Source: Schmidtea polychroa (taxonomy: Eukaryota). Taken from it: a stretch of 64,000 bases of DNA. This document shows, piece after piece, positions 1 to 64,000 of this stretch. The position numbers were made by a program, and so were the translations under genes. Within the stretch, counting starts at the first letter, position 1. Each line of letters begins with the position of its first letter. The notes beneath the pieces were generated by a model that worked only from the letters and a program-made list of their open reading frames with translations, was not told the DNA's origin and did not search any database. The DNA is taken from positions 19,284,001 to 19,348,000 of the forward strand of contig CM097885.1 in assembly GCA_044892525.1 (NCBI GenBank), written 5' to 3'.

Positions 1-60
1 AATAATAATAATAATAATAATAATAGTAATTAGTAAATAATAATAATAATAATAATAGTA

Positions 61-158
<98 letters not shown>

Positions 159-170
159 CATCATCATTAT
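1..170. repeat. (AAT)n/(ATT)n microsatellite; similar tracts recur throughout the window
   Basis: Direct trinucleotide repeats. Others lie at ~755-800, 2310-2460, 14260-14390, 14590-14645, 21660-21775 and 36102-36210. Confidence 0.98.
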
Positions 171-750
171 TTTATTAGTTTATTTTTACAAATAAAATTC
201 TACCAGAAATATCTGAAAAACTTCATTTTTATATTCTCTATGAAATATCTACATTTTTTCGATAATTATTAAGATAGGATTCAAAAGAAAAAATAAATTA
301 TTATCCTCTTAAGTATGTTATTAGTAATTTATTTCTTACAATTGATCGATTTTTCCAATTATTTTATTACGTTATTTTTATTCAAATTATAAAATAAAAA
401 ATATGGAAAAAAAATTAACTTTTAATTTTGTTTGGAAATCTTAAAAAGCTTAAAATATATTTTTATAGAATTATCTGTCGTTTTCAATGAATAATAAGAT
501 TCATTTTCTTTATTTACTCTACCCAAGCGCTTCTGTCATTACTATTTTCGTACTTTCTTTCATGAGATAAATGCAATTATTTAAGCTAACTAGACTTAAA
601 ACATTGCACATTTCTCATTTTATTTAGAGCATTTTATTTAGGATTTATGATAAATTGTGTTCAAATATTTAATAGATATTTTCATTCTTAGCTTATTTCG
701 TTTTCCAATAAATTCAAAAATTCTAATCATTATTTAAATATTTATGAATA

Positions 751-799
<49 letters not shown>

Positions 800-800
<1 letters not shown>

Positions 801-961
801 CTCTCTATATATAAAAAAGCTAAGGGTCTCCTCCATCCGAATTTTTTTTTATTTTTTTTTATTATTTTTTAAATTTTTTTTTAACCTGGATATTAACTTT
901 AACATTAACCCACGTTCTAACGGGGTTGGTGAAGCGAACCGAACAGGGGCAGAGCCCCTAG
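800..961 (+). mobile_element. Short non-autonomous Helitron (~162 bp)
   Basis: Starts A|TCTCTCTATATATAAAA and ends with hairpin GGGGCAGAGCCCC then CTAG|T. Inserted between A and T in an (AAT)n tract with no TSD. Confidence 0.75.
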
Positions 962-2364
962 TAATAATAATAATATTAATAATTAAAAAACATATTTGTG
1001 TATGACGTACACGGTCAAACTTTGATTTGTCTCCAATGAAAATGACAACATTTTATGTAACTACATTTTCCAGATTCTCTTTACAGGTTTAATTTATTCG
1101 ATTCGTCTTTAATTTTTCAATTGCAACCAAATTTTTTTTCTATCAAAGATATATTAATATTTGCATTTTTTCTAATTTTTATTAATTTAAACTTAAATTT
1201 TAATTTTTGTATTATTTGCATTAATTCCACATTTGAAATTAATTTCTCAAACCCACACATAATGATTATTTAATAAATAAATAAAGTAATTTCTTTTTAT
1301 ATTTATGTCAGACTACAGATTAATATTTTTCATTTATTTAATGCCAATTTAATGTGTAAAATAATTGTTAGACGAGTGAAATTTCATTTTAAATGTGTAA
1401 ATTAATTACCAGATTAAAAGGCATTATTAATAAATGTAAACTATAGATACCTTATCAAGCAAGGAAATAATGTCAATGGAATTATTTTTCGTGAATTACT
1501 GTAAAAAGTCTATGAATAAATAACTCAATTGCAAAAGACTTACTTTCCCATAATCCTATATCCATTAAAACAATAATATAAATAAGTCAATGTCAATTTA
1601 TAACCAAATATCAATTGATAATGTAAAGCAATCATTTCAGAAAAAAAATGAAAACAATGAAAATTTTCATTTCACAAGCACGATTTCTAATTAATATTGC
1701 AGATTATCCGATTAGGGGTATCTTTTGAAAATAATTCTTTAATCATTTATTCTCAGATTTCAATGTCGTAATAATTTTATTTTAAAAAATAAATTGTATT
1801 TATTAATATTAATTTATAATTATATTTTACAAATTAATGTAAATGGTTAATAAAATTAATTTTACAGGATGAAATGGAATTAATTTTTGACAATTTGATA
1901 TTTATTTCATCGACTTTATTATATAATACCAAAATTGATAGTTTGAATATATTCGAAAACAAATTATAATATATTTTATTCAAGTGATGCAGAATACCTT
2001 TTTTGTTGACAAATAAAAGAAAAGGTGTTAAAAAACAAAACATTCTGCATTCCAAATATATTATTGAACCATTTAAGTTATTTAATTTAATGAAATACCA
2101 CAACAGTAATTCAATAGTACGTATTAGGGGGGGATCACAAAAACCTATGTGTTCAAGCTTCCATTTCAAAATAAAATGGTACTCATTCCATAATCTTTTT
2201 GAATACTAAAACAAAATAAAATAAATTATTTTATAATATAGCAAACACACAAACTTACCTGTTTGTTGGAAATTATTTTAAAAATTGCATTTTTTTATTG
2301 TGTTATTGACATTATTATTATTATTAATATTATTATTAATATTATTATATTATTTATTATATTA

Positions 2365-2448
<84 letters not shown>

Positions 2449-2998
2449 AATATTATTATAAATTGATTTCTTGGTAACAGCATGCATTAAATGTTAAACA
2501 AGTATTCAACGTTATATTATTAATATTATTCATTATAATTAATTGTATTCATCCTGTTATTACAAATTTATTTCAAAAACTAAAATTATATTTATGACAT
2601 TTTTATGTTCTGTGAACTTTTTAATTTGTTATGATATTAATTAAATATTTACAGTACGGACTGTTGATGTCAATAAAACAAATGCATTAAATGTTTGTTT
2701 GAGTAATACCTAATCAATTTTAATTGAAAATGAAGTTCAGTTATTTTTTGTTAATTAAAATAAAATTTCTTTCTGGCATGCATTATTGAATAATACTAAA
2801 TATATATCTTGTTTTAATAATGTCTAAAATTATGTAATTTTTTACAAGTGAAATATATTTAGAAAGAAAATCAAATTCAATTAAAAGACAATGTTTAAAA
2901 CAATAAAATTTATTTATTAAAATCTAATAAATTTATTTTCATAATTAAATAAAAATAAAATACTGATAAATAAAGACATTTTTTCTATTTGTTTCAAG

Positions 2999-3246
2999 GA
3001 TATTTTAACAGCTTTCTCAATCCAATTATCTACGCCAAATTCAATAAAGATTTTAGACAGCCATTTAAAGAAATTTTGTCTTGCCACTGTAAGTCCATAA
3101 ACAACCGGCTACGTACTGCTTCATATACTGAACAATTTGGAAAATCATTTGTACAAAGACGACGCTCGGGCTACGAGAGCACTTTGCAACTTCCTGCCTC
3201 CCGTCGAAGTAGCAGCAGACCTCACAAAACTCCAATTCATTCGTGA
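2999..3246 (+). CDS. Terminal exon of a 5-HT7-like serotonin/biogenic amine GPCR (TM7, helix 8, C-tail)
   Basis: GYFNSFLNPIIYAKFNKDFRQPFKEIL contains NPxxY and resembles invertebrate 5-HT7 (NPIIYA..NRDFRKPF.EIL...YY.DQYG). Polypyrimidine tract and AG acceptor at 2997-2998, TGA at 3244-3246. Upstream exons were not found in the window. Confidence 0.85.
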
Positions 3247-4618
3247 TTGACATTGTATATTAACAATGTTTTGTTTAAAAATATTAGCAGATTTTGTTGT
3301 ATCTTTGATTTAGATCAATTATTATTAAAATAGAAACTTATTTTGTTTGTTATTAAATAAATAATTTATTTTTATAATTTGTTTATTTGTTTCTTAAATT
3401 TATTTCATTCAAAAATACAGACTTTGATTTACCTCTTTCTCTACGTTTTCATACAAACCACAAAAAATTAACAAATCTCTATAGTTTGCTAAATTTATTA
3501 ATTAAAATTATTAAGTTTGTTTTAGCATTCATATACACAAAAGGACAAAAATTAAGGTTTAGTATGATATAATTAATGGATATATATTTACATAAAGTTT
3601 ATAGCCGAGAGACATAAATTAAGTTCATTTATAGAAAGTCATAAAAATGAAATACAAACATCCATAAAATACATATTACAAAAGTTCAGGCCACAAATAT
3701 TTATTACATTTTTGGTTATAAATACATACAATTTGAGGATATTTTCAAGTTCGTTATCACATCTCATCTTTCCACGAAGAGGAGAGAAGCAAAAAAGAGA
3801 AATGTAAATTATAATTTATATTAATAAAATTCCAATTTAAAACCTTTTAAAAAATCTTGAAAATGATAATAGGTTGCCGAAAATTATGGAAAATGTAGAA
3901 AAAAACACTAAAAGACGTAAATTATAGTTGAAATATTAAATTTAAGATAATTATTTTAGGTATGATCGTAGTCAAGAAATGTGGAGAAAATTACTGCAGG
4001 CATAAAAATTTTCCCAAAATTATTTGTAAATAAAAACATTTTAGAGCTATAAAAATAAGTATTTAAATAAATATTTAATAAATCATACGGTTGTAAAAAA
4101 TAAAATTCAATAAAAATATTATAAACATTTAAAAGTAAAATATTTTAAAAAACTTGATAAATATGTAAATTTAATAAACAATTTAACTTTTAACTTATCA
4201 TTTCCCTCTAATATGTGTCACTGTCTGATATTATTATGATATTATTAAGAACTTACTAAATACAAAAATTGGCATAAATTATCTGTCAATGCCACGCATA
4301 TTATAAACTGTTATTAACTATTATATTTTTATTAAATTTACATTTTTTGAATGTCTTTTAAAATATATTTAAAATATTTTAATGCTAATAATATTTTTAA
4401 TGAAATGAAAATGTTGTATATATTATAAATTTTCGTGAAGTATATTTTATTTTCTAAATGATAAAATTTTTAAAATGTAAATAAAATACATTTTTAAAGA
4501 TCTACACAAATGTTTTGTTTACTAATAATTCGGGAAAGAACTTTATTTGATGGTGGCAATTTTGTTCTCATCGCGTGACTTTGATCAATTATTTTTAATT
4601 AATTCGTTATTAGATAAA

Positions 4619-5561
4619 GGGAGGCTATTACTGTGGTCATAAATATACTAAGTTTGGACTTAAATTTTACATGGCCTTAATTAAAATATTATTAGGTGAT
4701 AAATGTTATTACTGTGGCCCTTAAATTAAAAAAACCTTGGCCATTAAATAAATAGAAAAATGGTCTTCAATATTTTTACTTCGGTCATTAAATGATTAAG
4801 GTATTGATAAAAAATATATAAATAGAGGAAGCCGCTAATTGTAATCACAGTGAGAAGGGGGTCAACTGGTCGAATAATGACTGGTCGAAACTCGATAGAT
4901 CAAAAAATGGATCTTGTGTTAACTGGTCAAAACATTGATCGAAAATATAAAATTAAAAGTCAAACTGGTCAAATAGCTGTAGCCAGTCTAAAAAATTTAG
5001 ACTGTCTAAAGGAAGAATTTCAACCAGTTGCACATAAAAGTCAAACTGGTCAAATCTTTTCAATCTATTGTGTTTTTAATTTCAATCTGAATTTTGATCC
5101 ATCATAATTCGACCAGTTGTACCTTTTCAATCACAGTTAATGTTATTATGCTGGCTATTGTTATCACTTTTTCTGATAAAATTATTAAAATTAAAATTGC
5201 TTTATTTTCATTGGTTGATGATTCATCGTCAGAATGGAACTCTTCCAACTGCTTATAATCACCGCTGTTGTTCATTTCTTGTATTTTTTTCTGAATCAAC
5301 TATAAATGCTAGATAAACAAATTGTATGCACTTATTAAAACAAACGTTGATACTAGTGCAATTTAATAATTTAATATTTTTACAAATAAATTTCATAAAC
5401 ATTTTAATTAAGATTTTCCCCAAGGTAATAATATTAAGGGCTAGTACGTGGTAGTATGCTGAGTAATTTAATTAATGTCCTCTGTAATTAATTTAAAGGC
5501 CAAAGTTAGTAAAATGAATTCAAAAAATTTAATTTAAATATGGCCAAACTAATATTACCCC
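4619..5561. mobile_element. Mutator-like (MULE) non-autonomous element
   Basis: 9 bp TSD TTAGATAAA at 4610-4618 and 5562-5570. GGG...CCCC ends with imperfect TIRs (tattactgtggtcata / tatggccaaactaata) and internal ACTGGTC repeats. Confidence 0.7.
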
Positions 5562-5960
5562 TTAGATAAATAATATAACTTTAAATTTATCAATTGCAAT
5601 TAAAACGTACATTTTTTGATGTTTTTCTTCTACATTTTCCGAAATTTCCGGTTATCTATTATCATTTTACAAATTTCAAAAAATGTTTTAAATTGAAATT
5701 TTATTAGATAAAATATATCACTCTTATTTGATCCTCTCTTAATCATGGAAAGTAGGAATTTAAAAGAAACACTTGAAAAATTCTCAAATTACATATATTT
5801 ATAATTAAAAATGCACTTAATAAATGATTGTAAACTTTATTATTGTCCTATTGTGTGTATTCTTTTTATTATTGTGTTGTTGTATTTGTATCTTTTATTT
5901 TTCTGGCCATAGTTATTTTCCCACTTTTATATAGTACAACATTTAAACTATCATCTATCA

Positions 5961-8900
5961 CAGTGTTCTTCAACCTGGGTTCCGCGGAACCCTTGGGTTC
6001 CGTATAAAAAATTATGGGTTCCGCGAACAAATTTTATGATTTCTTATAAAAAAAGTTTTCAATATAAATAAACATATAATAATTTATATTTTATACATTG
6101 AAAATTTTCTGTTGTAAAATTTTACGCCTTGAAAATTTATGAAATGCTACAATGACATTGAAATTTTTTTTATTTACTAAAAATGTAAGAAAAGTATAAA
6201 TTATCAAAAATATTTGAGAATAATTCGATTTTTTCTTTAAATTTCAATATATAATCCTTTGAAATTTGAATATAGTTTCTAAAAATAAATTTATAATCAT
6301 AGGATGCGGGAGTTACCTTGGTTTTGTGATACGTATGTGAAATTTGACGTGTATTTAATTTAGTTTCTAACTGGTGGATGTGTTTTATGTTAATCTTTAA
6401 CTAAAAGTTAATATTTAATTAAAAAGTGTTTATTAAAATAAATTTGTTTATCTGCCTTTATTGCAAAAAGTACAATTATTTAAAAAAAATAACTTTGAGT
6501 TTTAATTTATTTCATTTAGTGTAAATACAGGTATGTTATTTTTTATTAAATATTAAATATTAAGTATGTGATTTAAAGGTAGAAAAAAAAGGGTTAAAAA
6601 TGTATTAAACTTAAAATGTAAACATTTTTTCTAAATTTAATCTTTTATATTTAAACATTCAACTTTTATATATTTAAACATTTCATTTATAACTTTATAT
6701 TAAAATATGTATGAATTTTTTTTCTATTTATTAAGTTTTTCATAATTTTAATTAATTTTCGAAATTTCCCAACATTTTTAACCTCTTTTGGAGGTTTTTT
6801 GATAAGTTTAGTTTTGTCATAAAATCGATTTTATTTAAATTTAAATTAAATTAGGATACCATACCGTTATATAATGGATACTTGGTTAAAAACTGGAAAG
6901 CTTCCTGCTAAGGTCAAGGAAGTTAATTTAGAAACTGAAACAGCATCGAAAGACAATGCAGTTAGTTCTAGGCTTGATACAGAAACATCATCGAAAAATC
7001 TGCCTTCTAAAAACAAAATAGCTAATGATTCAGATAAATCCACTAAAAAAAGAAAGTATGATGACGAATATTTAAAATTTGGATTCGCCTGGATTGGTAA
7101 TGAAAAAGAACCAAATGGATTATGCGTAGAGTGTGAAAAAGTAATGCATAACAGTAGTTTAAATCCAGCAAAAATGAAAAGACATTTGGAAACTAATCAC
7201 CCGACTTTAAAAAATAAAAGTATTGAGTATTTCCAGAAAAAGTGTAATGAGCTTAAACAGAAAAATCAGCAATTTAAGAAATTCATACATGATGATAATA
7301 TAAATGCTTTGAAAGCATCTTATTTGGTCAGTTATCGTGTTGCTCAACAAGGTGAAGCTTACACTATTGCTGAAAAATTAGTGAAACCATGTACCAAAGA
7401 TATAGTTTCTTGCATGATAGGAGAGAAACATGTTAAAATGGTTGATTACGTGCCACTCTCTGATACTACTGTATCCAGGCGGATTATGGACATGGCAAAT
7501 TATTGTGAAGTACAACTCATAAAACGTTTGAAAAATTGTATCCATGGATTTTCTCTTCAGTTGGATGAATCTACAGATGTATCTGGGTTAGCAATTTTAC
7601 TGGTATTTGTACGATACATTCATGAAATGGCTGCTGAAGAAGATATGCTTTTTTGTAAAGCTCTACCCAGCAAAACAACAGGTGAAGAAATATTTAAAAT
7701 AATTGATTCATATTTTATACAGCATGATATATCTTGGGATTTATGTCACCATGTATGCACCGATGGTGCAAAAGCAATGCTTGGGAGTTTGAAAGGTGTA
7801 GTTGCGCGTATAAAACAGAAAAATCCTTACATTAAAAATAATCATTGCTGTCTTCATCGACAGGCTCTTGCAGTAAAAAGAATGCCAGAAGAACTAAAAA
7901 CTGTTCTTAATGATTGTGTCAAAATTGTAAATTTTATCAAATCAAGGCCGTTGAATTCGAGAATATTCACCTTATTATGTGAAGATATGGGAAGTAAACA
8001 TAAAACATTATTACTTCACACAGAAGTTCGTTGGTTATCTCGTGGTAAAGTATTGACAAGATTTTTTCACTTACGAGATGAAATCAGATTGTTTTTTGCT
8101 AAACATCCACATGAACTATCTCACAAATTAAATGATGTGAAATGGGTTCAACAAATTTCTTATCTTTCAGATATTTTTTCATATTTTAATGAAGTAAATC
8201 TTTCTCTTCAAGGCCCAAATACGAACATTTTCCAAGTTCAAAATAAAATAAATGCAACTATAATGAAATTAAAATTTTGGGCGGATTGTATTTTGAAATC
8301 AAATACTGAATGTTTTTTTAATTTAAATGATTTTTTACTCTCCAATAATGCTGAAATTAATGAAAATGTTAAAATATATGTATTGTAACATTTATCTGAT
8401 TTACAAGATACTTTTGTGGAATATCTTCCTGCTCAGATAGAAAATTTTGATTGGGTTCAAAATCCATTTGTTGAATACTGCAATAACTATCATTTAACAA
8501 TAAAAGAAAGGGAGCAATACATTGATATTTCAACTGATTCTACATTAAAAATAAAATTTTTTGAAGGAGAGATTTTGAATTTTTGGCTTGAAATGTTTTG
8601 CCAATTTCCTGACCTCGCAAAAAAAGCTATTAAAATTTTGATGCCATTTGTGACCACTTATATGTGTGAAAGATCTTTCTCGCTATATATTGCCACAAAA
8701 ACAAAATACAGAAATAAATTAGATGCTGAAAATGAAATGAGGCTACAAATTACAAGAATTGTACCAGATTTCAATGTAATTTGTAGCAAAAAACAGGCTC
8801 AACCTAGTCATTGAGTACCATTTAATATCAAATTTCTATTTTTTTTATGTTAAACTTTATATTTTTGCCATTAATTATTTAAATAAAATAATTTTATATT

Positions 8901-9062
8901 ATAAAGTGCATTATTTTTTTATAAATTACCACATCGACAACCCCAATTGAATACATATATACATGCCCACATATACATGGGGAAATTTTTATTGGAAGGG
9001 TTCCGACGACTGCGAAAGTTTTTGGAAGGGTTCCGACGACTGCGAAAGGTTGAAGAGCACTG
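5961..9062 (+). mobile_element. Full-length hAT transposon (Buster/Charlie type)
   Basis: TIRs CAGTGTTCTTCAACCT / AGGTTGAAGAGCACTG. 8 bp TSD ATCTATCA at 5953-5960 and 9063-9070 with central TA. Subterminal GGGTTCCG repeats. Confidence 0.95.
6874..8814 (+). pseudogene. hAT transposase (ZBED5/SCAND3/Buster-like) with one premature stop
   Basis: BED-type C-C-H-H finger and motifs LQLDESTD, CTDGAKAM, HCCLHRQAL, TEVRWLSRG, TTYMCERSFS. ORFs 6874-8388 and 8416-8814 are in the same frame, separated by TAA at 8386-8388. Confidence 0.93.
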
Positions 9063-10002
9063 ATCTATCATATAAAAAAATCAATCAATCTTAATTGTTG
9101 CTTGAAATTATGTCATTTTAAATTTTTATTTTTTGAAGAAAAAATTACAGATAAAAATTTAGAATTTAATGCTAAAAATTTTACTGCATTCAATCTTAGA
9201 GATAAATAAGGAGATAAATATTAATTGAAGAAGACGATTTTCATTTTCGACAGTTACTTTGAATATCAAAAGGTTCATCTAGCCTTATAATAATTCATAT
9301 TTGGGGAGATAAGCTTAAAAAAATTATATAGAAATCTTTAAATCTTATTTTGTGAATAATATAAAAAAGAGAATTTTAGTAAAATATTATTAAAGCTTTC
9401 TTTAAATTTAAACAACTCCAAAAATATTGCAAATTCTTTACCGCCTTGTATTATAGATTACATTGTTCCATAAATTTAGATGTATATACACATCATTTCT
9501 GCCGGTCACCCTTAATTTCTGTTCTCATTTCAAGTAGATATGCATATTTTTTACTATATATAAATTAATTATATATTATACATCAAATGGCAATTAATAG
9601 ACTTTTATACGACCAAAAATAAGTGCAAACAATTGCGCTAATACAAAGGTTAATTTATCTTCTGTTATTTAATTCGTTAATTGTAATTTATTAAGATAAA
9701 ATATTTATTTAAATATGTAAACAATATTTGTATTATTTTTTGTAATATAGAGGATTACCTCACATAGTTCGGTTTTGATCAGTACGGTTTCTCTATAGTA
9801 AGTACGGTTTTGAAATTTTCAAAATATGATTGTTTTTAAAATGATTAAAAAAAAAATTTTCGAAATTTATAAAAGTTTTTTTTAAATTAATTTTTTAGAA
9901 TTTATTCGTTATTATAAAATCATACGGCACGTGTTTAATAATTTGTTTTTTTACGTTTAATTTCTGGTTTGTAGTTGTAATGTATAGTGTAATGTATAGT
10001 TA

Positions 10003-11090
10003 TTTTTTTTATTTCAGCGTTCACGATTAGGAATCGTGAATATTATAATATAAATCACCACCATCTGGAAAATCCAGATTTTCAAAAAAACTATATAGCG
10101 ATAATTTACTATGGTAAATTATCGCTATAGGAAATTAGAAAAATTAAAAAAAGTCGATAAAAAAAAGATTTCGTATATTAAAAATTAATATTAAAGCAAG
10201 TTGTAACAAGTTGAAAATAAAGTCCTTAATTTCAATTCCAACCGTTAATTAAACATACCAGTTCCTTATAAAAGCAGAGATCAATTCCAAACCTATTTGT
10301 AGACCAGGATTTGAGTTCGGATACGAGAACAAGGATAAAGGTTGAAATCCCGAAAATAATAATAATAAAATCAAAGCAAGTTGCAGCAAATTGAAAATAA
10401 AGTCCTCCATTTCAATTCCAAACCTATTTGTAGACCAGGATTTGTGTTCGGATACGAGAACAAGGATAAAGGTTGAAATCCCGAAAATAATAATAATAAA
10501 ATCAAAGCAAGTTGCAGCAAATTGAAAATAAAGTCCTCCATTTCAATTCCAAACCTATTTGTAGACCAGGATTTGTGTTCGGATACGAGAACAAGGATAA
10601 AGGTTGAAATCTCGAAAATAATAATAAGAAATAATAAGAATCCTAAGTACGAGCTAAAGAGTCCAAACCCTACAATTAATTTATTAATTGAACACAGTAT
10701 TAAGACACAAGAAAGAATCAAATTCAGATTAATCTATCTTAAACAACAAATTTCCAGTCCTATATCCAGGCAAAGGCCGATCTATCTTAAACCGCAAATC
10801 TACAGTCCCTACAGTCCTATATCCCGGCAAAGGTTTAGATTCAAATCGTAGTTAAACTACCCCCGGACTCAAGGTCTTAAAATTTTTATTTTGAATAAAA
10901 GTTTTGTTCCAATATATATTATCGTTTATTATTATTTTTATTTTACTTGTTATTACACAACACGCACCCCGATTGTCCCGCCACAAGTTTTAACGGAGAC
11001 TCTTTCGGGCTCATCAAATTTCTAAACTAACATTACAACCTCATACCACACACAAAAACAAAATAGTCAAAAATATAATATAACAGTAGT
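10003..11090. mobile_element. Repeat family A, copy 1 (Helitron/Helentron-like non-autonomous element with internal ~130 bp tandem repeats)
   Basis: Colinear with 19120-20160. Shares terminal hairpins (ttcacgatt-agg-aatcgtgaa; atctgga-aaa-tccagat), tandem units and the block caccccgattgtccc...gactctttcgggctca. Confidence 0.6.
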
Positions 11091-11241
11091 TTTAATAAAA
11101 AATTGAATAAATAAACCGTAAAAAAATTCACTACGGATACATTCACGATCTCGCGATAATAGATCAAAGTTGTTGGTTTCATATTTTTAATCGTAGAGTA
11201 TGTTGACTTTTATATATTTAGATTTTAATTTAAAAAATAAA

Positions 11242-11571
11242 ATGAGTGACAGAACAAAATGTAAAAGTGACTCCACAACCAAAAAACGCAAATGGCTCAC
11301 TTTAGAACAAAAGCTTAGCGTTATTAAACTTCACGAGGAAGGGACTTCGTTTGCTAAAGTAGGAAAAGAAAGGGGAATGAACGAGGCGTCAGTTCAGAAA
11401 ATTGTGAAAAATAAAGATCAATACAAGTCGCAAGGTATAGCTACTGCGTCATATTTGTCAAAAGTGGTAACCAGAATTAGAAGCCCTCGAATGGTTAACA
11501 TGGATCGACTATTATCTATATGGATAGAAGACCTTAGCCAAAAACGTATTCCAATTAGACATCGTTATTGA
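11242..11571 (+). pseudogene. Tigger transposase N-terminal fragment (psq/CENP-B HTH)
   Basis: KKRKWLTLEQKLSVIKLHEEG...GMNEASVQKIVKNK...MDRLLSIWIED. No DDE domain present. Confidence 0.8.
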
Positions 11572-13389
11572 AATTCTTAAACAATAAAAAATGAATCTAA
11601 ACATTACAATTTAAGTGAATTGCTTTTTTTGATCTTTTTTAAATTAAATTGTTGTGTTTATTTAATTTTATTTACTTGTTTTTCATCAGCTATTTTTAAT
11701 ATTTTTAAAATGAAATAAATTCTTTTTTTTGATCTAGTTGCAATGAATTGGTATTGCCGGCTTATAAATTTCGATAAATATATATTTAAATGTACAACTG
11801 TGTTAAATATGCTTGTTTTGCTCTTGAATATCAGAAAAATAAAAATACATAACAAAATATTTTTTGTTTACTAGATAATAATCACGATTTTTAAATTTCT
11901 TAATAGGGGTACTAAGCCGTAAATTTATTAGCGCCAGAATGCCTCGAATAGTCCGGTTTCAAATAGTACGGCTAAATTCCAGAACCGATTAACCGTACTG
12001 TTCGAGGTATTCCTGTAGTTTAATTGCCTCTACTATTCTCTATTAATTTTTTCTATATATTTTACTCAATATTTGGCTAAAATTATATTAAAAAATTATA
12101 ACTTAACTAAACTTTTAATATACACAAAAACATTTCAATGGTTTTATTCATATGAAACAGTTGTGGAATGGAAATATTTTTCAAAATATTATCAATTTAT
12201 TTAAAATTTGGAGTTTATTAAATGTCTAGTCCTTTATTTAATGTTCAATCATTTGTATTTATTATTATAGGTAAGTTTTGTTATATTATTGAAACTTTAA
12301 ATAAATGTCATTTAGGCCATTATCATTGACCTTTTGATGTATTAAATATTATATTGTCACTAATTTCACGGAATTTATATAAATTAATTATTTTGTTTTA
12401 TATAAAGTAATTTTTTTGTAATTAATTATTTCAATGGAAATTTTTACGGAATTTCATGATTAATTTTCAAGCTTTTAAATTAATAAAAATTTTTAAAAAT
12501 CGTTTTTAGAATTTATGACAGAATTATTCATAATCAGGGTAAAATTATTTATTAATTTATTTCTAAATATAGTTTAATTCTCTCTAATCTCTCTAATCAC
12601 TTTTTAGGCAAAACTTTATAATAGTTTATAATATAACTTACTTTTTAACATAAACTTACACATTTCAATGGTTATATATTTGTAGAATAGTTGTGGAATA
12701 AAATTATTTTTCAAAATAATAATAATTTTAATTTATAATTTGGATTATATTATAAGGAAAATATAAGGACGATCATTCAACGAAATTTCAACTGATGAGA
12801 TACATTAAAAAGGCAAAAAAATATAAATATAAAAAAAATATATATAAAAATAAAAAAAAATATTATAAATATATTGAATGCATTGGCATCTTTGACATTG
12901 TTTTTTAAAAGGATTATATTTGAAAATAGCAAATTTTTGAAAAATTAACTTAAAAGTGTTTCTACATTTTCACTAACAAATTATAAATATGAATTCAGTT
13001 CATGAAAAAGGCGAAAGATTTTATATATTATATTGAGTATGCAGATCGAGTATCCAAATATAAAGGAGAAAAGTCTTCAAAATCTTTTTAGCAAGAATCT
13101 TATAACTATACGATTCTCAACTTTCTAAATCCCAAAGGATACAGACAATATTAATGTTTCAAGCAGCTATTTAAAACAAACTACTTGCAATTTTATATGG
13201 ACGCTTATGGAAGATGTACAAACTTGAGAAAAGGATTTACTTAAACTCCGACATCTATTGTTGAAGCTGAGAATTTTCAAACTTAATTTTTATAAAACTT
13301 GAAAACGCCTAACAAACATCAGTTTTCCATTATAATCCATATCAACAATTATAAATGGAAACAATAATGACGTAATGGCTATGATTTTA

Positions 13390-14200
13390 TTAATTAATTA
13401 AATAATCTTAATAAATTCATTGCTGATTGAATGTTAGTTGTAGGGGATTGTGATTTAATCGCCAATGCCTCATATACAATTCTTTCCCACTTAATATATA
13501 GAATTTTAAAAGGTTTTAAGTCAGTTGCCTCTTTACAAATTTTTCTATGCTCCAAAATATGACTCACATCTTTATATCGACTAGGTTTCTGAACACATGT
13601 CCAGGGATGACAAGAAGTCTCTCCAATGTATTGCAACCACTAAATGAAAACTTATATATCAAACACTTAACGTATTTGGGGTTGAGATTTATTTGTAAAC
13701 ATATTTTTTTGTTCTTATTTTTATAAAAATGAAATCCAATTCATATTTTTAATTGAAATTTATTATTTTTATTTTAAACATTCCAAAAAATTCTGATTTA
13801 TTCTTTGTTTAAATGGATCTAAATCTAAATAATTTTATGCTGACTCAGAATAAATATATTACTGATTCAAATTTAACCAGTGATAAAAATCAAGAATTAT
13901 ATAAAAAAATAATAATTATAAAATTTAATCAAACTATAATTCTAAAAAAGTTATTTATAGACTTGATTCGGGTTTCCCTTGAAAAATTTTGTCTCTTATC
14001 CATTAAAGTGGCATTATTCGATTGATTAATATGATAAATTCTCTCTTCGAGAAATTATTGATCTGGAGGGAATATTTTCTTAGAATTTCTGACTTTTATT
14101 TATTTATATTTTGGTCTATAGGTTTATATTAACCTCTGGTTAATTAGATAAAGTCATAAAAATTTATATAGAAAGTTAAAAGTGCTGATGTCCTTAATTA
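13390..14200 (-). pseudogene. Degenerate Penelope-like element fragment (GIY-YIG endonuclease end)
   Basis: YIGETS...SHILEH...FKIL...YEALAIK...P..N pattern typical of the Penelope GIY-YIG C-terminus. Many stops upstream. Confidence 0.65.
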
Positions 14201-14260
14201 AAGAGGAATTTTAAAAGAATTTCATAACTTTTGTTTCAATATATCAAATATTTCTTACAC

Positions 14261-14388
<128 letters not shown>

Positions 14389-14430
14389 GTATAAAATGAT
14401 GATTTCTTGGTAGCAGCATTTATTATTTAA

Positions 14431-14562
14431 ATCAATAAAGTGATAATTTAAGCCTTTTGCTGCAAATAATATATTTAATGAAAAAACTTTCGACTATAAG
14501 ATAGTCCTTGTCAATCTCCTGGAATTTAGCAATGTTCTTCTCAAAAATACCTTTCAATCTTT

Positions 14563-14646
<84 letters not shown>

Positions 14647-14790
14647 TAAAACAATAAAATGATAATTTTAGCCTTTTGCTGCAAATAATGTATTTAATTA
14701 AAATATTTTCGACTATAAGATAGTCCTTGTCAATCTACTGGAATTTAGCAATATTCTTCTCAAAAATACCTTTCAATCTTTCTTTTATTT
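14431..14790. repeat. Direct duplication of ~135 bp separated by (TTC)n(TTA)n
   Basis: caataaa.tgataattta.gccttttgctgcaaataat...caaaaatacctttcaatctttc occurs twice. Confidence 0.85.
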
Positions 14791-14810
14791 CCTTTCTCTT
14801 AATTCTCATT

Positions 14811-15350
14811 AGTAGTATATAATGAGGACTCCGGGACACTTTCAAGGTCATGGAATATCAAGATCAAATATAGGTCAATTGAATCATTTATTATTATTAT
14901 TATTTTTTTTTTAAATTAACATTTTATTTAATTACTTCTTTTTAATTTTTTCTTTATAATTTTATTAATTAATTAATTTATGATGTTATATTTTTTTTAC
15001 TTACTTTAGTTAATTTTTAATTTAGTACATTTAATTAATTTGTTTATTAATATTTTATTTTAATTACCTTCGCTATTTAATTATTATTATTATTATTATT
15101 TTTTTTTTAATTTTAATATTATTTAATTACTTCTATTTATTTATTTTATTTTTTTTCTCTTTAATTATATTAATTAATTATTTTATGATGTTGTATTTTT
15201 AATTACTTACTTTAGTTAATTTTTAATTTATTACATTTAATTAATTAATTTGTTTTTTAATATTTTGTTTTAATTACTAACGTTATTTAATTATTATTAT
15301 TATTATTTATTTTATTTATTTATTTATTATTTTTTAATTTTACATTTACA
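14811..15350. mobile_element. Candidate terminus of a Polinton-like element (AGTAGT) followed by a ~180 bp subterminal duplication
   Basis: AGTAGTATATAATGAGGACTCCGGGACACTTTCAAGGTCA lies ~870 bp downstream of the pPolB stop. No partner TIR seen in the window. Confidence 0.4.
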
Positions 15351-18300
15351 TTATATTCTAACAAGAACGTAAATTATAACAATAATATTTCAATTTGAAT
15401 AAAATTTTAATTAGTAATTATTCAATTCGAATAAAATTTTAATTAGAAATTATTTAATTTATTATAAAATAAAACGATGATTTAATTTTAGATAAACCGG
15501 ATATTAATATTTCGGAAAAAATAAATAAATAAATAAAATAAACACGAAAATAATATTTCTTACTTGAAACTAATTATCTAAAATAATTGGACAAATGAAT
15601 TATTAAATGATAAAACATATTTTAATTAACGAAGACAAATTATTCACAATATATATTTTATTATTCACATAAATTTAATTGTTAAAGTGCTTGTTTCGAT
15701 TTGCATTCATTTCTAGACATAGCAGTTGCAATATGCATTTGGCGAATCTTATAGTGACCGTAGGCATAACTTTCATTACAATTGTACCAATACCTTTTAT
15801 CGTCCAAACATTGGAGAGCTCGTTTTTCTGTCATGAAAGTATACAACTGATGATTGACACTTCCTATTCTTTTTTGTGGGATGCTCACTGTTCCACCATC
15901 AGTATACACTTTTTTATAGGCTTCATGTGTAATATTAGAATTTGTAAGTCTTGTTCCTTTGGCTTTTAGAGTGTTTTTATCGCCTTGGAGTGAGTAGCAC
16001 TTGGGTCGAAGAAACACCCATTCTTTATATTGATTTCCTTTATTCTCATCCTTAACTTTCCCGATTACAGAACAGATTTTATCAGAGAACAACAGATCGG
16101 TCACTGGATAATTTGAAGTATCTAGGAGCCCATCTTCAATCATTTTTGGATATAGTTGTAAGCGTAAATCTACATTTTTACACTCTAAAAAGAAGGAATC
16201 TGTGTCACCAGCTACGATATTAATTTGACAATTGAATTCTTCTTTATAACTCTGTAGTTCTTTATATTGAAATTGGTACATGCGAAGTTTGGATAAATCA
16301 AGTACGGTTTGTCCAATATACATTGGTCTATCTAAACGCACAATTTCCTTATTGAGTATAACAGCATAGAGATCATCCGCAATCTTGATGCTACGACGAA
16401 ACATAGGATGACTAGAATAAGTTATCAATCTTTTGCTTTTGTTGCATAATCTCAAATTTATACGTTTCTTCAAGTTTTCCACAGTTTTACCGTATAAACT
16501 GTTGTTCTTTAACTTATAATAATCTCGCTGAAACGAATCCGTACTAGCTGCTCTCATTTTGGTATTGTAATCAATATATCCTTTGAAAATTGCCACTTGT
16601 TTGAATTGTTTGATTAACTTTTGTGACTTTTGCGCCATAACTCAACCACTCTGTCAAAACTCTACCATTAACTACATAGTTTTTCTTAGGCTCATGAGTT
16701 AACAACAGCTTTTCAACTTTACTACCAGGCGGATAACAAAGCTCAGGAGCTATAGGTAAATCATCTAGTTTATCTTGTATACTATCAGGAATGACGATAT
16801 CAACCTCCAAAACATATCCACGATCTCCATCAAACTCATCCCCATTTGCACATCTTTCAACAATACCATTCATTTCAGTCTGATCATTTATCCATCTAAA
16901 TTCACCAATAGGAAGTTTTTGCGACAGCGCCCATCCATATAAATTATTAACATCTAGGTATGACATTTGTGTTGATTCATCAGCTTCAACATGATGTTTG
17001 TTGATAAATGACATTCCACCACGAATACCAGCTTCAAATAAACGGTAAAGCTCTGGATCTTGAATAAGTTCTACCAGTTCAGGTAACTGTTTAATAGCTG
17101 ATGCCCAACTTAATCCGGGTATGGAAACAAACGATAGAGCCTCAAGTCCATCTTCGTCAAATGTTTTTTCTCTGAAAGCTTCAAAAACATCGGCCAACAG
17201 AAAAACATCCAGCTTGAGATATATTAGCATGTAATCTAGCAGTGTCTCACAGTTGTATTGTCGCCAGATTCGATTTGCATGTATATAATCTTCTTCACTA
17301 ACTCCCTCCCAAATCGGTGGTAATTCTGTTATTGACTGTAAAACATCCATTGATGTAGCCATATCATAAGGAAAAATGGTTTTACAAGTCATCATCTGTG
17401 ATTCGAAAACATCTGAGGTCAGTGGAAGACATGGTAAATCTTTTGATAAATTTGCCAAGCTGCTATTTAAAAATTGTAAAGAATCAATGAATCTAATTAT
17501 TCTGCCATTCGATGTCGCTGTAAGTGTGAGACACTTTTCTGTTGATTGAGGGATAATATTTAAATTCCAATCAGGGAATTTTCCAATTGAATATTTTAAT
17601 ATATGATGAATGTCATATCCACGAAGATTATGAAATACAACAGGTAAAGACGGATTGATTCTTCTAGCCAAGTTGCAATCTTGACATGCTGCTCCGAGAT
17701 ATTGACCAGTAAAATGATCATGATCTCGAACAGGTATATTGATAATCTTTTTACAAAGGTAGCAATGAGTTTGATTCGTAAATTCTTCCTGCTGTTCCCA
17801 AGTGAGTTCCATCATTTCCTTTAATCCATTAATTTTATACCACGGATAAACTATGTCTGTAGCTATATCATCCAATGCTTGTATGAACTGAATGATACAG
17901 TTTTCCCCAACAAATGTTTCATTTCGGATCGGACAACCTTGATGAAGAAGCACAAATTCAGATGCAATCGGCTCATGTTTTTGGAAGTGTTTGTCATCTA
18001 GATGTAATATCGATTCAAAGTCCGCGTAGACAACAAACTGCTGTTTTATAGTTTTACTCCAGCCTTTAAATTCGATATATTTATTCTCTGGCATTGAGTA
18101 TAGAGTCGTCCGCTCCACATTCTTCCTACAAAGACCTATATGTCTTTCAAAAGCAGGACGTTTTCGAAACCCATGAAGACATGTATGACACCATTGTGAT
18201 TGGATTCTGACTCCTTCTACTCTATCTCTGTAATTCAGCAGTCGATCGAGATTGTTTACAGCCAAAAAATGATAATTTAATTCTAAAATTTAGTTAATAT

Positions 18301-18539
18301 TTTTAATGATTAAAAGAAATATTACCTTCTTCAATCAATAAGAGATATAATTGAGATCCCGTCGAAGTACTTCTATATACCAAGTCAACGAACGGATTCT
18401 TGAAAATATCACTAGTTTTTTGTTTAATTGGATCTTTATTATATTTGAGAATATTGATCGCTAGATTAGGATTCATTGCCTCAAATTGGCAAATGTTAAC
18501 CAACTTCATTGGAAACCAATCTGATTTCCATTTTAACTC

Positions 18540-18603
<64 letters not shown>

Positions 18604-18606
<3 letters not shown>

Positions 18607-19026
18607 TGCTCGAAGTGAGGCGGGATAGCCGGAATATCATCCCGGCATTGATTATGTAGGCGGAATTGCATCCCGGCACTTCATTTCATATAATCTATAG
18701 GTTTATCCCGGTACTTATTTCATTTTATAGGCACACAAATACTGCAATTAAGGTCACACATAGTACATCCATATATGTATGTATATATATATTCTTTATT
18801 CTCTATTCTCTATTCAATTAAGAATTTCCCAAGCAGCAGTAATGGATAGGTAGGTATATTCTGAAACTTATGATTAAATGGGTGGACACCCCCCCCCAAA
18901 AAAAAATTTGTTGGACACCCCCCAAAGTTTTGAAAAACACCCCCAACTGAAAATTTCTGCATAAAAGCCTGGAATCCCGGGTGCCACAGCATGCCTATCC
19001 CGGCACATATTTTGTTCCACTTCGAG

Positions 19027-19031
<5 letters not shown>
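18604..19031. mobile_element. MITE (CAGTG termini, hAT-like) in a (TA)n tract inside a pPolB intron
   Basis: TIRs CAGTGCTCGAAGTG / CACTTCGAGCACT and subterminal ATCCCGGCA repeats. TSD is obscured by (TA)n. Confidence 0.8.
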
Positions 19032-19113
<82 letters not shown>

Positions 19114-19119
19114 AATGTA

Positions 19120-20260
<1,141 letters not shown>

Positions 20261-21677
20261 GAATGATATAAATATATATTACCACTTACATTATATTTCA
20301 TTACTCTTTCTCTGTGGTGTTTTATGTCATCATAATGCAATACGGCCAGTATGCTATATAAAAAGCAGAATTGATCGTTATTTTGAACATTAACTAAAGC
20401 CTGACAGTTTTTCAGGTAATTTGGCGTTTTAATATAACTTGAACCTAAGTAAATATCTTGATTTATATATATAATAATGTAAATAAACTTACCAGATACA
20501 TGTATTATGTCTGATAATTTAGTTAAAATCATAGTAACTTCTAATATTTTATGAATTCTCCACCCACTACTTTGTTGAGTGTATTTCTCCAACTTTTCTT
20601 TTAATTTTTCAATTCCATCATTAATAAATGAAGATGACATTGTAATTGCTTTATTCGACAAACACCATTTTTTAATTTCACCATCCTCTTTGATAAACTC
20701 TGCACAAAGTCCAAATTGGATTTTTACTGTCCCCATTCGTTGAATATGATCTTCTATTTCTTTGATGAGACAATCTTGAACAACAATGTCAGGAGAATTA
20801 ATTGCAGATACATCGCTTGTCAATTCAACACGAGAACCATTTAAGTCAGACTCATGACGTGGACACAATTGTATGTTAGAGTCTCCATTTCCATAAAATA
20901 TTGACTTTCGATTTGTGGTGCCAGAGTTTTGTCTAACTATATTTATAATTAATATTAAACAACTTAAATAACATAACTTGTAACATATTCTTTAATCTGC
21001 TTAGGATCGTATGATGTATTCATTTTCGATTGTACTATAAAAAATTAATAATTGTTAATAGTAGAAAGAGTATTACTTTTAGTGATCATCCTGCTCTTCG
21101 TTTCTTCGAATCTTCTAAGATGGTCTCCGTGTTGTCGTACAAACATTAACCACCTACCTGGTGATATAATGAGACATTCCGGACATATGTAACCCGATAA
21201 GGTAGAGTCATTTATCTTGAAATATGATGATGTAACTGATTTACAGTTCTCCACATCTTCATGACTTTCGGCAATACAAAATTTATATAAACTGCATCCG
21301 TTCACTAAAAGAAAATAATCATTAATATTAGATAGATAATAAAAAATTATTCACTTATATAAGTTAAATTAAAAGTTAGAGATAAAATTTAATTTTCTAT
21401 AAAATGGATTGATCTAGAGTTTAAAATGTTGTATTATTTTATTACTTTGTTGCAATATTTTTATAATCTTATAACAATTTCCTTAAATATTTTACATCTG
21501 GTGAAATATTTCCGAAATATGTTATTACTTTGTTGTAATTTACTGAAAGACTTCACAATTTATTACAATATTCTTTTTAATTTGTTGTCCGTCTTCGAAA
21601 TAATGTATTGATTTGTCCCAATTAACATCATTATTTTATTACTTTGTTGCAATATTTATATTAATAATATTAATAAT

Positions 21678-21758
<81 letters not shown>

Positions 21759-21775
21759 TGTGGTGATAATAATAA

Positions 21776-22876
21776 TGTTAGGGATAGGCCTGGAGCCTTG
21801 TTGATTAAATAAATAAAAATTACTAAAATTAGAAATAGTATAAATAAAAATTACTGAAAATAAAAGATAGGTTTTATTAATTACTATTAATAGAATTAAG
21901 TAATATATAGGAATATTTGATAATACTATTACTATATATAGTAATTATAAAATTGCTATTAAGATAATAAATAATTAAAATGTAATATAAATACTGGTTC
22001 AAAACGAGAACCAAGGGACGATAAACATTGAGAAGAATTTGGACGATAAAATTGACGATAACTTGCGGACAAGAAAACTGGCAAGAAAGTGGGAAAAACA
22101 ATTGAAACAATAATTTAGAAAATTATTATTATTTTTAAAGAAAACGTGATTAAAGAATCACTGTTGTTGATCAAAATTAAGTTAAGAAGTTCAACAGTTG
22201 TCTACAATAAAGCAAACGTGATTAAAGAATCACTGTGATCATCAAACAACCAGACGACAATCCAACTCAAATTCCAGATCAATTTCAAACTTGAAAAGTG
22301 ACTATAAATTGTCAAACCGAACAAACAAGAAGGAGAGCGAGAATAATTCTGGAGAAAAATTTGAACAGGTTCGTGAAACGAAAAACAGAAAAGGAGCCAT
22401 TAATCTAGAAGGTAAAAGAAGTTCAGTATTTGAGTTGTGTAAGGATAAATTATTATCCTTGTGAAGTGAGATAGTTAAAGTAAAGCGAACACAAAGCACA
22501 GACAGCGGCTTTCGTGTTACCTGGTAGCCCCAAAATCAGCCCTCTTGCTTTACCATCATCTTTTCAATTTATTTAGCGATCGTTGTACTACAAAGGAGCC
22601 ATCGATTTCTTGCAGGCTGTGGTAAACAGTAAGGATTAATAAATCCGTTTTCTTGTACTCTTTGTACATATATTATAAAGTTCATTTGTAAATTATAAAA
22701 TACATTTTTATAAAAAGAGAAAGGAGTTTTTGTTTTTAATTCAGTGATTTGAACATTTAGACGCGCAACCACATTTGAATATAACTTATTTATATTTATT
22801 TTTGTTTATTTATCTTAATTAATTTATTGGAGTCATTTGTGTTAAGATCTGTAGTCCCCGTTTTTCGATTTTAACA
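21776..22876 (+). repeat. 5' LTR
   Basis: 1101 bp. About 8 differences from 35002-36101, counted by eye. Confidence 0.97.
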
Positions 22877-22879
22877 TTT

Positions 22880-22897
22880 TGGTGAGCCCGACGTGAT
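22880..22897 (+). promoter_or_regulatory. Primer binding site, tRNA-Trp
   Basis: TGGTGAGCCCGACGTGAT starts 3 nt after the LTR. It is one mismatch from the complement of the canonical eukaryotic tRNA-Trp 3' end (TGGTGACCCCGACGTGAT). Confidence 0.85.
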
Positions 22898-23013
22898 CTA
22901 ATTTACGGGGGAATAAGAATTTTATTTATAAAAGGCAAACATCTTTTTGAATCATTGAGTTAAGAAATAGAAGGGTAATAAATTTAAGACCAGGTAATAG
23001 AAACCAGCAAATA

Positions 23014-24060
23014 ATGGCAGAGATAAATAATTTACAAAATTTAAACGAGAATAATCTACAAAATAATAATATGCCAGTAGCTCAACTACCAGTGGTAGAT
23101 TTTATGAGATACCCAACAATTCCGATTAAACCATTTAGTGGAAACCCAGGGGAGTTTCCGGAATTTATGTCCGAATATTTTCAGTTAGCCAGAGCATTAG
23201 GATTCCCGGAACCGGTAATGATTTTGAGATTACCTTTATATTTAAAAGGGATGGCGCGGGAAATATATAACGATGTTATAATAGCCGAGCATCCAGTTGA
23301 ATGGAATGTATTGCGATTAGCGTTACAAAACAGAATATTACGGGGGGATGCAACTAGAGTGCTGAGACAACAGTTTTAAAACAGGCGACAAAATTCGGGT
23401 GAGCATGTTGGGGAATTTTCATATCAAATAATGATGTTGACAGAGAGAGCATTTGGCAATAGGGCAGCCTGGAATGATGCGACTAGAGCATTAGTGAAAG
23501 ATCAGTTTTGGACAGGGTTATCGTCTGCAATGAGAAATGCACTCAGTTTACACATAGGAGATAATTTAAAGGAATTAACTCGCAAAGCGTGTTTAATTGA
23601 AAGTAGCATTGAAAAGTCAAATAAATTTGCAATTAGTAGCAATAAGGCAGACATTGAGTGTTTCAATTGTCATAAAAAGGGACATATGTCAAAAGATTGT
23701 AAAAGTAGGAATAATTCTCCAGGGGACAAATTATGTACCAAGTGTGGGAGAAATAATCATGTGGCATCAAACTGTAGAATTTCGGACTTAAATTGTGAGA
23801 AATGCAAGCGCAAGGGACATGTAGCGTCAGTTTGTAAAGCTAGTTTTGGGGGGAATAATTCAAATAATAACAGTAATAGAAATAGAAGCCCCGATATGAA
23901 TTTTCGTGGTAATAATAATAATAATAACTTTCAGAGTAGAAATAATAATTTTATAATAATATTAAAAGGGATGAAGTAAATTCGGGGGGTAAAATTAAAT
24001 GTCATAAGTGTGGAAAATTTGGTCATATTATGCGTTCATGTCCACAGAATCAGTTATCTA
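23014..24060 (+). pseudogene. Gag with four CCHC zinc knuckles
   Basis: IKPFSGNP..F and RRQNSGEHVGEF capsid motifs. Knuckles CFNCHKKGH, CTKCGRNNH, CEKCKRKGH, CHKCGKFGH. In-frame TAA at 23377 and a -1 shift near 23950 into the frame of the 24030 ORF. Confidence 0.9.
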
Positions 24061-27000
24061 ATAACAATGGTAGTGGCAACAATGGTAATAATCGATCAAA
24101 GCAGACAACGTTTGCAGTGAATTCAGATCACAAATTAACGTATTTGCAGCAGCTTGAATTAGAAATTCAAGAAGAGAGAAACAGGTTAGCGAGGCTAACA
24201 ACAAATGAAACTGATGAGTACGATGAAAATGAAGGTGTTTATATGACGTCAGCCAGAAAAAGTCGAAATAAAAATAATTATGTAGAACTTGAAGTGTTGA
24301 TGCTTCAAGAGAGTCCAAGGGAGGACAAAGAGGAAAAGACTATGGTCATGGAACCAGAGGTCTGTGAGGGTTTACAGGTTTCACACAGGAAAAATCTAGT
24401 GGCTGTGACCATGGAGCCAGAAGCCAACAGAGAAATAGAAGGTTTACCGGTTTCACCAGTTAAAAATCGTAATGGTATGGACATGGATCCAGTAGCCAAT
24501 GTAATTGTTTCAACAGACGTTTTGGAAAAAAGATGGGCTTCGGTCATTGAGCCGGAAGTTCTTATAGCCACATCATCCATGCGAGGTGAGTGTGGTAGTG
24601 AACCAATAAAGGTTAGAGAAGCATCGAAAGAGGAAAGAAATCCCATCGATGACTGTAGAAAAGTATTATTACGCAAGAGCGTATGGCAAAGAGAAATGAG
24701 ACAGAAATTAGAAAATATTCGTTTAAACCCCGTTAAGGAGGATGAGGTTGACAAAACAATGGAAATCATATCAGAATTAGACAGAAATGAGGAATATTAT
24801 CCAGAATTGAGAGAAATTCTGAGAAATATCGGCCTAAATTGGAAACAAAGAGAGAATCTGGAAGATTCTACAATTTTTGTATCTTTCCCAAAGGGTTGTT
24901 TTCGTAGATATACAATTAACCCAAGTGAAAAAGTAGAAGCCTTGGCAAAGAGAGTTCCTGTGGTAAAACCTCAATTGAGATGCAAACTATATTTATTGGG
25001 AGAAAGATTATTAGAGGGAGAAACCCTGTTAGATTGTGGTATATTACCAGGGAAAAGTATTGTCATAAAAGCAAAGTTTCACAAGGAAACTGTTACAGTA
25101 GTGGACTTGGATAATGTCCTTACAATAAGCGAGATGGAAATTGATCAGTTAAATCAAATATCAGCCGTACCACATAGATTGGGAATCGAGCTGATGAAAA
25201 ACCCAAGAGATGGGGAAACCATTAAGATGATAATGGATTGGATACTGGAGTTGCGAATCCCAGTAGATACTCTTAGAGAGATAATGCCATTGGTGGTGCC
25301 TTTAGTAAAAGAGACATCACAATTTCAGACACAAACAAAGATGCTGTTGATTAAAAATGGACATGCTATCAGGCATTTGGAAGGTAGACAAGGTCCAGTG
25401 ACTTTAAAGATCAGGATACCCAGGAGAGGACACCTGATACAACAATTCTCATGTTATCATAGGGTAAAGAAACTGAGAAAAAGGATATCAGAAATATTAA
25501 AAGAGTCATTCCTAATAATGATACTTGGTTGTCAGGTGGATGACGACGAATTTCTAGTAGATGTTGGATGTTTTCCCAATGAGGAAACAGTCGTATTAAT
25601 ATTACTGGTAGAGTTTCCAGAGCATCAATGGGTAACATTGAGATTGCCAGATAATGCTGAAATGGAGGATGAAACAGTACATCCTGAGCAAAAACAAGTA
25701 GACGGGAATACTCATCAGGAACCCGTAACTACAGTAGATTTAGATGAAAAAATAGATAAGTATCTCAAGGAACTCGATAACACTGAAGACGAGTTGGTCG
25801 AAATATCTCCTACAGAGGAAGATAATGAAGTACAATTAAATCGAGATGAAACAAACATCGGAGCTAGTACATCACGACAAGTCGAGCCACCAAGAAAAAG
25901 GGTGAGACCGAAGTTAGTAGAGAATAAAAAGAAAAAGGAGAGAAGGGGTAGACCGAGGAAAAGTCAAATGAACCCGCCTCCAAGAGAACTTCTAAAACCA
26001 GTTACAATACAAAATGTAACTAAGCAGGCTTTAGCGGGGATAGCTAGCCAAATTGATAAAAGTGTTGGAGACGCTAGTGATAAAACGGAAACATGGAAAA
26101 GATTAAATCAAATCTTACGACTGATTAAGCTCCATTGGCAAATCAAGAAAGATAAAAGTGTTAATGTTGACAAAATTGCAGAAAAAGTCAAGAAAGCTAT
26201 GGAAAAGATTCCAGGAAGCACTACAGAACAGGAGATGTTCGAAATAGCAGGACAATTCATAGATGAAGGCCTGACGAAAGGGAAAATGATAACGATTCTA
26301 GCATTAATGTTTAAAAATGCATTGAGCATAATTAAAGATGATTCGTCGAAAATTCCAGCAGCTATAGACAAGCTGACTGATATCATCGAAGTGAATTTCG
26401 GAACATGGATGACGGAGCACAAGTTTTGGGATATAAAAGAAACGAAAGGAAAATATGAATTGAATGAAGAGTTGTTGACAGAAAATATTTCAAGTAGTCC
26501 ACGGGGAACAGGTGGATTTACTAGTTGGATGATGATGTTGTTGGTAATGATGAGAATATTGCGACAGACAAATTCCCTCACGGCATATGATTGTAGTGAA
26601 CCAATACTATCGCGAATCTACTCATTAGTAGACACAGTGGAATGCAAGGAAGCATATCCAGATAAAGTTGCAAAAAGGGAAGACGTAGAATATCATGTTT
26701 ATCAGCAAACAGAGTTTTACAGAACCAGAGTGAGGGAATATCGAATACAGAGAGCGACGTTCGAATATTACTGTGGATCGAATAGTTATTCAGCATTTTT
26801 AGGAGCTAAACTCATTTCTATACCGTTAATCATCCCACCAGAGGATTGTGTAAATGCTTTTCGGTCAAAAACAGTTAAAATAGATCATGAGGTAACGATT
26901 ACCGCAGAAGAAGGGAAAAAGTTGGGTATAACTATTACCCGGGGAGGACCGATAGCATATTCTGGTTCTTGTCATGGTAGAAAGAAAGTAAGAGGTTCTA

Positions 27001-27083
27001 ATGTAGTAAGCTATGTGGTAACAGTCGAGGATTACACGGTAGAGCTGATCGAGTACGAAGGAACTTTCGAAGTATCCACGTGA
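24030..27083 (+). CDS. Polyprotein segment: two ubiquitin-like domains, Bcl-2-like domain, signal peptide, N-terminal part of glycoprotein
   Basis: UBL1 ~24870-25080 and UBL2 ~25398-25610. BH1/BH2-like motifs at 26232-26432. Hydrophobic segment 26526-26576, then LTAYDC. Same frame as the 27087 ORF, separated by one TGA. Confidence 0.75.
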   Translation: MRSCPQNQLSNNNGSGNNGNNRSKQTTFAVNSDHKLTYLQQLELEIQEERNRLARLTTNETDEYDENEGVYMTSARKSRNKNNYVELEVLMLQESPREDKEEKTMVMEPEVCEGLQVSHRKNLVAVTMEPEANREIEGLPVSPVKNRNGMDMDPVANVIVSTDVLEKRWASVIEPEVLIATSSMRGECGSEPIKVREASKEERNPIDDCRKVLLRKSVWQREMRQKLENIRLNPVKEDEVDKTMEIISELDRNEEYYPELREILRNIGLNWKQRENLEDSTIFVSFPKGCFRRYTINPSEKVEALAKRVPVVKPQLRCKLYLLGERLLEGETLLDCGILPGKSIVIKAKFHKETVTVVDLDNVLTISEMEIDQLNQISAVPHRLGIELMKNPRDGETIKMIMDWILELRIPVDTLREIMPLVVPLVKETSQFQTQTKMLLIKNGHAIRHLEGRQGPVTLKIRIPRRGHLIQQFSCYHRVKKLRKRISEILKESFLIMILGCQVDDDEFLVDVGCFPNEETVVLILLVEFPEHQWVTLRLPDNAEMEDETVHPEQKQVDGNTHQEPVTTVDLDEKIDKYLKELDNTEDELVEISPTEEDNEVQLNRDETNIGASTSRQVEPPRKRVRPKLVENKKKKERRGRPRKSQMNPPPRELLKPVTIQNVTKQALAGIASQIDKSVGDASDKTETWKRLNQILRLIKLHWQIKKDKSVNVDKIAEKVKKAMEKIPGSTTEQEMFEIAGQFIDEGLTKGKMITILALMFKNALSIIKDDSSKIPAAIDKLTDIIEVNFGTWMTEHKFWDIKETKGKYELNEELLTENISSSPRGTGGFTSWMMMLLVMMRILRQTNSLTAYDCSEPILSRIYSLVDTVECKEAYPDKVAKREDVEYHVYQQTEFYRTRVREYRIQRATFEYYCGSNSYSAFLGAKLISIPLIIPPEDCVNAFRSKTVKIDHEVTITAEEGKKLGITITRGGPIAYSGSCHGRKKVRGSNVVSYVVTVEDYTVELIEYEGTFEVST

Positions 27084-27086
27084 AAA

Positions 27087-30000
27087 ATGATGTCTCATCC
27101 AGAATGCAACGTGAAATATGGTTATTGTAAAACCAGTTTGGCAGAATTAACGTATCAATCAATGAGAGATTTTTGTGATTTGGGATACCTGGAAAAGGTA
27201 GTATTTTCAAGGTTAGATGGAAAAGGTTTTACGTCTCAGGACTCACAACAAAGTGGTTGGGGAGACAAGATAGCTCACAAAACGAAAAAGGAAGTAGTAC
27301 CGGAGAAAAGCACAACAGTAGTATTAGTCTCCAAGGACCCCACAGATGTAATTCGTTTAGTCAGAAAGAAACAGACAGCAAAATGTGGTGTACCAATATT
27401 TGAAACAAATTACAAGGGAATATACTTAGCATACAAATATGTTCCAGCAGCAGAATCATTACATCTATCAGATATTAAAATAGCCAAGTATATCAATAAT
27501 AAGATTGATTTCTTGTATCATGATTTACAGAAACAATTATTAGATGTGTATCAGGAAGTGATCCTGAACGACTGTCGTTTAAATCGGGAAATAATACGGA
27601 ATAGATTAGCAATATCTATAGCTAATCCTGATTTAATAATGCCAATGTTGACAGAGGAAGGAACATTTGGTAGAATTTTGGGTGAAGCAATTTATAGCTA
27701 TCAGTGCAAAGCAATAGAGGTAGAAATCACCAAATATGATCGATGTACATTGGAGTTACCGGTGAAATATAAAGGAAAATTGAGATTCCTGATGCCAGTA
27801 TCACATCAGTTATTAAAGGAGGATACCTCACCATTAACAGCAATTTGCAATCCAGCAATGTCACCATTATACAAAATTAACAATATTTGGATTTCATTGC
27901 CAGACAGAAAGCCGCCTTCAAAACCAGTCGAAGTGCTCCAAGTGACAAAGTTAGAAACTAAAATGGAGTTTCAACCATTAAACGAGATGTCAAAAGCAGG
28001 AGTATATACTCCGGAAGATATTGAAGAAGCTCGGAGAGCAATTGTATTTCCCCAAATCAGAGATCGGGGAGTGACAGAAATAATAACAAGAATTTATCAA
28101 TCATATGATGGAAAACCGGACTATAACTTGTTATTTGGACCAGAACATTACAAACAAGCTGCATCAAATGTAATACGGAAAATCTGGGGTAGATTTACAA
28201 GCTTTGGCATTTTTGTAGCAGGGTGTTCAGGTATATATGCAATAGTGATGATATTGAAAATAATCATATCACAATTATTTTCCACCTATAGTATCTTCAA
28301 GATCGGGGGATGGTCTTGGAAGTTGCTACTAGGAATGTGTCCAGTTTGTGCAGATTTTGCAGTATTTCATCATCATAATAAAGAGATTAAGAGAATGAAG
28401 AGACAAACTATAAAGAAGCATGAGTTAATAATGTATGAACCTAGTCATCGAGACGATGACAATTCTGACGAGGGAGGTAACCTAGAGGGCTATGAGACCT
28501 CAGACAACATTTCAATAAAACCAGACAACAAAAAACCGAAATTTCAAAATTTTGAAAATAGTACTTTACAACAGTACCCCGTTAAAGCAAAAAGCAGGAA
28601 TCGGCAGGAGTGGCCTGTGAATTATTTGTCACCATACGAGGGTAGAAAAAAGATAATACCAGATCGAGTCGAAGAGGAAATGCTAAAGAGGCTCGAGTTT
28701 AGAACAAATACAGATATATTACCATCTACCTCATACCCAACGTATAAAATGAAGTTCGAGACAATGCCACCCTTGGGTACATCAGTATTGGAGATGGTAC
28801 CTAAATATCCATTTAGCACATTGGAACGGCTAAAGGAAGAGTATAAAGATGAAATAAAATCAGAAAATGACAAAGATAGTGATGATCAACAAAAGTTCAG
28901 AGATAATATTAGAGGAATTTCAACAATACTAATGGTCAATATGGGTAAAAAGACTCATAAACCTACGATCAAATTAAAAGTTAACAGGCATACGGTACAT
29001 GCCATTATTGATTCAGGATCAGATTTGACATTGATAGAAGCAAATTTATTAAACGAAAAAGAATTACAAGCAATAGTGCCGACATTAACTGTTGCATCGG
29101 GAGCAAATGGACAACCTATCAATGTTATCGGAACATTAGATTGCGAATTAAGGTTGTGTGATCAAACATTTAGACACGATATCAAGGTCACTAGACAATG
29201 TATGGCAGAATGTATCGTGGGAATGGATATATTGAAAAAGTTAAAAGATATCGTATTCGATTGTGCATCAGGTGAATTAGTGAAAATGACGGGTAGAAAA
29301 CGGAAAACCTACAGTGTGGATGTAGTGTTTTTGGATAGAACGGTGACAATACCACCGAGGACCGAAACAGTTTGTTTCGTAGCAACACACCAAGAGGTGG
29401 AAGGAGATGTTATTTTCGAACCGAGTGAGCAGTTTGTAAATAGGTATAAAACGCCTATGGTGCAAAACTTGGCAACAGTACGGGGAGGAAGTATCCCGAT
29501 TAGATTAACGAATCTAGCGAGCAAATCAATAAGATTATACCCAGAGACTAGAGTGGGTAAAGTGATACAACTTTTTAACATGCAGAAAGAGTCTGAATCG
29601 ATATTATCAGTAGAAGAGGATGAACGAGATCCTGATATTGAATATTACGACGCACCGAGCTGCGATAGCAAAGCTTTATCTAGAAAAGAAAATATCAGAG
29701 TCAATCAATTATTACGTAAATATGACCAAGTTTTCGCAAAGCACGAATATGACCTAGGGCAAGTTAATATTTTAGAACATGAAATTAAATTAACAGAAAA
29801 TAAACCGATAAAAATTCGCCCGTACAGAATACCTCAAAGTATACAAGGGTCCGTTGATAAACAAATTAAATTAATGCAAAAATATAATATAATGAGACCC
29901 AGTAAATCTCCATATTCCTCACCTTTGGTGGTTGTAGCTAAAAGAGACGGCTCAGTAAGATTATGCAATGATTATAGGAAATTAAATGAACAAACAGTTA

Positions 30001-32495
30001 GTTATAATCACCCGCTACCTTTGCTAGAGTACATTTATGATAAAATGAAAAATTCAAAGTTGTTTACTGTGAAGGATGCACAGAAAGGTTTTTATCAAAT
30101 AAAGATGAGCGAAGACTCAATTCCTATGACAGGATTTTCTACAAGTAGTAATCATTTCGAATACTTAGTAATGCCGTTTGGATTAAAAGGAGCCCCTCCA
30201 ACTTTTCAGAGGGCAATGAATATTATGTTGATGGATGCACATCACGCAATGGTTTATATAGACGATATTATCATCTTCTCGGAAGATTTAGATAAACATT
30301 TGGAACATCTAGAAGACATTTTCAAAAGATTGATTATGGCAAACCTGAAAGTAAAGCCAAGCAAATGCAAATGGGCAGAATCGGAAGTGATTTACGTGGG
30401 GCATGTAATATCACACGATTGCGTAAGACCAGATCCGGCTAACACGGATAAAGTAAAGAATTTCCCACAACCAGTGAATGTAAAACAAATCAAAGGATTT
30501 TTAGGGTTGACGGGATATTATCGGAAATTTATACGAAATTTTTCAGCAATAGCTTTTCCTCTAACTACCTTAGAAAAGAAAGGTATAAAATTTTTATGGG
30601 GAGAAGATCAGCAACAGGCATTTGACAAGTTAAAAGATGCACTATGCAAACCACCAATTCTACGATTTCCAGATTTTAAAAGACAATACATGGTGATGAC
30701 TGATGCATGCATGAGAGGCATAGGTGCAGTTTTGGGACAGAAAGACGAAATTGGGGATGAGTACACAGTAGCATATGCAAGTCGTGGATTGAAGCCACAC
30801 GAGAAAAGTTATGCAGTAATAGAATTGGAAGCATTAACGCTAGTGTTTGCAGTGGAAAAATTTAGTCATTACCTATGGGGCAGAAAGGTAATTTTCTATA
30901 CAGATCATAGACCATTGCAATGGCTGTTAAAACATAGAGACGAGGCATCAAAGTTAGTAAGATGGGCATTGAGATTACAGCCATATAATATCAAAATTGT
31001 ATATCGTAAAGGTAAAGCTAATGGTAATGCAGATGCATTATCACGAATGGAGCAAGAGCCTGAGTTAGAAGATATAAAGGAAGGAAGATTAGAAGGAACA
31101 ATCTTCATGCTAACAAGAGAAGCTAACACTTTGAGCGATTTAGTAGAAGCACAGAAAAATGATGACGAAATTAATATGATCAGACAAGCTATAGAAGCAA
31201 AGGCCATACCAAACGAATTTCAGAAATATTGGGAGAAACATAAAGATAAATTCATATTGGAAGAAGGTCTAATCAAATACGTTGAATCAAGGGATAATGT
31301 AATATTAGTGCCGAAGAAATACGGAGAATCACTATTATTACAATACCACGATGGAGCACTGGGAGGACATCTCTCAGCTAGACATACACTGTCAAGATTG
31401 AAAATGAAATACCTTTGGCCAGATATGAAAGACGATGTTAAAAAGTGGTGCCAATCGTGTAAAATATGTATAACCAGAATGAACACAGGCAGGAAACCAC
31501 ATGTTCCATTAAAACCAATGCCAGTACCGTCCTCGCCAATGGAGATGACTGCTATGGACGTACTAGGGCCGTTTAAAGAATCAAAGATGGGAAATAAATT
31601 CATCATAGTATTTTGCGACTACTTAACGAAGTGGCCCGAAGCATTCTTAATTCCGAATCATAAGGCAGACACAATTGCCAGAATCTTTGTAGAACAAATT
31701 GTATTCAGATATGGTGTTCCAACAAAATTACTTACCGACAGAGGAAAGGATTTCATGAGTAATCTGTTAAAGAGTATAAATGACTACTTCGGTATTTTAA
31801 AGTTAAATACCTCACCATACCACCCACAGACGGATGGATTGGTAGAAAGGTTCAATGGAACCTTGGCAAACATGTTATCATCATACGTAAACTCAGGTCA
31901 GACGGACTGGGATGTACACATACCATCTTGTTTGTTTGCGTATAGAAATGCTGTTCATTCAGTAACAGGAGAAACACCTTTCTATCTGATGTATTTGAGG
32001 CATAGCAAGATGCCAGCGGATCTTATATTTTACCCGAAAGCTTCACAGAATTGCGATGAGGGAAATTACTTATTCGAGATGAGAGAGAGAATGCAAGAAG
32101 CCTGGGAGAAAGCAGGTTTGAACATTCGTTATAACCAAGAATCAATGAAGGAATATCATGATCGCAAGGCAAAGGATCATGGATTTTTGGTAGGAGATTA
32201 TGTCATGTTAGAGGGACATTACAACAAAAAAGGCTTATCTCCAAAATTAATGAGAAATTACAAAGGGCCGTATCAAATTTTGAAAGTCACAGAAACCAAT
32301 TTAATCTTACAGTTAGCGGCAAACAGAAAAGCAGAACCGATAATGGTTCATGCAAACAGATGTAAAAAGATAGCCCCACCAGAAAAGGAGAAACCAAAAT
32401 CAGAAATTGATGAATTCGAAATAGATAAGAAATCGAAAAAGAAAACGTTAGAATCATATAAAAGTATCCTAAAGGGACAACCAGAACGATATTAG
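27087..32495 (+). CDS. pol: Polyprotein segment: glycoprotein C-terminal part and TM, aspartic protease, RT, RNase H, integrase
   Basis: Cys-rich ectodomain, TM ~28200-28370, IIDSGS (29010), YIDD (30255), TDACMRGIGAVL, HH-CC plus D,D35E and GPY/F integrase motifs. Uninterrupted. Confidence 0.95.
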   Translation: MMSHPECNVKYGYCKTSLAELTYQSMRDFCDLGYLEKVVFSRLDGKGFTSQDSQQSGWGDKIAHKTKKEVVPEKSTTVVLVSKDPTDVIRLVRKKQTAKCGVPIFETNYKGIYLAYKYVPAAESLHLSDIKIAKYINNKIDFLYHDLQKQLLDVYQEVILNDCRLNREIIRNRLAISIANPDLIMPMLTEEGTFGRILGEAIYSYQCKAIEVEITKYDRCTLELPVKYKGKLRFLMPVSHQLLKEDTSPLTAICNPAMSPLYKINNIWISLPDRKPPSKPVEVLQVTKLETKMEFQPLNEMSKAGVYTPEDIEEARRAIVFPQIRDRGVTEIITRIYQSYDGKPDYNLLFGPEHYKQAASNVIRKIWGRFTSFGIFVAGCSGIYAIVMILKIIISQLFSTYSIFKIGGWSWKLLLGMCPVCADFAVFHHHNKEIKRMKRQTIKKHELIMYEPSHRDDDNSDEGGNLEGYETSDNISIKPDNKKPKFQNFENSTLQQYPVKAKSRNRQEWPVNYLSPYEGRKKIIPDRVEEEMLKRLEFRTNTDILPSTSYPTYKMKFETMPPLGTSVLEMVPKYPFSTLERLKEEYKDEIKSENDKDSDDQQKFRDNIRGISTILMVNMGKKTHKPTIKLKVNRHTVHAIIDSGSDLTLIEANLLNEKELQAIVPTLTVASGANGQPINVIGTLDCELRLCDQTFRHDIKVTRQCMAECIVGMDILKKLKDIVFDCASGELVKMTGRKRKTYSVDVVFLDRTVTIPPRTETVCFVATHQEVEGDVIFEPSEQFVNRYKTPMVQNLATVRGGSIPIRLTNLASKSIRLYPETRVGKVIQLFNMQKESESILSVEEDERDPDIEYYDAPSCDSKALSRKENIRVNQLLRKYDQVFAKHEYDLGQVNILEHEIKLTENKPIKIRPYRIPQSIQGSVDKQIKLMQKYNIMRPSKSPYSSPLVVVAKRDGSVRLCNDYRKLNEQTVSYNHPLPLLEYIYDKMKNSKLFTVKDAQKGFYQIKMSEDSIPMTGFSTSSNHFEYLVMPFGLKGAPPTFQRAMNIMLMDAHHAMVYIDDIIIFSEDLDKHLEHLEDIFKRLIMANLKVKPSKCKWAESEVIYVGHVISHDCVRPDPANTDKVKNFPQPVNVKQIKGFLGLTGYYRKFIRNFSAIAFPLTTLEKKGIKFLWGEDQQQAFDKLKDALCKPPILRFPDFKRQYMVMTDACMRGIGAVLGQKDEIGDEYTVAYASRGLKPHEKSYAVIELEALTLVFAVEKFSHYLWGRKVIFYTDHRPLQWLLKHRDEASKLVRWALRLQPYNIKIVYRKGKANGNADALSRMEQEPELEDIKEGRLEGTIFMLTREANTLSDLVEAQKNDDEINMIRQAIEAKAIPNEFQKYWEKHKDKFILEEGLIKYVESRDNVILVPKKYGESLLLQYHDGALGGHLSARHTLSRLKMKYLWPDMKDDVKKWCQSCKICITRMNTGRKPHVPLKPMPVPSSPMEMTAMDVLGPFKESKMGNKFIIVFCDYLTKWPEAFLIPNHKADTIARIFVEQIVFRYGVPTKLLTDRGKDFMSNLLKSINDYFGILKLNTSPYHPQTDGLVERFNGTLANMLSSYVNSGQTDWDVHIPSCLFAYRNAVHSVTGETPFYLMYLRHSKMPADLIFYPKASQNCDEGNYLFEMRERMQEAWEKAGLNIRYNQESMKEYHDRKAKDHGFLVGDYVMLEGHYNKKGLSPKLMRNYKGPYQILKVTETNLILQLAANRKAEPIMVHANRCKKIAPPEKEKPKSEIDEFEIDKKSKKKTLESYKSILKGQPERY

Positions 32496-32769
32496 CCACC
32501 CTATGGATGTTTAGATTAAACATACGGGATATTCGTTATTGGGAAAATATTTACGAAACCGAGGTATAAGGGGAAAGTCTCACCATATACTAGGAAGTGT
32601 AAATATATATAGCTATTTATTTTATATGTTATTTATATTAGTATGTAGACTAATGTGGGCTCAAATGAGCATCGGTAAAATCAGACATCAGCGTATGTCG
32701 ACTTTGGTTACCCTGCGAGGGTCTATCACGAAAGTGATAAAAGCTGTTAATTATTTTATTTTTAGAAAA

Positions 32770-34767
32770 ATGAATTATAACAGAGAATCAAAGCCGCCAG
32801 TCAAAGCAAATCGACGACACCCATTGGCAACGTACAATTCCCAAACTCGAGTCGAAACTGAAGTGTATAGCACCTATAAAGAAGAGTATGTATATCGGTT
32901 CATCGGAACCACGGTAGCAGCAAAGATGAATCACCTCACCTCAAACTATTGGTATTATCCCAGGAGAGTGGATATTCCAAACGACTTCAAATTCCCAGGA
33001 GGGCCTCGAAGGCAAATGATGGTAACGGTTATAAATAACCAAGGTAGATTAAAATTGGCGGAACTATGTAGAGAGTATGGTTCATGTCCGAAAGTAGAAA
33101 ACATTTGGATCCATGCGATCAATAGGCCATTTACTGTGTTTATGGCGGGTTTAGAGCTACCTGTTGAATTAGAAAGACAGTGTACTCTGGAGATATACCA
33201 CGCTGATGGACGAGAACGGAATATTATGATCCAGGCAGCGGTGGTGGACACCATAATCGTAGTGGAAATCTTAGACTTCAGGAAACCATACTCTATAGTT
33301 AGCAAAAACGAGCCAACTTGGATTTATAATGTAAATGAAGCTGATATACAGCAATGTTAATCATTTGTGAGGAAGAAGTTAACCAAAGCCGAGGAGGACG
33401 AAGATACAATTTTCATATTGGCAGGTTTTGCCAAATCCCGAATCGAATTGAAGGAGACAATTATCCAAATCGCAATTATGGATATGAGAGGAAATAATTT
33501 ATTGAGTGCGGTAGTGACTCCCAGAAACCCTGTGAAACACTACCAAACGCACCAATACAAGTTAAAGGAACCTGATATCAGAGGAAACCTAGACAAAGAC
33601 GATTGTTATCATCTGATAAGAAAGATCTGTGATAAGAAAATACTTGTAGGTATTTTAGTTAAAGATCTGATCTCGGTAGCCAATCTACCAGTGCAGCGAA
33701 TATTGGGTATTCGTGATCTTTCTGCAAATAAACTATTGGAAACCAGAGGGGTCCCAAAGATTCATGGTCATTACAGATTGGGATTCTTGACAAAGACTTT
33801 CCTACGTACGGTTCCCTGAGAATCAAGGAATTTAGTGGTCACCAATGAGGCACTGGCAATACGTGCTGTTTATTTACATATCAGAAACGAATGGTTAGAC
33901 CATATCACGATACCCCAGGAGGAATTCATTTCTGCAACTACAGCAGCAATAGTTGAGCAGGAAATGACGCAAAAGAGGAGATTACCCGAGCAACCATCTA
34001 CATCAGAACAACCCCAGCCTAAGAGAAAATCACCTGTGGATCTACCACCGCCTCCAGCTATATCTATTGGAGAAGAAGATGAATATGAAACATGTGCTAG
34101 TGAAATGGAGACAGCGAAATCACCTAAACAATAATCGGGAGCTGCCTATCAGCCAAAGGATAAATCGGATAGTGCGGTCAGAAAAGAAAATCCAGAAGGA
34201 GGCAAGGTGAAAAAGATGTTAAAGAAAATGTTACCCATATAAAGAGACAAGTCGAAGTTAAAGTTGAAGAAAGTTGTTAAACCGTCGGAAGGAACGACAA
34301 AAGAGACACCCAGCAGTTTGGAAGATAAGAATAATAAACCTCAAAAGATATTCAGCGAACCAGATGATGACATTATGGAAGTTGCCTTTCAACCTCCAGT
34401 TAAGGAGATGCAGGAAGCAATAAAGGTTAAATCTGAACCTGTGGTTAGACAGAAAATGTTCAAGATTGCCAAGGAGAATATCATCAAGAAACCAGTTTCG
34501 GTTGATGTGGACGGTTTCGAACCAATGTGGTACAAACGTCTGGATAGTAAATGGAAACCCAGAGCGAAGGAGTATGACTGACAACCAGTCACGAGAATGG
34601 CAGTCAATAATAATCAAAAATATGATGTGTATGACGTAGACGGGATCCCTTACGTAGTATCTACAGTCATACTAACTAGTGCTCTGGATGGTAAACCCCT
34701 GGCAGTGAGTTTTGAGCCAGAAGTCTTACAGAAGAGAAAAAAGAAGTTGTTGCAGCAATACGTCTGA
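32770..34767 (+). pseudogene. Accessory ORF2 (~665 codons, 5 in-frame stops) containing a degenerate REX4/ISG20-like exonuclease fold
   Basis: ORFs 32539, 33367, 33835 and 34264 are all in frame 1. Region ~33400-33900 reads IAIMDMRGNNLLSAVVTPRNPVKHYQT...KKILVG...IRDLS...EALAIRAVY. A splice-acceptor-like ttttag precedes ATG 32770. Confidence 0.6.
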
Positions 34768-34989
34768 GAGCGTTGCCACCCAACACGTGTCGTCAAATTC
34801 AAATGTGTACAAAATGACTTAACTATTATGATTTGTGTTATTGTGTTTTGACATTCATTATTTGTGATCTGAAAGATTTATTTCTGTGTTTTGTCTTATT
34901 TGATAATTTTTATGTTTTATTGTAATACTGTTTACCAATTGCCTTTCTTTGGTCTTGGTTTTGTCTTGTTTTCGAGACGAAAATCTTTT

Positions 34990-35001
34990 AGGGGTAAGAC
35001 T
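34990..35001 (+). promoter_or_regulatory. Polypurine tract
   Basis: AGGGGTAAGACT lies immediately before the 3' LTR. Confidence 0.65.
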
Positions 35002-36100
35002 TGTTAGGGATAGGCCTGGAGCCTTGTTGATTAAATAAATAAAAATTACTAAAATTAGAAATAGTATAAATAAAAATTACTGAAAATAAAAGATAGGTTT
35101 TATTAATTACTATTAATAGAATTAAGTAATATATAGGAATATTTGATAATACTATTACTATATATAGTAATTATAAAATTGCTATTAAGATAATAAATAA
35201 TTAAAATGTAATATAAATACTGGTTCAAAACGAGAACCAAGGAACGATAAACATTGAGAAGAATTTGGACGATAAAATTGACGATAACTTGCGGACAAGA
35301 AAACTGGCAAGAAAGTGGGAAAACAATTGAAACAATAATTTAGAAAATTATTATTATTTTTAAAGAAAACGTGATTAAAGAATTACTGTTGTTGATCAAA
35401 ATTAAGTTAAGAAGTTCAACAGTTGTCTACAATAAAGCAAACGTGATTAAAGAATCACTGTGATCATCAAACAACCAGACAAAAATCCAACTCAAATTCC
35501 AGATCAATTTCAAACTTGAAAAGTGACTATAAATTGTCAAACCGAACAAACAAGAAGGAGAGCGAGAATAATTCTGGAGAAAAATTTGAACAGGTTCGTG
35601 AAACGAAAAACAGAAAAGGAGCCATTAATCTAGAAGGTAAAAGAAGTTCAGTATTTGAGTTGTGTAAGGATAAATTATTATCCTTGTGAAGTGAGATAGT
35701 TAAAATAAAGCGAACACAAAGCACAGACAGCGGCTTTCGTGTTACCTGGTAGCCCCAAAATCAGCCCTCTTGCTTTACCATCATCTTTTCAATTTATTTA
35801 GCGATCGTTGTACTACAAAGGAGCCATCGATTTCTTGCAGGCTGTGGTAAACAGTAAGGATTAATAAATCCGTTTTCTTGTACTCTTTGTACATATATTA
35901 TAAAGTTCATTTGTAAATTATAACATACATTTTTATAAAAAGAGAAAGGAGTTTTTGTTTTTAATTCAGTGATTTGAACATTTAGACGCGCAACCACATT
36001 TGAATATAACTTATTTATATTTATTTTTGTTTATTTATCTTAATTAATTTATTGGAGTCATTTGTGTTAAGATCTGTAGTCCCCGTTTTTCGATCTTAAC

Positions 36101-36101
<1 letters not shown>
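35002..36101 (+). repeat. 3' LTR
   Basis: 1100 bp, TGTTA...TAACA. Confidence 0.97.
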
Positions 36102-36181
<80 letters not shown>

Positions 36182-36249
36182 TATAATAATAATAATAATA
36201 AATAATAATTGTATCATAACTATTGTAGCATAAACTATCCAGTTTTTAT

Positions 36250-36629
36250 TTTAATTAATCATTTGTTCATAAGTCAAATCTCCAATCAAAAATTTTTTTT
36301 CCAAATCTAAAATCTTGATGGACGAGCCAATTGCAGCACATAACCAATATCTGTTTGGTGATAAGATAAGTTCATTGATAATATCACCTCTTTCTAAAGT
36401 GTATAAATGTCTTCCTTCAAATAAATCCAATAAAATTAAATATATCTAACATTAATGCCATAACATCCCTTGACATAACAACATCACTTTCATATCCATC
36501 CCAAATAATCAAAGATTTTTCCCTTAATGCAGAAATAAGAGTGTTTGGATAAATTGGGTTAGTTGCAATCTGTGTAATAGGTCCATCATGACCAGTAAGT
36601 GATCCCCTCAAAGTCAATTGTTCCATCAT
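36250..36629 (-). pseudogene. RACK1: Internally deleted RACK1 (GNB2L1) fragment
   Basis: MEQLTLRGSLTGHDGPITQIATNP (WD1), then SDVVMS (WD2 piece). In another frame [42 protein letters not shown] (WD6). Confidence 0.88.
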
Positions 36630-37069
36630 TCTTTTTAATTTTTAAATTCAAAATAATTCCAAACGAATCTTCTTTTTAAACAAATCTGAAACTCCAGAGT
36701 TCAACTATTTCAACGAAATAATTATATTTTACATTATAAAATAAAAAACATACCAATTCCTCTCTTTTGTGTGCGCACACCAACACGAAAACAATTTTTA
36801 CTAATAACGAGCACAAGGAGGCGATGCCGAAATCGGCACCGCCAGTAAGAGGGAGAAGTCATTCCCCCTCTGACTGGTCGAAAAAATAATAATAATACAA
36901 TAAAGTTATAATTTTGCTGCGAATTTATAAATTTTCCAATAACTATTTATATACGCGATTTAAATATTTTAATAAATGTGTCAATTTTGATTTTTATTCC
37001 TATCTTTCGAAGACATTTCCTAAAATTTCTATATTATTTTAATTATTATTTTTTATAATCTTTTTATTA

Positions 37070-37790
37070 TCAGTTCAAATTGATGATTTCATTGATTTCT
37101 TCTCTAGGGTTGATTGTTGGCCGTTTGTTTATAATGAGAATTTCTTTTTTGAATGTGACATTTCTTTGGATATTTCCATTGGATATTACGTGATGCAATA
37201 AACATTGGTTTTCTAAAGCACATATCAGTGCTTGGCAGTCTTCCATTATGCAATTGTTTTCTTTATTTGTGTTGTTTCTCAATGTCCAAGATTTATGTGC
37301 TATCCGAATTGGAAGACCGTTACATTTAAGTTCTTTCAGGATCTTGAAGTTGAGTATGTCACTGATGAATGGGATATATATATTTAAAATATTTCTTCTT
37401 CTTTTGTGTCAATTCACTAGATCTTTTTAGGGTAGAATTCATTCTTTCAATGTCCTCCCCTTGATATCCGTTTATTGTGTAGGATTTTATTGAAATTCGA
37501 TTGCTGTTTAAAGTTCTCCTTTTCTTCAGTGTATCGATTGACTATCGATTGTTTTTCGTTTTTATGGCGTGTACGTTCTGTAAGTATGGAAGTGCTGAAA
37601 CGACATCAAGACTGAAGGGATATTTGAATTCTCTATGAGAAGTTATGTTATCATTTAATCTCGCCATGAGGCAGTCGCTGCTTTGAAGATGGTGTGTTAT
37701 CATGTTCAATAATGGTTTTAATATCTTTGAAAGGAGTTAACTTGTTTAAGTTGTTGGTCCATTTTTGTTGGATACTATAGGTCTAATTTT
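37070..37790 (-). pseudogene. Degenerate Penelope-like fragment
   Basis: FKKEILIINKRPTINPREE resembles the end of a GIY-YIG endonuclease. Upstream sequence is decayed. Confidence 0.45.
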
Positions 37791-37869
37791 GATAGCATGA
37801 CCTATCAAATTAAATTATTATTAATTATTATTAATTATATATATTCTTAATTATTTAATTATTATTAAA

Positions 37870-38125
37870 TGTTTGAGGGTTTCAATCTGTTATGAGCAAT
37901 TGATTTTGCTCTAAACTGTTGGAAATAATTCGCAAGTAAAAATTCATCTAATTTTTAGAAAAGTCATCAATGTAATCCAAAAATGAATTACAATTATATT
38001 CATCCTATATACTTTTAGTCATATTACATTCGGTTTCGTAACACCATTCAAAATTGGTGGTAATTTGGTAGTTGATCGAAGGACCTCTAGAGAAGTGGAA
38101 AATCTAATGGGAAACTGCCCTTGCT
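37870..38125 (-). pseudogene. Decayed pPolB fragment related to the 15682-21304 polymerase
   Basis: Minus strand reads SKG.FP..STSLEVLRSTTKLPPILNGV...EYNCNSFLDY..KLDEFLLANYFQQFRAK. Compare ATSMDVLQSITELPPIWEGV...QYNCETLLDY..KLDVFLLADVFEAFREK. Confidence 0.7.
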
Positions 38126-38497
38126 ATTGACTATTACCCCTCTAAATTCAGAACTAGTGAATGGAAATGTCGTAATGCTTGTACAGTATGAGGAAGTTGA
38201 AAGATTCTTAAAGATTAATTAGAAATTTTGTTTAAATTTAAAATATATTTTTATCAAAAAATATTTTAAGAAAAACTGAAATTTGTTTAAATAACAAATT
38301 TAAGAGAGACTTTGAGTTTTTGAGTATATGATTTATTAAATAAAATTTATGGAATTATTTAATGATTTGAAAACGGATGAGAATCCTAATATACAGTATT
38401 CTTTAAATAATTGTTAATTAATTATCAAGAATCGATAAATTTTATAGTTAATCCATCTATTCTTGCAAATAAACTCAAAAACACTTTGCTGGTAACA

Positions 38498-38705
38498 AGT
38501 AGTGGATGTATGGCCTTCACGGACCCAACCCTCCCTAGCCGTCCAGCTTAAAAACTACTAATAATTAAACATTTTCATGTTTTTAACCCTTTATTTTTAC
38601 ATCTTTTATTCATAAAAACCCCTAATTCACCAAGCCAAATCCTTAATCCCCTTGACAGGAACCGAGGATCCAGGTTTACTCCGTGAAGGCCATACATCCA
38701 CTACT
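38498..38705. mobile_element. 208 bp mini-element with Polinton-type AGTAGT...ACTACT termini
   Basis: Perfect 26 bp TIR AGTAGTGGATGTATGGCCTTCACGGA / TCCGTGAAGGCCATACATCCACTACT. Flanks do not form a TSD. Confidence 0.8.
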
Positions 38706-38735
38706 ATATAAAATGCGCAATTTGCTATATTAAAA

Positions 38736-40007
38736 ATGAATAATAAAAATAAATTAAATCTTGATTACAATAAAGAGTTTATGCATGAAATAAAAAAAAT
38801 TGATATTTTAAAAATATCACCAACTTCAGGATCTATTGCAAACTTAAATCGCAGGGGTGATATAGTTTTTCAATCTCTTCAAACATCAAATCCTATAGAT
38901 GTTTGTAATGCAAAATTATATTACAAAACTGAATTAGAAATTGAAGCTAATAAAAATATAACCTTGGAAAACAATTTCTTTCCAAACTTATTCAGTAACA
39001 TGAGATTAAAACTAGGATCATCAGAAATTGAAAATGTTTTACATCCAGGGGTATATTCTACAATGTTAAATTTTATATTAACTGGTTGTGATTATAAAAA
39101 TGAATATGGTGAATTAACAGGCTGGATTCCTAATGTTAATAAAGGGGATTTAGATAAAGATGGTTTAGATGTAAATTTTGGATACTATAAAAGAGTTGAA
39201 CTTTATAAATCTAAAAGATTTGAAGGTTATTTTGAATTAAAACACTTATTTGGATTCCTTCAAAATTATAACCGTATACTTCATAATGTTTTTATAGAAT
39301 TAACCTGTAATAGACTAGAAGGTGATAAAAAATTGTTCTATGGAGGTGTAGATACAAAAGCTAAATTAAAATTATCAACACTTGAATTACATATACCTGA
39401 ATGGACTTTAAATCCTCAATCTGAAATTAAACTCCTTGAAAGATTAAATTCCAACAAATCTATAAATGTAAATTATTTAAATAGAGTCTGTAGTGAATTT
39501 AGTATGACAGAGGGTTCAACATATTCTATAAAGGTAGCAAATTTAGCATACCGGCCGAGATATATCTTTATTGGATTCAAAGAAGTAGATTCATCTTTCC
39601 AAAAAAATAACAACTTGTTTATTCAAAAGATTGAAGATGATAATTTAAAATCAATACAAATTCAATTAAATAGTTCTTATTATCCAATAAATAGAATGGA
39701 ATTTAATATTGAAAATAATGAAAACATAATCCCATATCTAAATTATATTTAAACATGTTATGATTTTAAAGTTAAACCACAATTAAGTTTAGAAGATTTC
39801 AAAAATTTATATTCTATATTTTGTATAAATGTATCAGATCAAGATGATCGTCTAGCTATAAATAATGTTGATGTTACACTTCATATAACAAAGGATTCTA
39901 AATTTAAAGCTAAAGTATATACATTAATATTAGAAGAAAAGAAAATAGAAATGAAATTATATGGTGGAAAGATTTCAATAATTGAAAATTTACGAGGTGA
40001 TTCATAG
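38736..40007 (+). pseudogene. Double jelly-roll major capsid protein (hexon-like), one stop
   Basis: LENNFFPNLFSNMRLKLGSSEIE..PG...RPRYIFIGF...IQLNSSYYP. After TAA at 39750 the frame continues (LSLEDFKNLYSIFCINVS) to TAG 40005-40007. Confidence 0.82.
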
Positions 40008-40023
40008 TTTTTAACATTTTAAA

Positions 40024-41508
40024 ATGTCTTATTGGAAATGTGAAATTTGTAATTGTCAAGTTAGAAAAGTTAGTCATGTTAAAACTAAAAAACATACATC
40101 TCGATTGTTGGGGAGTTCCCCCACTTCAAGTAGATTTGCCTTTGAGAATCAACTCTTTGAGAATCAACTCTTTGAGAATCAACTCTTTGAGAATCAACTC
40201 TTTGAGAATCAACTCTTTGAGAATCAACTCTTTGAGAATCAACTCTTTGAGAATCAACAATCTTCAAAAACAACATCTTCAATATTGAAACCCTTTACTA
40301 CTGAAAAATATCCAGGTGAAAGACATTTATTCCATCACAACTATACTGGACCAGGAACACGTCTAGATATTAGACTTGATGAAAATAATAATCCCAAACC
40401 CGGAGAAGAACCAGTGAATAGAATTGATCAAGCAGCTTTAAAACATGATATTGCTTATTATTCTGAAGACCTTAGGGATAGATACCTTGTAGATGTAAAC
40501 TTAATACATGATTTAAATAGTATTCAAAACCCATCAACCCAAGAAAAGATTCAAAGAGCTCTAGTTAAATTAGCAATGAAAGGTAAGATCTTCTTTGGAG
40601 CCGGACACCCTAGAATAGCAAAAGATATTGCTAATAAAAAGATTGTTCAACAAGCAGACACTGAGAATCGCACCCTTGATTCTACAAATTTAAAAACCCC
40701 AACAGAATCACAAATAAAATGTGCCAACGAATTACACCATGAATTTAGAAAAAATAAAAAATATTTAAAAGTTCAAGTACATGAAAAAGATCATACTTGG
40801 TCTGCTGATTTAGTCTTTATGCCAACCAAATCATCAGACCCTGTAAAATATAAAATAATTTTAACAGTAATAGATTTATATACGAGATTTGCTTTTGCAA
40901 GACGTTTAGAAACCAAAACAGGATATTCAATTACAGAAGCATTTGAAAATATATTTGAAGAACATCAAAGAATTCCAAAATATTTATGGTGTGATAAAGG
41001 AACAGAATTTTATAACAAAGTTTTTACAAAGTTTTTAAATGAAAATGATATTAAATTATATTCAACAGAAAACGAAGGAAAAGCAGTCGTAGTTGAAAGA
41101 TTAAATAGAACATTAAAAAATAAAATGTGGAAATATTTTACTGCTATTGGAAAACAAAAATGGAACAATGAATTGTTACAAAAGATTGTAAATGAATATA
41201 ATAATGATGTACATAGTTCTATAAAATCAACACCTTTAAGTGCTTCCTTGAATCCTTTAAAACTTATAAATCCTGAAACCGTTAAAGTGGTAAATGAAAA
41301 ACCAAAGTTTAAAATTGGTGATCGAGTAAGAATATTTAAATATAAAAATAAATTTGAAAAAGGATTCACAGCAAAATGGACAAATGAAATATTTATTATA
41401 AATAAAATACATTATACAATTCCAATAACATATAGCATCATTGATTTAAATAATGAAAAAATATTAGGTAGATTTTATAATAATGAACTACAGAAAACAG
41501 ATTTCTAA
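40024..41508 (+). CDS. Zinc finger - parvovirus-type PLA2 domain - retroviral-like (rve) integrase fusion
   Basis: CEICNC..H...H finger; NYTGPGT...VNRIDQAALKHDIAY; WSADL, LTVIDLYTRFA, WCDKGTEFYN, VERLNRTLK; FKIGDRVRI. Confidence 0.9.
   Translation: MSYWKCEICNCQVRKVSHVKTKKHTSRLLGSSPTSSRFAFENQLFENQLFENQLFENQLFENQLFENQLFENQLFENQQSSKTTSSILKPFTTEKYPGERHLFHHNYTGPGTRLDIRLDENNNPKPGEEPVNRIDQAALKHDIAYYSEDLRDRYLVDVNLIHDLNSIQNPSTQEKIQRALVKLAMKGKIFFGAGHPRIAKDIANKKIVQQADTENRTLDSTNLKTPTESQIKCANELHHEFRKNKKYLKVQVHEKDHTWSADLVFMPTKSSDPVKYKIILTVIDLYTRFAFARRLETKTGYSITEAFENIFEEHQRIPKYLWCDKGTEFYNKVFTKFLNENDIKLYSTENEGKAVVVERLNRTLKNKMWKYFTAIGKQKWNNELLQKIVNEYNNDVHSSIKSTPLSASLNPLKLINPETVKVVNEKPKFKIGDRVRIFKYKNKFEKGFTAKWTNEIFIINKIHYTIPITYSIIDLNNEKILGRFYNNELQKTDF
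40141..40257 (+). repeat. In-frame 15 bp tandem repeat (TTTGAGAATCAACTC) x ~8 encoding FENQL
   Basis: Direct repeats seen in the sequence. Confidence 0.97.
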
Positions 41509-42290
41509 AATAAACAATTCCATATTTCACCTTCTTCTCTATCCAAATAAATATAATTATATTTTTCTTTCCAATGATTATCTACAAACATATCAAACAT
41601 TTGCTTATCAGGTTCAACATTTGAAAATAAATCACTTTAAATCATATTCTTATCACGCTTTTCTAATTTAAAAAATATAAAACAATTAGAGTTATTTCTT
41701 ATAGAGTTTTTATCCAAAGCATAATAGGTTTGAGATATATAAACAACATTACAATTATTATGTCGACCTCGTGTAAAATAACTCTTTTGAATCTCTTGAT
41801 TTTTCATATTAACAACATCATCAAATATAACTAGATTCTTTACATCTTTAGGAAGTAAATCGCAATGTAAAACATCTTCAGGTTTATTAGAGAATAAAAC
41901 TTTAATCCATTCATTTTCAGAAATGTAATCATTTTAATTATCAATATCTGATTCTAAAATCTTTTCCTTGTACCAATCAACCATATCACAAGGTTGAAAA
42001 ACCTCTTCAGGACATCTATGTTGATTTTTAAAAATATCAATTATAGCTTTTTTAGTTAATTTATTTTCAAATCCACATTTCAAAAGTTGTAACTCTGGTT
42101 GATTTATGGTTGTAGAATAAAAGATTAAATTATTATAATCTAAAAAACCATCTTCGAGTAACATTCTCAAAAGAAGTACATTCTTACCACATCCAGAAGA
42201 CCCAACGATTAATAATCTAAAATTATCAGGAAATAATTTATTATTAAATTTACTCTTGTGCCGAGTTAAAATTGGTTTCCAAGTATCCAT
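41503..42290 (-). pseudogene. A32/FtsK-like genome packaging ATPase
   Basis: Walker A GSSGCGK. After TAA at 41934 the frame continues with NLVIFDD (Walker B) and YFTRGRHNNCNVVYISQ, followed by a frameshift. 3' boundary is approximate. Confidence 0.88.
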
Positions 42291-42306
42291 TTTTATTTAT
42301 TATAAA

Positions 42307-42850
42307 ATGACAACTGAAGAATCTTTACAACAATTAATAAATTCAAATAAAAATAAATCAGTAGTAATTGATGGAAAAAAATATTTTATTGGAAAACATG
42401 TAAAAGAACAAGTTAAAGAGAGACTGAAGGCGACTTCGTCCAAAGAAGGTGGCATTCTTCCCCTAATGGGTTTAATACCTGCAATCAATGCAGGTTTATC
42501 AGGTGCAGCTGGAATAGCTGGAGGAATTGCAACTACAGTTCAAAAAGCTAAAGAATCTCAAAGGACAGACCTAGAAAAAGAAAAATTACAAACTGAAATC
42601 GATTCAATGAAAAAGAAGAGTAAGGGGCTATATCTCAATCCTTATAAAGGTCGAGGTTTATATCTCGATCCATATAAAGGTAGAGGTTTAAATGATTTTT
42701 TAAAAAATCAATTTTCTACATCTGAATCTTTATCTTCAAAAGATAAAGATGATTTAAAAAAAAATATGTAAATCTTTAAAGAATGGATGCCTCTGTAAAC
42801 TTAAAAATGGTAAAGGTTTATTTTTAAAACCTTATAAAAATGGTATATGA
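42307..42850 (+). pseudogene. Putative virion core/membrane-active precursor protein
   Basis: Hydrophobic Gly/Ala segment EGGILPLMGLIPAI..GLSGAAGIAGGIA. Repeated (K/R)GLYLxPYKG motifs. Frameshift near 42765. Confidence 0.5.
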
Positions 42851-43616
42851 AGAAAGATTAGCACTTTTAAAAAAATTACAATCAGAACAAGACAAGTATA
42901 ATAAAAAAGATACAACCCAACATAGCGAATCTATAACAGCAAATGAAGAAATGACCTAACAACAACAACCAACAATTAAAGCTATAGAATCTCTAAAATC
43001 TAAAGAGCTGGAAGATAAAAAACAACAAAAAGAATTGGAGTGGCATGAAGGTTCGAAGATCAAAGATGAAATGATTATAAAACCTCTTAAAGTTGATCCT
43101 AAAATTAGAGAGGGTTTAAGTGATTCAATTAGACCCACATTTCAGATTAATGCTAAAGGATATCAAATAATAACAATTAATAAACAAAACTTTACTTTAG
43201 GTATATTTGAAGATAAACCACATTTTCGTTCACAAAATCTTTATAATAATGAATATTTATACTTTGAATTTACAGATGATTTATATAGATTAATTTGTGG
43301 ATATGCTTTAGATAATATTAAAGAAATTGAAAAATATTTAAATTTAATAAAAATAATAGGAGGTAGTTCAAAAGCAAAATATATTCAAGATTTAAAGAAT
43401 TATTTAAATAAAAATGAAAGGGGTTACATTGTTAAAGAAGGTGAGGGGCTAGCCGAATCAAACCCAATAAATCTTTTTATTGAATTAAGAAAACTATTAG
43501 CAGCTAAAAAAGCAGGACATAATAATTTAGATTCTGATATTTTAAAGATTTCTAAAGAATTATTAAAACAAGGAATAATTTCAAAAGAAAAATTTAATAA
43601 ATATACAAATGACTAG
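42847..43616 (+). pseudogene. Polinton hypothetical protein (stop at ~42957)
   Basis: Open frame from 43035. C-terminal EGEGL...LLAAKKAGHNN...LLKQGIISK is a pattern I associate with Polinton accessory ORFs. Confidence 0.45.
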
Positions 43617-44094
43617 TCCGAAGGTTTTCTCAATATTAGATTTTTTAAAAACATTTGGAATAAATACAAAAACAAATTTTGATTTAAAAGATTATGCAGA
43701 TTATTTAAATTTAAAAATTAAAATATTAATGAATGATGAATTGTCAAGTCTGAAAGGACCAAAGGATAATATAATAATCAATTATCAAAATTCAAATGAA
43801 AAAGGATCTCATTGGGTTTGTATATATATATATATGGATGAAGTCCCATTATACTTTGATTCTTTTAGGATTAAACCCACTAAAGAAGTAGAAGACTATC
43901 TTGAAAAAGGATGGACGAAGTCCCAATATATTTTTAATTCTTTACAAGTTCAACCTAATAATACTAAAATATGTGGTATTACAAGTTTATATGTTTTGTA
44001 TAGATTAAATACCTCAAAAGGGGACTGTGTCCAAGGAGACTCTTTTGAATCTCTAATCCAAGAAATTTATAAAGATCTAAAACCTCTATTATAA
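43609..44094 (+). CDS. Adenain-like cysteine protease
   Basis: IIN...GSHWVC (His), YFDSF (Asp), QVQ....ICG (Gln/Cys). Confidence 0.88.
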   Translation: MTSPKVFSILDFLKTFGINTKTNFDLKDYADYLNLKIKILMNDELSSLKGPKDNIIINYQNSNEKGSHWVCIYIYMDEVPLYFDSFRIKPTKEVEDYLEKGWTKSQYIFNSLQVQPNNTKICGITSLYVLYRLNTSKGDCVQGDSFESLIQEIYKDLKPLL

Positions 44095-44124
44095 TCTTTA
44101 AAAAATGGAAGATAATTTAAAAAA

Positions 44125-44477
44125 ATGGTAAACATAATGTCAGATAAATATTCAAGAAGTTTATTAATAAATTCAAATGAATCAGATTTTACTATAAATT
44201 TTGAAGATTCAATAAATTTAGATCAAAATTTAAATTATGAATTAGAACTCTTGTGGTTTAGCTGTTTTAATACTATTTTTAATATAAATATTAATAATAA
44301 TAAATTTGTTATAATTAAACCTGGGCCTACTACTACTACATATATTAAACTTAATATAGTAATAAAAACTGAATCATACGACACTATAATAATCGAACCA
44401 GGATCATATGAAATAGTAGATTTGGCTAAAATAATTCTAAAAGAAACAAATGGAAATATAGAAATAATAGTAGATAT
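44125..44477 (+). pseudogene. Minor capsid protein (penton), 5' half
   Basis: SDFTINFEDSINLD..YELEL....NTIFNI...IEPGSYEI. Joins 56457 in frame once the insertion is removed. Confidence 0.78.
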
Positions 44478-45006
44478 GATTGGAGCCCGCCCGGCCACAT
44501 ATACCCCCTCCCCCCCGGAAAAAAAAAATTTTTAGAACGATGCCACATATTTTTAGAACTATTACGTAATCAATGCCTAATATTTTTAGAACTATTACGT
44601 AATTTTTTTTTTAAATTAAGTGATCTGGCGGGCTCACACTTTTTTTCATCCCAAAAGTTAATGTTCCCACCATCAGATTTTATTGACCGATACCTCATCT
44701 TAAAGCTCAGTCCAAGACCTTTAAGATGTGCTATAGGTATCTTATATATCTTTAATAGTTTTAATGTTATTAACATTTAATGACCACCATCTTTTCAAAG
44801 TTAAATTATTATTATTTGTCAAAATATTATTAATGGCCCAGCGGGCTCACACTTTTTTTCATCCCAAAGATTAATGTTCCTGCCAACATATTATATTGAT
44901 CGATAGCTTATTTTAAAGCTCTGTGCAAGAACTTTCTAATGAGATATAGATTTTTATCATACGATGACTCATCACATTTTTAGAACAAAGACAATGACTC
45001 ATCATA

Positions 45007-46180
45007 TTTTTAGAACGATGCCTAATATTTTTAGAACGATGCCTAATATTTTTAGAACGATGCCTAATATTTTTAGAATGATGCATAATATTTTTAGAAT
45101 GGTGCCTCTTATTTTTAGAATGATTACGTCATAATTTTAGAACGATGCCTAATATTTTTAGAACTATTACGTAATCGATGCCACATATTTTTAGAACGAT
45201 GCCATATTATTAAGTGTCCTGGCGGAGTCACACTTTTTTTCATCCCGAAAGTTAATGTTCCCACCATCAGATTTTATTGACCGATACCTCATCTTAAAGC
45301 CCAGTGCAAGACCTTTAAGATGTGCTATAGGTATTTTATATATCTTTAATAGTTTTATTGTTATTAACATTTGATGACCACCATCTTTTCAAAGTTAAAT
45401 TATAATTATTTTTCAAAATATTATTAATTGGCCTGGCGGAGTCACACTTTTTTTCATCCCAAAAATAAATGTTCACACAAACAGATTTTATTGGACGATA
45501 CCTCATCTTAAAGCCCAGTGCAAGACGTTTCCATCATACGATGCCACATATTTTTAGAACGATTCCTAATATTTTTAGAACTATTACATAATCGATGCCA
45601 CATATTTTAAGAACGATTCCTAATATTTTTAGAGGTATTACATAATCGATGTCTAATATTTTTAGAACGATGCCTTATATTTTTAGAACGATGCCTCATA
45701 TTTTTAGAACGATGCCTAATATTTTTAGAACTATTACGTAATCGATGCCACGTATTTTTAGAACGATGCCTTATATTTTTAGAACTATTACGTAATCTAT
45801 GCCACATATTTTAAGAACGATGCCTAATATTTTTAGAACAATGCCACATATTTTTAGAACGATGCCTAATATTTTTAGAACGATGCCTAATATTTTAAGA
45901 ACGATGCCACATATTTTTAGAACGATGCCTAATATTTTTAGAACGATTACATCATACTTTTAGAACGATGCCTAATATTTTTAGAACGATTACGTCATAC
46001 TTTTAGAACGATGCCTAATATTTTTAGAACGATGCCTAATATTTTAAGAACGATGCCACATATTTTTAGAACGATGCCTAATATTTTTAGAACGATTACG
46101 TCATATTTTTAGAACGATGCCTAATATTTTAAGAACGATTACGTCATACTTTTAGAACGATGCCTAATATTTTAAGAACT
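45007..46180. repeat. ~21 bp minisatellite (ATTTTTAGAACGATGCCTAAT variants) interleaved with ~200 bp units
   Basis: Dozens of direct copies. Confidence 0.95.
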
Positions 46181-46236
46181 AATAATTTTTGTTTTAATTA
46201 TCGATTACATAATAATTTAATTTGTTTAAATCGTTG

Positions 46237-46272
<36 letters not shown>

Positions 46273-46412
46273 ATTATTATTATTATAATTATTATTATTA
46301 TTATATTTATTATTATATACTCCGAGTTTATCCGACACGATATTCTGTCCCCCTATGGGTACTGCACACAAGGGTACTACTCACACTCAACAAGTCACAT
46401 GGGTACTGTTCA

Positions 46413-47780
<1,368 letters not shown>

Positions 47781-48448
47781 TTTACACACTAAGTTATGGG
47801 GTAGAGAATTATTATATGTTTGCAATATTCTGTGTTTGCCTTTACATGAAGTTGTCAATAAGGAGCGATAATTTTACACACACATTCTATATACACATAC
47901 CTTGTTTAACATGGGTGTATATACTCCTAGTCTATCCGACAAAATATTCTGTCCCCTATGGGTATTGCTCACAAAGGTACTACTCACATTCAACATGTCT
48001 CAAAGGGTATAATATAATTATTATTAAATTCTGACCAACTTAAATCAATGAAGGGGTAGAACAAAAATATATTAAGTTGCGGTATTTTAAATTTAAAAAT
48101 ATTTTAAAAACTTATTTTGACACTTACTTAATTAACAAAGACATAATTATTGCACATGCTTTGATTAAATATTATTATTTTTTAATTTTCAATATTTTCT
48201 TTTAAAATATTAACGCACGCGTGGAAGTTGTTATTATTATATATAATCTATCCGACAAAATATTCTGTCCCCCTATGGGTAATGGTCACAAAGGTACTGC
48301 TAAAACTTTAACATATTATTACACACAATGTAGAAAAAATATTATTAGTGTCCACACATGCTACAAGTTAGTATTCTTATCAATAGCTCATCTGAAAGTC
48401 TAGTGTAAGATCTATCTAATGATATATTATTATTATAATTGGTAAAGA

Positions 48449-48509
<61 letters not shown>

Positions 48510-48579
48510 GGTAAAGATATTAACACCTGCGCGAAAGATGTTATTATTTTTATGATTATTATTATATAATCGGAGTCTA

Positions 48580-51500
48580 TCCGACAAAATATTCTGTCCC
48601 CCTATGGGTATTGCTCATATGGGTAATGGTCACAAGGGTACTACTCACACTCAACAAGGGTTTTCGATCTTAAAGCATATTATGGTTTATTAGGGTTAGT
48701 AAATAAAACTTATCACACACACTTTAATATTTAAACGATAAAAATCAAGACAAGAGAGGACAAGGCAAAGTGTATGCATTTAGTATTGCCAGGCCTAATG
48801 AGCAGTGACCAAATATCTGTGCCTGAAAGACACGGTGGATATTTGTTCTCGTCCACAAGGGTCGTCTGTGCCTTCCCCAAGTGGGGTCAAAAGAACCTGG
48901 GCATTATAGCTTTCCGTACGGAACATTACGCCTAGCATGGGTAGTCAACTACCAGCACATTCGAAACGTATAATTTCAAAATACATGCGTCATTGGCACT
49001 ATAACCAAATTAATTAATGTTTTCACTAACACAAATATATATTTACAGAGGCCTCCCACTAGTTGGATTACAACCGCCCACCACGACGATCAGCTTGTAA
49101 ATATATATTAATTAAGGGATAAAGAGGACCCACCCAACCCTATTATATTTAATTTACAAATTTTTCTCGCTCTTCTGCTGGTAATCTATCTCAAAATTAT
49201 CATCTCCATCGGGTCATTTGGAATACATCTTGCAAATTGGACGTATTTCTTAGTTTCTGATGCGGCGTCAACTATCATTGCTAAAATTTATATTGATTTA
49301 AAAGCAATTAACTTACATTATCTAGCATTTTATCGTCACAGGCTTGATAAATTAGGCAACTGTTATTTGTGGTATACTTTTTCAAGGTCATTTCCCACCA
49401 TAAAACACAGATACCTAAATATAATATATATATTTTAAAGAATTAATTCATGTCTTACATTAATAATAATATTCTTCAGGTATGACGAGTACTTTACTTA
49501 ATTGCTAAAACATCGGTTTTTCCCATTTTTCTTGACATTCGTTGAAAGTTTACATAATTTAAGTCTGATAATTCATGTTGAAGGACACCCACAATCAGCT
49601 AATTCATTTAAGAAATCCAGAACATAGCAATGTTTCACCATTTTGTCTGGTTCATTTTCTTCTATAATTCATGTTTTAATAAGAAATTTCTAAATCCAGA
49701 ACATAAGTCATTTAGTGTTTCACCATTTTGTTCATCTTCTTCATAATTATATAATTCATTTTCTTCATTACTAAGTAAAATAATTAAAATATTGTAGTAA
49801 ATTCTTTATTTACTTACTTTATGGATACTAAAACGAAAGAAATAAAGTTATATCAAAAGTATATTTAAATAATTTAATTTAGTTATTTAAAAATATTTAA
49901 ACAATTTAGTTATTTAAGCATATTTAAACATTAACATTATTATATAGTATAATTTTATATAATTTTATGTACACTTATATATCCTTCATTTAATTTTTTA
50001 AATTCAAATATTTATAATGAAGATTCTTTGAATTAAAAAAAAATATTCTGTTAGTATTTCCAGGCAGAAAACAACGAATTCAATAATTAAAATCTTAATT
50101 TTCATGTTGTTAGGGTTGTGGCCAGAATTTAATCGCCATCTAATCGTTTGTTCTCAATTTCGCTCATTTTTGTTCAAAACATTCAGGTGAGTTGTTATCT
50201 GGAAAGTTTCTTTGAGCTCAGTTTTGTTAAAACACTCACGGTATTTTTGAGGGACGTGACACTGGAAATAAATTAACAATGGGTGGTCATCCATACATGT
50301 TGTTGGTTTGAACTGTTGATTTATTTTAGAAATATGTATATTAAAAACATTTAAGGTATCATTCAGTAAAATAATATAGTATTTTTGAATTAATTTATAA
50401 ATAACAGTATTTTGATATATCAATAAAGACCATATACTCCTAGTTTATCCGGCAAGATATTCTGTCCCCCTATGGGTATTGCTAGCAAGGGTACTGGTCA
50501 CACTCAACAAGTCGCAAGGGTATATTATTCATTTAGAAATTCTTAGGTAAGATAATCAGAAATTTGTGAATATTTTAAATGTAACTTTACACTTATGTCG
50601 AGCGACTAATTTATTGGTTAACTTTGTAGTCATTTAAAGCAAAAGGTAATTTATTCATCTAATGTTCGTTACAATAGTTAATAATATGAGAAAAACATGG
50701 TCATTATTCATTGATAATTTTAAATTCTTTATCATTTAGAGTAAATTTGTTTGAGGCAAAAATAATTAAAGGAGTCATAATAGAAATATGGTTATCATTT
50801 ATCCAATTAAGGGCTTATTAGTTAGAAATATATATTATAAAGTAACAATTATTTTCTAATTTAATTAGATGATCATTAGACGTAATATATCTTTGCGAGA
50901 AATTTAAGATGTTTGAGTAACCAAAACATGGATATTTTGTGCGATAAATTTATGAATATTGGTTAATTTTGTTATTTTTAGTCATTTAAAATAATATTTA
51001 GCAAAGGTAATTTAGCAAAATATCACTTATCCATCCGATAATAATATTCCTTCAATAGATTTTACCTTTAATATTCAACCGATTTAATTTCTAGAAATCT
51101 AATTAAAATCATAAAATTCCTTCAATAAAGATCAACTTTCTTTAGCTGTTGTTGATTTCCAACTTTTAAGTCAATATTTCTCAAGTTTTGTCACTGATGT
51201 CCCCACAATGAATAAAATAACTTCTTAAGTAAATAATTTAAAGCAATAACCTTTGATATCAATCCCAATTAATTCTAAAGATTTCAAATATTTCATTGTG
51301 AAAACCAAGTAAATTGATCATTAACCCTAAACGACTTAATAAAACAGTGGATAATTAATAAAAACTTGTTCTAAAACATAAATCTAAATTACTGTGCAAT
51401 AACATTCATCACGACCTAATAAACCTCTAAAACGATATAAGTTCACTGGAATTATTATTAATTCATAGCTAAATACTGACTATTTCCTTTGAAAATTTGA

Positions 51501-54290
51501 TATTTTACCAATAAGAACATTGTCGATTTAAATAGAGATTTCAAAACATGTCCACCTTAACCGATCCCTCACCAAATATTTCTAGCATTTTAAAAACCCC
51601 CTTAAAAATCATATATTACCATCTTAACCGAACCTTCACTAAATCCAACCGACTTTAATATATCAATTCTCTTAAAATCCATGGAAAATCCTTCAAAATA
51701 TGAATTTTATTTAATTGTTAAAAACATTTTTCCATTGAAATAATTTAGTAGCTAAATTCAAAGAGTCCACTAAAAGATCAAAATAAATATTTAACCACAT
51801 GTATCATCAAATACCTAACTAGAGATGATAATATCTCATTGATTGATCATAATTCTTCATCGATTCAACTAATTATAGCCATTACAACATGATATATCTT
51901 TCAAACTAAATTTCAGTATATTTTACAATAATTTTCAAGTAGATTTCACCGTGAAAAAATTAGATTGTTTCAACTTTAAATTTTCAATATTTTAAAGTTC
52001 ATCAATGTGTAAATATTCTTAGAAAAATATATGAAAAAATTATTTAGTCAAATTATCATTACAAAGTCATCATCATCATCAAAATTAATAAAATATAGCA
52101 AATTATCAAGAAATTAATTAAATTTATCTTAGAATTAACACTAAACCTTAAATTTTTAAATATTCTTTCAATTAACATGAAATTCACAAAAAATGTTAGT
52201 AAAATCCCGCTAACTCTAAAAAATTACCAATGAATTTAATGCCAAATAATAACCAAATATTTGCCTAAATAAAATCATTAAAACACACCAGTACCTTTAC
52301 GACCAGTACCCTTGCTAGCAATACCCATAGGGGGACAGAATATTTTGTCGGATAAACTAGGAGTATATGGTCTTTATTGATATATCAAAATACTGTTATT
52401 TATAAATCAACTAAAAATACTCTAAAATACTATATTATTTTACTGAATGATACCTTAAATGTTTTTAATATACATATTTCTAAAATAAATCAACAGTTCA
52501 AACCAACAACATGTATGCAAGACCACCCATTGTTAATTTATTTCCAGTGTCACGTCCCTCGAAAATACCGTGAGTGTTTAAAAAAAACTGAGCTCAAAGA
52601 AACTTTCCAGATAACATCTCACCTGAATGTTTTGAACAAAAATGAGCAAAATTGAGAACAGACTGATAACTGAACAAACGATTAGATGGCGACTAACTTC
52701 TGGCCACAATCCTAACAACATGAAAATTAAGATTTTAATTATTGAATTCGTTGTTTACTGCCTGGAAATACTAACAGAATATTTTTTAATTCAAAGAATC
52801 TTCATTATAAATTTTGAATTTAAAAAATTAAATGAAGGATATATAAGTGTACATAAAATTATATAAAATTATACTATATTTATTAATAAATTTAGAATAC
52901 ATAAAATTATACTATATAATAATGTTAATGTTTAAATATGCTTAAATAACTAAATTGTTTAAATATTTTTAAATAACTAAATTTAAATTATTTAAATTTA
53001 ATTTATTTAAATATACTTTTGATATAACTTTATTTCTTTCGTTTTAGTATCCATAAAGTAAGTAAATAAAGAATTTACTACAATATTTTAATTATTTTAC
53101 TTAGTAATGAAGAAAATGAATTATATAATTATGAAGAAGATGAACAAAATGGTGAAACACTAAATGACTTATGTTCTGGATTTAGAAATTTCTTATTAAA
53201 ACATGAATTATAGAAGAAAATGAACCAGACAAAATGGTGAAACATTGCTATGTTCTGGATTTCTTAAATGAATTAGCTGATTGTGGGTGTCCTTCAACAT
53301 GAATTATCAGACTTAAATTATGTAAACTTTCAACGAATGTCAAGAAAAATGGGAAAAACCGATGTTTTAGCAATTAAGTAAAGTACTCGTCATACCTGAA
53401 GAATATTATTATTAATGTAAGACATGAATTAATTCTTTAAAATATATATATTATATTTAGGTATCTGTGTTTTATGGTGGGAAATGACCTTGAAAAAGTA
53501 TACCACAAATAACAGTTGCCTAATTTATCAAGCCTGTGATGATAAATGTTAGATAATGTAAGTTAATTGCTTTTAAATCAATATAAATTTTAGCAATGAT
53601 AGTTGACGCCGCATCAGAAACTAAGAAATACATCCAATTTGCAAGATGTATTCCAAATGGCCCGATGGAGATGATAATTTTGAGATAGATTACCAGCAGA
53701 AGAGCGAGAAAAATTTGTAAATTAAATATAATAGGGTTGGGTGGGTCCTCTTTATCCATTAATTAATATATATTTACAAGCTGATCGTCGTGGTGGGCGG
53801 TTGTAATCCAACTAGTGGGAGGCCTCTGTAAATATATATTTGTGTTAGTGAAAACATTAATTAATTTGGTTATAGTGCCAATGACGCATGTATTTTGAAA
53901 TTATACGTTTCGAATGTGCTGGTAGTTGACTACCCATGCTAGGCGTAATGTTCCGTACGGAAAGCTATAATGCCCAGGTTCTTCTGACCCCACTTGGGGA
54001 GGCACAGACGACCCTTGTGGACGCGAACAAATATCCACCGTGTCTTTCAGGCACAGATATTTGGTCACTGCTCATTAGGCCTGGCAATACTAAACGCATA
54101 AACTTTGCCTTGTCCTCTCTTGTCTTGATTTTTATCGTTTAAATAGTGTGTGTGATAAGTTTTATTTACTAACCTTAATAAACCATAATATGCTTTAAAA
54201 TCGAAAACCCTTGCGACATGTTGAGTGTGAGTAGTACCCATATGAGCAATACCTATAGGGTGATAGAATATTTTGTCGGATAGACTAGGA
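48580..54290. repeat. Near-identical ~1.9 kb inverted repeat arms (48580-50499 and 52301-54290) around a 1.8 kb spacer
   Basis: Mirror ORFs 50154-50423(-) and 52377-52655(+). Sequence matches continuously in reverse complement. Confidence 0.95.
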
Positions 54291-54441
54291 GTATATACAC
54301 CCATGTTAAACAAGGTATGTGTATATAGAATGTATGTGTAAAATTATCGCTCCTTATTGAAAATTTCATGTAAAGGCAAACACAGAATATTGCAAACATA
54401 TAATAATTCTCTACCCCATAACTTAGTGTGTAAAAATTATT

Positions 54442-54503
<62 letters not shown>

Positions 54504-54504
54504 T

Positions 54505-54583
<79 letters not shown>

Positions 54584-55194
54584 GTTTAATGGGTTGTGTG
54601 TGTAAACCATATTTTAGATTTTTTGATAATAATGATAATAATAATGGTTAATGGGTTGTGTATGTGTGTAAACCATATTTTAGGTTTTTCACTAATATTG
54701 ATAATAATAATAAAAATAATAATATTTATGCAAAGCATGTGCAATAATTATGTCTTTGTTAATTAAGTAAACTTTAGTGTCAAAATACGTTTTTAAAATA
54801 TATTTAAATTTTAAAATACCGCAACGTAATATATTTTGTTCTACCCCTTCATTGATTTAAGTTGGTAGGAATTTAATAATAATTTTAATAGTAATTATAA
54901 TATGCCCTTTGAGATATTTTGAATGTGAGAAGTACCCTTGTAACCATTACCTATGTAAGCAGTACACATAGGGGGGCAGAATATCTTGTCGGATAAACTC
55001 TGACTATATATGATAATAATAATAATAACTCCCGTGCGTGTTAAAATAAATAATAATACTTTGAACTTGTATTTGAAAATAATTTACGACATGTTGAATG
55101 TGAGTAGTACCCTTGTGACAATTACCCATGTGAGTAGTGCCCTTGTGAGCAATACCCATAGTGGGACAGAATATTTTGTCGGATAGACTAAGAG

Positions 55195-55231
<37 letters not shown>

Positions 55232-55261
55232 TATAATTATAATAATTATAATAATAATAAT

Positions 55262-55940
55262 AAATGACCTTGAAAAAATAATATTTTGAAAAAATAAATG
55301 ACCTTGAAAAATTTAATGATCACTTAATTAAAACAAAAAATTAAATTAAAAAATGACCTTGAAAAAAAAGACCTTTATGAGTCACGCGACCTTGAAAAAA
55401 TAAATGACCTTGAAAAATAAATGACCTTGGGAATGACCTTGAAAAAATAAATGACCTTGGAAATAATAATATTTTGAAAAATAAATGACCTTGAAAATGG
55501 TCTCGGGAAAACGTTAATAATTTTGCCAATAATAATTATATTAATAATATTTATATATCAATAGTTAGATCTTGCACTAAGCTTCAAAATAAGCTATCGA
55601 TTAATAAATTCGGATAATGGGAACGATAACTTTGGGGCAAACGAAAACCAGGTCACCGCTGGACCACTAATAATTATATGACCTTGAAAATGATTTTTGG
55701 TTAAATGTTAATAACTTTGTTAATATTAATGATGATGATACCTTCTATGGATCAATCGAAAGGTCTTGGACCGAGCTTTAAAATGAGGTATCGTTTAATA
55801 ATATTTGTTGGCGGGAACTCTGTACATTTAAATTTTAAAATATGACCTTGAAAAATTAAATGACCTTGAAAAAATAAATGACCTTGAAAAAATAAATGAC
55901 CTTGAAAATAATAATATTTTGAAAAATAAATGACCTTGAA
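55262..55940. repeat. ~19 bp minisatellite AAATAAATGACCTTGAAAA
   Basis: Direct repeats in two blocks. Confidence 0.9.
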
Positions 55941-56456
55941 AATAGTCTCGGGTAAACGTTAATAACTTTGTCAATATTAATGATGATGATACCTTCCATG
56001 GCTCATTCGAAAGGTCTTAGACTGGGCTTTAAAATAAGCTATCAATTAATAAATTCGGATAATGGGAACGATAACATTTGGGATGAAAAAAAGTAGGGGC
56101 CCTCTGGATCAATAATAATATTTTGGAAAAAATTATGTGACATTGGGTTAGTCTTTGTCTTTGTTCTAAAAATGAGATGAGTCATCGTATGATAGGAATC
56201 TATATCTCATTCGAAAGGTCTTGCATTGGGCTTTAAGATGAGCTATCGATCAATATAATATGTTGGCGGGAACATTAATTTTTGGGATGAAAAAAAGTAT
56301 GTCACCGCCAGACCAATTAATTAAAACAAAAAATTTAATTAAAAAAAAAATAAATGACCTTGACCTTTTATTTTTAAAAAAAAAATTTTCCCGGGGGGGG
56401 GAGGGGTATATGTGGCCGGGCGGTGACCTGGCTGGGCGGTGACCAATCATACTACT

Positions 56457-56867
56457 GATATTCAAACTTCAAAATGTATTGCAACTTTAAAAAATGTTGG
56501 ACTTGCTGTTGATGATTCTAGTTTCTTTCATACTATTTTAGGTTTTGAAGTCAGAGAACATCCACCACCAACTATTAAATCTAAAAATATTATACAAATA
56601 ACAAATATAAATTCTATAAATATAGAGTGTGATTGTATAATGGGATCATACAATAATGGTAAACATGCAAATATTTTATATTCCTTTCCTTCCAATGTTG
56701 TTCGAGTTGGATATAAAATGGTTGAAAGAATGAATCCTCCAAATTATTTACCTTTATGTAGAAAAATCCTAATGGATATTCATTTTAGAACTGTTGATGA
56801 AGACGGGGAATTAATTAATTTTAATGGAGAAAAGATCTCAATGTGTTTACATTTGAAACAAGTCTAG
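56457..56867 (+). pseudogene. Minor capsid protein (penton), 3' half
   Basis: HTILGF...INIECDCIMGSYNNG...ILYSF...GYK.VE....YLPL...VDEDGELINFNGE. Confidence 0.82.
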
Positions 56868-56890
56868 ATAATAACTTTATTACTATAAAA

Positions 56891-57843
56891 ATGAATTATA
56901 ATAAATTAGGATTATATAATGATGGATTAAAAGATGAAGATGTTATATCTCTTACAGAAAAAAGATTTGTTAATGAAAAAGGAGATTCAATGAAGGGTGA
57001 TTTAATTTTAAATGGACACCAGATAAAAGAATTATCTTCTCCAATTAATGATTTTGATGCAACTAATAAAAAATATGTAGATGAAAAATAGATGCTCAAC
57101 TTAAATCGAGTAATTCTACAGAATCCAAATTTAATAAATTACAAACCCAATTAAATGAAGAAGCCTCAAAGATAGCCAAAGAAACTCAAAGGTTAACTGA
57201 CATAATATCAATTTTAAAAAATAAAAGACTTATGCATAAAAGACTTATGGATAATAAAATTAATACAATATATAATATAATAAATGAGATGATTACATCA
57301 TTTAATGCAAGACTTGTTAAATTAGAGTCTCATACAACACACATTAACACAACACACACTATTAGAAAAAGAGCTGCTGAATTAGAACAGAATAATACAT
57401 TATTACCCAATACATATAAACATTTTATAGAACCAACTTTAATAATAACAAATAGTAAAGAATGGTCTTGTTTTATGGTTGTAAAGATTATTGATCCTTA
57501 TTTCTTTTAATTTAATGATGATGGTGAAACAATGAAATGGTTTGTAAAATGTGATTATAATAGTAAGTTTGAAAAGGATGAAGTTATAATAACTGGTTAT
57601 GATTTACCACATGGATATTGGCATGATAAAACTGATTCACATAAAATACATAAAGTTAAAAGTAAGAATATTATTTTTAAAAGCACACTTGTAAGTTATA
57701 TAGATTTAATATTTTATGAAAAAAAGGTTGAGGTTGATGAAGTTCGTAAAGCGTTGATAGAATTGTATAAAGACATTCTCTCAAAAAGAGCTTCTTATGA
57801 TATTCGAGTGTTGGTACCAGGTAATAAAGTCTTATTTTTTTAA
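56891..57843 (+). pseudogene. Putative fiber/spike protein (frameshift ~57085, stop 57508)
   Basis: GDSMKGDLILNGHQIKELSSP....DATNKKYVD tail-fiber-type repeat, coiled coil and an RKR site. ORFs 57232 and 57532 share a frame. Confidence 0.6.
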
Positions 57844-57851
57844 TTATTAAA

Positions 57852-58430
57852 ATGGAAGTACGAAGTCCAGAAGTACAAAGTCCAGAAGTACAAATATATC
57901 CAAAGATTCCATCAGCTTCTACAGAACTTGAAGTTATGAGAGTAAAAGAATTAAAATCAGAAACTTTACATTTACAAGACTTGTTGAAGCATTATAAAAA
58001 AATTAAAAAAAGATGGAATAAAGGGAATACAGCTTTAAAGATTATAGGTTACTCCTTAGGATTTTCATCTGCAATACTTACAATTGTTTTACCTATAACT
58101 TTACCAGTTGTTACTCTTGCACCTGTAATACTTGGAAGTATTTCTGTTGCAGATTCTTTCTTGACTGAAATACTTTCTTTATCTTATACTTCAAAAAAGT
58201 AAAGTTTATATCGTGAAGTTTGTCTGACAATAGACTTGGGGATATCAAAATTATTTTTATTTCAATTAAAAGCCTTGGAAGATGGAATCCTAACAGATGA
58301 AGAAATAATGAAATCAAATCAATTAATAAGGGATATTAAAAATGAAGTTATAAAGTTGAAAACTTCAAGTGCCAAGAATGAATATTCTAAAAAAATACAA
58401 CGAGAGAAATGGTTAAAGACTTCGTCGTAA
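57852..58430 (+). pseudogene. Two-TM hypothetical Polinton protein (stop at 58200)
   Basis: Same-frame ORFs. HYKKIKKRWNK, a hydrophobic hairpin and KALEDGILTDEE. Confidence 0.55.
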
Positions 58431-58455
58431 AGACTATATAAATTTTAATTTAAAA

Positions 58456-58710
58456 ATGGAAGAAATAATGAAATCTAGGTTGAATGATTTTAGAAGTTTA
58501 TCATTAGAGGATAAAATTAGAATAGGTGAAAAGTGTTACATCTTTTACCTTGTAGGGAATAATGACTGTGATTATTTAAATAAAATAACTAAATTTCAAT
58601 CTTTATCTCCCCGAGACCAAATAATAAGAGGAGAATATTATTTTGCTTTATTCCCCCAACTAATTAGAAAATTAAACTATAAAAATGGATGTCTTTATAA
58701 AAAAAATTGA
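58456..58710 (+). CDS. Hypothetical protein with an internal duplication (F.SLS..D.I..GE..Y)
   Basis: Intact ORF in a tightly packed cluster with a TAAAAATG start. Confidence 0.5.
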   Translation: MEEIMKSRLNDFRSLSLEDKIRIGEKCYIFYLVGNNDCDYLNKITKFQSLSPRDQIIRGEYYFALFPQLIRKLNYKNGCLYKKN

Positions 58711-59116
58711 ACAACTTTCAATAATTGATCCTTTAATATTAAATAAGATTCAACAAAAAGAGAAGGCTTTTGAATTTTCTAGAATAAAGAGTGAAAACCC
58801 TACTTTTTCTCAGACTCAAATTTGTAAAATGATTGGTACTTCAGATTCTACAATGAGAAGAATTAGAAAAGATTTAAGAATTGATTCTCCTTATAGGCAT
58901 ACAACTAAAAAGAAGAGGGTTATAGAGAAAAAGGGTGTTTATTGTAATGATTGTTCAACTAATGTACTTCAACAAAATCATAAATGCATCAAGTCTAAGA
59001 AATATAAAAGAAAAGATCCTTTAGCCTCAGGACCTTTACCCGAAGTCTCTACGACTGAAGATGTTGAAGATATTTTTGATCCAACCAGTATCATATTTAA
59101 AAGCTTTAATAAATGA
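58685..59116 (+). CDS. HTH DNA-binding protein with CxxC motif
   Basis: FSQTQICKMIGTSDSTMRRIRKDL HTH pattern. Confidence 0.6.
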   Translation: MDVFIKKIEQLSIIDPLILNKIQQKEKAFEFSRIKSENPTFSQTQICKMIGTSDSTMRRIRKDLRIDSPYRHTTKKKRVIEKKGVYCNDCSTNVLQQNHKCIKSKKYKRKDPLASGPLPEVSTTEDVEDIFDPTSIIFKSFNK

Positions 59117-59406
59117 ATGAACGTGTTTTAAACTTGATAAAAAGTAATCCTATTATTAAAAAGGAATTAAGTCTTGCATTAAAAGAATATAATGAGAAAT
59201 CTTCAGAGGATAAAGCCTTGCTCGCTGTGCAACTTGCCATTCGAGAGCCTGTATTACTTTGGATTATAAATGATATAGAGATTGAAAGAGATTGTCTAAA
59301 ACAACAGTTGATGAAAATATCTAAAGAGATTAAAGCCAGAAAGACTTTAGCTAAGGCAGAGCAAGAGAATGTAAAAAAGCAAGTACAAAAGATGCTAAAA
59401 CTATAA
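59113..59406 (+). CDS. Hypothetical coiled-coil protein
   Basis: ORF overlaps the upstream stop (TGA at 59114-59116) by 4 nt; heptad-like composition. Confidence 0.5.
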   Translation: MNERVLNLIKSNPIIKKELSLALKEYNEKSSEDKALLAVQLAIREPVLLWIINDIEIERDCLKQQLMKISKEIKARKTLAKAEQENVKKQVQKMLKL

Positions 59407-59568
59407 AAGAAAAAATTTTTATTATTGAAACAGATGGTTTATTATTCAAAGCTTTAATAATATCATTCAAAAATGTTTTGGATAAAAGTATTTTGCCATC
59501 TGTTAAAGACTTTAAGTTTTCAAATATTTCAGCCATTTTTAAGATTCCAGAATGACTTTCAGAGACTT

Positions 59569-62500
59569 TCAGAATTGATCAGCTATTAGCAGAGACTTTC
59601 CTTCATGGATGACTGAAGCTGATATGGTTTTAACGTCTAAGATGTAATCATTTAGGTTTATAGGATTTTGTTCTATATCTAATTCCAAATACTCATTTCG
59701 ACTTTTGGGGTAAAGTATTCGAAGTTGATAAAGTTGAAGATCTGAAATCTGATTCTTTAAATTTTTTATATGTGGAATCATATCATTTCCAATTGGAAGT
59801 GTCTTTTTTAAATCTGATAAAATATACCTCTTATCATCATAATTAGATAATGATATTTTATTTGATTCTTCTAAATACATGTTATGCTTTTCAGATTTAA
59901 GTTGATGAACTTGAATTATTTTATCTGGTTGATTTTTATTTAGATTATCCTTATAGTCTTGATGTGGTATATTCCTAGAAACTGATTTCTGTATACCTTT
60001 ATTTTTATTATCTTTAGATGTTTTAAGTTTTGGAGGTATTAATACTGGTATCGAAAATGTTTGATCTATGATTTTAATTGAATGGGTTTCAATCTTTGGG
60101 GCTTCAATCATTTCTAGTGAATATTGTTTGGCTCTAATAAATACAGCATCAATTATTGGAGTATTTGGTTTTTCATCTTTAAAGGTGAATAATTCTCCAG
60201 ATGAATTTATTAAATTCCTTAGGATTTCATTTTCAGATATTTCCTCTTTTAGGTTTTTAGTATATATTTTTAAAAACATACTGTCGGTATCCATTGCATG
60301 CATTGATATTCTATTTTTAAAATGTGGTAGTAGAATATCATAATAGGTTTCATACATTTGAAGTTTTGATAATTCTAAAATGGTAAAACCTATAAAGATT
60401 GGTTTGTTATAAGTCTTTTCACTATTTTTTAGTTCAACGGCTACAAGGTTCTTGGAGAATACTTCTGCATTTTTAAATGTAGGTTTTGAAAGCATTCGAT
60501 TGTATCTGTTAAAGTCTTTGGGAGTATTTGTCAATAATTCTACATGAGTATATTTGTCAACATTTTCCATTGTCTTTCCAAAGACTGAATTATTTAAAAG
60601 TTTATAAATCATATCGAGGAAAGCGTTTCCATTTCTTTTTGCTTCATTCCTAGATTTAATATTTCCCTCTATAAAGATTTTCATGAATGGAAGTTGTCTA
60701 AACTTTATTATAGAATGTATATTTTTTATTTTCATTCCATGAGAAAGATAAAATTGTAACAGTCGATAGTGACAAAGATACCAAGTTTTATCAGTTTGAT
60801 CACATAAAAGTTTTACAGTTGTAGGTCTATCTTGTTGGGGTGATAATTCATTAGAATCTACTTTTCTTTTCAATGGAGCAAATGGAAAGTATCTAGTTAC
60901 ATATTTTATATCATTAGGATATTCTAAATCACATTCTATTATATATCCCACTTCTGAATCTTTTTCAGTTGATAATATTTCATTCATAAGTTTTCTTAGG
61001 AGATCCTTTTCCTTGGGGATATCCACCTGAATGAACTTATCAATTGGAAGGTATTGAGTCATGATTCCTGAATATAAAGCTGTTGCATCTATATACATAA
61101 TCTCTGATGGATTATTTAAACCTTCCATTATTAAATTTAAATCCTCATCGGTTTTTATTTCTATAGCATTTGCTTCAGGATCTTCACTAAAGAATTTCTT
61201 GTATAGAGATATAAAGTTGTTTGCAGTTATATTTCTATCTCCCATCACGGAGCTAACACCTCCACGAATATTTTCTTTAAGTACATTAAACATGTCGATT
61301 TCAGTTAATAGTTCTATAGATGTAGTCTCTGAAGAGGTCCACATTGTATATAATAATATATCCCAAGCTAAAGATGGAGATGTTATATAATTATAAGGTT
61401 TAAAAGTAAAGGCTTTTGTGAATCCCTCGAAACAATCTGCAAGGATATAAACATCAAGGGATAAATACATGTCAGTATAATCCCCAATGTTTTTACATTT
61501 GAAAAGTTCCCACATTTTATTCCCTCGGGCATATTCTTGATCACTTATATCCGTTTGATTTAATATTGAAAAGAATTCTTCTTTCTCTGGTAAAGCGGTT
61601 TCATTATATCTATCAAATGAGTTGATGTAATCATAAGGATAGATTCCTTTTGCCAAACAGGTTTTATATTCCTCCTGGGGAATATTATCTTTTACTAATA
61701 CTTTTTCAATTGTATGCTTAAAGTCTTCAGGTTTCATGGTTTTTGCTATTCCATCCAAGGACATTGATAGAAAGTTTAATGAATCTATAAACTTTAGTCG
61801 TCCATATTGAACACATTTATATTTTTCTTTTGTTAGTCCTATAACCTTGAAAGAGTTTTTAGCATTTACAGCTAAATGCTTTATAAATAGATGTATGTCA
61901 TATCCAAAAAGATTATGAAATATGACTGGAATAAATGCAGGTCTTTTACAATTTATATTACAGTTTTTATGGGCTGCTCCTCTATAATTATTTTTTTTTT
62001 AAAGTGGTCATGATCAGGAACTTTTATGTCCTCAGGATTCTCAAATGGCTGTTTACACATCCAGCAAGTTGTTGTGTTTTTATATTCTTCCCATTGTTGG
62101 TCTGAAAAATTTATTGGGTATTTTATTTTTAAGGTTTTAAAAAGTTTATGTTCTAAATCATTTATGTCTTTAGTAAAATGATTTAGAGTTTCTTCTTCTG
62201 AGGATCCTCTATATGAAAATTCTTCTGATTTAATGAGGTTGGGGTAATTACTTTTAAAAAATAATTTATATGTTGATGCTACTTGTTTTGTCAGTTTTAC
62301 TGTATAGGATTTATTATTTAATTTTAAAAAGTTTTTCATTGAGGTTCCTCCAGTCGTTTGGTTCCAAGAGTCTAATAAATTATTTTTTTCTATTATTTTT
62401 AAATATTCTTGGTCCAAATCCTGTTTTATGTTAATTGCCTCAAAGTCTCCATATATTACTCCTAAAGATTGTAACAGGTTTGAAAAGTTTTTAAAATGCA

Positions 62501-63943
62501 TGTTAGATTTTTCCTTGCTCGGCATTTTAATTAATGCTGGCAAGTTCTTACAACATAATCTTTCATGTTTAAATGCTGCAATGTCTGAAGCTGAATAATA
62601 TAAACACCGTTTACATGTTGTTCCACCACTGTGGTGATTTTTCGATCTCATAAAGCTTTGAAAGTTTTTTATTGGAATATAATGTTGTTTCCCCTCATCT
62701 TCTTCTTCAAGGTCTTCTTCTTGATCGTCTTCAATATTTAAATATTGTTCTTCCTCATCTAGATCATCATATTCCTTATAGACTTGTTCTCTTTTATGTT
62801 CTTGTAATATTAAAAGATATATTTCTCTATTTCTATCTTGTTCTGATAATTCTCTATTTGAAACATGTATAGGAATAATATGTTTCCTATCACCCACCTG
62901 GCAAATGTATTTATAAATGTTAAGTTTAATATTATTTAATTTTTCAAAAATTGGAATGTATTCAATCTTCATCGGGTGTTTAAATCCTTTTGGATATATT
63001 AATTCATTTTCATATTGCTTATATTTTGCAGGTCTTTCTTTATGATTTTCTTGAGGATGTAAGTGTGCAAGGATTGACCATTGGAAACATTTATTATCCT
63101 TATTTTGAACATTTATAATATGAATAGAAGTAAAGGGTGTAGGGATATATGATTTAGGATTTGGAGGTGCCCCTCTCCAATATTCAATTTCAAGTGATTG
63201 AAATGAAAGGAATTTTAGATTTGAGTCTCCTAATTCTTGTTCAACCACTCTATGCTCATCTCCAACTTTATGAATAATCTCTTTAATTGTTTTGTTAAAT
63301 CCTTTGGTTGAGAATAAATATTTATAAGATGTTTCAATTATAGCATTCAAGGGTGTTGTGTTTACATCTTCTCCTCTCCAATATCTTGAATGGATTCTAA
63401 TTTTATATTTAATAATATTAAATCTTGATTTACCAAATTTTTTTATAGCATCTTCCATTGATTTTTTTATGTTTTTTTTATTTTTATTTATATACTGTAA
63501 AGATGAGAAGAGGATATAAATGTTTGTTCAAATTTATCTACATGGTTAAAGTTATCCCAATTATATTTTTCTTTTTCAATCTCTTCTTCTTCATATTCTT
63601 CTTCTTCTTCTCTAACTTTTATATCTTCTTCAGAGTCTTCAGGATCTCTTTTAACAATAGCACATTCTTTTAAATGTTTTAAATAATAAGATTCTGTGGT
63701 GAATTTCAATCTACATATAGGACATTCAAATTTTTTTCTATTTCTTTTAATCCCAATACAGTTTTTAAAATGTTTATCATATCCTAAAAGTAAATATCTT
63801 TCTTTACATTTAAGACAAAGTTTTGAGTTTGAATCATTTAGTCCAACTGTCTTTAATAAATGCTCTTTAGATTTTTCGTGTGATATTAATGCTGTTCTAT
63901 TTTTAAATTTTTTATTGCATATGCCACAATTATAAATATTCAT
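59569..63943 (-). pseudogene. Protein-primed DNA polymerase B with N-terminal C2H2 fingers; no introns evident; two frameshifts
   Basis: INVQNKDNKCFQW, YGDFEA, DHDH, FHNLFGYD, YIDATALYSG, KLLNNSVFGK, MDTDSM. Frameshifts near 63490 and in the T-run at ~61990. Confidence 0.92.
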
Positions 63944-64000
63944 TTTTAAAAAAAATTATTTTATTGGGTATACAAACTGCGCAGCTTGCTAGTTTTTAAG

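What the first reader, a model, noticed from the sequence alone, without database searches (positions are those of the whole stretch)
23014..32495. Ty3/gypsy element with one giant polyprotein: Gag-UBL-UBL-Bcl2-Env-Pol
Seen: three lesions (TAA 23377, -1 shift ~23950, TGA 27081) are all that separate four ORFs from a single ~3160-codon frame. In it, a signal peptide, ectodomain and TM anchor sit between Gag and protease. Known: retroviral and errantiviral env normally lies downstream of pol as a separately spliced ORF. Inferred: the precursor threads the ER membrane like a flavivirus polyprotein, with Gag and accessory domains cytosolic, Env luminal, and PR-RT-IN as the cytoplasmic tail of Env. 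With the host-modulating domains, this looks like an enveloped, possibly infectious retroelement of unusual architecture.
Basis: partly seen in the sequence, partly recalled or inferred. Interest (0 to 1): 0.93.

Follow-up and report, generated by a model that had tools for sequence, protein, structure and literature searches.

The report
Broken copy of planarian-type Gag-Env-Pol retroelement
This is a damaged copy of a 14-kb virus-like jumping gene whose intact copies encode capsid, ubiquitin-like, Bcl-2-like, envelope and replication proteins in one reading frame, a striking design that was already published for planarian flatworm elements.

Summary
Four ORFs (22951-23379, 23380-23979, 23949-27083, 27084-32495) are separated only by an in-frame TAA, a one-base frame change and an in-frame TGA.

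All three lesions are private to this copy. At both stop sites, 29 of 29 other genomic copies carry a sense codon. At the frame change, 27 of 29 differ in length by 1 modulo 3. Two of five fetched copies are open for more than 3,240 codons.

The domain calls also hold:
- four CCHC knuckles;
- two ubiquitin-like folds;
- a Bcl-2-like domain;
- a class III viral fusion glycoprotein with signal-like and anchor segments (PF24664, E 1e-81);
- Ty3-type PR-RT-RH-IN.

The full element is 21776-36101, with 1,101-bp LTRs. This copy also has a ~928-nt deletion after pol.

The design is not new. Arkhipova & Yushenova 2019 described Gag-Ubl-BCL2-Env-PR-RT-RH-IN in one polyprotein in planarian Burro elements. 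Chary & Hayashi 2026 list GAG-ENV-POL elements in flatworms. The ER-threading topology is plausible but untested. Verdict: a new, defective member of a known kind, of low to moderate interest.

The parts
21776..22876 (+). 5' LTR (1,101 bp, TG...CA)
   Evidence: 99.27% identical to 35002-36101 over 1,101 nt; ends read
22880..22898 (+). primer-binding-site-like sequence starting TGG, 3 nt after the LTR
   Evidence: read; the matching tRNA was not identified
23014..23376 (+). Gag N-terminal part from the first ATG, ended by the in-frame TAA at 23377-23379 (private lesion)
   Evidence: 29 of 29 other copies have a sense codon at this site
23380..23979 (+). Gag C-terminal part with three CCHC zinc knuckles (23659-23835). 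The frame changes by one base within about 23940-23980 (private lesion).
   Evidence: zf-CCHC E 7.9e-11; 27 of 29 other copies differ in length by 1 modulo 3 over 23800-24100
24000..24041 (+). fourth CCHC zinc knuckle
   Evidence: zf-CCHC E 4.2e-4; coordinates
24867..25079 (+). ubiquitin-like domain 1
   Evidence: Pfam ubiquitin E 0.0025, below cut-off; polyubiquitin representative E 1.8e-5; AF2 beta-grasp matched to di-ubiquitin and ISG15
25125..25370 (+). helical linker conserved in relatives
   Evidence: helices 103-180 of the model; phmmer matches to relatives
25398..25616 (+). ubiquitin-like domain 2 (DDDE[FY]L[VI]D motif), the most conserved accessory module
   Evidence: relatives at E 1e-8 to 5e-21; pLDDT 86-95; Foldseek alignments of 252-287 columns span both UBLs
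26091..26441 (+). Bcl-2-like domain (BH1- and BH2-like region)
   Evidence: Pfam Bcl-2 E 0.016, below cut-off; family profile against PDB gives Bcl-xL at E 3.7e-4 and all 60 listed rows are Bcl-2 family; ESM Atlas nearest clusters are Bcl-2, E1B-19K and poxvirus Bcl-2 at score 0.88; Foldseek top 50 are all Bcl-2 family, but on a poor model
26514..26591 (+). internal signal-peptide-like segment (12-residue hydrophobic core)
   Evidence: a similar segment precedes Env in P0002 and P0003
26592..28193 (+). Env ectodomain, a class III-type viral fusion glycoprotein, interrupted by the in-frame TGA at 27081-27083 (private lesion)
   Evidence: PF24664 E 6.5e-15 and 1.3e-61 on the two halves, 1e-81 on an uninterrupted copy; 29 of 29 other copies have a sense codon at 27081
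28194..28280 (+). transmembrane anchor, followed by a Cys-rich membrane-proximal stretch (28305-28367) and a basic tail
   Evidence: Kyte-Doolittle 2.27 over 19 residues; coordinates
28956..29246 (+). retroviral-type aspartic protease (DSG at 29004-29024)
   Evidence: RVP E 1.1e-6, gag-asp_proteas E 5.8e-7
29937..30986 (+). reverse transcriptase and RNase H
   Evidence: RVT_1 E 1.4e-29, RT_RNaseH E 1.3e-32; Ty3 RT 4ol8 E 1.4e-84
31308..31856 (+). integrase (H2C2 zinc finger plus catalytic core)
   Evidence: Integrase_H2C2 E 3.9e-17, rve E 2e-7; Ty3 Gag-Pol 7q5b E 1.3e-106 across RT-IN
32491..32496 (+). junction of a ~928-nt deletion relative to sister copies; the pol frame stops here at 32493-32495
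   Evidence: alignment to four sister copies ends at 32491; the 3' part resumes 928 nt further on in three of them, L062-L064
32515..34581 (+). remnant of ORF-B, one frame with four stops here and no recognised family
   Evidence: the same frame is open for 775 codons in 13 of the 138 scored places
34990..35001 (+). polypurine-tract-like run just before the 3' LTR
   Evidence: read
35002..36101 (+). 3' LTR
   Evidence: ends read; both flanks are (AAT)n microsatellite

Best explanation
The window holds one complete but defective insertion (21776-36101) of a mid-sized Ty3/gypsy LTR retroelement. It belongs to the planarian 'Burro-like / GAG-ENV-POL errantivirus' kind and is present in hundreds of copies in this 781-Mb genome.

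Intact copies encode a single frame of more than 3,280 codons. Its order is Gag (four CCHC knuckles), UBL, helical linker, UBL, Bcl-2-like domain, signal-like segment, class III fusion glycoprotein, membrane anchor, basic tail, protease, RT, RNase H, integrase. A separate 775-codon frame (ORF-B) follows.

Shown: the frame is continuous in sister copies. The same order occurs in two distant relatives. All modules evolved under purifying selection.

Inferred (about 0.5):
- The genomic RNA is translated as one precursor.
- Gag and the accessory domains are made in the cytosol.
- The internal signal then targets the ribosome to the ER, and the Env ectodomain enters the lumen.
- The anchor stops transfer, so PR-RT-RH-IN stay cytosolic as the tail of Env.
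- The element's protease and host signal peptidase then cut the precursor.

Inferred from what is known of viruses (recalled, not tested):
- The Bcl-2-like domain delays death of the cell that expresses the element.
- The UBLs act in budding or protein turnover rather than as conjugatable ubiquitin, because neither ends in Gly-Gly.
For: Anatomy: the LTRs are 1,101 bp and 99.27% identical, with TG...CA ends, a PBS-like and a PPT-like site.

Private lesions: 29 of 29 other copies have sense codons at 23377 and at 27081, and 27 of 29 differ by 1 modulo 3 at the frame change. The frame is open over the equivalents of 22951-25750 in 18 of 29 copies and of 25000-29200 in 15 of 29. Two of five fetched copies are open over at least 3,242 and 3,281 codons.

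Copy number: 236 and 355 first-look candidates for the env and gag probes, with 40 scored for each, at 88-97% identity for the env probe and 95-97% for the gag probe apart from the window itself.

Deep conservation: two public proteins of 3,181 and 3,700 aa are 44% and 39% identical in Env. Both have CCHC, then Env, then PR-RT-RH-IN in one chain.

Selection: dN/dS between the window copy and L063 is 0.09-0.18 for Gag, 0.18 for the accessory region (804 codons), 0.05-0.15 for Env and 0.08 for PR-IN.

Domains: PF24664 at E 1e-81; UBL model pLDDT 77 with Foldseek di-ubiquitin and ISG15 hits at E 1.7e-9; Bcl-xL profile hit at E 3.7e-4; Ty3 Gag-Pol at E 1.3e-106.

Topology cues: a signal-like core before Env and a hydrophobic anchor after it in all three lineages. 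The anchor is weaker in P0002 (Kyte-Doolittle 1.53, against 2.27 and 2.31). Each ectodomain has 14 Cys.

Literature: the same design is published for Burro (PMC6431247) and for flatworm GAG-ENV-POL elements (PMC13524379).
Against: - No protein or RNA evidence exists for a single precursor or for its topology. The only runs that could be laid were assembled contigs of uncertain type, which cannot show transcripts or splicing.
- The Bcl-2 call rests on sub-threshold or modest scores, and the model is poor (pLDDT 48).
- The Env ectodomains are nearly free of N-glycosylation sequons: 0, 0 and 2 in 538-576 residues. This is odd for a luminal viral glycoprotein.
- Three consecutive Met codons open the signal core. 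Separate initiation on a subgenomic RNA therefore cannot be excluded.
- Burro's MATH, BIR, ankyrin and dUTPase motifs were not found here, and the element is 14.3 kb rather than over 30 kb. It is a relative of Burro, not a Burro copy.
- My match to the published Smed_errantivirus_4 Env was counted by eye only.
Confidence: 0.8

Rival explanations
1. Same element, different expression. Env, and perhaps Env-Pol, is translated from a spliced subgenomic RNA or by internal initiation at the Met cluster that opens the signal segment, as in ordinary retroviruses. The in-frame arrangement would then be tolerated rather than used for Env production.
For: Three consecutive Met codons start the hydrophobic core of the signal-like segment. 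Retroviral and Drosophila gypsy env are expressed from spliced RNA (established knowledge, recalled). Nothing I ran tests translation.
Against: PR-RT-RH-IN have no start of their own behind Env, so ribosomes must cross Env to make Pol. No stop separates the modules in three lineages that are only 39-44% identical in Env. No GT..AG joint appeared in the run guessed to be RNA, but those are contigs and cannot exclude splicing.
Confidence: 0.15
2. Env and the accessory domains are dead cargo. The family would spread only inside cells like a plain LTR retrotransposon, and the captured domains do nothing.
For: Most LTR retrotransposons need no envelope. No function was tested here. N-glycosylation sequons are almost absent from the ectodomain.
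Against: dN/dS is 0.05-0.15 for Env and 0.18 for the accessory region between two sub-lineages. The modules are retained in order, with 14 ectodomain cysteines, in relatives at 39-44% identity.
Confidence: 0.04
3. Artefact: the arrangement is a nested insertion or mis-assembly that merely joins an endogenous viral glycoprotein gene to a retrotransposon.
For: None beyond the general frequency of nested repeats in this genome. The window also holds Maverick/Polinton-like genes.
Against: Dozens of scored copies on four large contigs share the same junctions and frame. Independent public proteins show the same order.
Confidence: 0.01

Closest known systems
Burro / GYPSM1 giant gypsy-like LTR retrotransposons of Schmidtea mediterranea (Arkhipova & Yushenova 2019, PMC6431247, section 7 read in full; it cites Grohme et al. 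2018 and Jurka 2007, which I did not see)
   Same: One polyprotein with Gag and CCHC knuckles, a Ubi2/SUMO-like motif, BCL2, an Env that resembles mononegavirus fusion glycoproteins, then PR-RT-RH-IN. [quoted passage not shown]
   Different: Burro exceeds 30 kb, has a 4,873-aa ORF1 and carries MATH_TRAF_C, BIR, ankyrin and dUTPase motifs. This element is 14.3 kb, has two UBLs, and none of those extra motifs was detected.
Platyhelminth GAG-ENV-POL 'errantiviruses', Smed_errantivirus_1 to 6 (Chary & Hayashi, eLife 2026, PMC13524379; passages and supplementary files 1 and 2 seen)
   Same: Ty3/gypsy, ORF order GAG-ENV-POL, a class III ('HSV/gB-type') Env flanked by a signal peptide and a TM or by two TMs, and multi-copy in a planarian genome. 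The Env of Smed_errantivirus_4 is plainly homologous to this one.
   Different: Identity is about 70% over the first 60 aligned Env residues, counted by eye and not computed, so this looks like a different family. My term searches of that paper found no mention of ubiquitin, Bcl, polyprotein, in-frame or Burro.
Non-canonical nematode endogenous retroviruses (Sacco et al. 2022, J Gen Virol 103:1739; not held, known to me only through its title and its citation in PMC13524379)
   Same: [quoted passage not shown]
   Different: Different phylum. I could not check frames or accessory domains.
Mosquito BEL/Pao elements with Chuviridae-like glycoproteins (Dezordi et al. 2020, PMC7642597; search listing and abstract only)
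   Same: An LTR retroelement that captured a glycoprotein of a Monjiviricetes-type RNA virus.
   Different: A different retroelement family (BEL/Pao). I did not check where its env lies.
Flavivirus and pestivirus polyproteins (works like, not a member; recalled knowledge)
   Same: One precursor with internal signal and stop-transfer segments, so that some products face the ER lumen and others the cytosol.
   Different: These are RNA viruses with no reverse transcription. The topology of the present precursor is only inferred.
Viral Bcl-2 homologues of herpes-, pox- and adenoviruses (recalled knowledge)
   Same: A virus-borne Bcl-2-fold domain. The nearest ESM Atlas clusters include E1B-19K/Bcl-2 and poxvirus Bcl-2-like families.
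   Different: Here the domain sits inside a retroelement polyprotein. Its activity is untested.

Membership tests
Ty3/gypsy (Metaviridae) LTR retrotransposon | Long terminal repeats with TG...CA ends flanking the coding region | tested here: met
   1,101-bp LTRs, 99.27% identical; ends read
Ty3/gypsy (Metaviridae) LTR retrotransposon | Pol domain order PR-RT-RNase H-IN, with RT closest to Ty3/gypsy RTs | tested here: met
   Pfam order. The best PDB matches are Ty3 Gag-Pol 7q5b at E 1.3e-106 and Ty3 RT 4ol8 at E 1.4e-84, against about 1e-27 for gammaretroviral RT. No RT tree was built.
Ty3/gypsy (Metaviridae) LTR retrotransposon | Target-site duplication | tested here: inconclusive
   Both flanks are (AAT)n microsatellite, so a duplication cannot be told apart from the repeat
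Ty3/gypsy (Metaviridae) LTR retrotransposon | tRNA primer-binding site next to the 5' LTR | tested here: inconclusive
   A TGG-initiated 19-mer lies 3 nt after the LTR. The matching tRNA was not looked for.
GAG-ENV-POL env-carrying Ty3/gypsy elements (Chary & Hayashi 2026) | A class III (gB/G-like) fusion glycoprotein gene between gag and pol | tested here: met
   PF24664 at E 1e-81, lying between the CCHC knuckles and protease. No Env structure was predicted.
GAG-ENV-POL env-carrying Ty3/gypsy elements (Chary & Hayashi 2026) | Ectodomain flanked by a signal peptide or TM and by a TM | tested here: met
   Hydropathy only. No SignalP or DeepTMHMM was available.
Burro family proper | Giant size (over 30 kb) and ORF1 with MATH_TRAF_C, BIR, ankyrin and dUTPase motifs | tested here: not met
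   The element is 14.3 kb. None of these Pfam families appeared at E <= 0.01. The PR-RT spacer hits only RT parts in the PDB.
Burro family proper | UBL, BCL2 and Env in frame between Gag and PR | tested here: met
Ubiquitin-like (beta-grasp) fold | beta-beta-alpha-beta-beta...beta grasp fold, here twice | tested here: met
   AF2 model with pLDDT 77. Foldseek hits linear di- and tetra-ubiquitin, ISG15 and FAT10 at E 1.7e-9 and above, over 252-287 columns.
Ubiquitin-like (beta-grasp) fold | C-terminal Gly-Gly for conjugation or DUB cleavage | tested here: not met
   Neither UBL ends in GG in the translation
Bcl-2 family | Helical bundle with BH1 and BH2 motifs | tested here: inconclusive
   Single-sequence Pfam gives E 0.016, 16 bits against a cut-off of 31. 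The family profile hits Bcl-xL at E 3.7e-4 across BH1-BH2, and one relative has an 'ERGGW' BH2-like motif. The model is all-helical but has pLDDT 48, with Foldseek E 0.03-0.2.

The most novel reading that the evidence does not exclude
Intact members may be multi-pass retroviral polyproteins that carry two membrane modules in one frame. One is the class III fusogen between Gag and protease. The other is a second signal-ectodomain-anchor module fused directly behind integrase. This second module is seen complete and in frame in two distant relatives: P0002 has 8 N-glycosylation sequons there, and P0003 has a basic tail after the anchor. In this family's uninterrupted copies only its hydrophobic start was seen. 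If so, a receptor-binding or accessory envelope protein would sit at the canonical env position, as well as the fusogen at the non-canonical one. An orphan 775-codon ORF-B follows, in what I calculate to be the -1 frame. I found no description of this second module in the passages I read.
Probability: 0.2. Interest if true: 0.6.

Novelty: new member of a known kind. Interest (0 to 1): 0.3.

Why it matters
Elements of this kind show that a retrotransposon can build an enveloped-virus gene set, plus host-derived apoptosis and ubiquitin modules, into a single reading frame. That bears on how retroviruses acquire envelopes and on how one precursor can serve both cytosolic and luminal products.

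For this locus the value is modest. It confirms by copy-by-copy comparison that the published design also holds for a compact 14-kb family. It shows purifying selection on the accessory and Env modules. It also flags a possible second membrane module behind integrase, and an orphan ORF-B that has been amplified as a tandem array. It does not open a new category.

Tried and rejected
- **RNA evidence.** No RNA holder was listed. Four runs were laid, all assembled contigs of uncertain type. The run guessed to be RNA touched all 30 bins at low depth and showed no GT..AG joint. This says nothing firm about transcription or splicing.
- **3' module in sister copies.** About 390 nt between the known end of the giant frame and the start of ORF-B's frame in sister copies was therefore never seen. 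Whether the two frames overlap, and whether a frameshift site exists, is open.
- **Exonuclease idea.** I thought 33361-33816 looked like an ISG20/REX4-type exonuclease (recalled). Pfam found nothing at E <= 0.1, and the PDB search returned only an unrelated chance-level match. Rejected.
- **ORF-B.** No Pfam hit, no PDB hit, and no relatives among longer proteins. The ESM Atlas request did not complete.
- **Stand-alone viral relatives of Env.** Only 2 hits, both unnamed fragments, so no closest virus could be named beyond the Pfam family.
- **UBL2 profile against PDB.** No ubiquitin hit by sequence. The fold call rests on the model.
- **dUTPase between PR and RT, as in Burro.** Not found.
- **Papers not held.** Sacco et al. 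2022 and Grohme et al. 2018.
- **Earlier scan notes.** Nothing found.
- **Published sequences.** No Burro or Repbase sequence, and no supplement sequence, was put into any tool, so family identity with published elements was not computed.

Full report
**Observation.**
- The first two share a frame and are split by TAA at 23377-23379.
- The second and third overlap by 31 nt, in frames one base apart.
- The third and fourth share a frame and are split by TGA at 27081-27083.
- The first ATG is at 23014.

The region stands out from its 19-30% G+C surroundings. It is 33-38% G+C, with strong purine skew on the + strand.

**The whole element.** The coding core sits inside a complete LTR element.
- Direct repeats of 1,101 bp at 21776-22876 and 35002-36101 are 99.27% identical. 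They begin TG and end CA.
- A TGG-initiated 19-mer lies 3 nt after the 5' LTR. A purine-rich run abuts the 3' LTR.
- Both flanks are (AAT)n microsatellite, so no target-site duplication can be read.
- Downstream of pol there is a further frame, 32515-34581, with four stops in it.

**Are the lesions private?** The window's own genome has 781 Mb in 1,012 contigs, four of them very large. It holds many copies.
- A 1.2-kb env probe gave 236 first-look candidates, of which 40 were scored. Apart from the window itself they were 88-97% identical.
- A 1.1-kb gag probe gave 355 candidates, of which 40 were scored, at 95-97%.

I compared copies one by one and built no consensus.
- At the position of the TGA, 29 of 29 other copies have a sense codon.
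- At the position of the TAA, 29 of 29 have a sense codon.
- Over 23800-24100, 27 of 29 differ in length from the window by 1 modulo 3, and the other two by +2 and +6.
- One frame is open across the equivalent of 22951-25750 in 18 of 29 copies (my recount of the table). One frame is open across the equivalent of 25000-29200 in 15 of 29.

Two are open over everything fetched, 3,242 and 3,281 codons. One has a single break. One has several breaks. One aligns for only 3.6 kb.

Alignment of four sister copies to the window stops at 32491. The window's 3' part resumes 928 nt further along in three of them, L062-L064. This copy therefore has a ~928-nt deletion at the end of pol. Its 'pol stop' at 32493 is a product of that deletion.

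In sister copies the giant frame continues past integrase into a hydrophobic, signal-like stretch.

**Domains.** I used the unaltered translation of one uninterrupted sister copy (P0001) and the window's own pieces.

Pfam gives:
- CCHC zinc knuckles;
- PF24664, 'Monjiviricetes_fusion, viral fusion glycoprotein', at E 1e-81. On the two halves in the window it scores E 6.5e-15 and 1.3e-61, covering profile positions 6-187 and 240-624;
- then aspartic protease, RVT_1, RNase H, the integrase zinc finger and the integrase core.

RT through IN matches yeast Ty3 Gag-Pol (7q5b) at E 1.3e-106 and Ty3 RT at E 1.4e-84. That is far better than retroviral RTs, at about 1e-27. The Ty3/gypsy label therefore holds.

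A 12-residue hydrophobic core precedes the ectodomain, within 26514-26591. A 19-residue anchor follows it (28194-28280), then a Cys-rich stretch and a basic tail.

**UBLs.** Single-sequence evidence is weak but consistent:
- Pfam ubiquitin at E 0.0025, below the cut-off;
- PDB polyubiquitin at E 0.2;
- a polyubiquitin representative at E 1.8e-5 among 1.84 billion proteins.

An AlphaFold2 model of 24837-25649-equivalent residues, built with nine relatives, has mean pLDDT 77 and shows two beta-grasp units. Foldseek aligns 252-287 columns of it to linear di- and tetra-ubiquitin, ISG15 and FAT10, with the best E 1.7e-9.

Both UBLs are real. Neither ends in Gly-Gly. UBL2, with the helices before it, is the accessory module most conserved among relatives.

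**Bcl-2-like domain.** Four independent but modest lines agree:
- Pfam Bcl-2 at E 0.016, 16 bits against a cut-off of 31.
- A five-sequence family profile hits Bcl-xL in the PDB at E 3.7e-4. All 60 listed rows are Bcl-xL, BOK or Bcl-2, aligned over BH1-BH2.
- The nearest ESM Atlas clusters are Bcl-2, E1B-19K and poxvirus Bcl-2-like, at score 0.88 with about 190 shared features.
- The AF2 model is all-helical but poor (pLDDT 48). Even so, its 50 best Foldseek rows are all BAX, Bcl-xL, Bcl-2, BOK, BAK or Mcl-1, at E 0.03-0.2.

I accept 'Bcl-2-like' as probable, not proven.

**Is the arrangement maintained?**
- Two public proteins, 3,181 and 3,700 aa, are only 44% and 39% identical in Env. They show the same order in one chain: CCHC, Env, PR, RT, RH, IN.
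- Between the window copy and sister copy L063, dN/dS is 0.09-0.18 for Gag, 0.18 for the accessory region (804 codons), 0.05-0.15 for Env and 0.08 for PR-IN. Most of their ~4% divergence therefore arose on replicating lineages with every module under constraint.
- All three lineages keep a signal-like core before Env, a hydrophobic anchor after it (weaker in P0002) and 14 ectodomain cysteines.

**Mechanism.** What is shown: ribosomes must traverse Env to reach PR-RT-RH-IN, since Pol has no start of its own and no stop intervenes. What is inferred is in the best explanation: a precursor whose Gag, UBL and Bcl-2-like parts are cytosolic, whose Env ectodomain is translocated through the internal signal, and whose Pol remains cytosolic behind the anchor.

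Two points give pause:
- The near absence of N-glycosylation sequons in the ectodomains: 0, 0 and 2.
- The Met triplet at the start of the signal core, which would allow separate initiation.

The public-run data could not settle expression.

**Comparison with what is known.**

Arkhipova & Yushenova 2019 (PMC6431247; section 7 read in full) describe the Burro elements of the planarian Schmidtea mediterranea.
- They carry a 4,873-aa ORF1 polyprotein with Gag and three CCHC knuckles, MATH_TRAF_C, a Ubi2/SUMO-like motif and BCL-2.
- Next comes an env region that hits fusion glycoproteins of arthropod and fish mononegaviruses, then PR, dUTPase, RT, RH and IN.
- They suggest that the apoptosis and ubiquitin domains meddle with host systems.

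Chary & Hayashi (eLife 2026, preprint 2023; PMC13524379; passages and supplements seen) report GAG-ENV-POL order with class III ('HSV/gB-type') Env in Nematoda, Bryozoa and Platyhelminthes.
- They list six S. mediterranea elements.
- The Env of their Smed_errantivirus_4 is clearly homologous to this one. I counted about 70% identity by eye over the first 60 aligned residues. I did not compute it, because supplement sequences were not put into tools.
- They cite Sacco et al. 2022 for nematode elements. That paper is not held, so I know only its title.

The present element is thus a compact (14.3-kb) relative of these. It has two UBLs and lacks Burro's MATH, BIR, ankyrin and dUTPase motifs. The similarity suggests that the host is a dugesiid planarian. 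I did not try to establish this.

**What may be new.**
- In both distant relatives, integrase is followed in frame by a second signal-like segment, about 270 residues, a strong anchor and a short tail. P0002 has 8 N-glycosylation sequons in that stretch.
- In this family the start of such a module follows integrase.
- The next frame, ORF-B, is separate. It is open for 775 codons in 13 of the 138 scored places, including the two copies whose giant frames were uninterrupted. By my arithmetic it lies in the -1 frame relative to pol. I could not see about 390 nt between the two frames.
- ORF-B has no recognisable family.
- ORF-B has been amplified as a ~2.87-kb-period tandem array on another contig.

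These points are leads, not findings.

**Verdict.** This is a defective new member of a known kind.

Noticed in passing
window 16574-18289 (-), 38712-39749 (+), 40015-41505 (+), 59572-61998 (-): Maverick/Polinton-like genes surround the element. They are protein-primed DNA polymerase B (PF03175, E 3e-19 and 1e-11), a double jelly-roll capsid-like domain (PF21738, E 2e-20) and an rve integrase with a phospholipase-A2-like domain.
   Followed up: partly
own genome, contig C3, about 106.49-107.22 Mb (not in the window); homologous to window 32515-33357: The element's orphan ORF-B occurs in a head-to-tail array with a period of about 2.87 kb. More than 80 of the scored units are 87-93% identical at protein level, and most have open frames of 374-375 codons. 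A piece of the element has become a tandem repeat, or a gene cluster.
   Followed up: no
own genome, contig C2, about 100.87-100.91 Mb: Three copies of the element lie 14,218 bp apart on the same strand. This fits a tandem array of elements sharing LTRs.
   Followed up: no
window 26592-28193 and the Env ectodomains of P0001, P0002, P0003: The ectodomains keep 14 cysteines but have only 0, 0 and 2 N-x-S/T sequons in 538-576 residues. From composition I estimate about 10 would be expected in total. This is unexplained for a supposed luminal glycoprotein.
   Followed up: partly
window about 26520-26560: Three consecutive Met codons open the hydrophobic core of the internal signal-like segment. 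They could serve as a separate initiation site for Env.
   Followed up: no
proteins P0004 and P0011 (public predicted proteins): Fragments of related elements are fused in gene models to host domains. P0004 joins the Bcl-2-like and Env pieces to an ion-transport domain. P0011 joins a Tam41/Mmp37 enzyme to the Bcl-2-like piece. These may be annotation chimeras or exaptations.
   Followed up: no
window 19003-19190, 20116-20343, 19205-19820, 21599-21775, 36102-36262: The element sits among simple repeats. These are 8-10-nt-period arrays, a 124-nt-period tandem repeat of four units, and the (AAT)n microsatellite the element inserted into.
   Followed up: no
relative P0006; window 24867-25616: One short public relative (P0006) also has both UBL1-like and UBL2-like units, whereas P0008 and P0014 seem to have one. 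The UBL number varies among related elements.
   Followed up: partly
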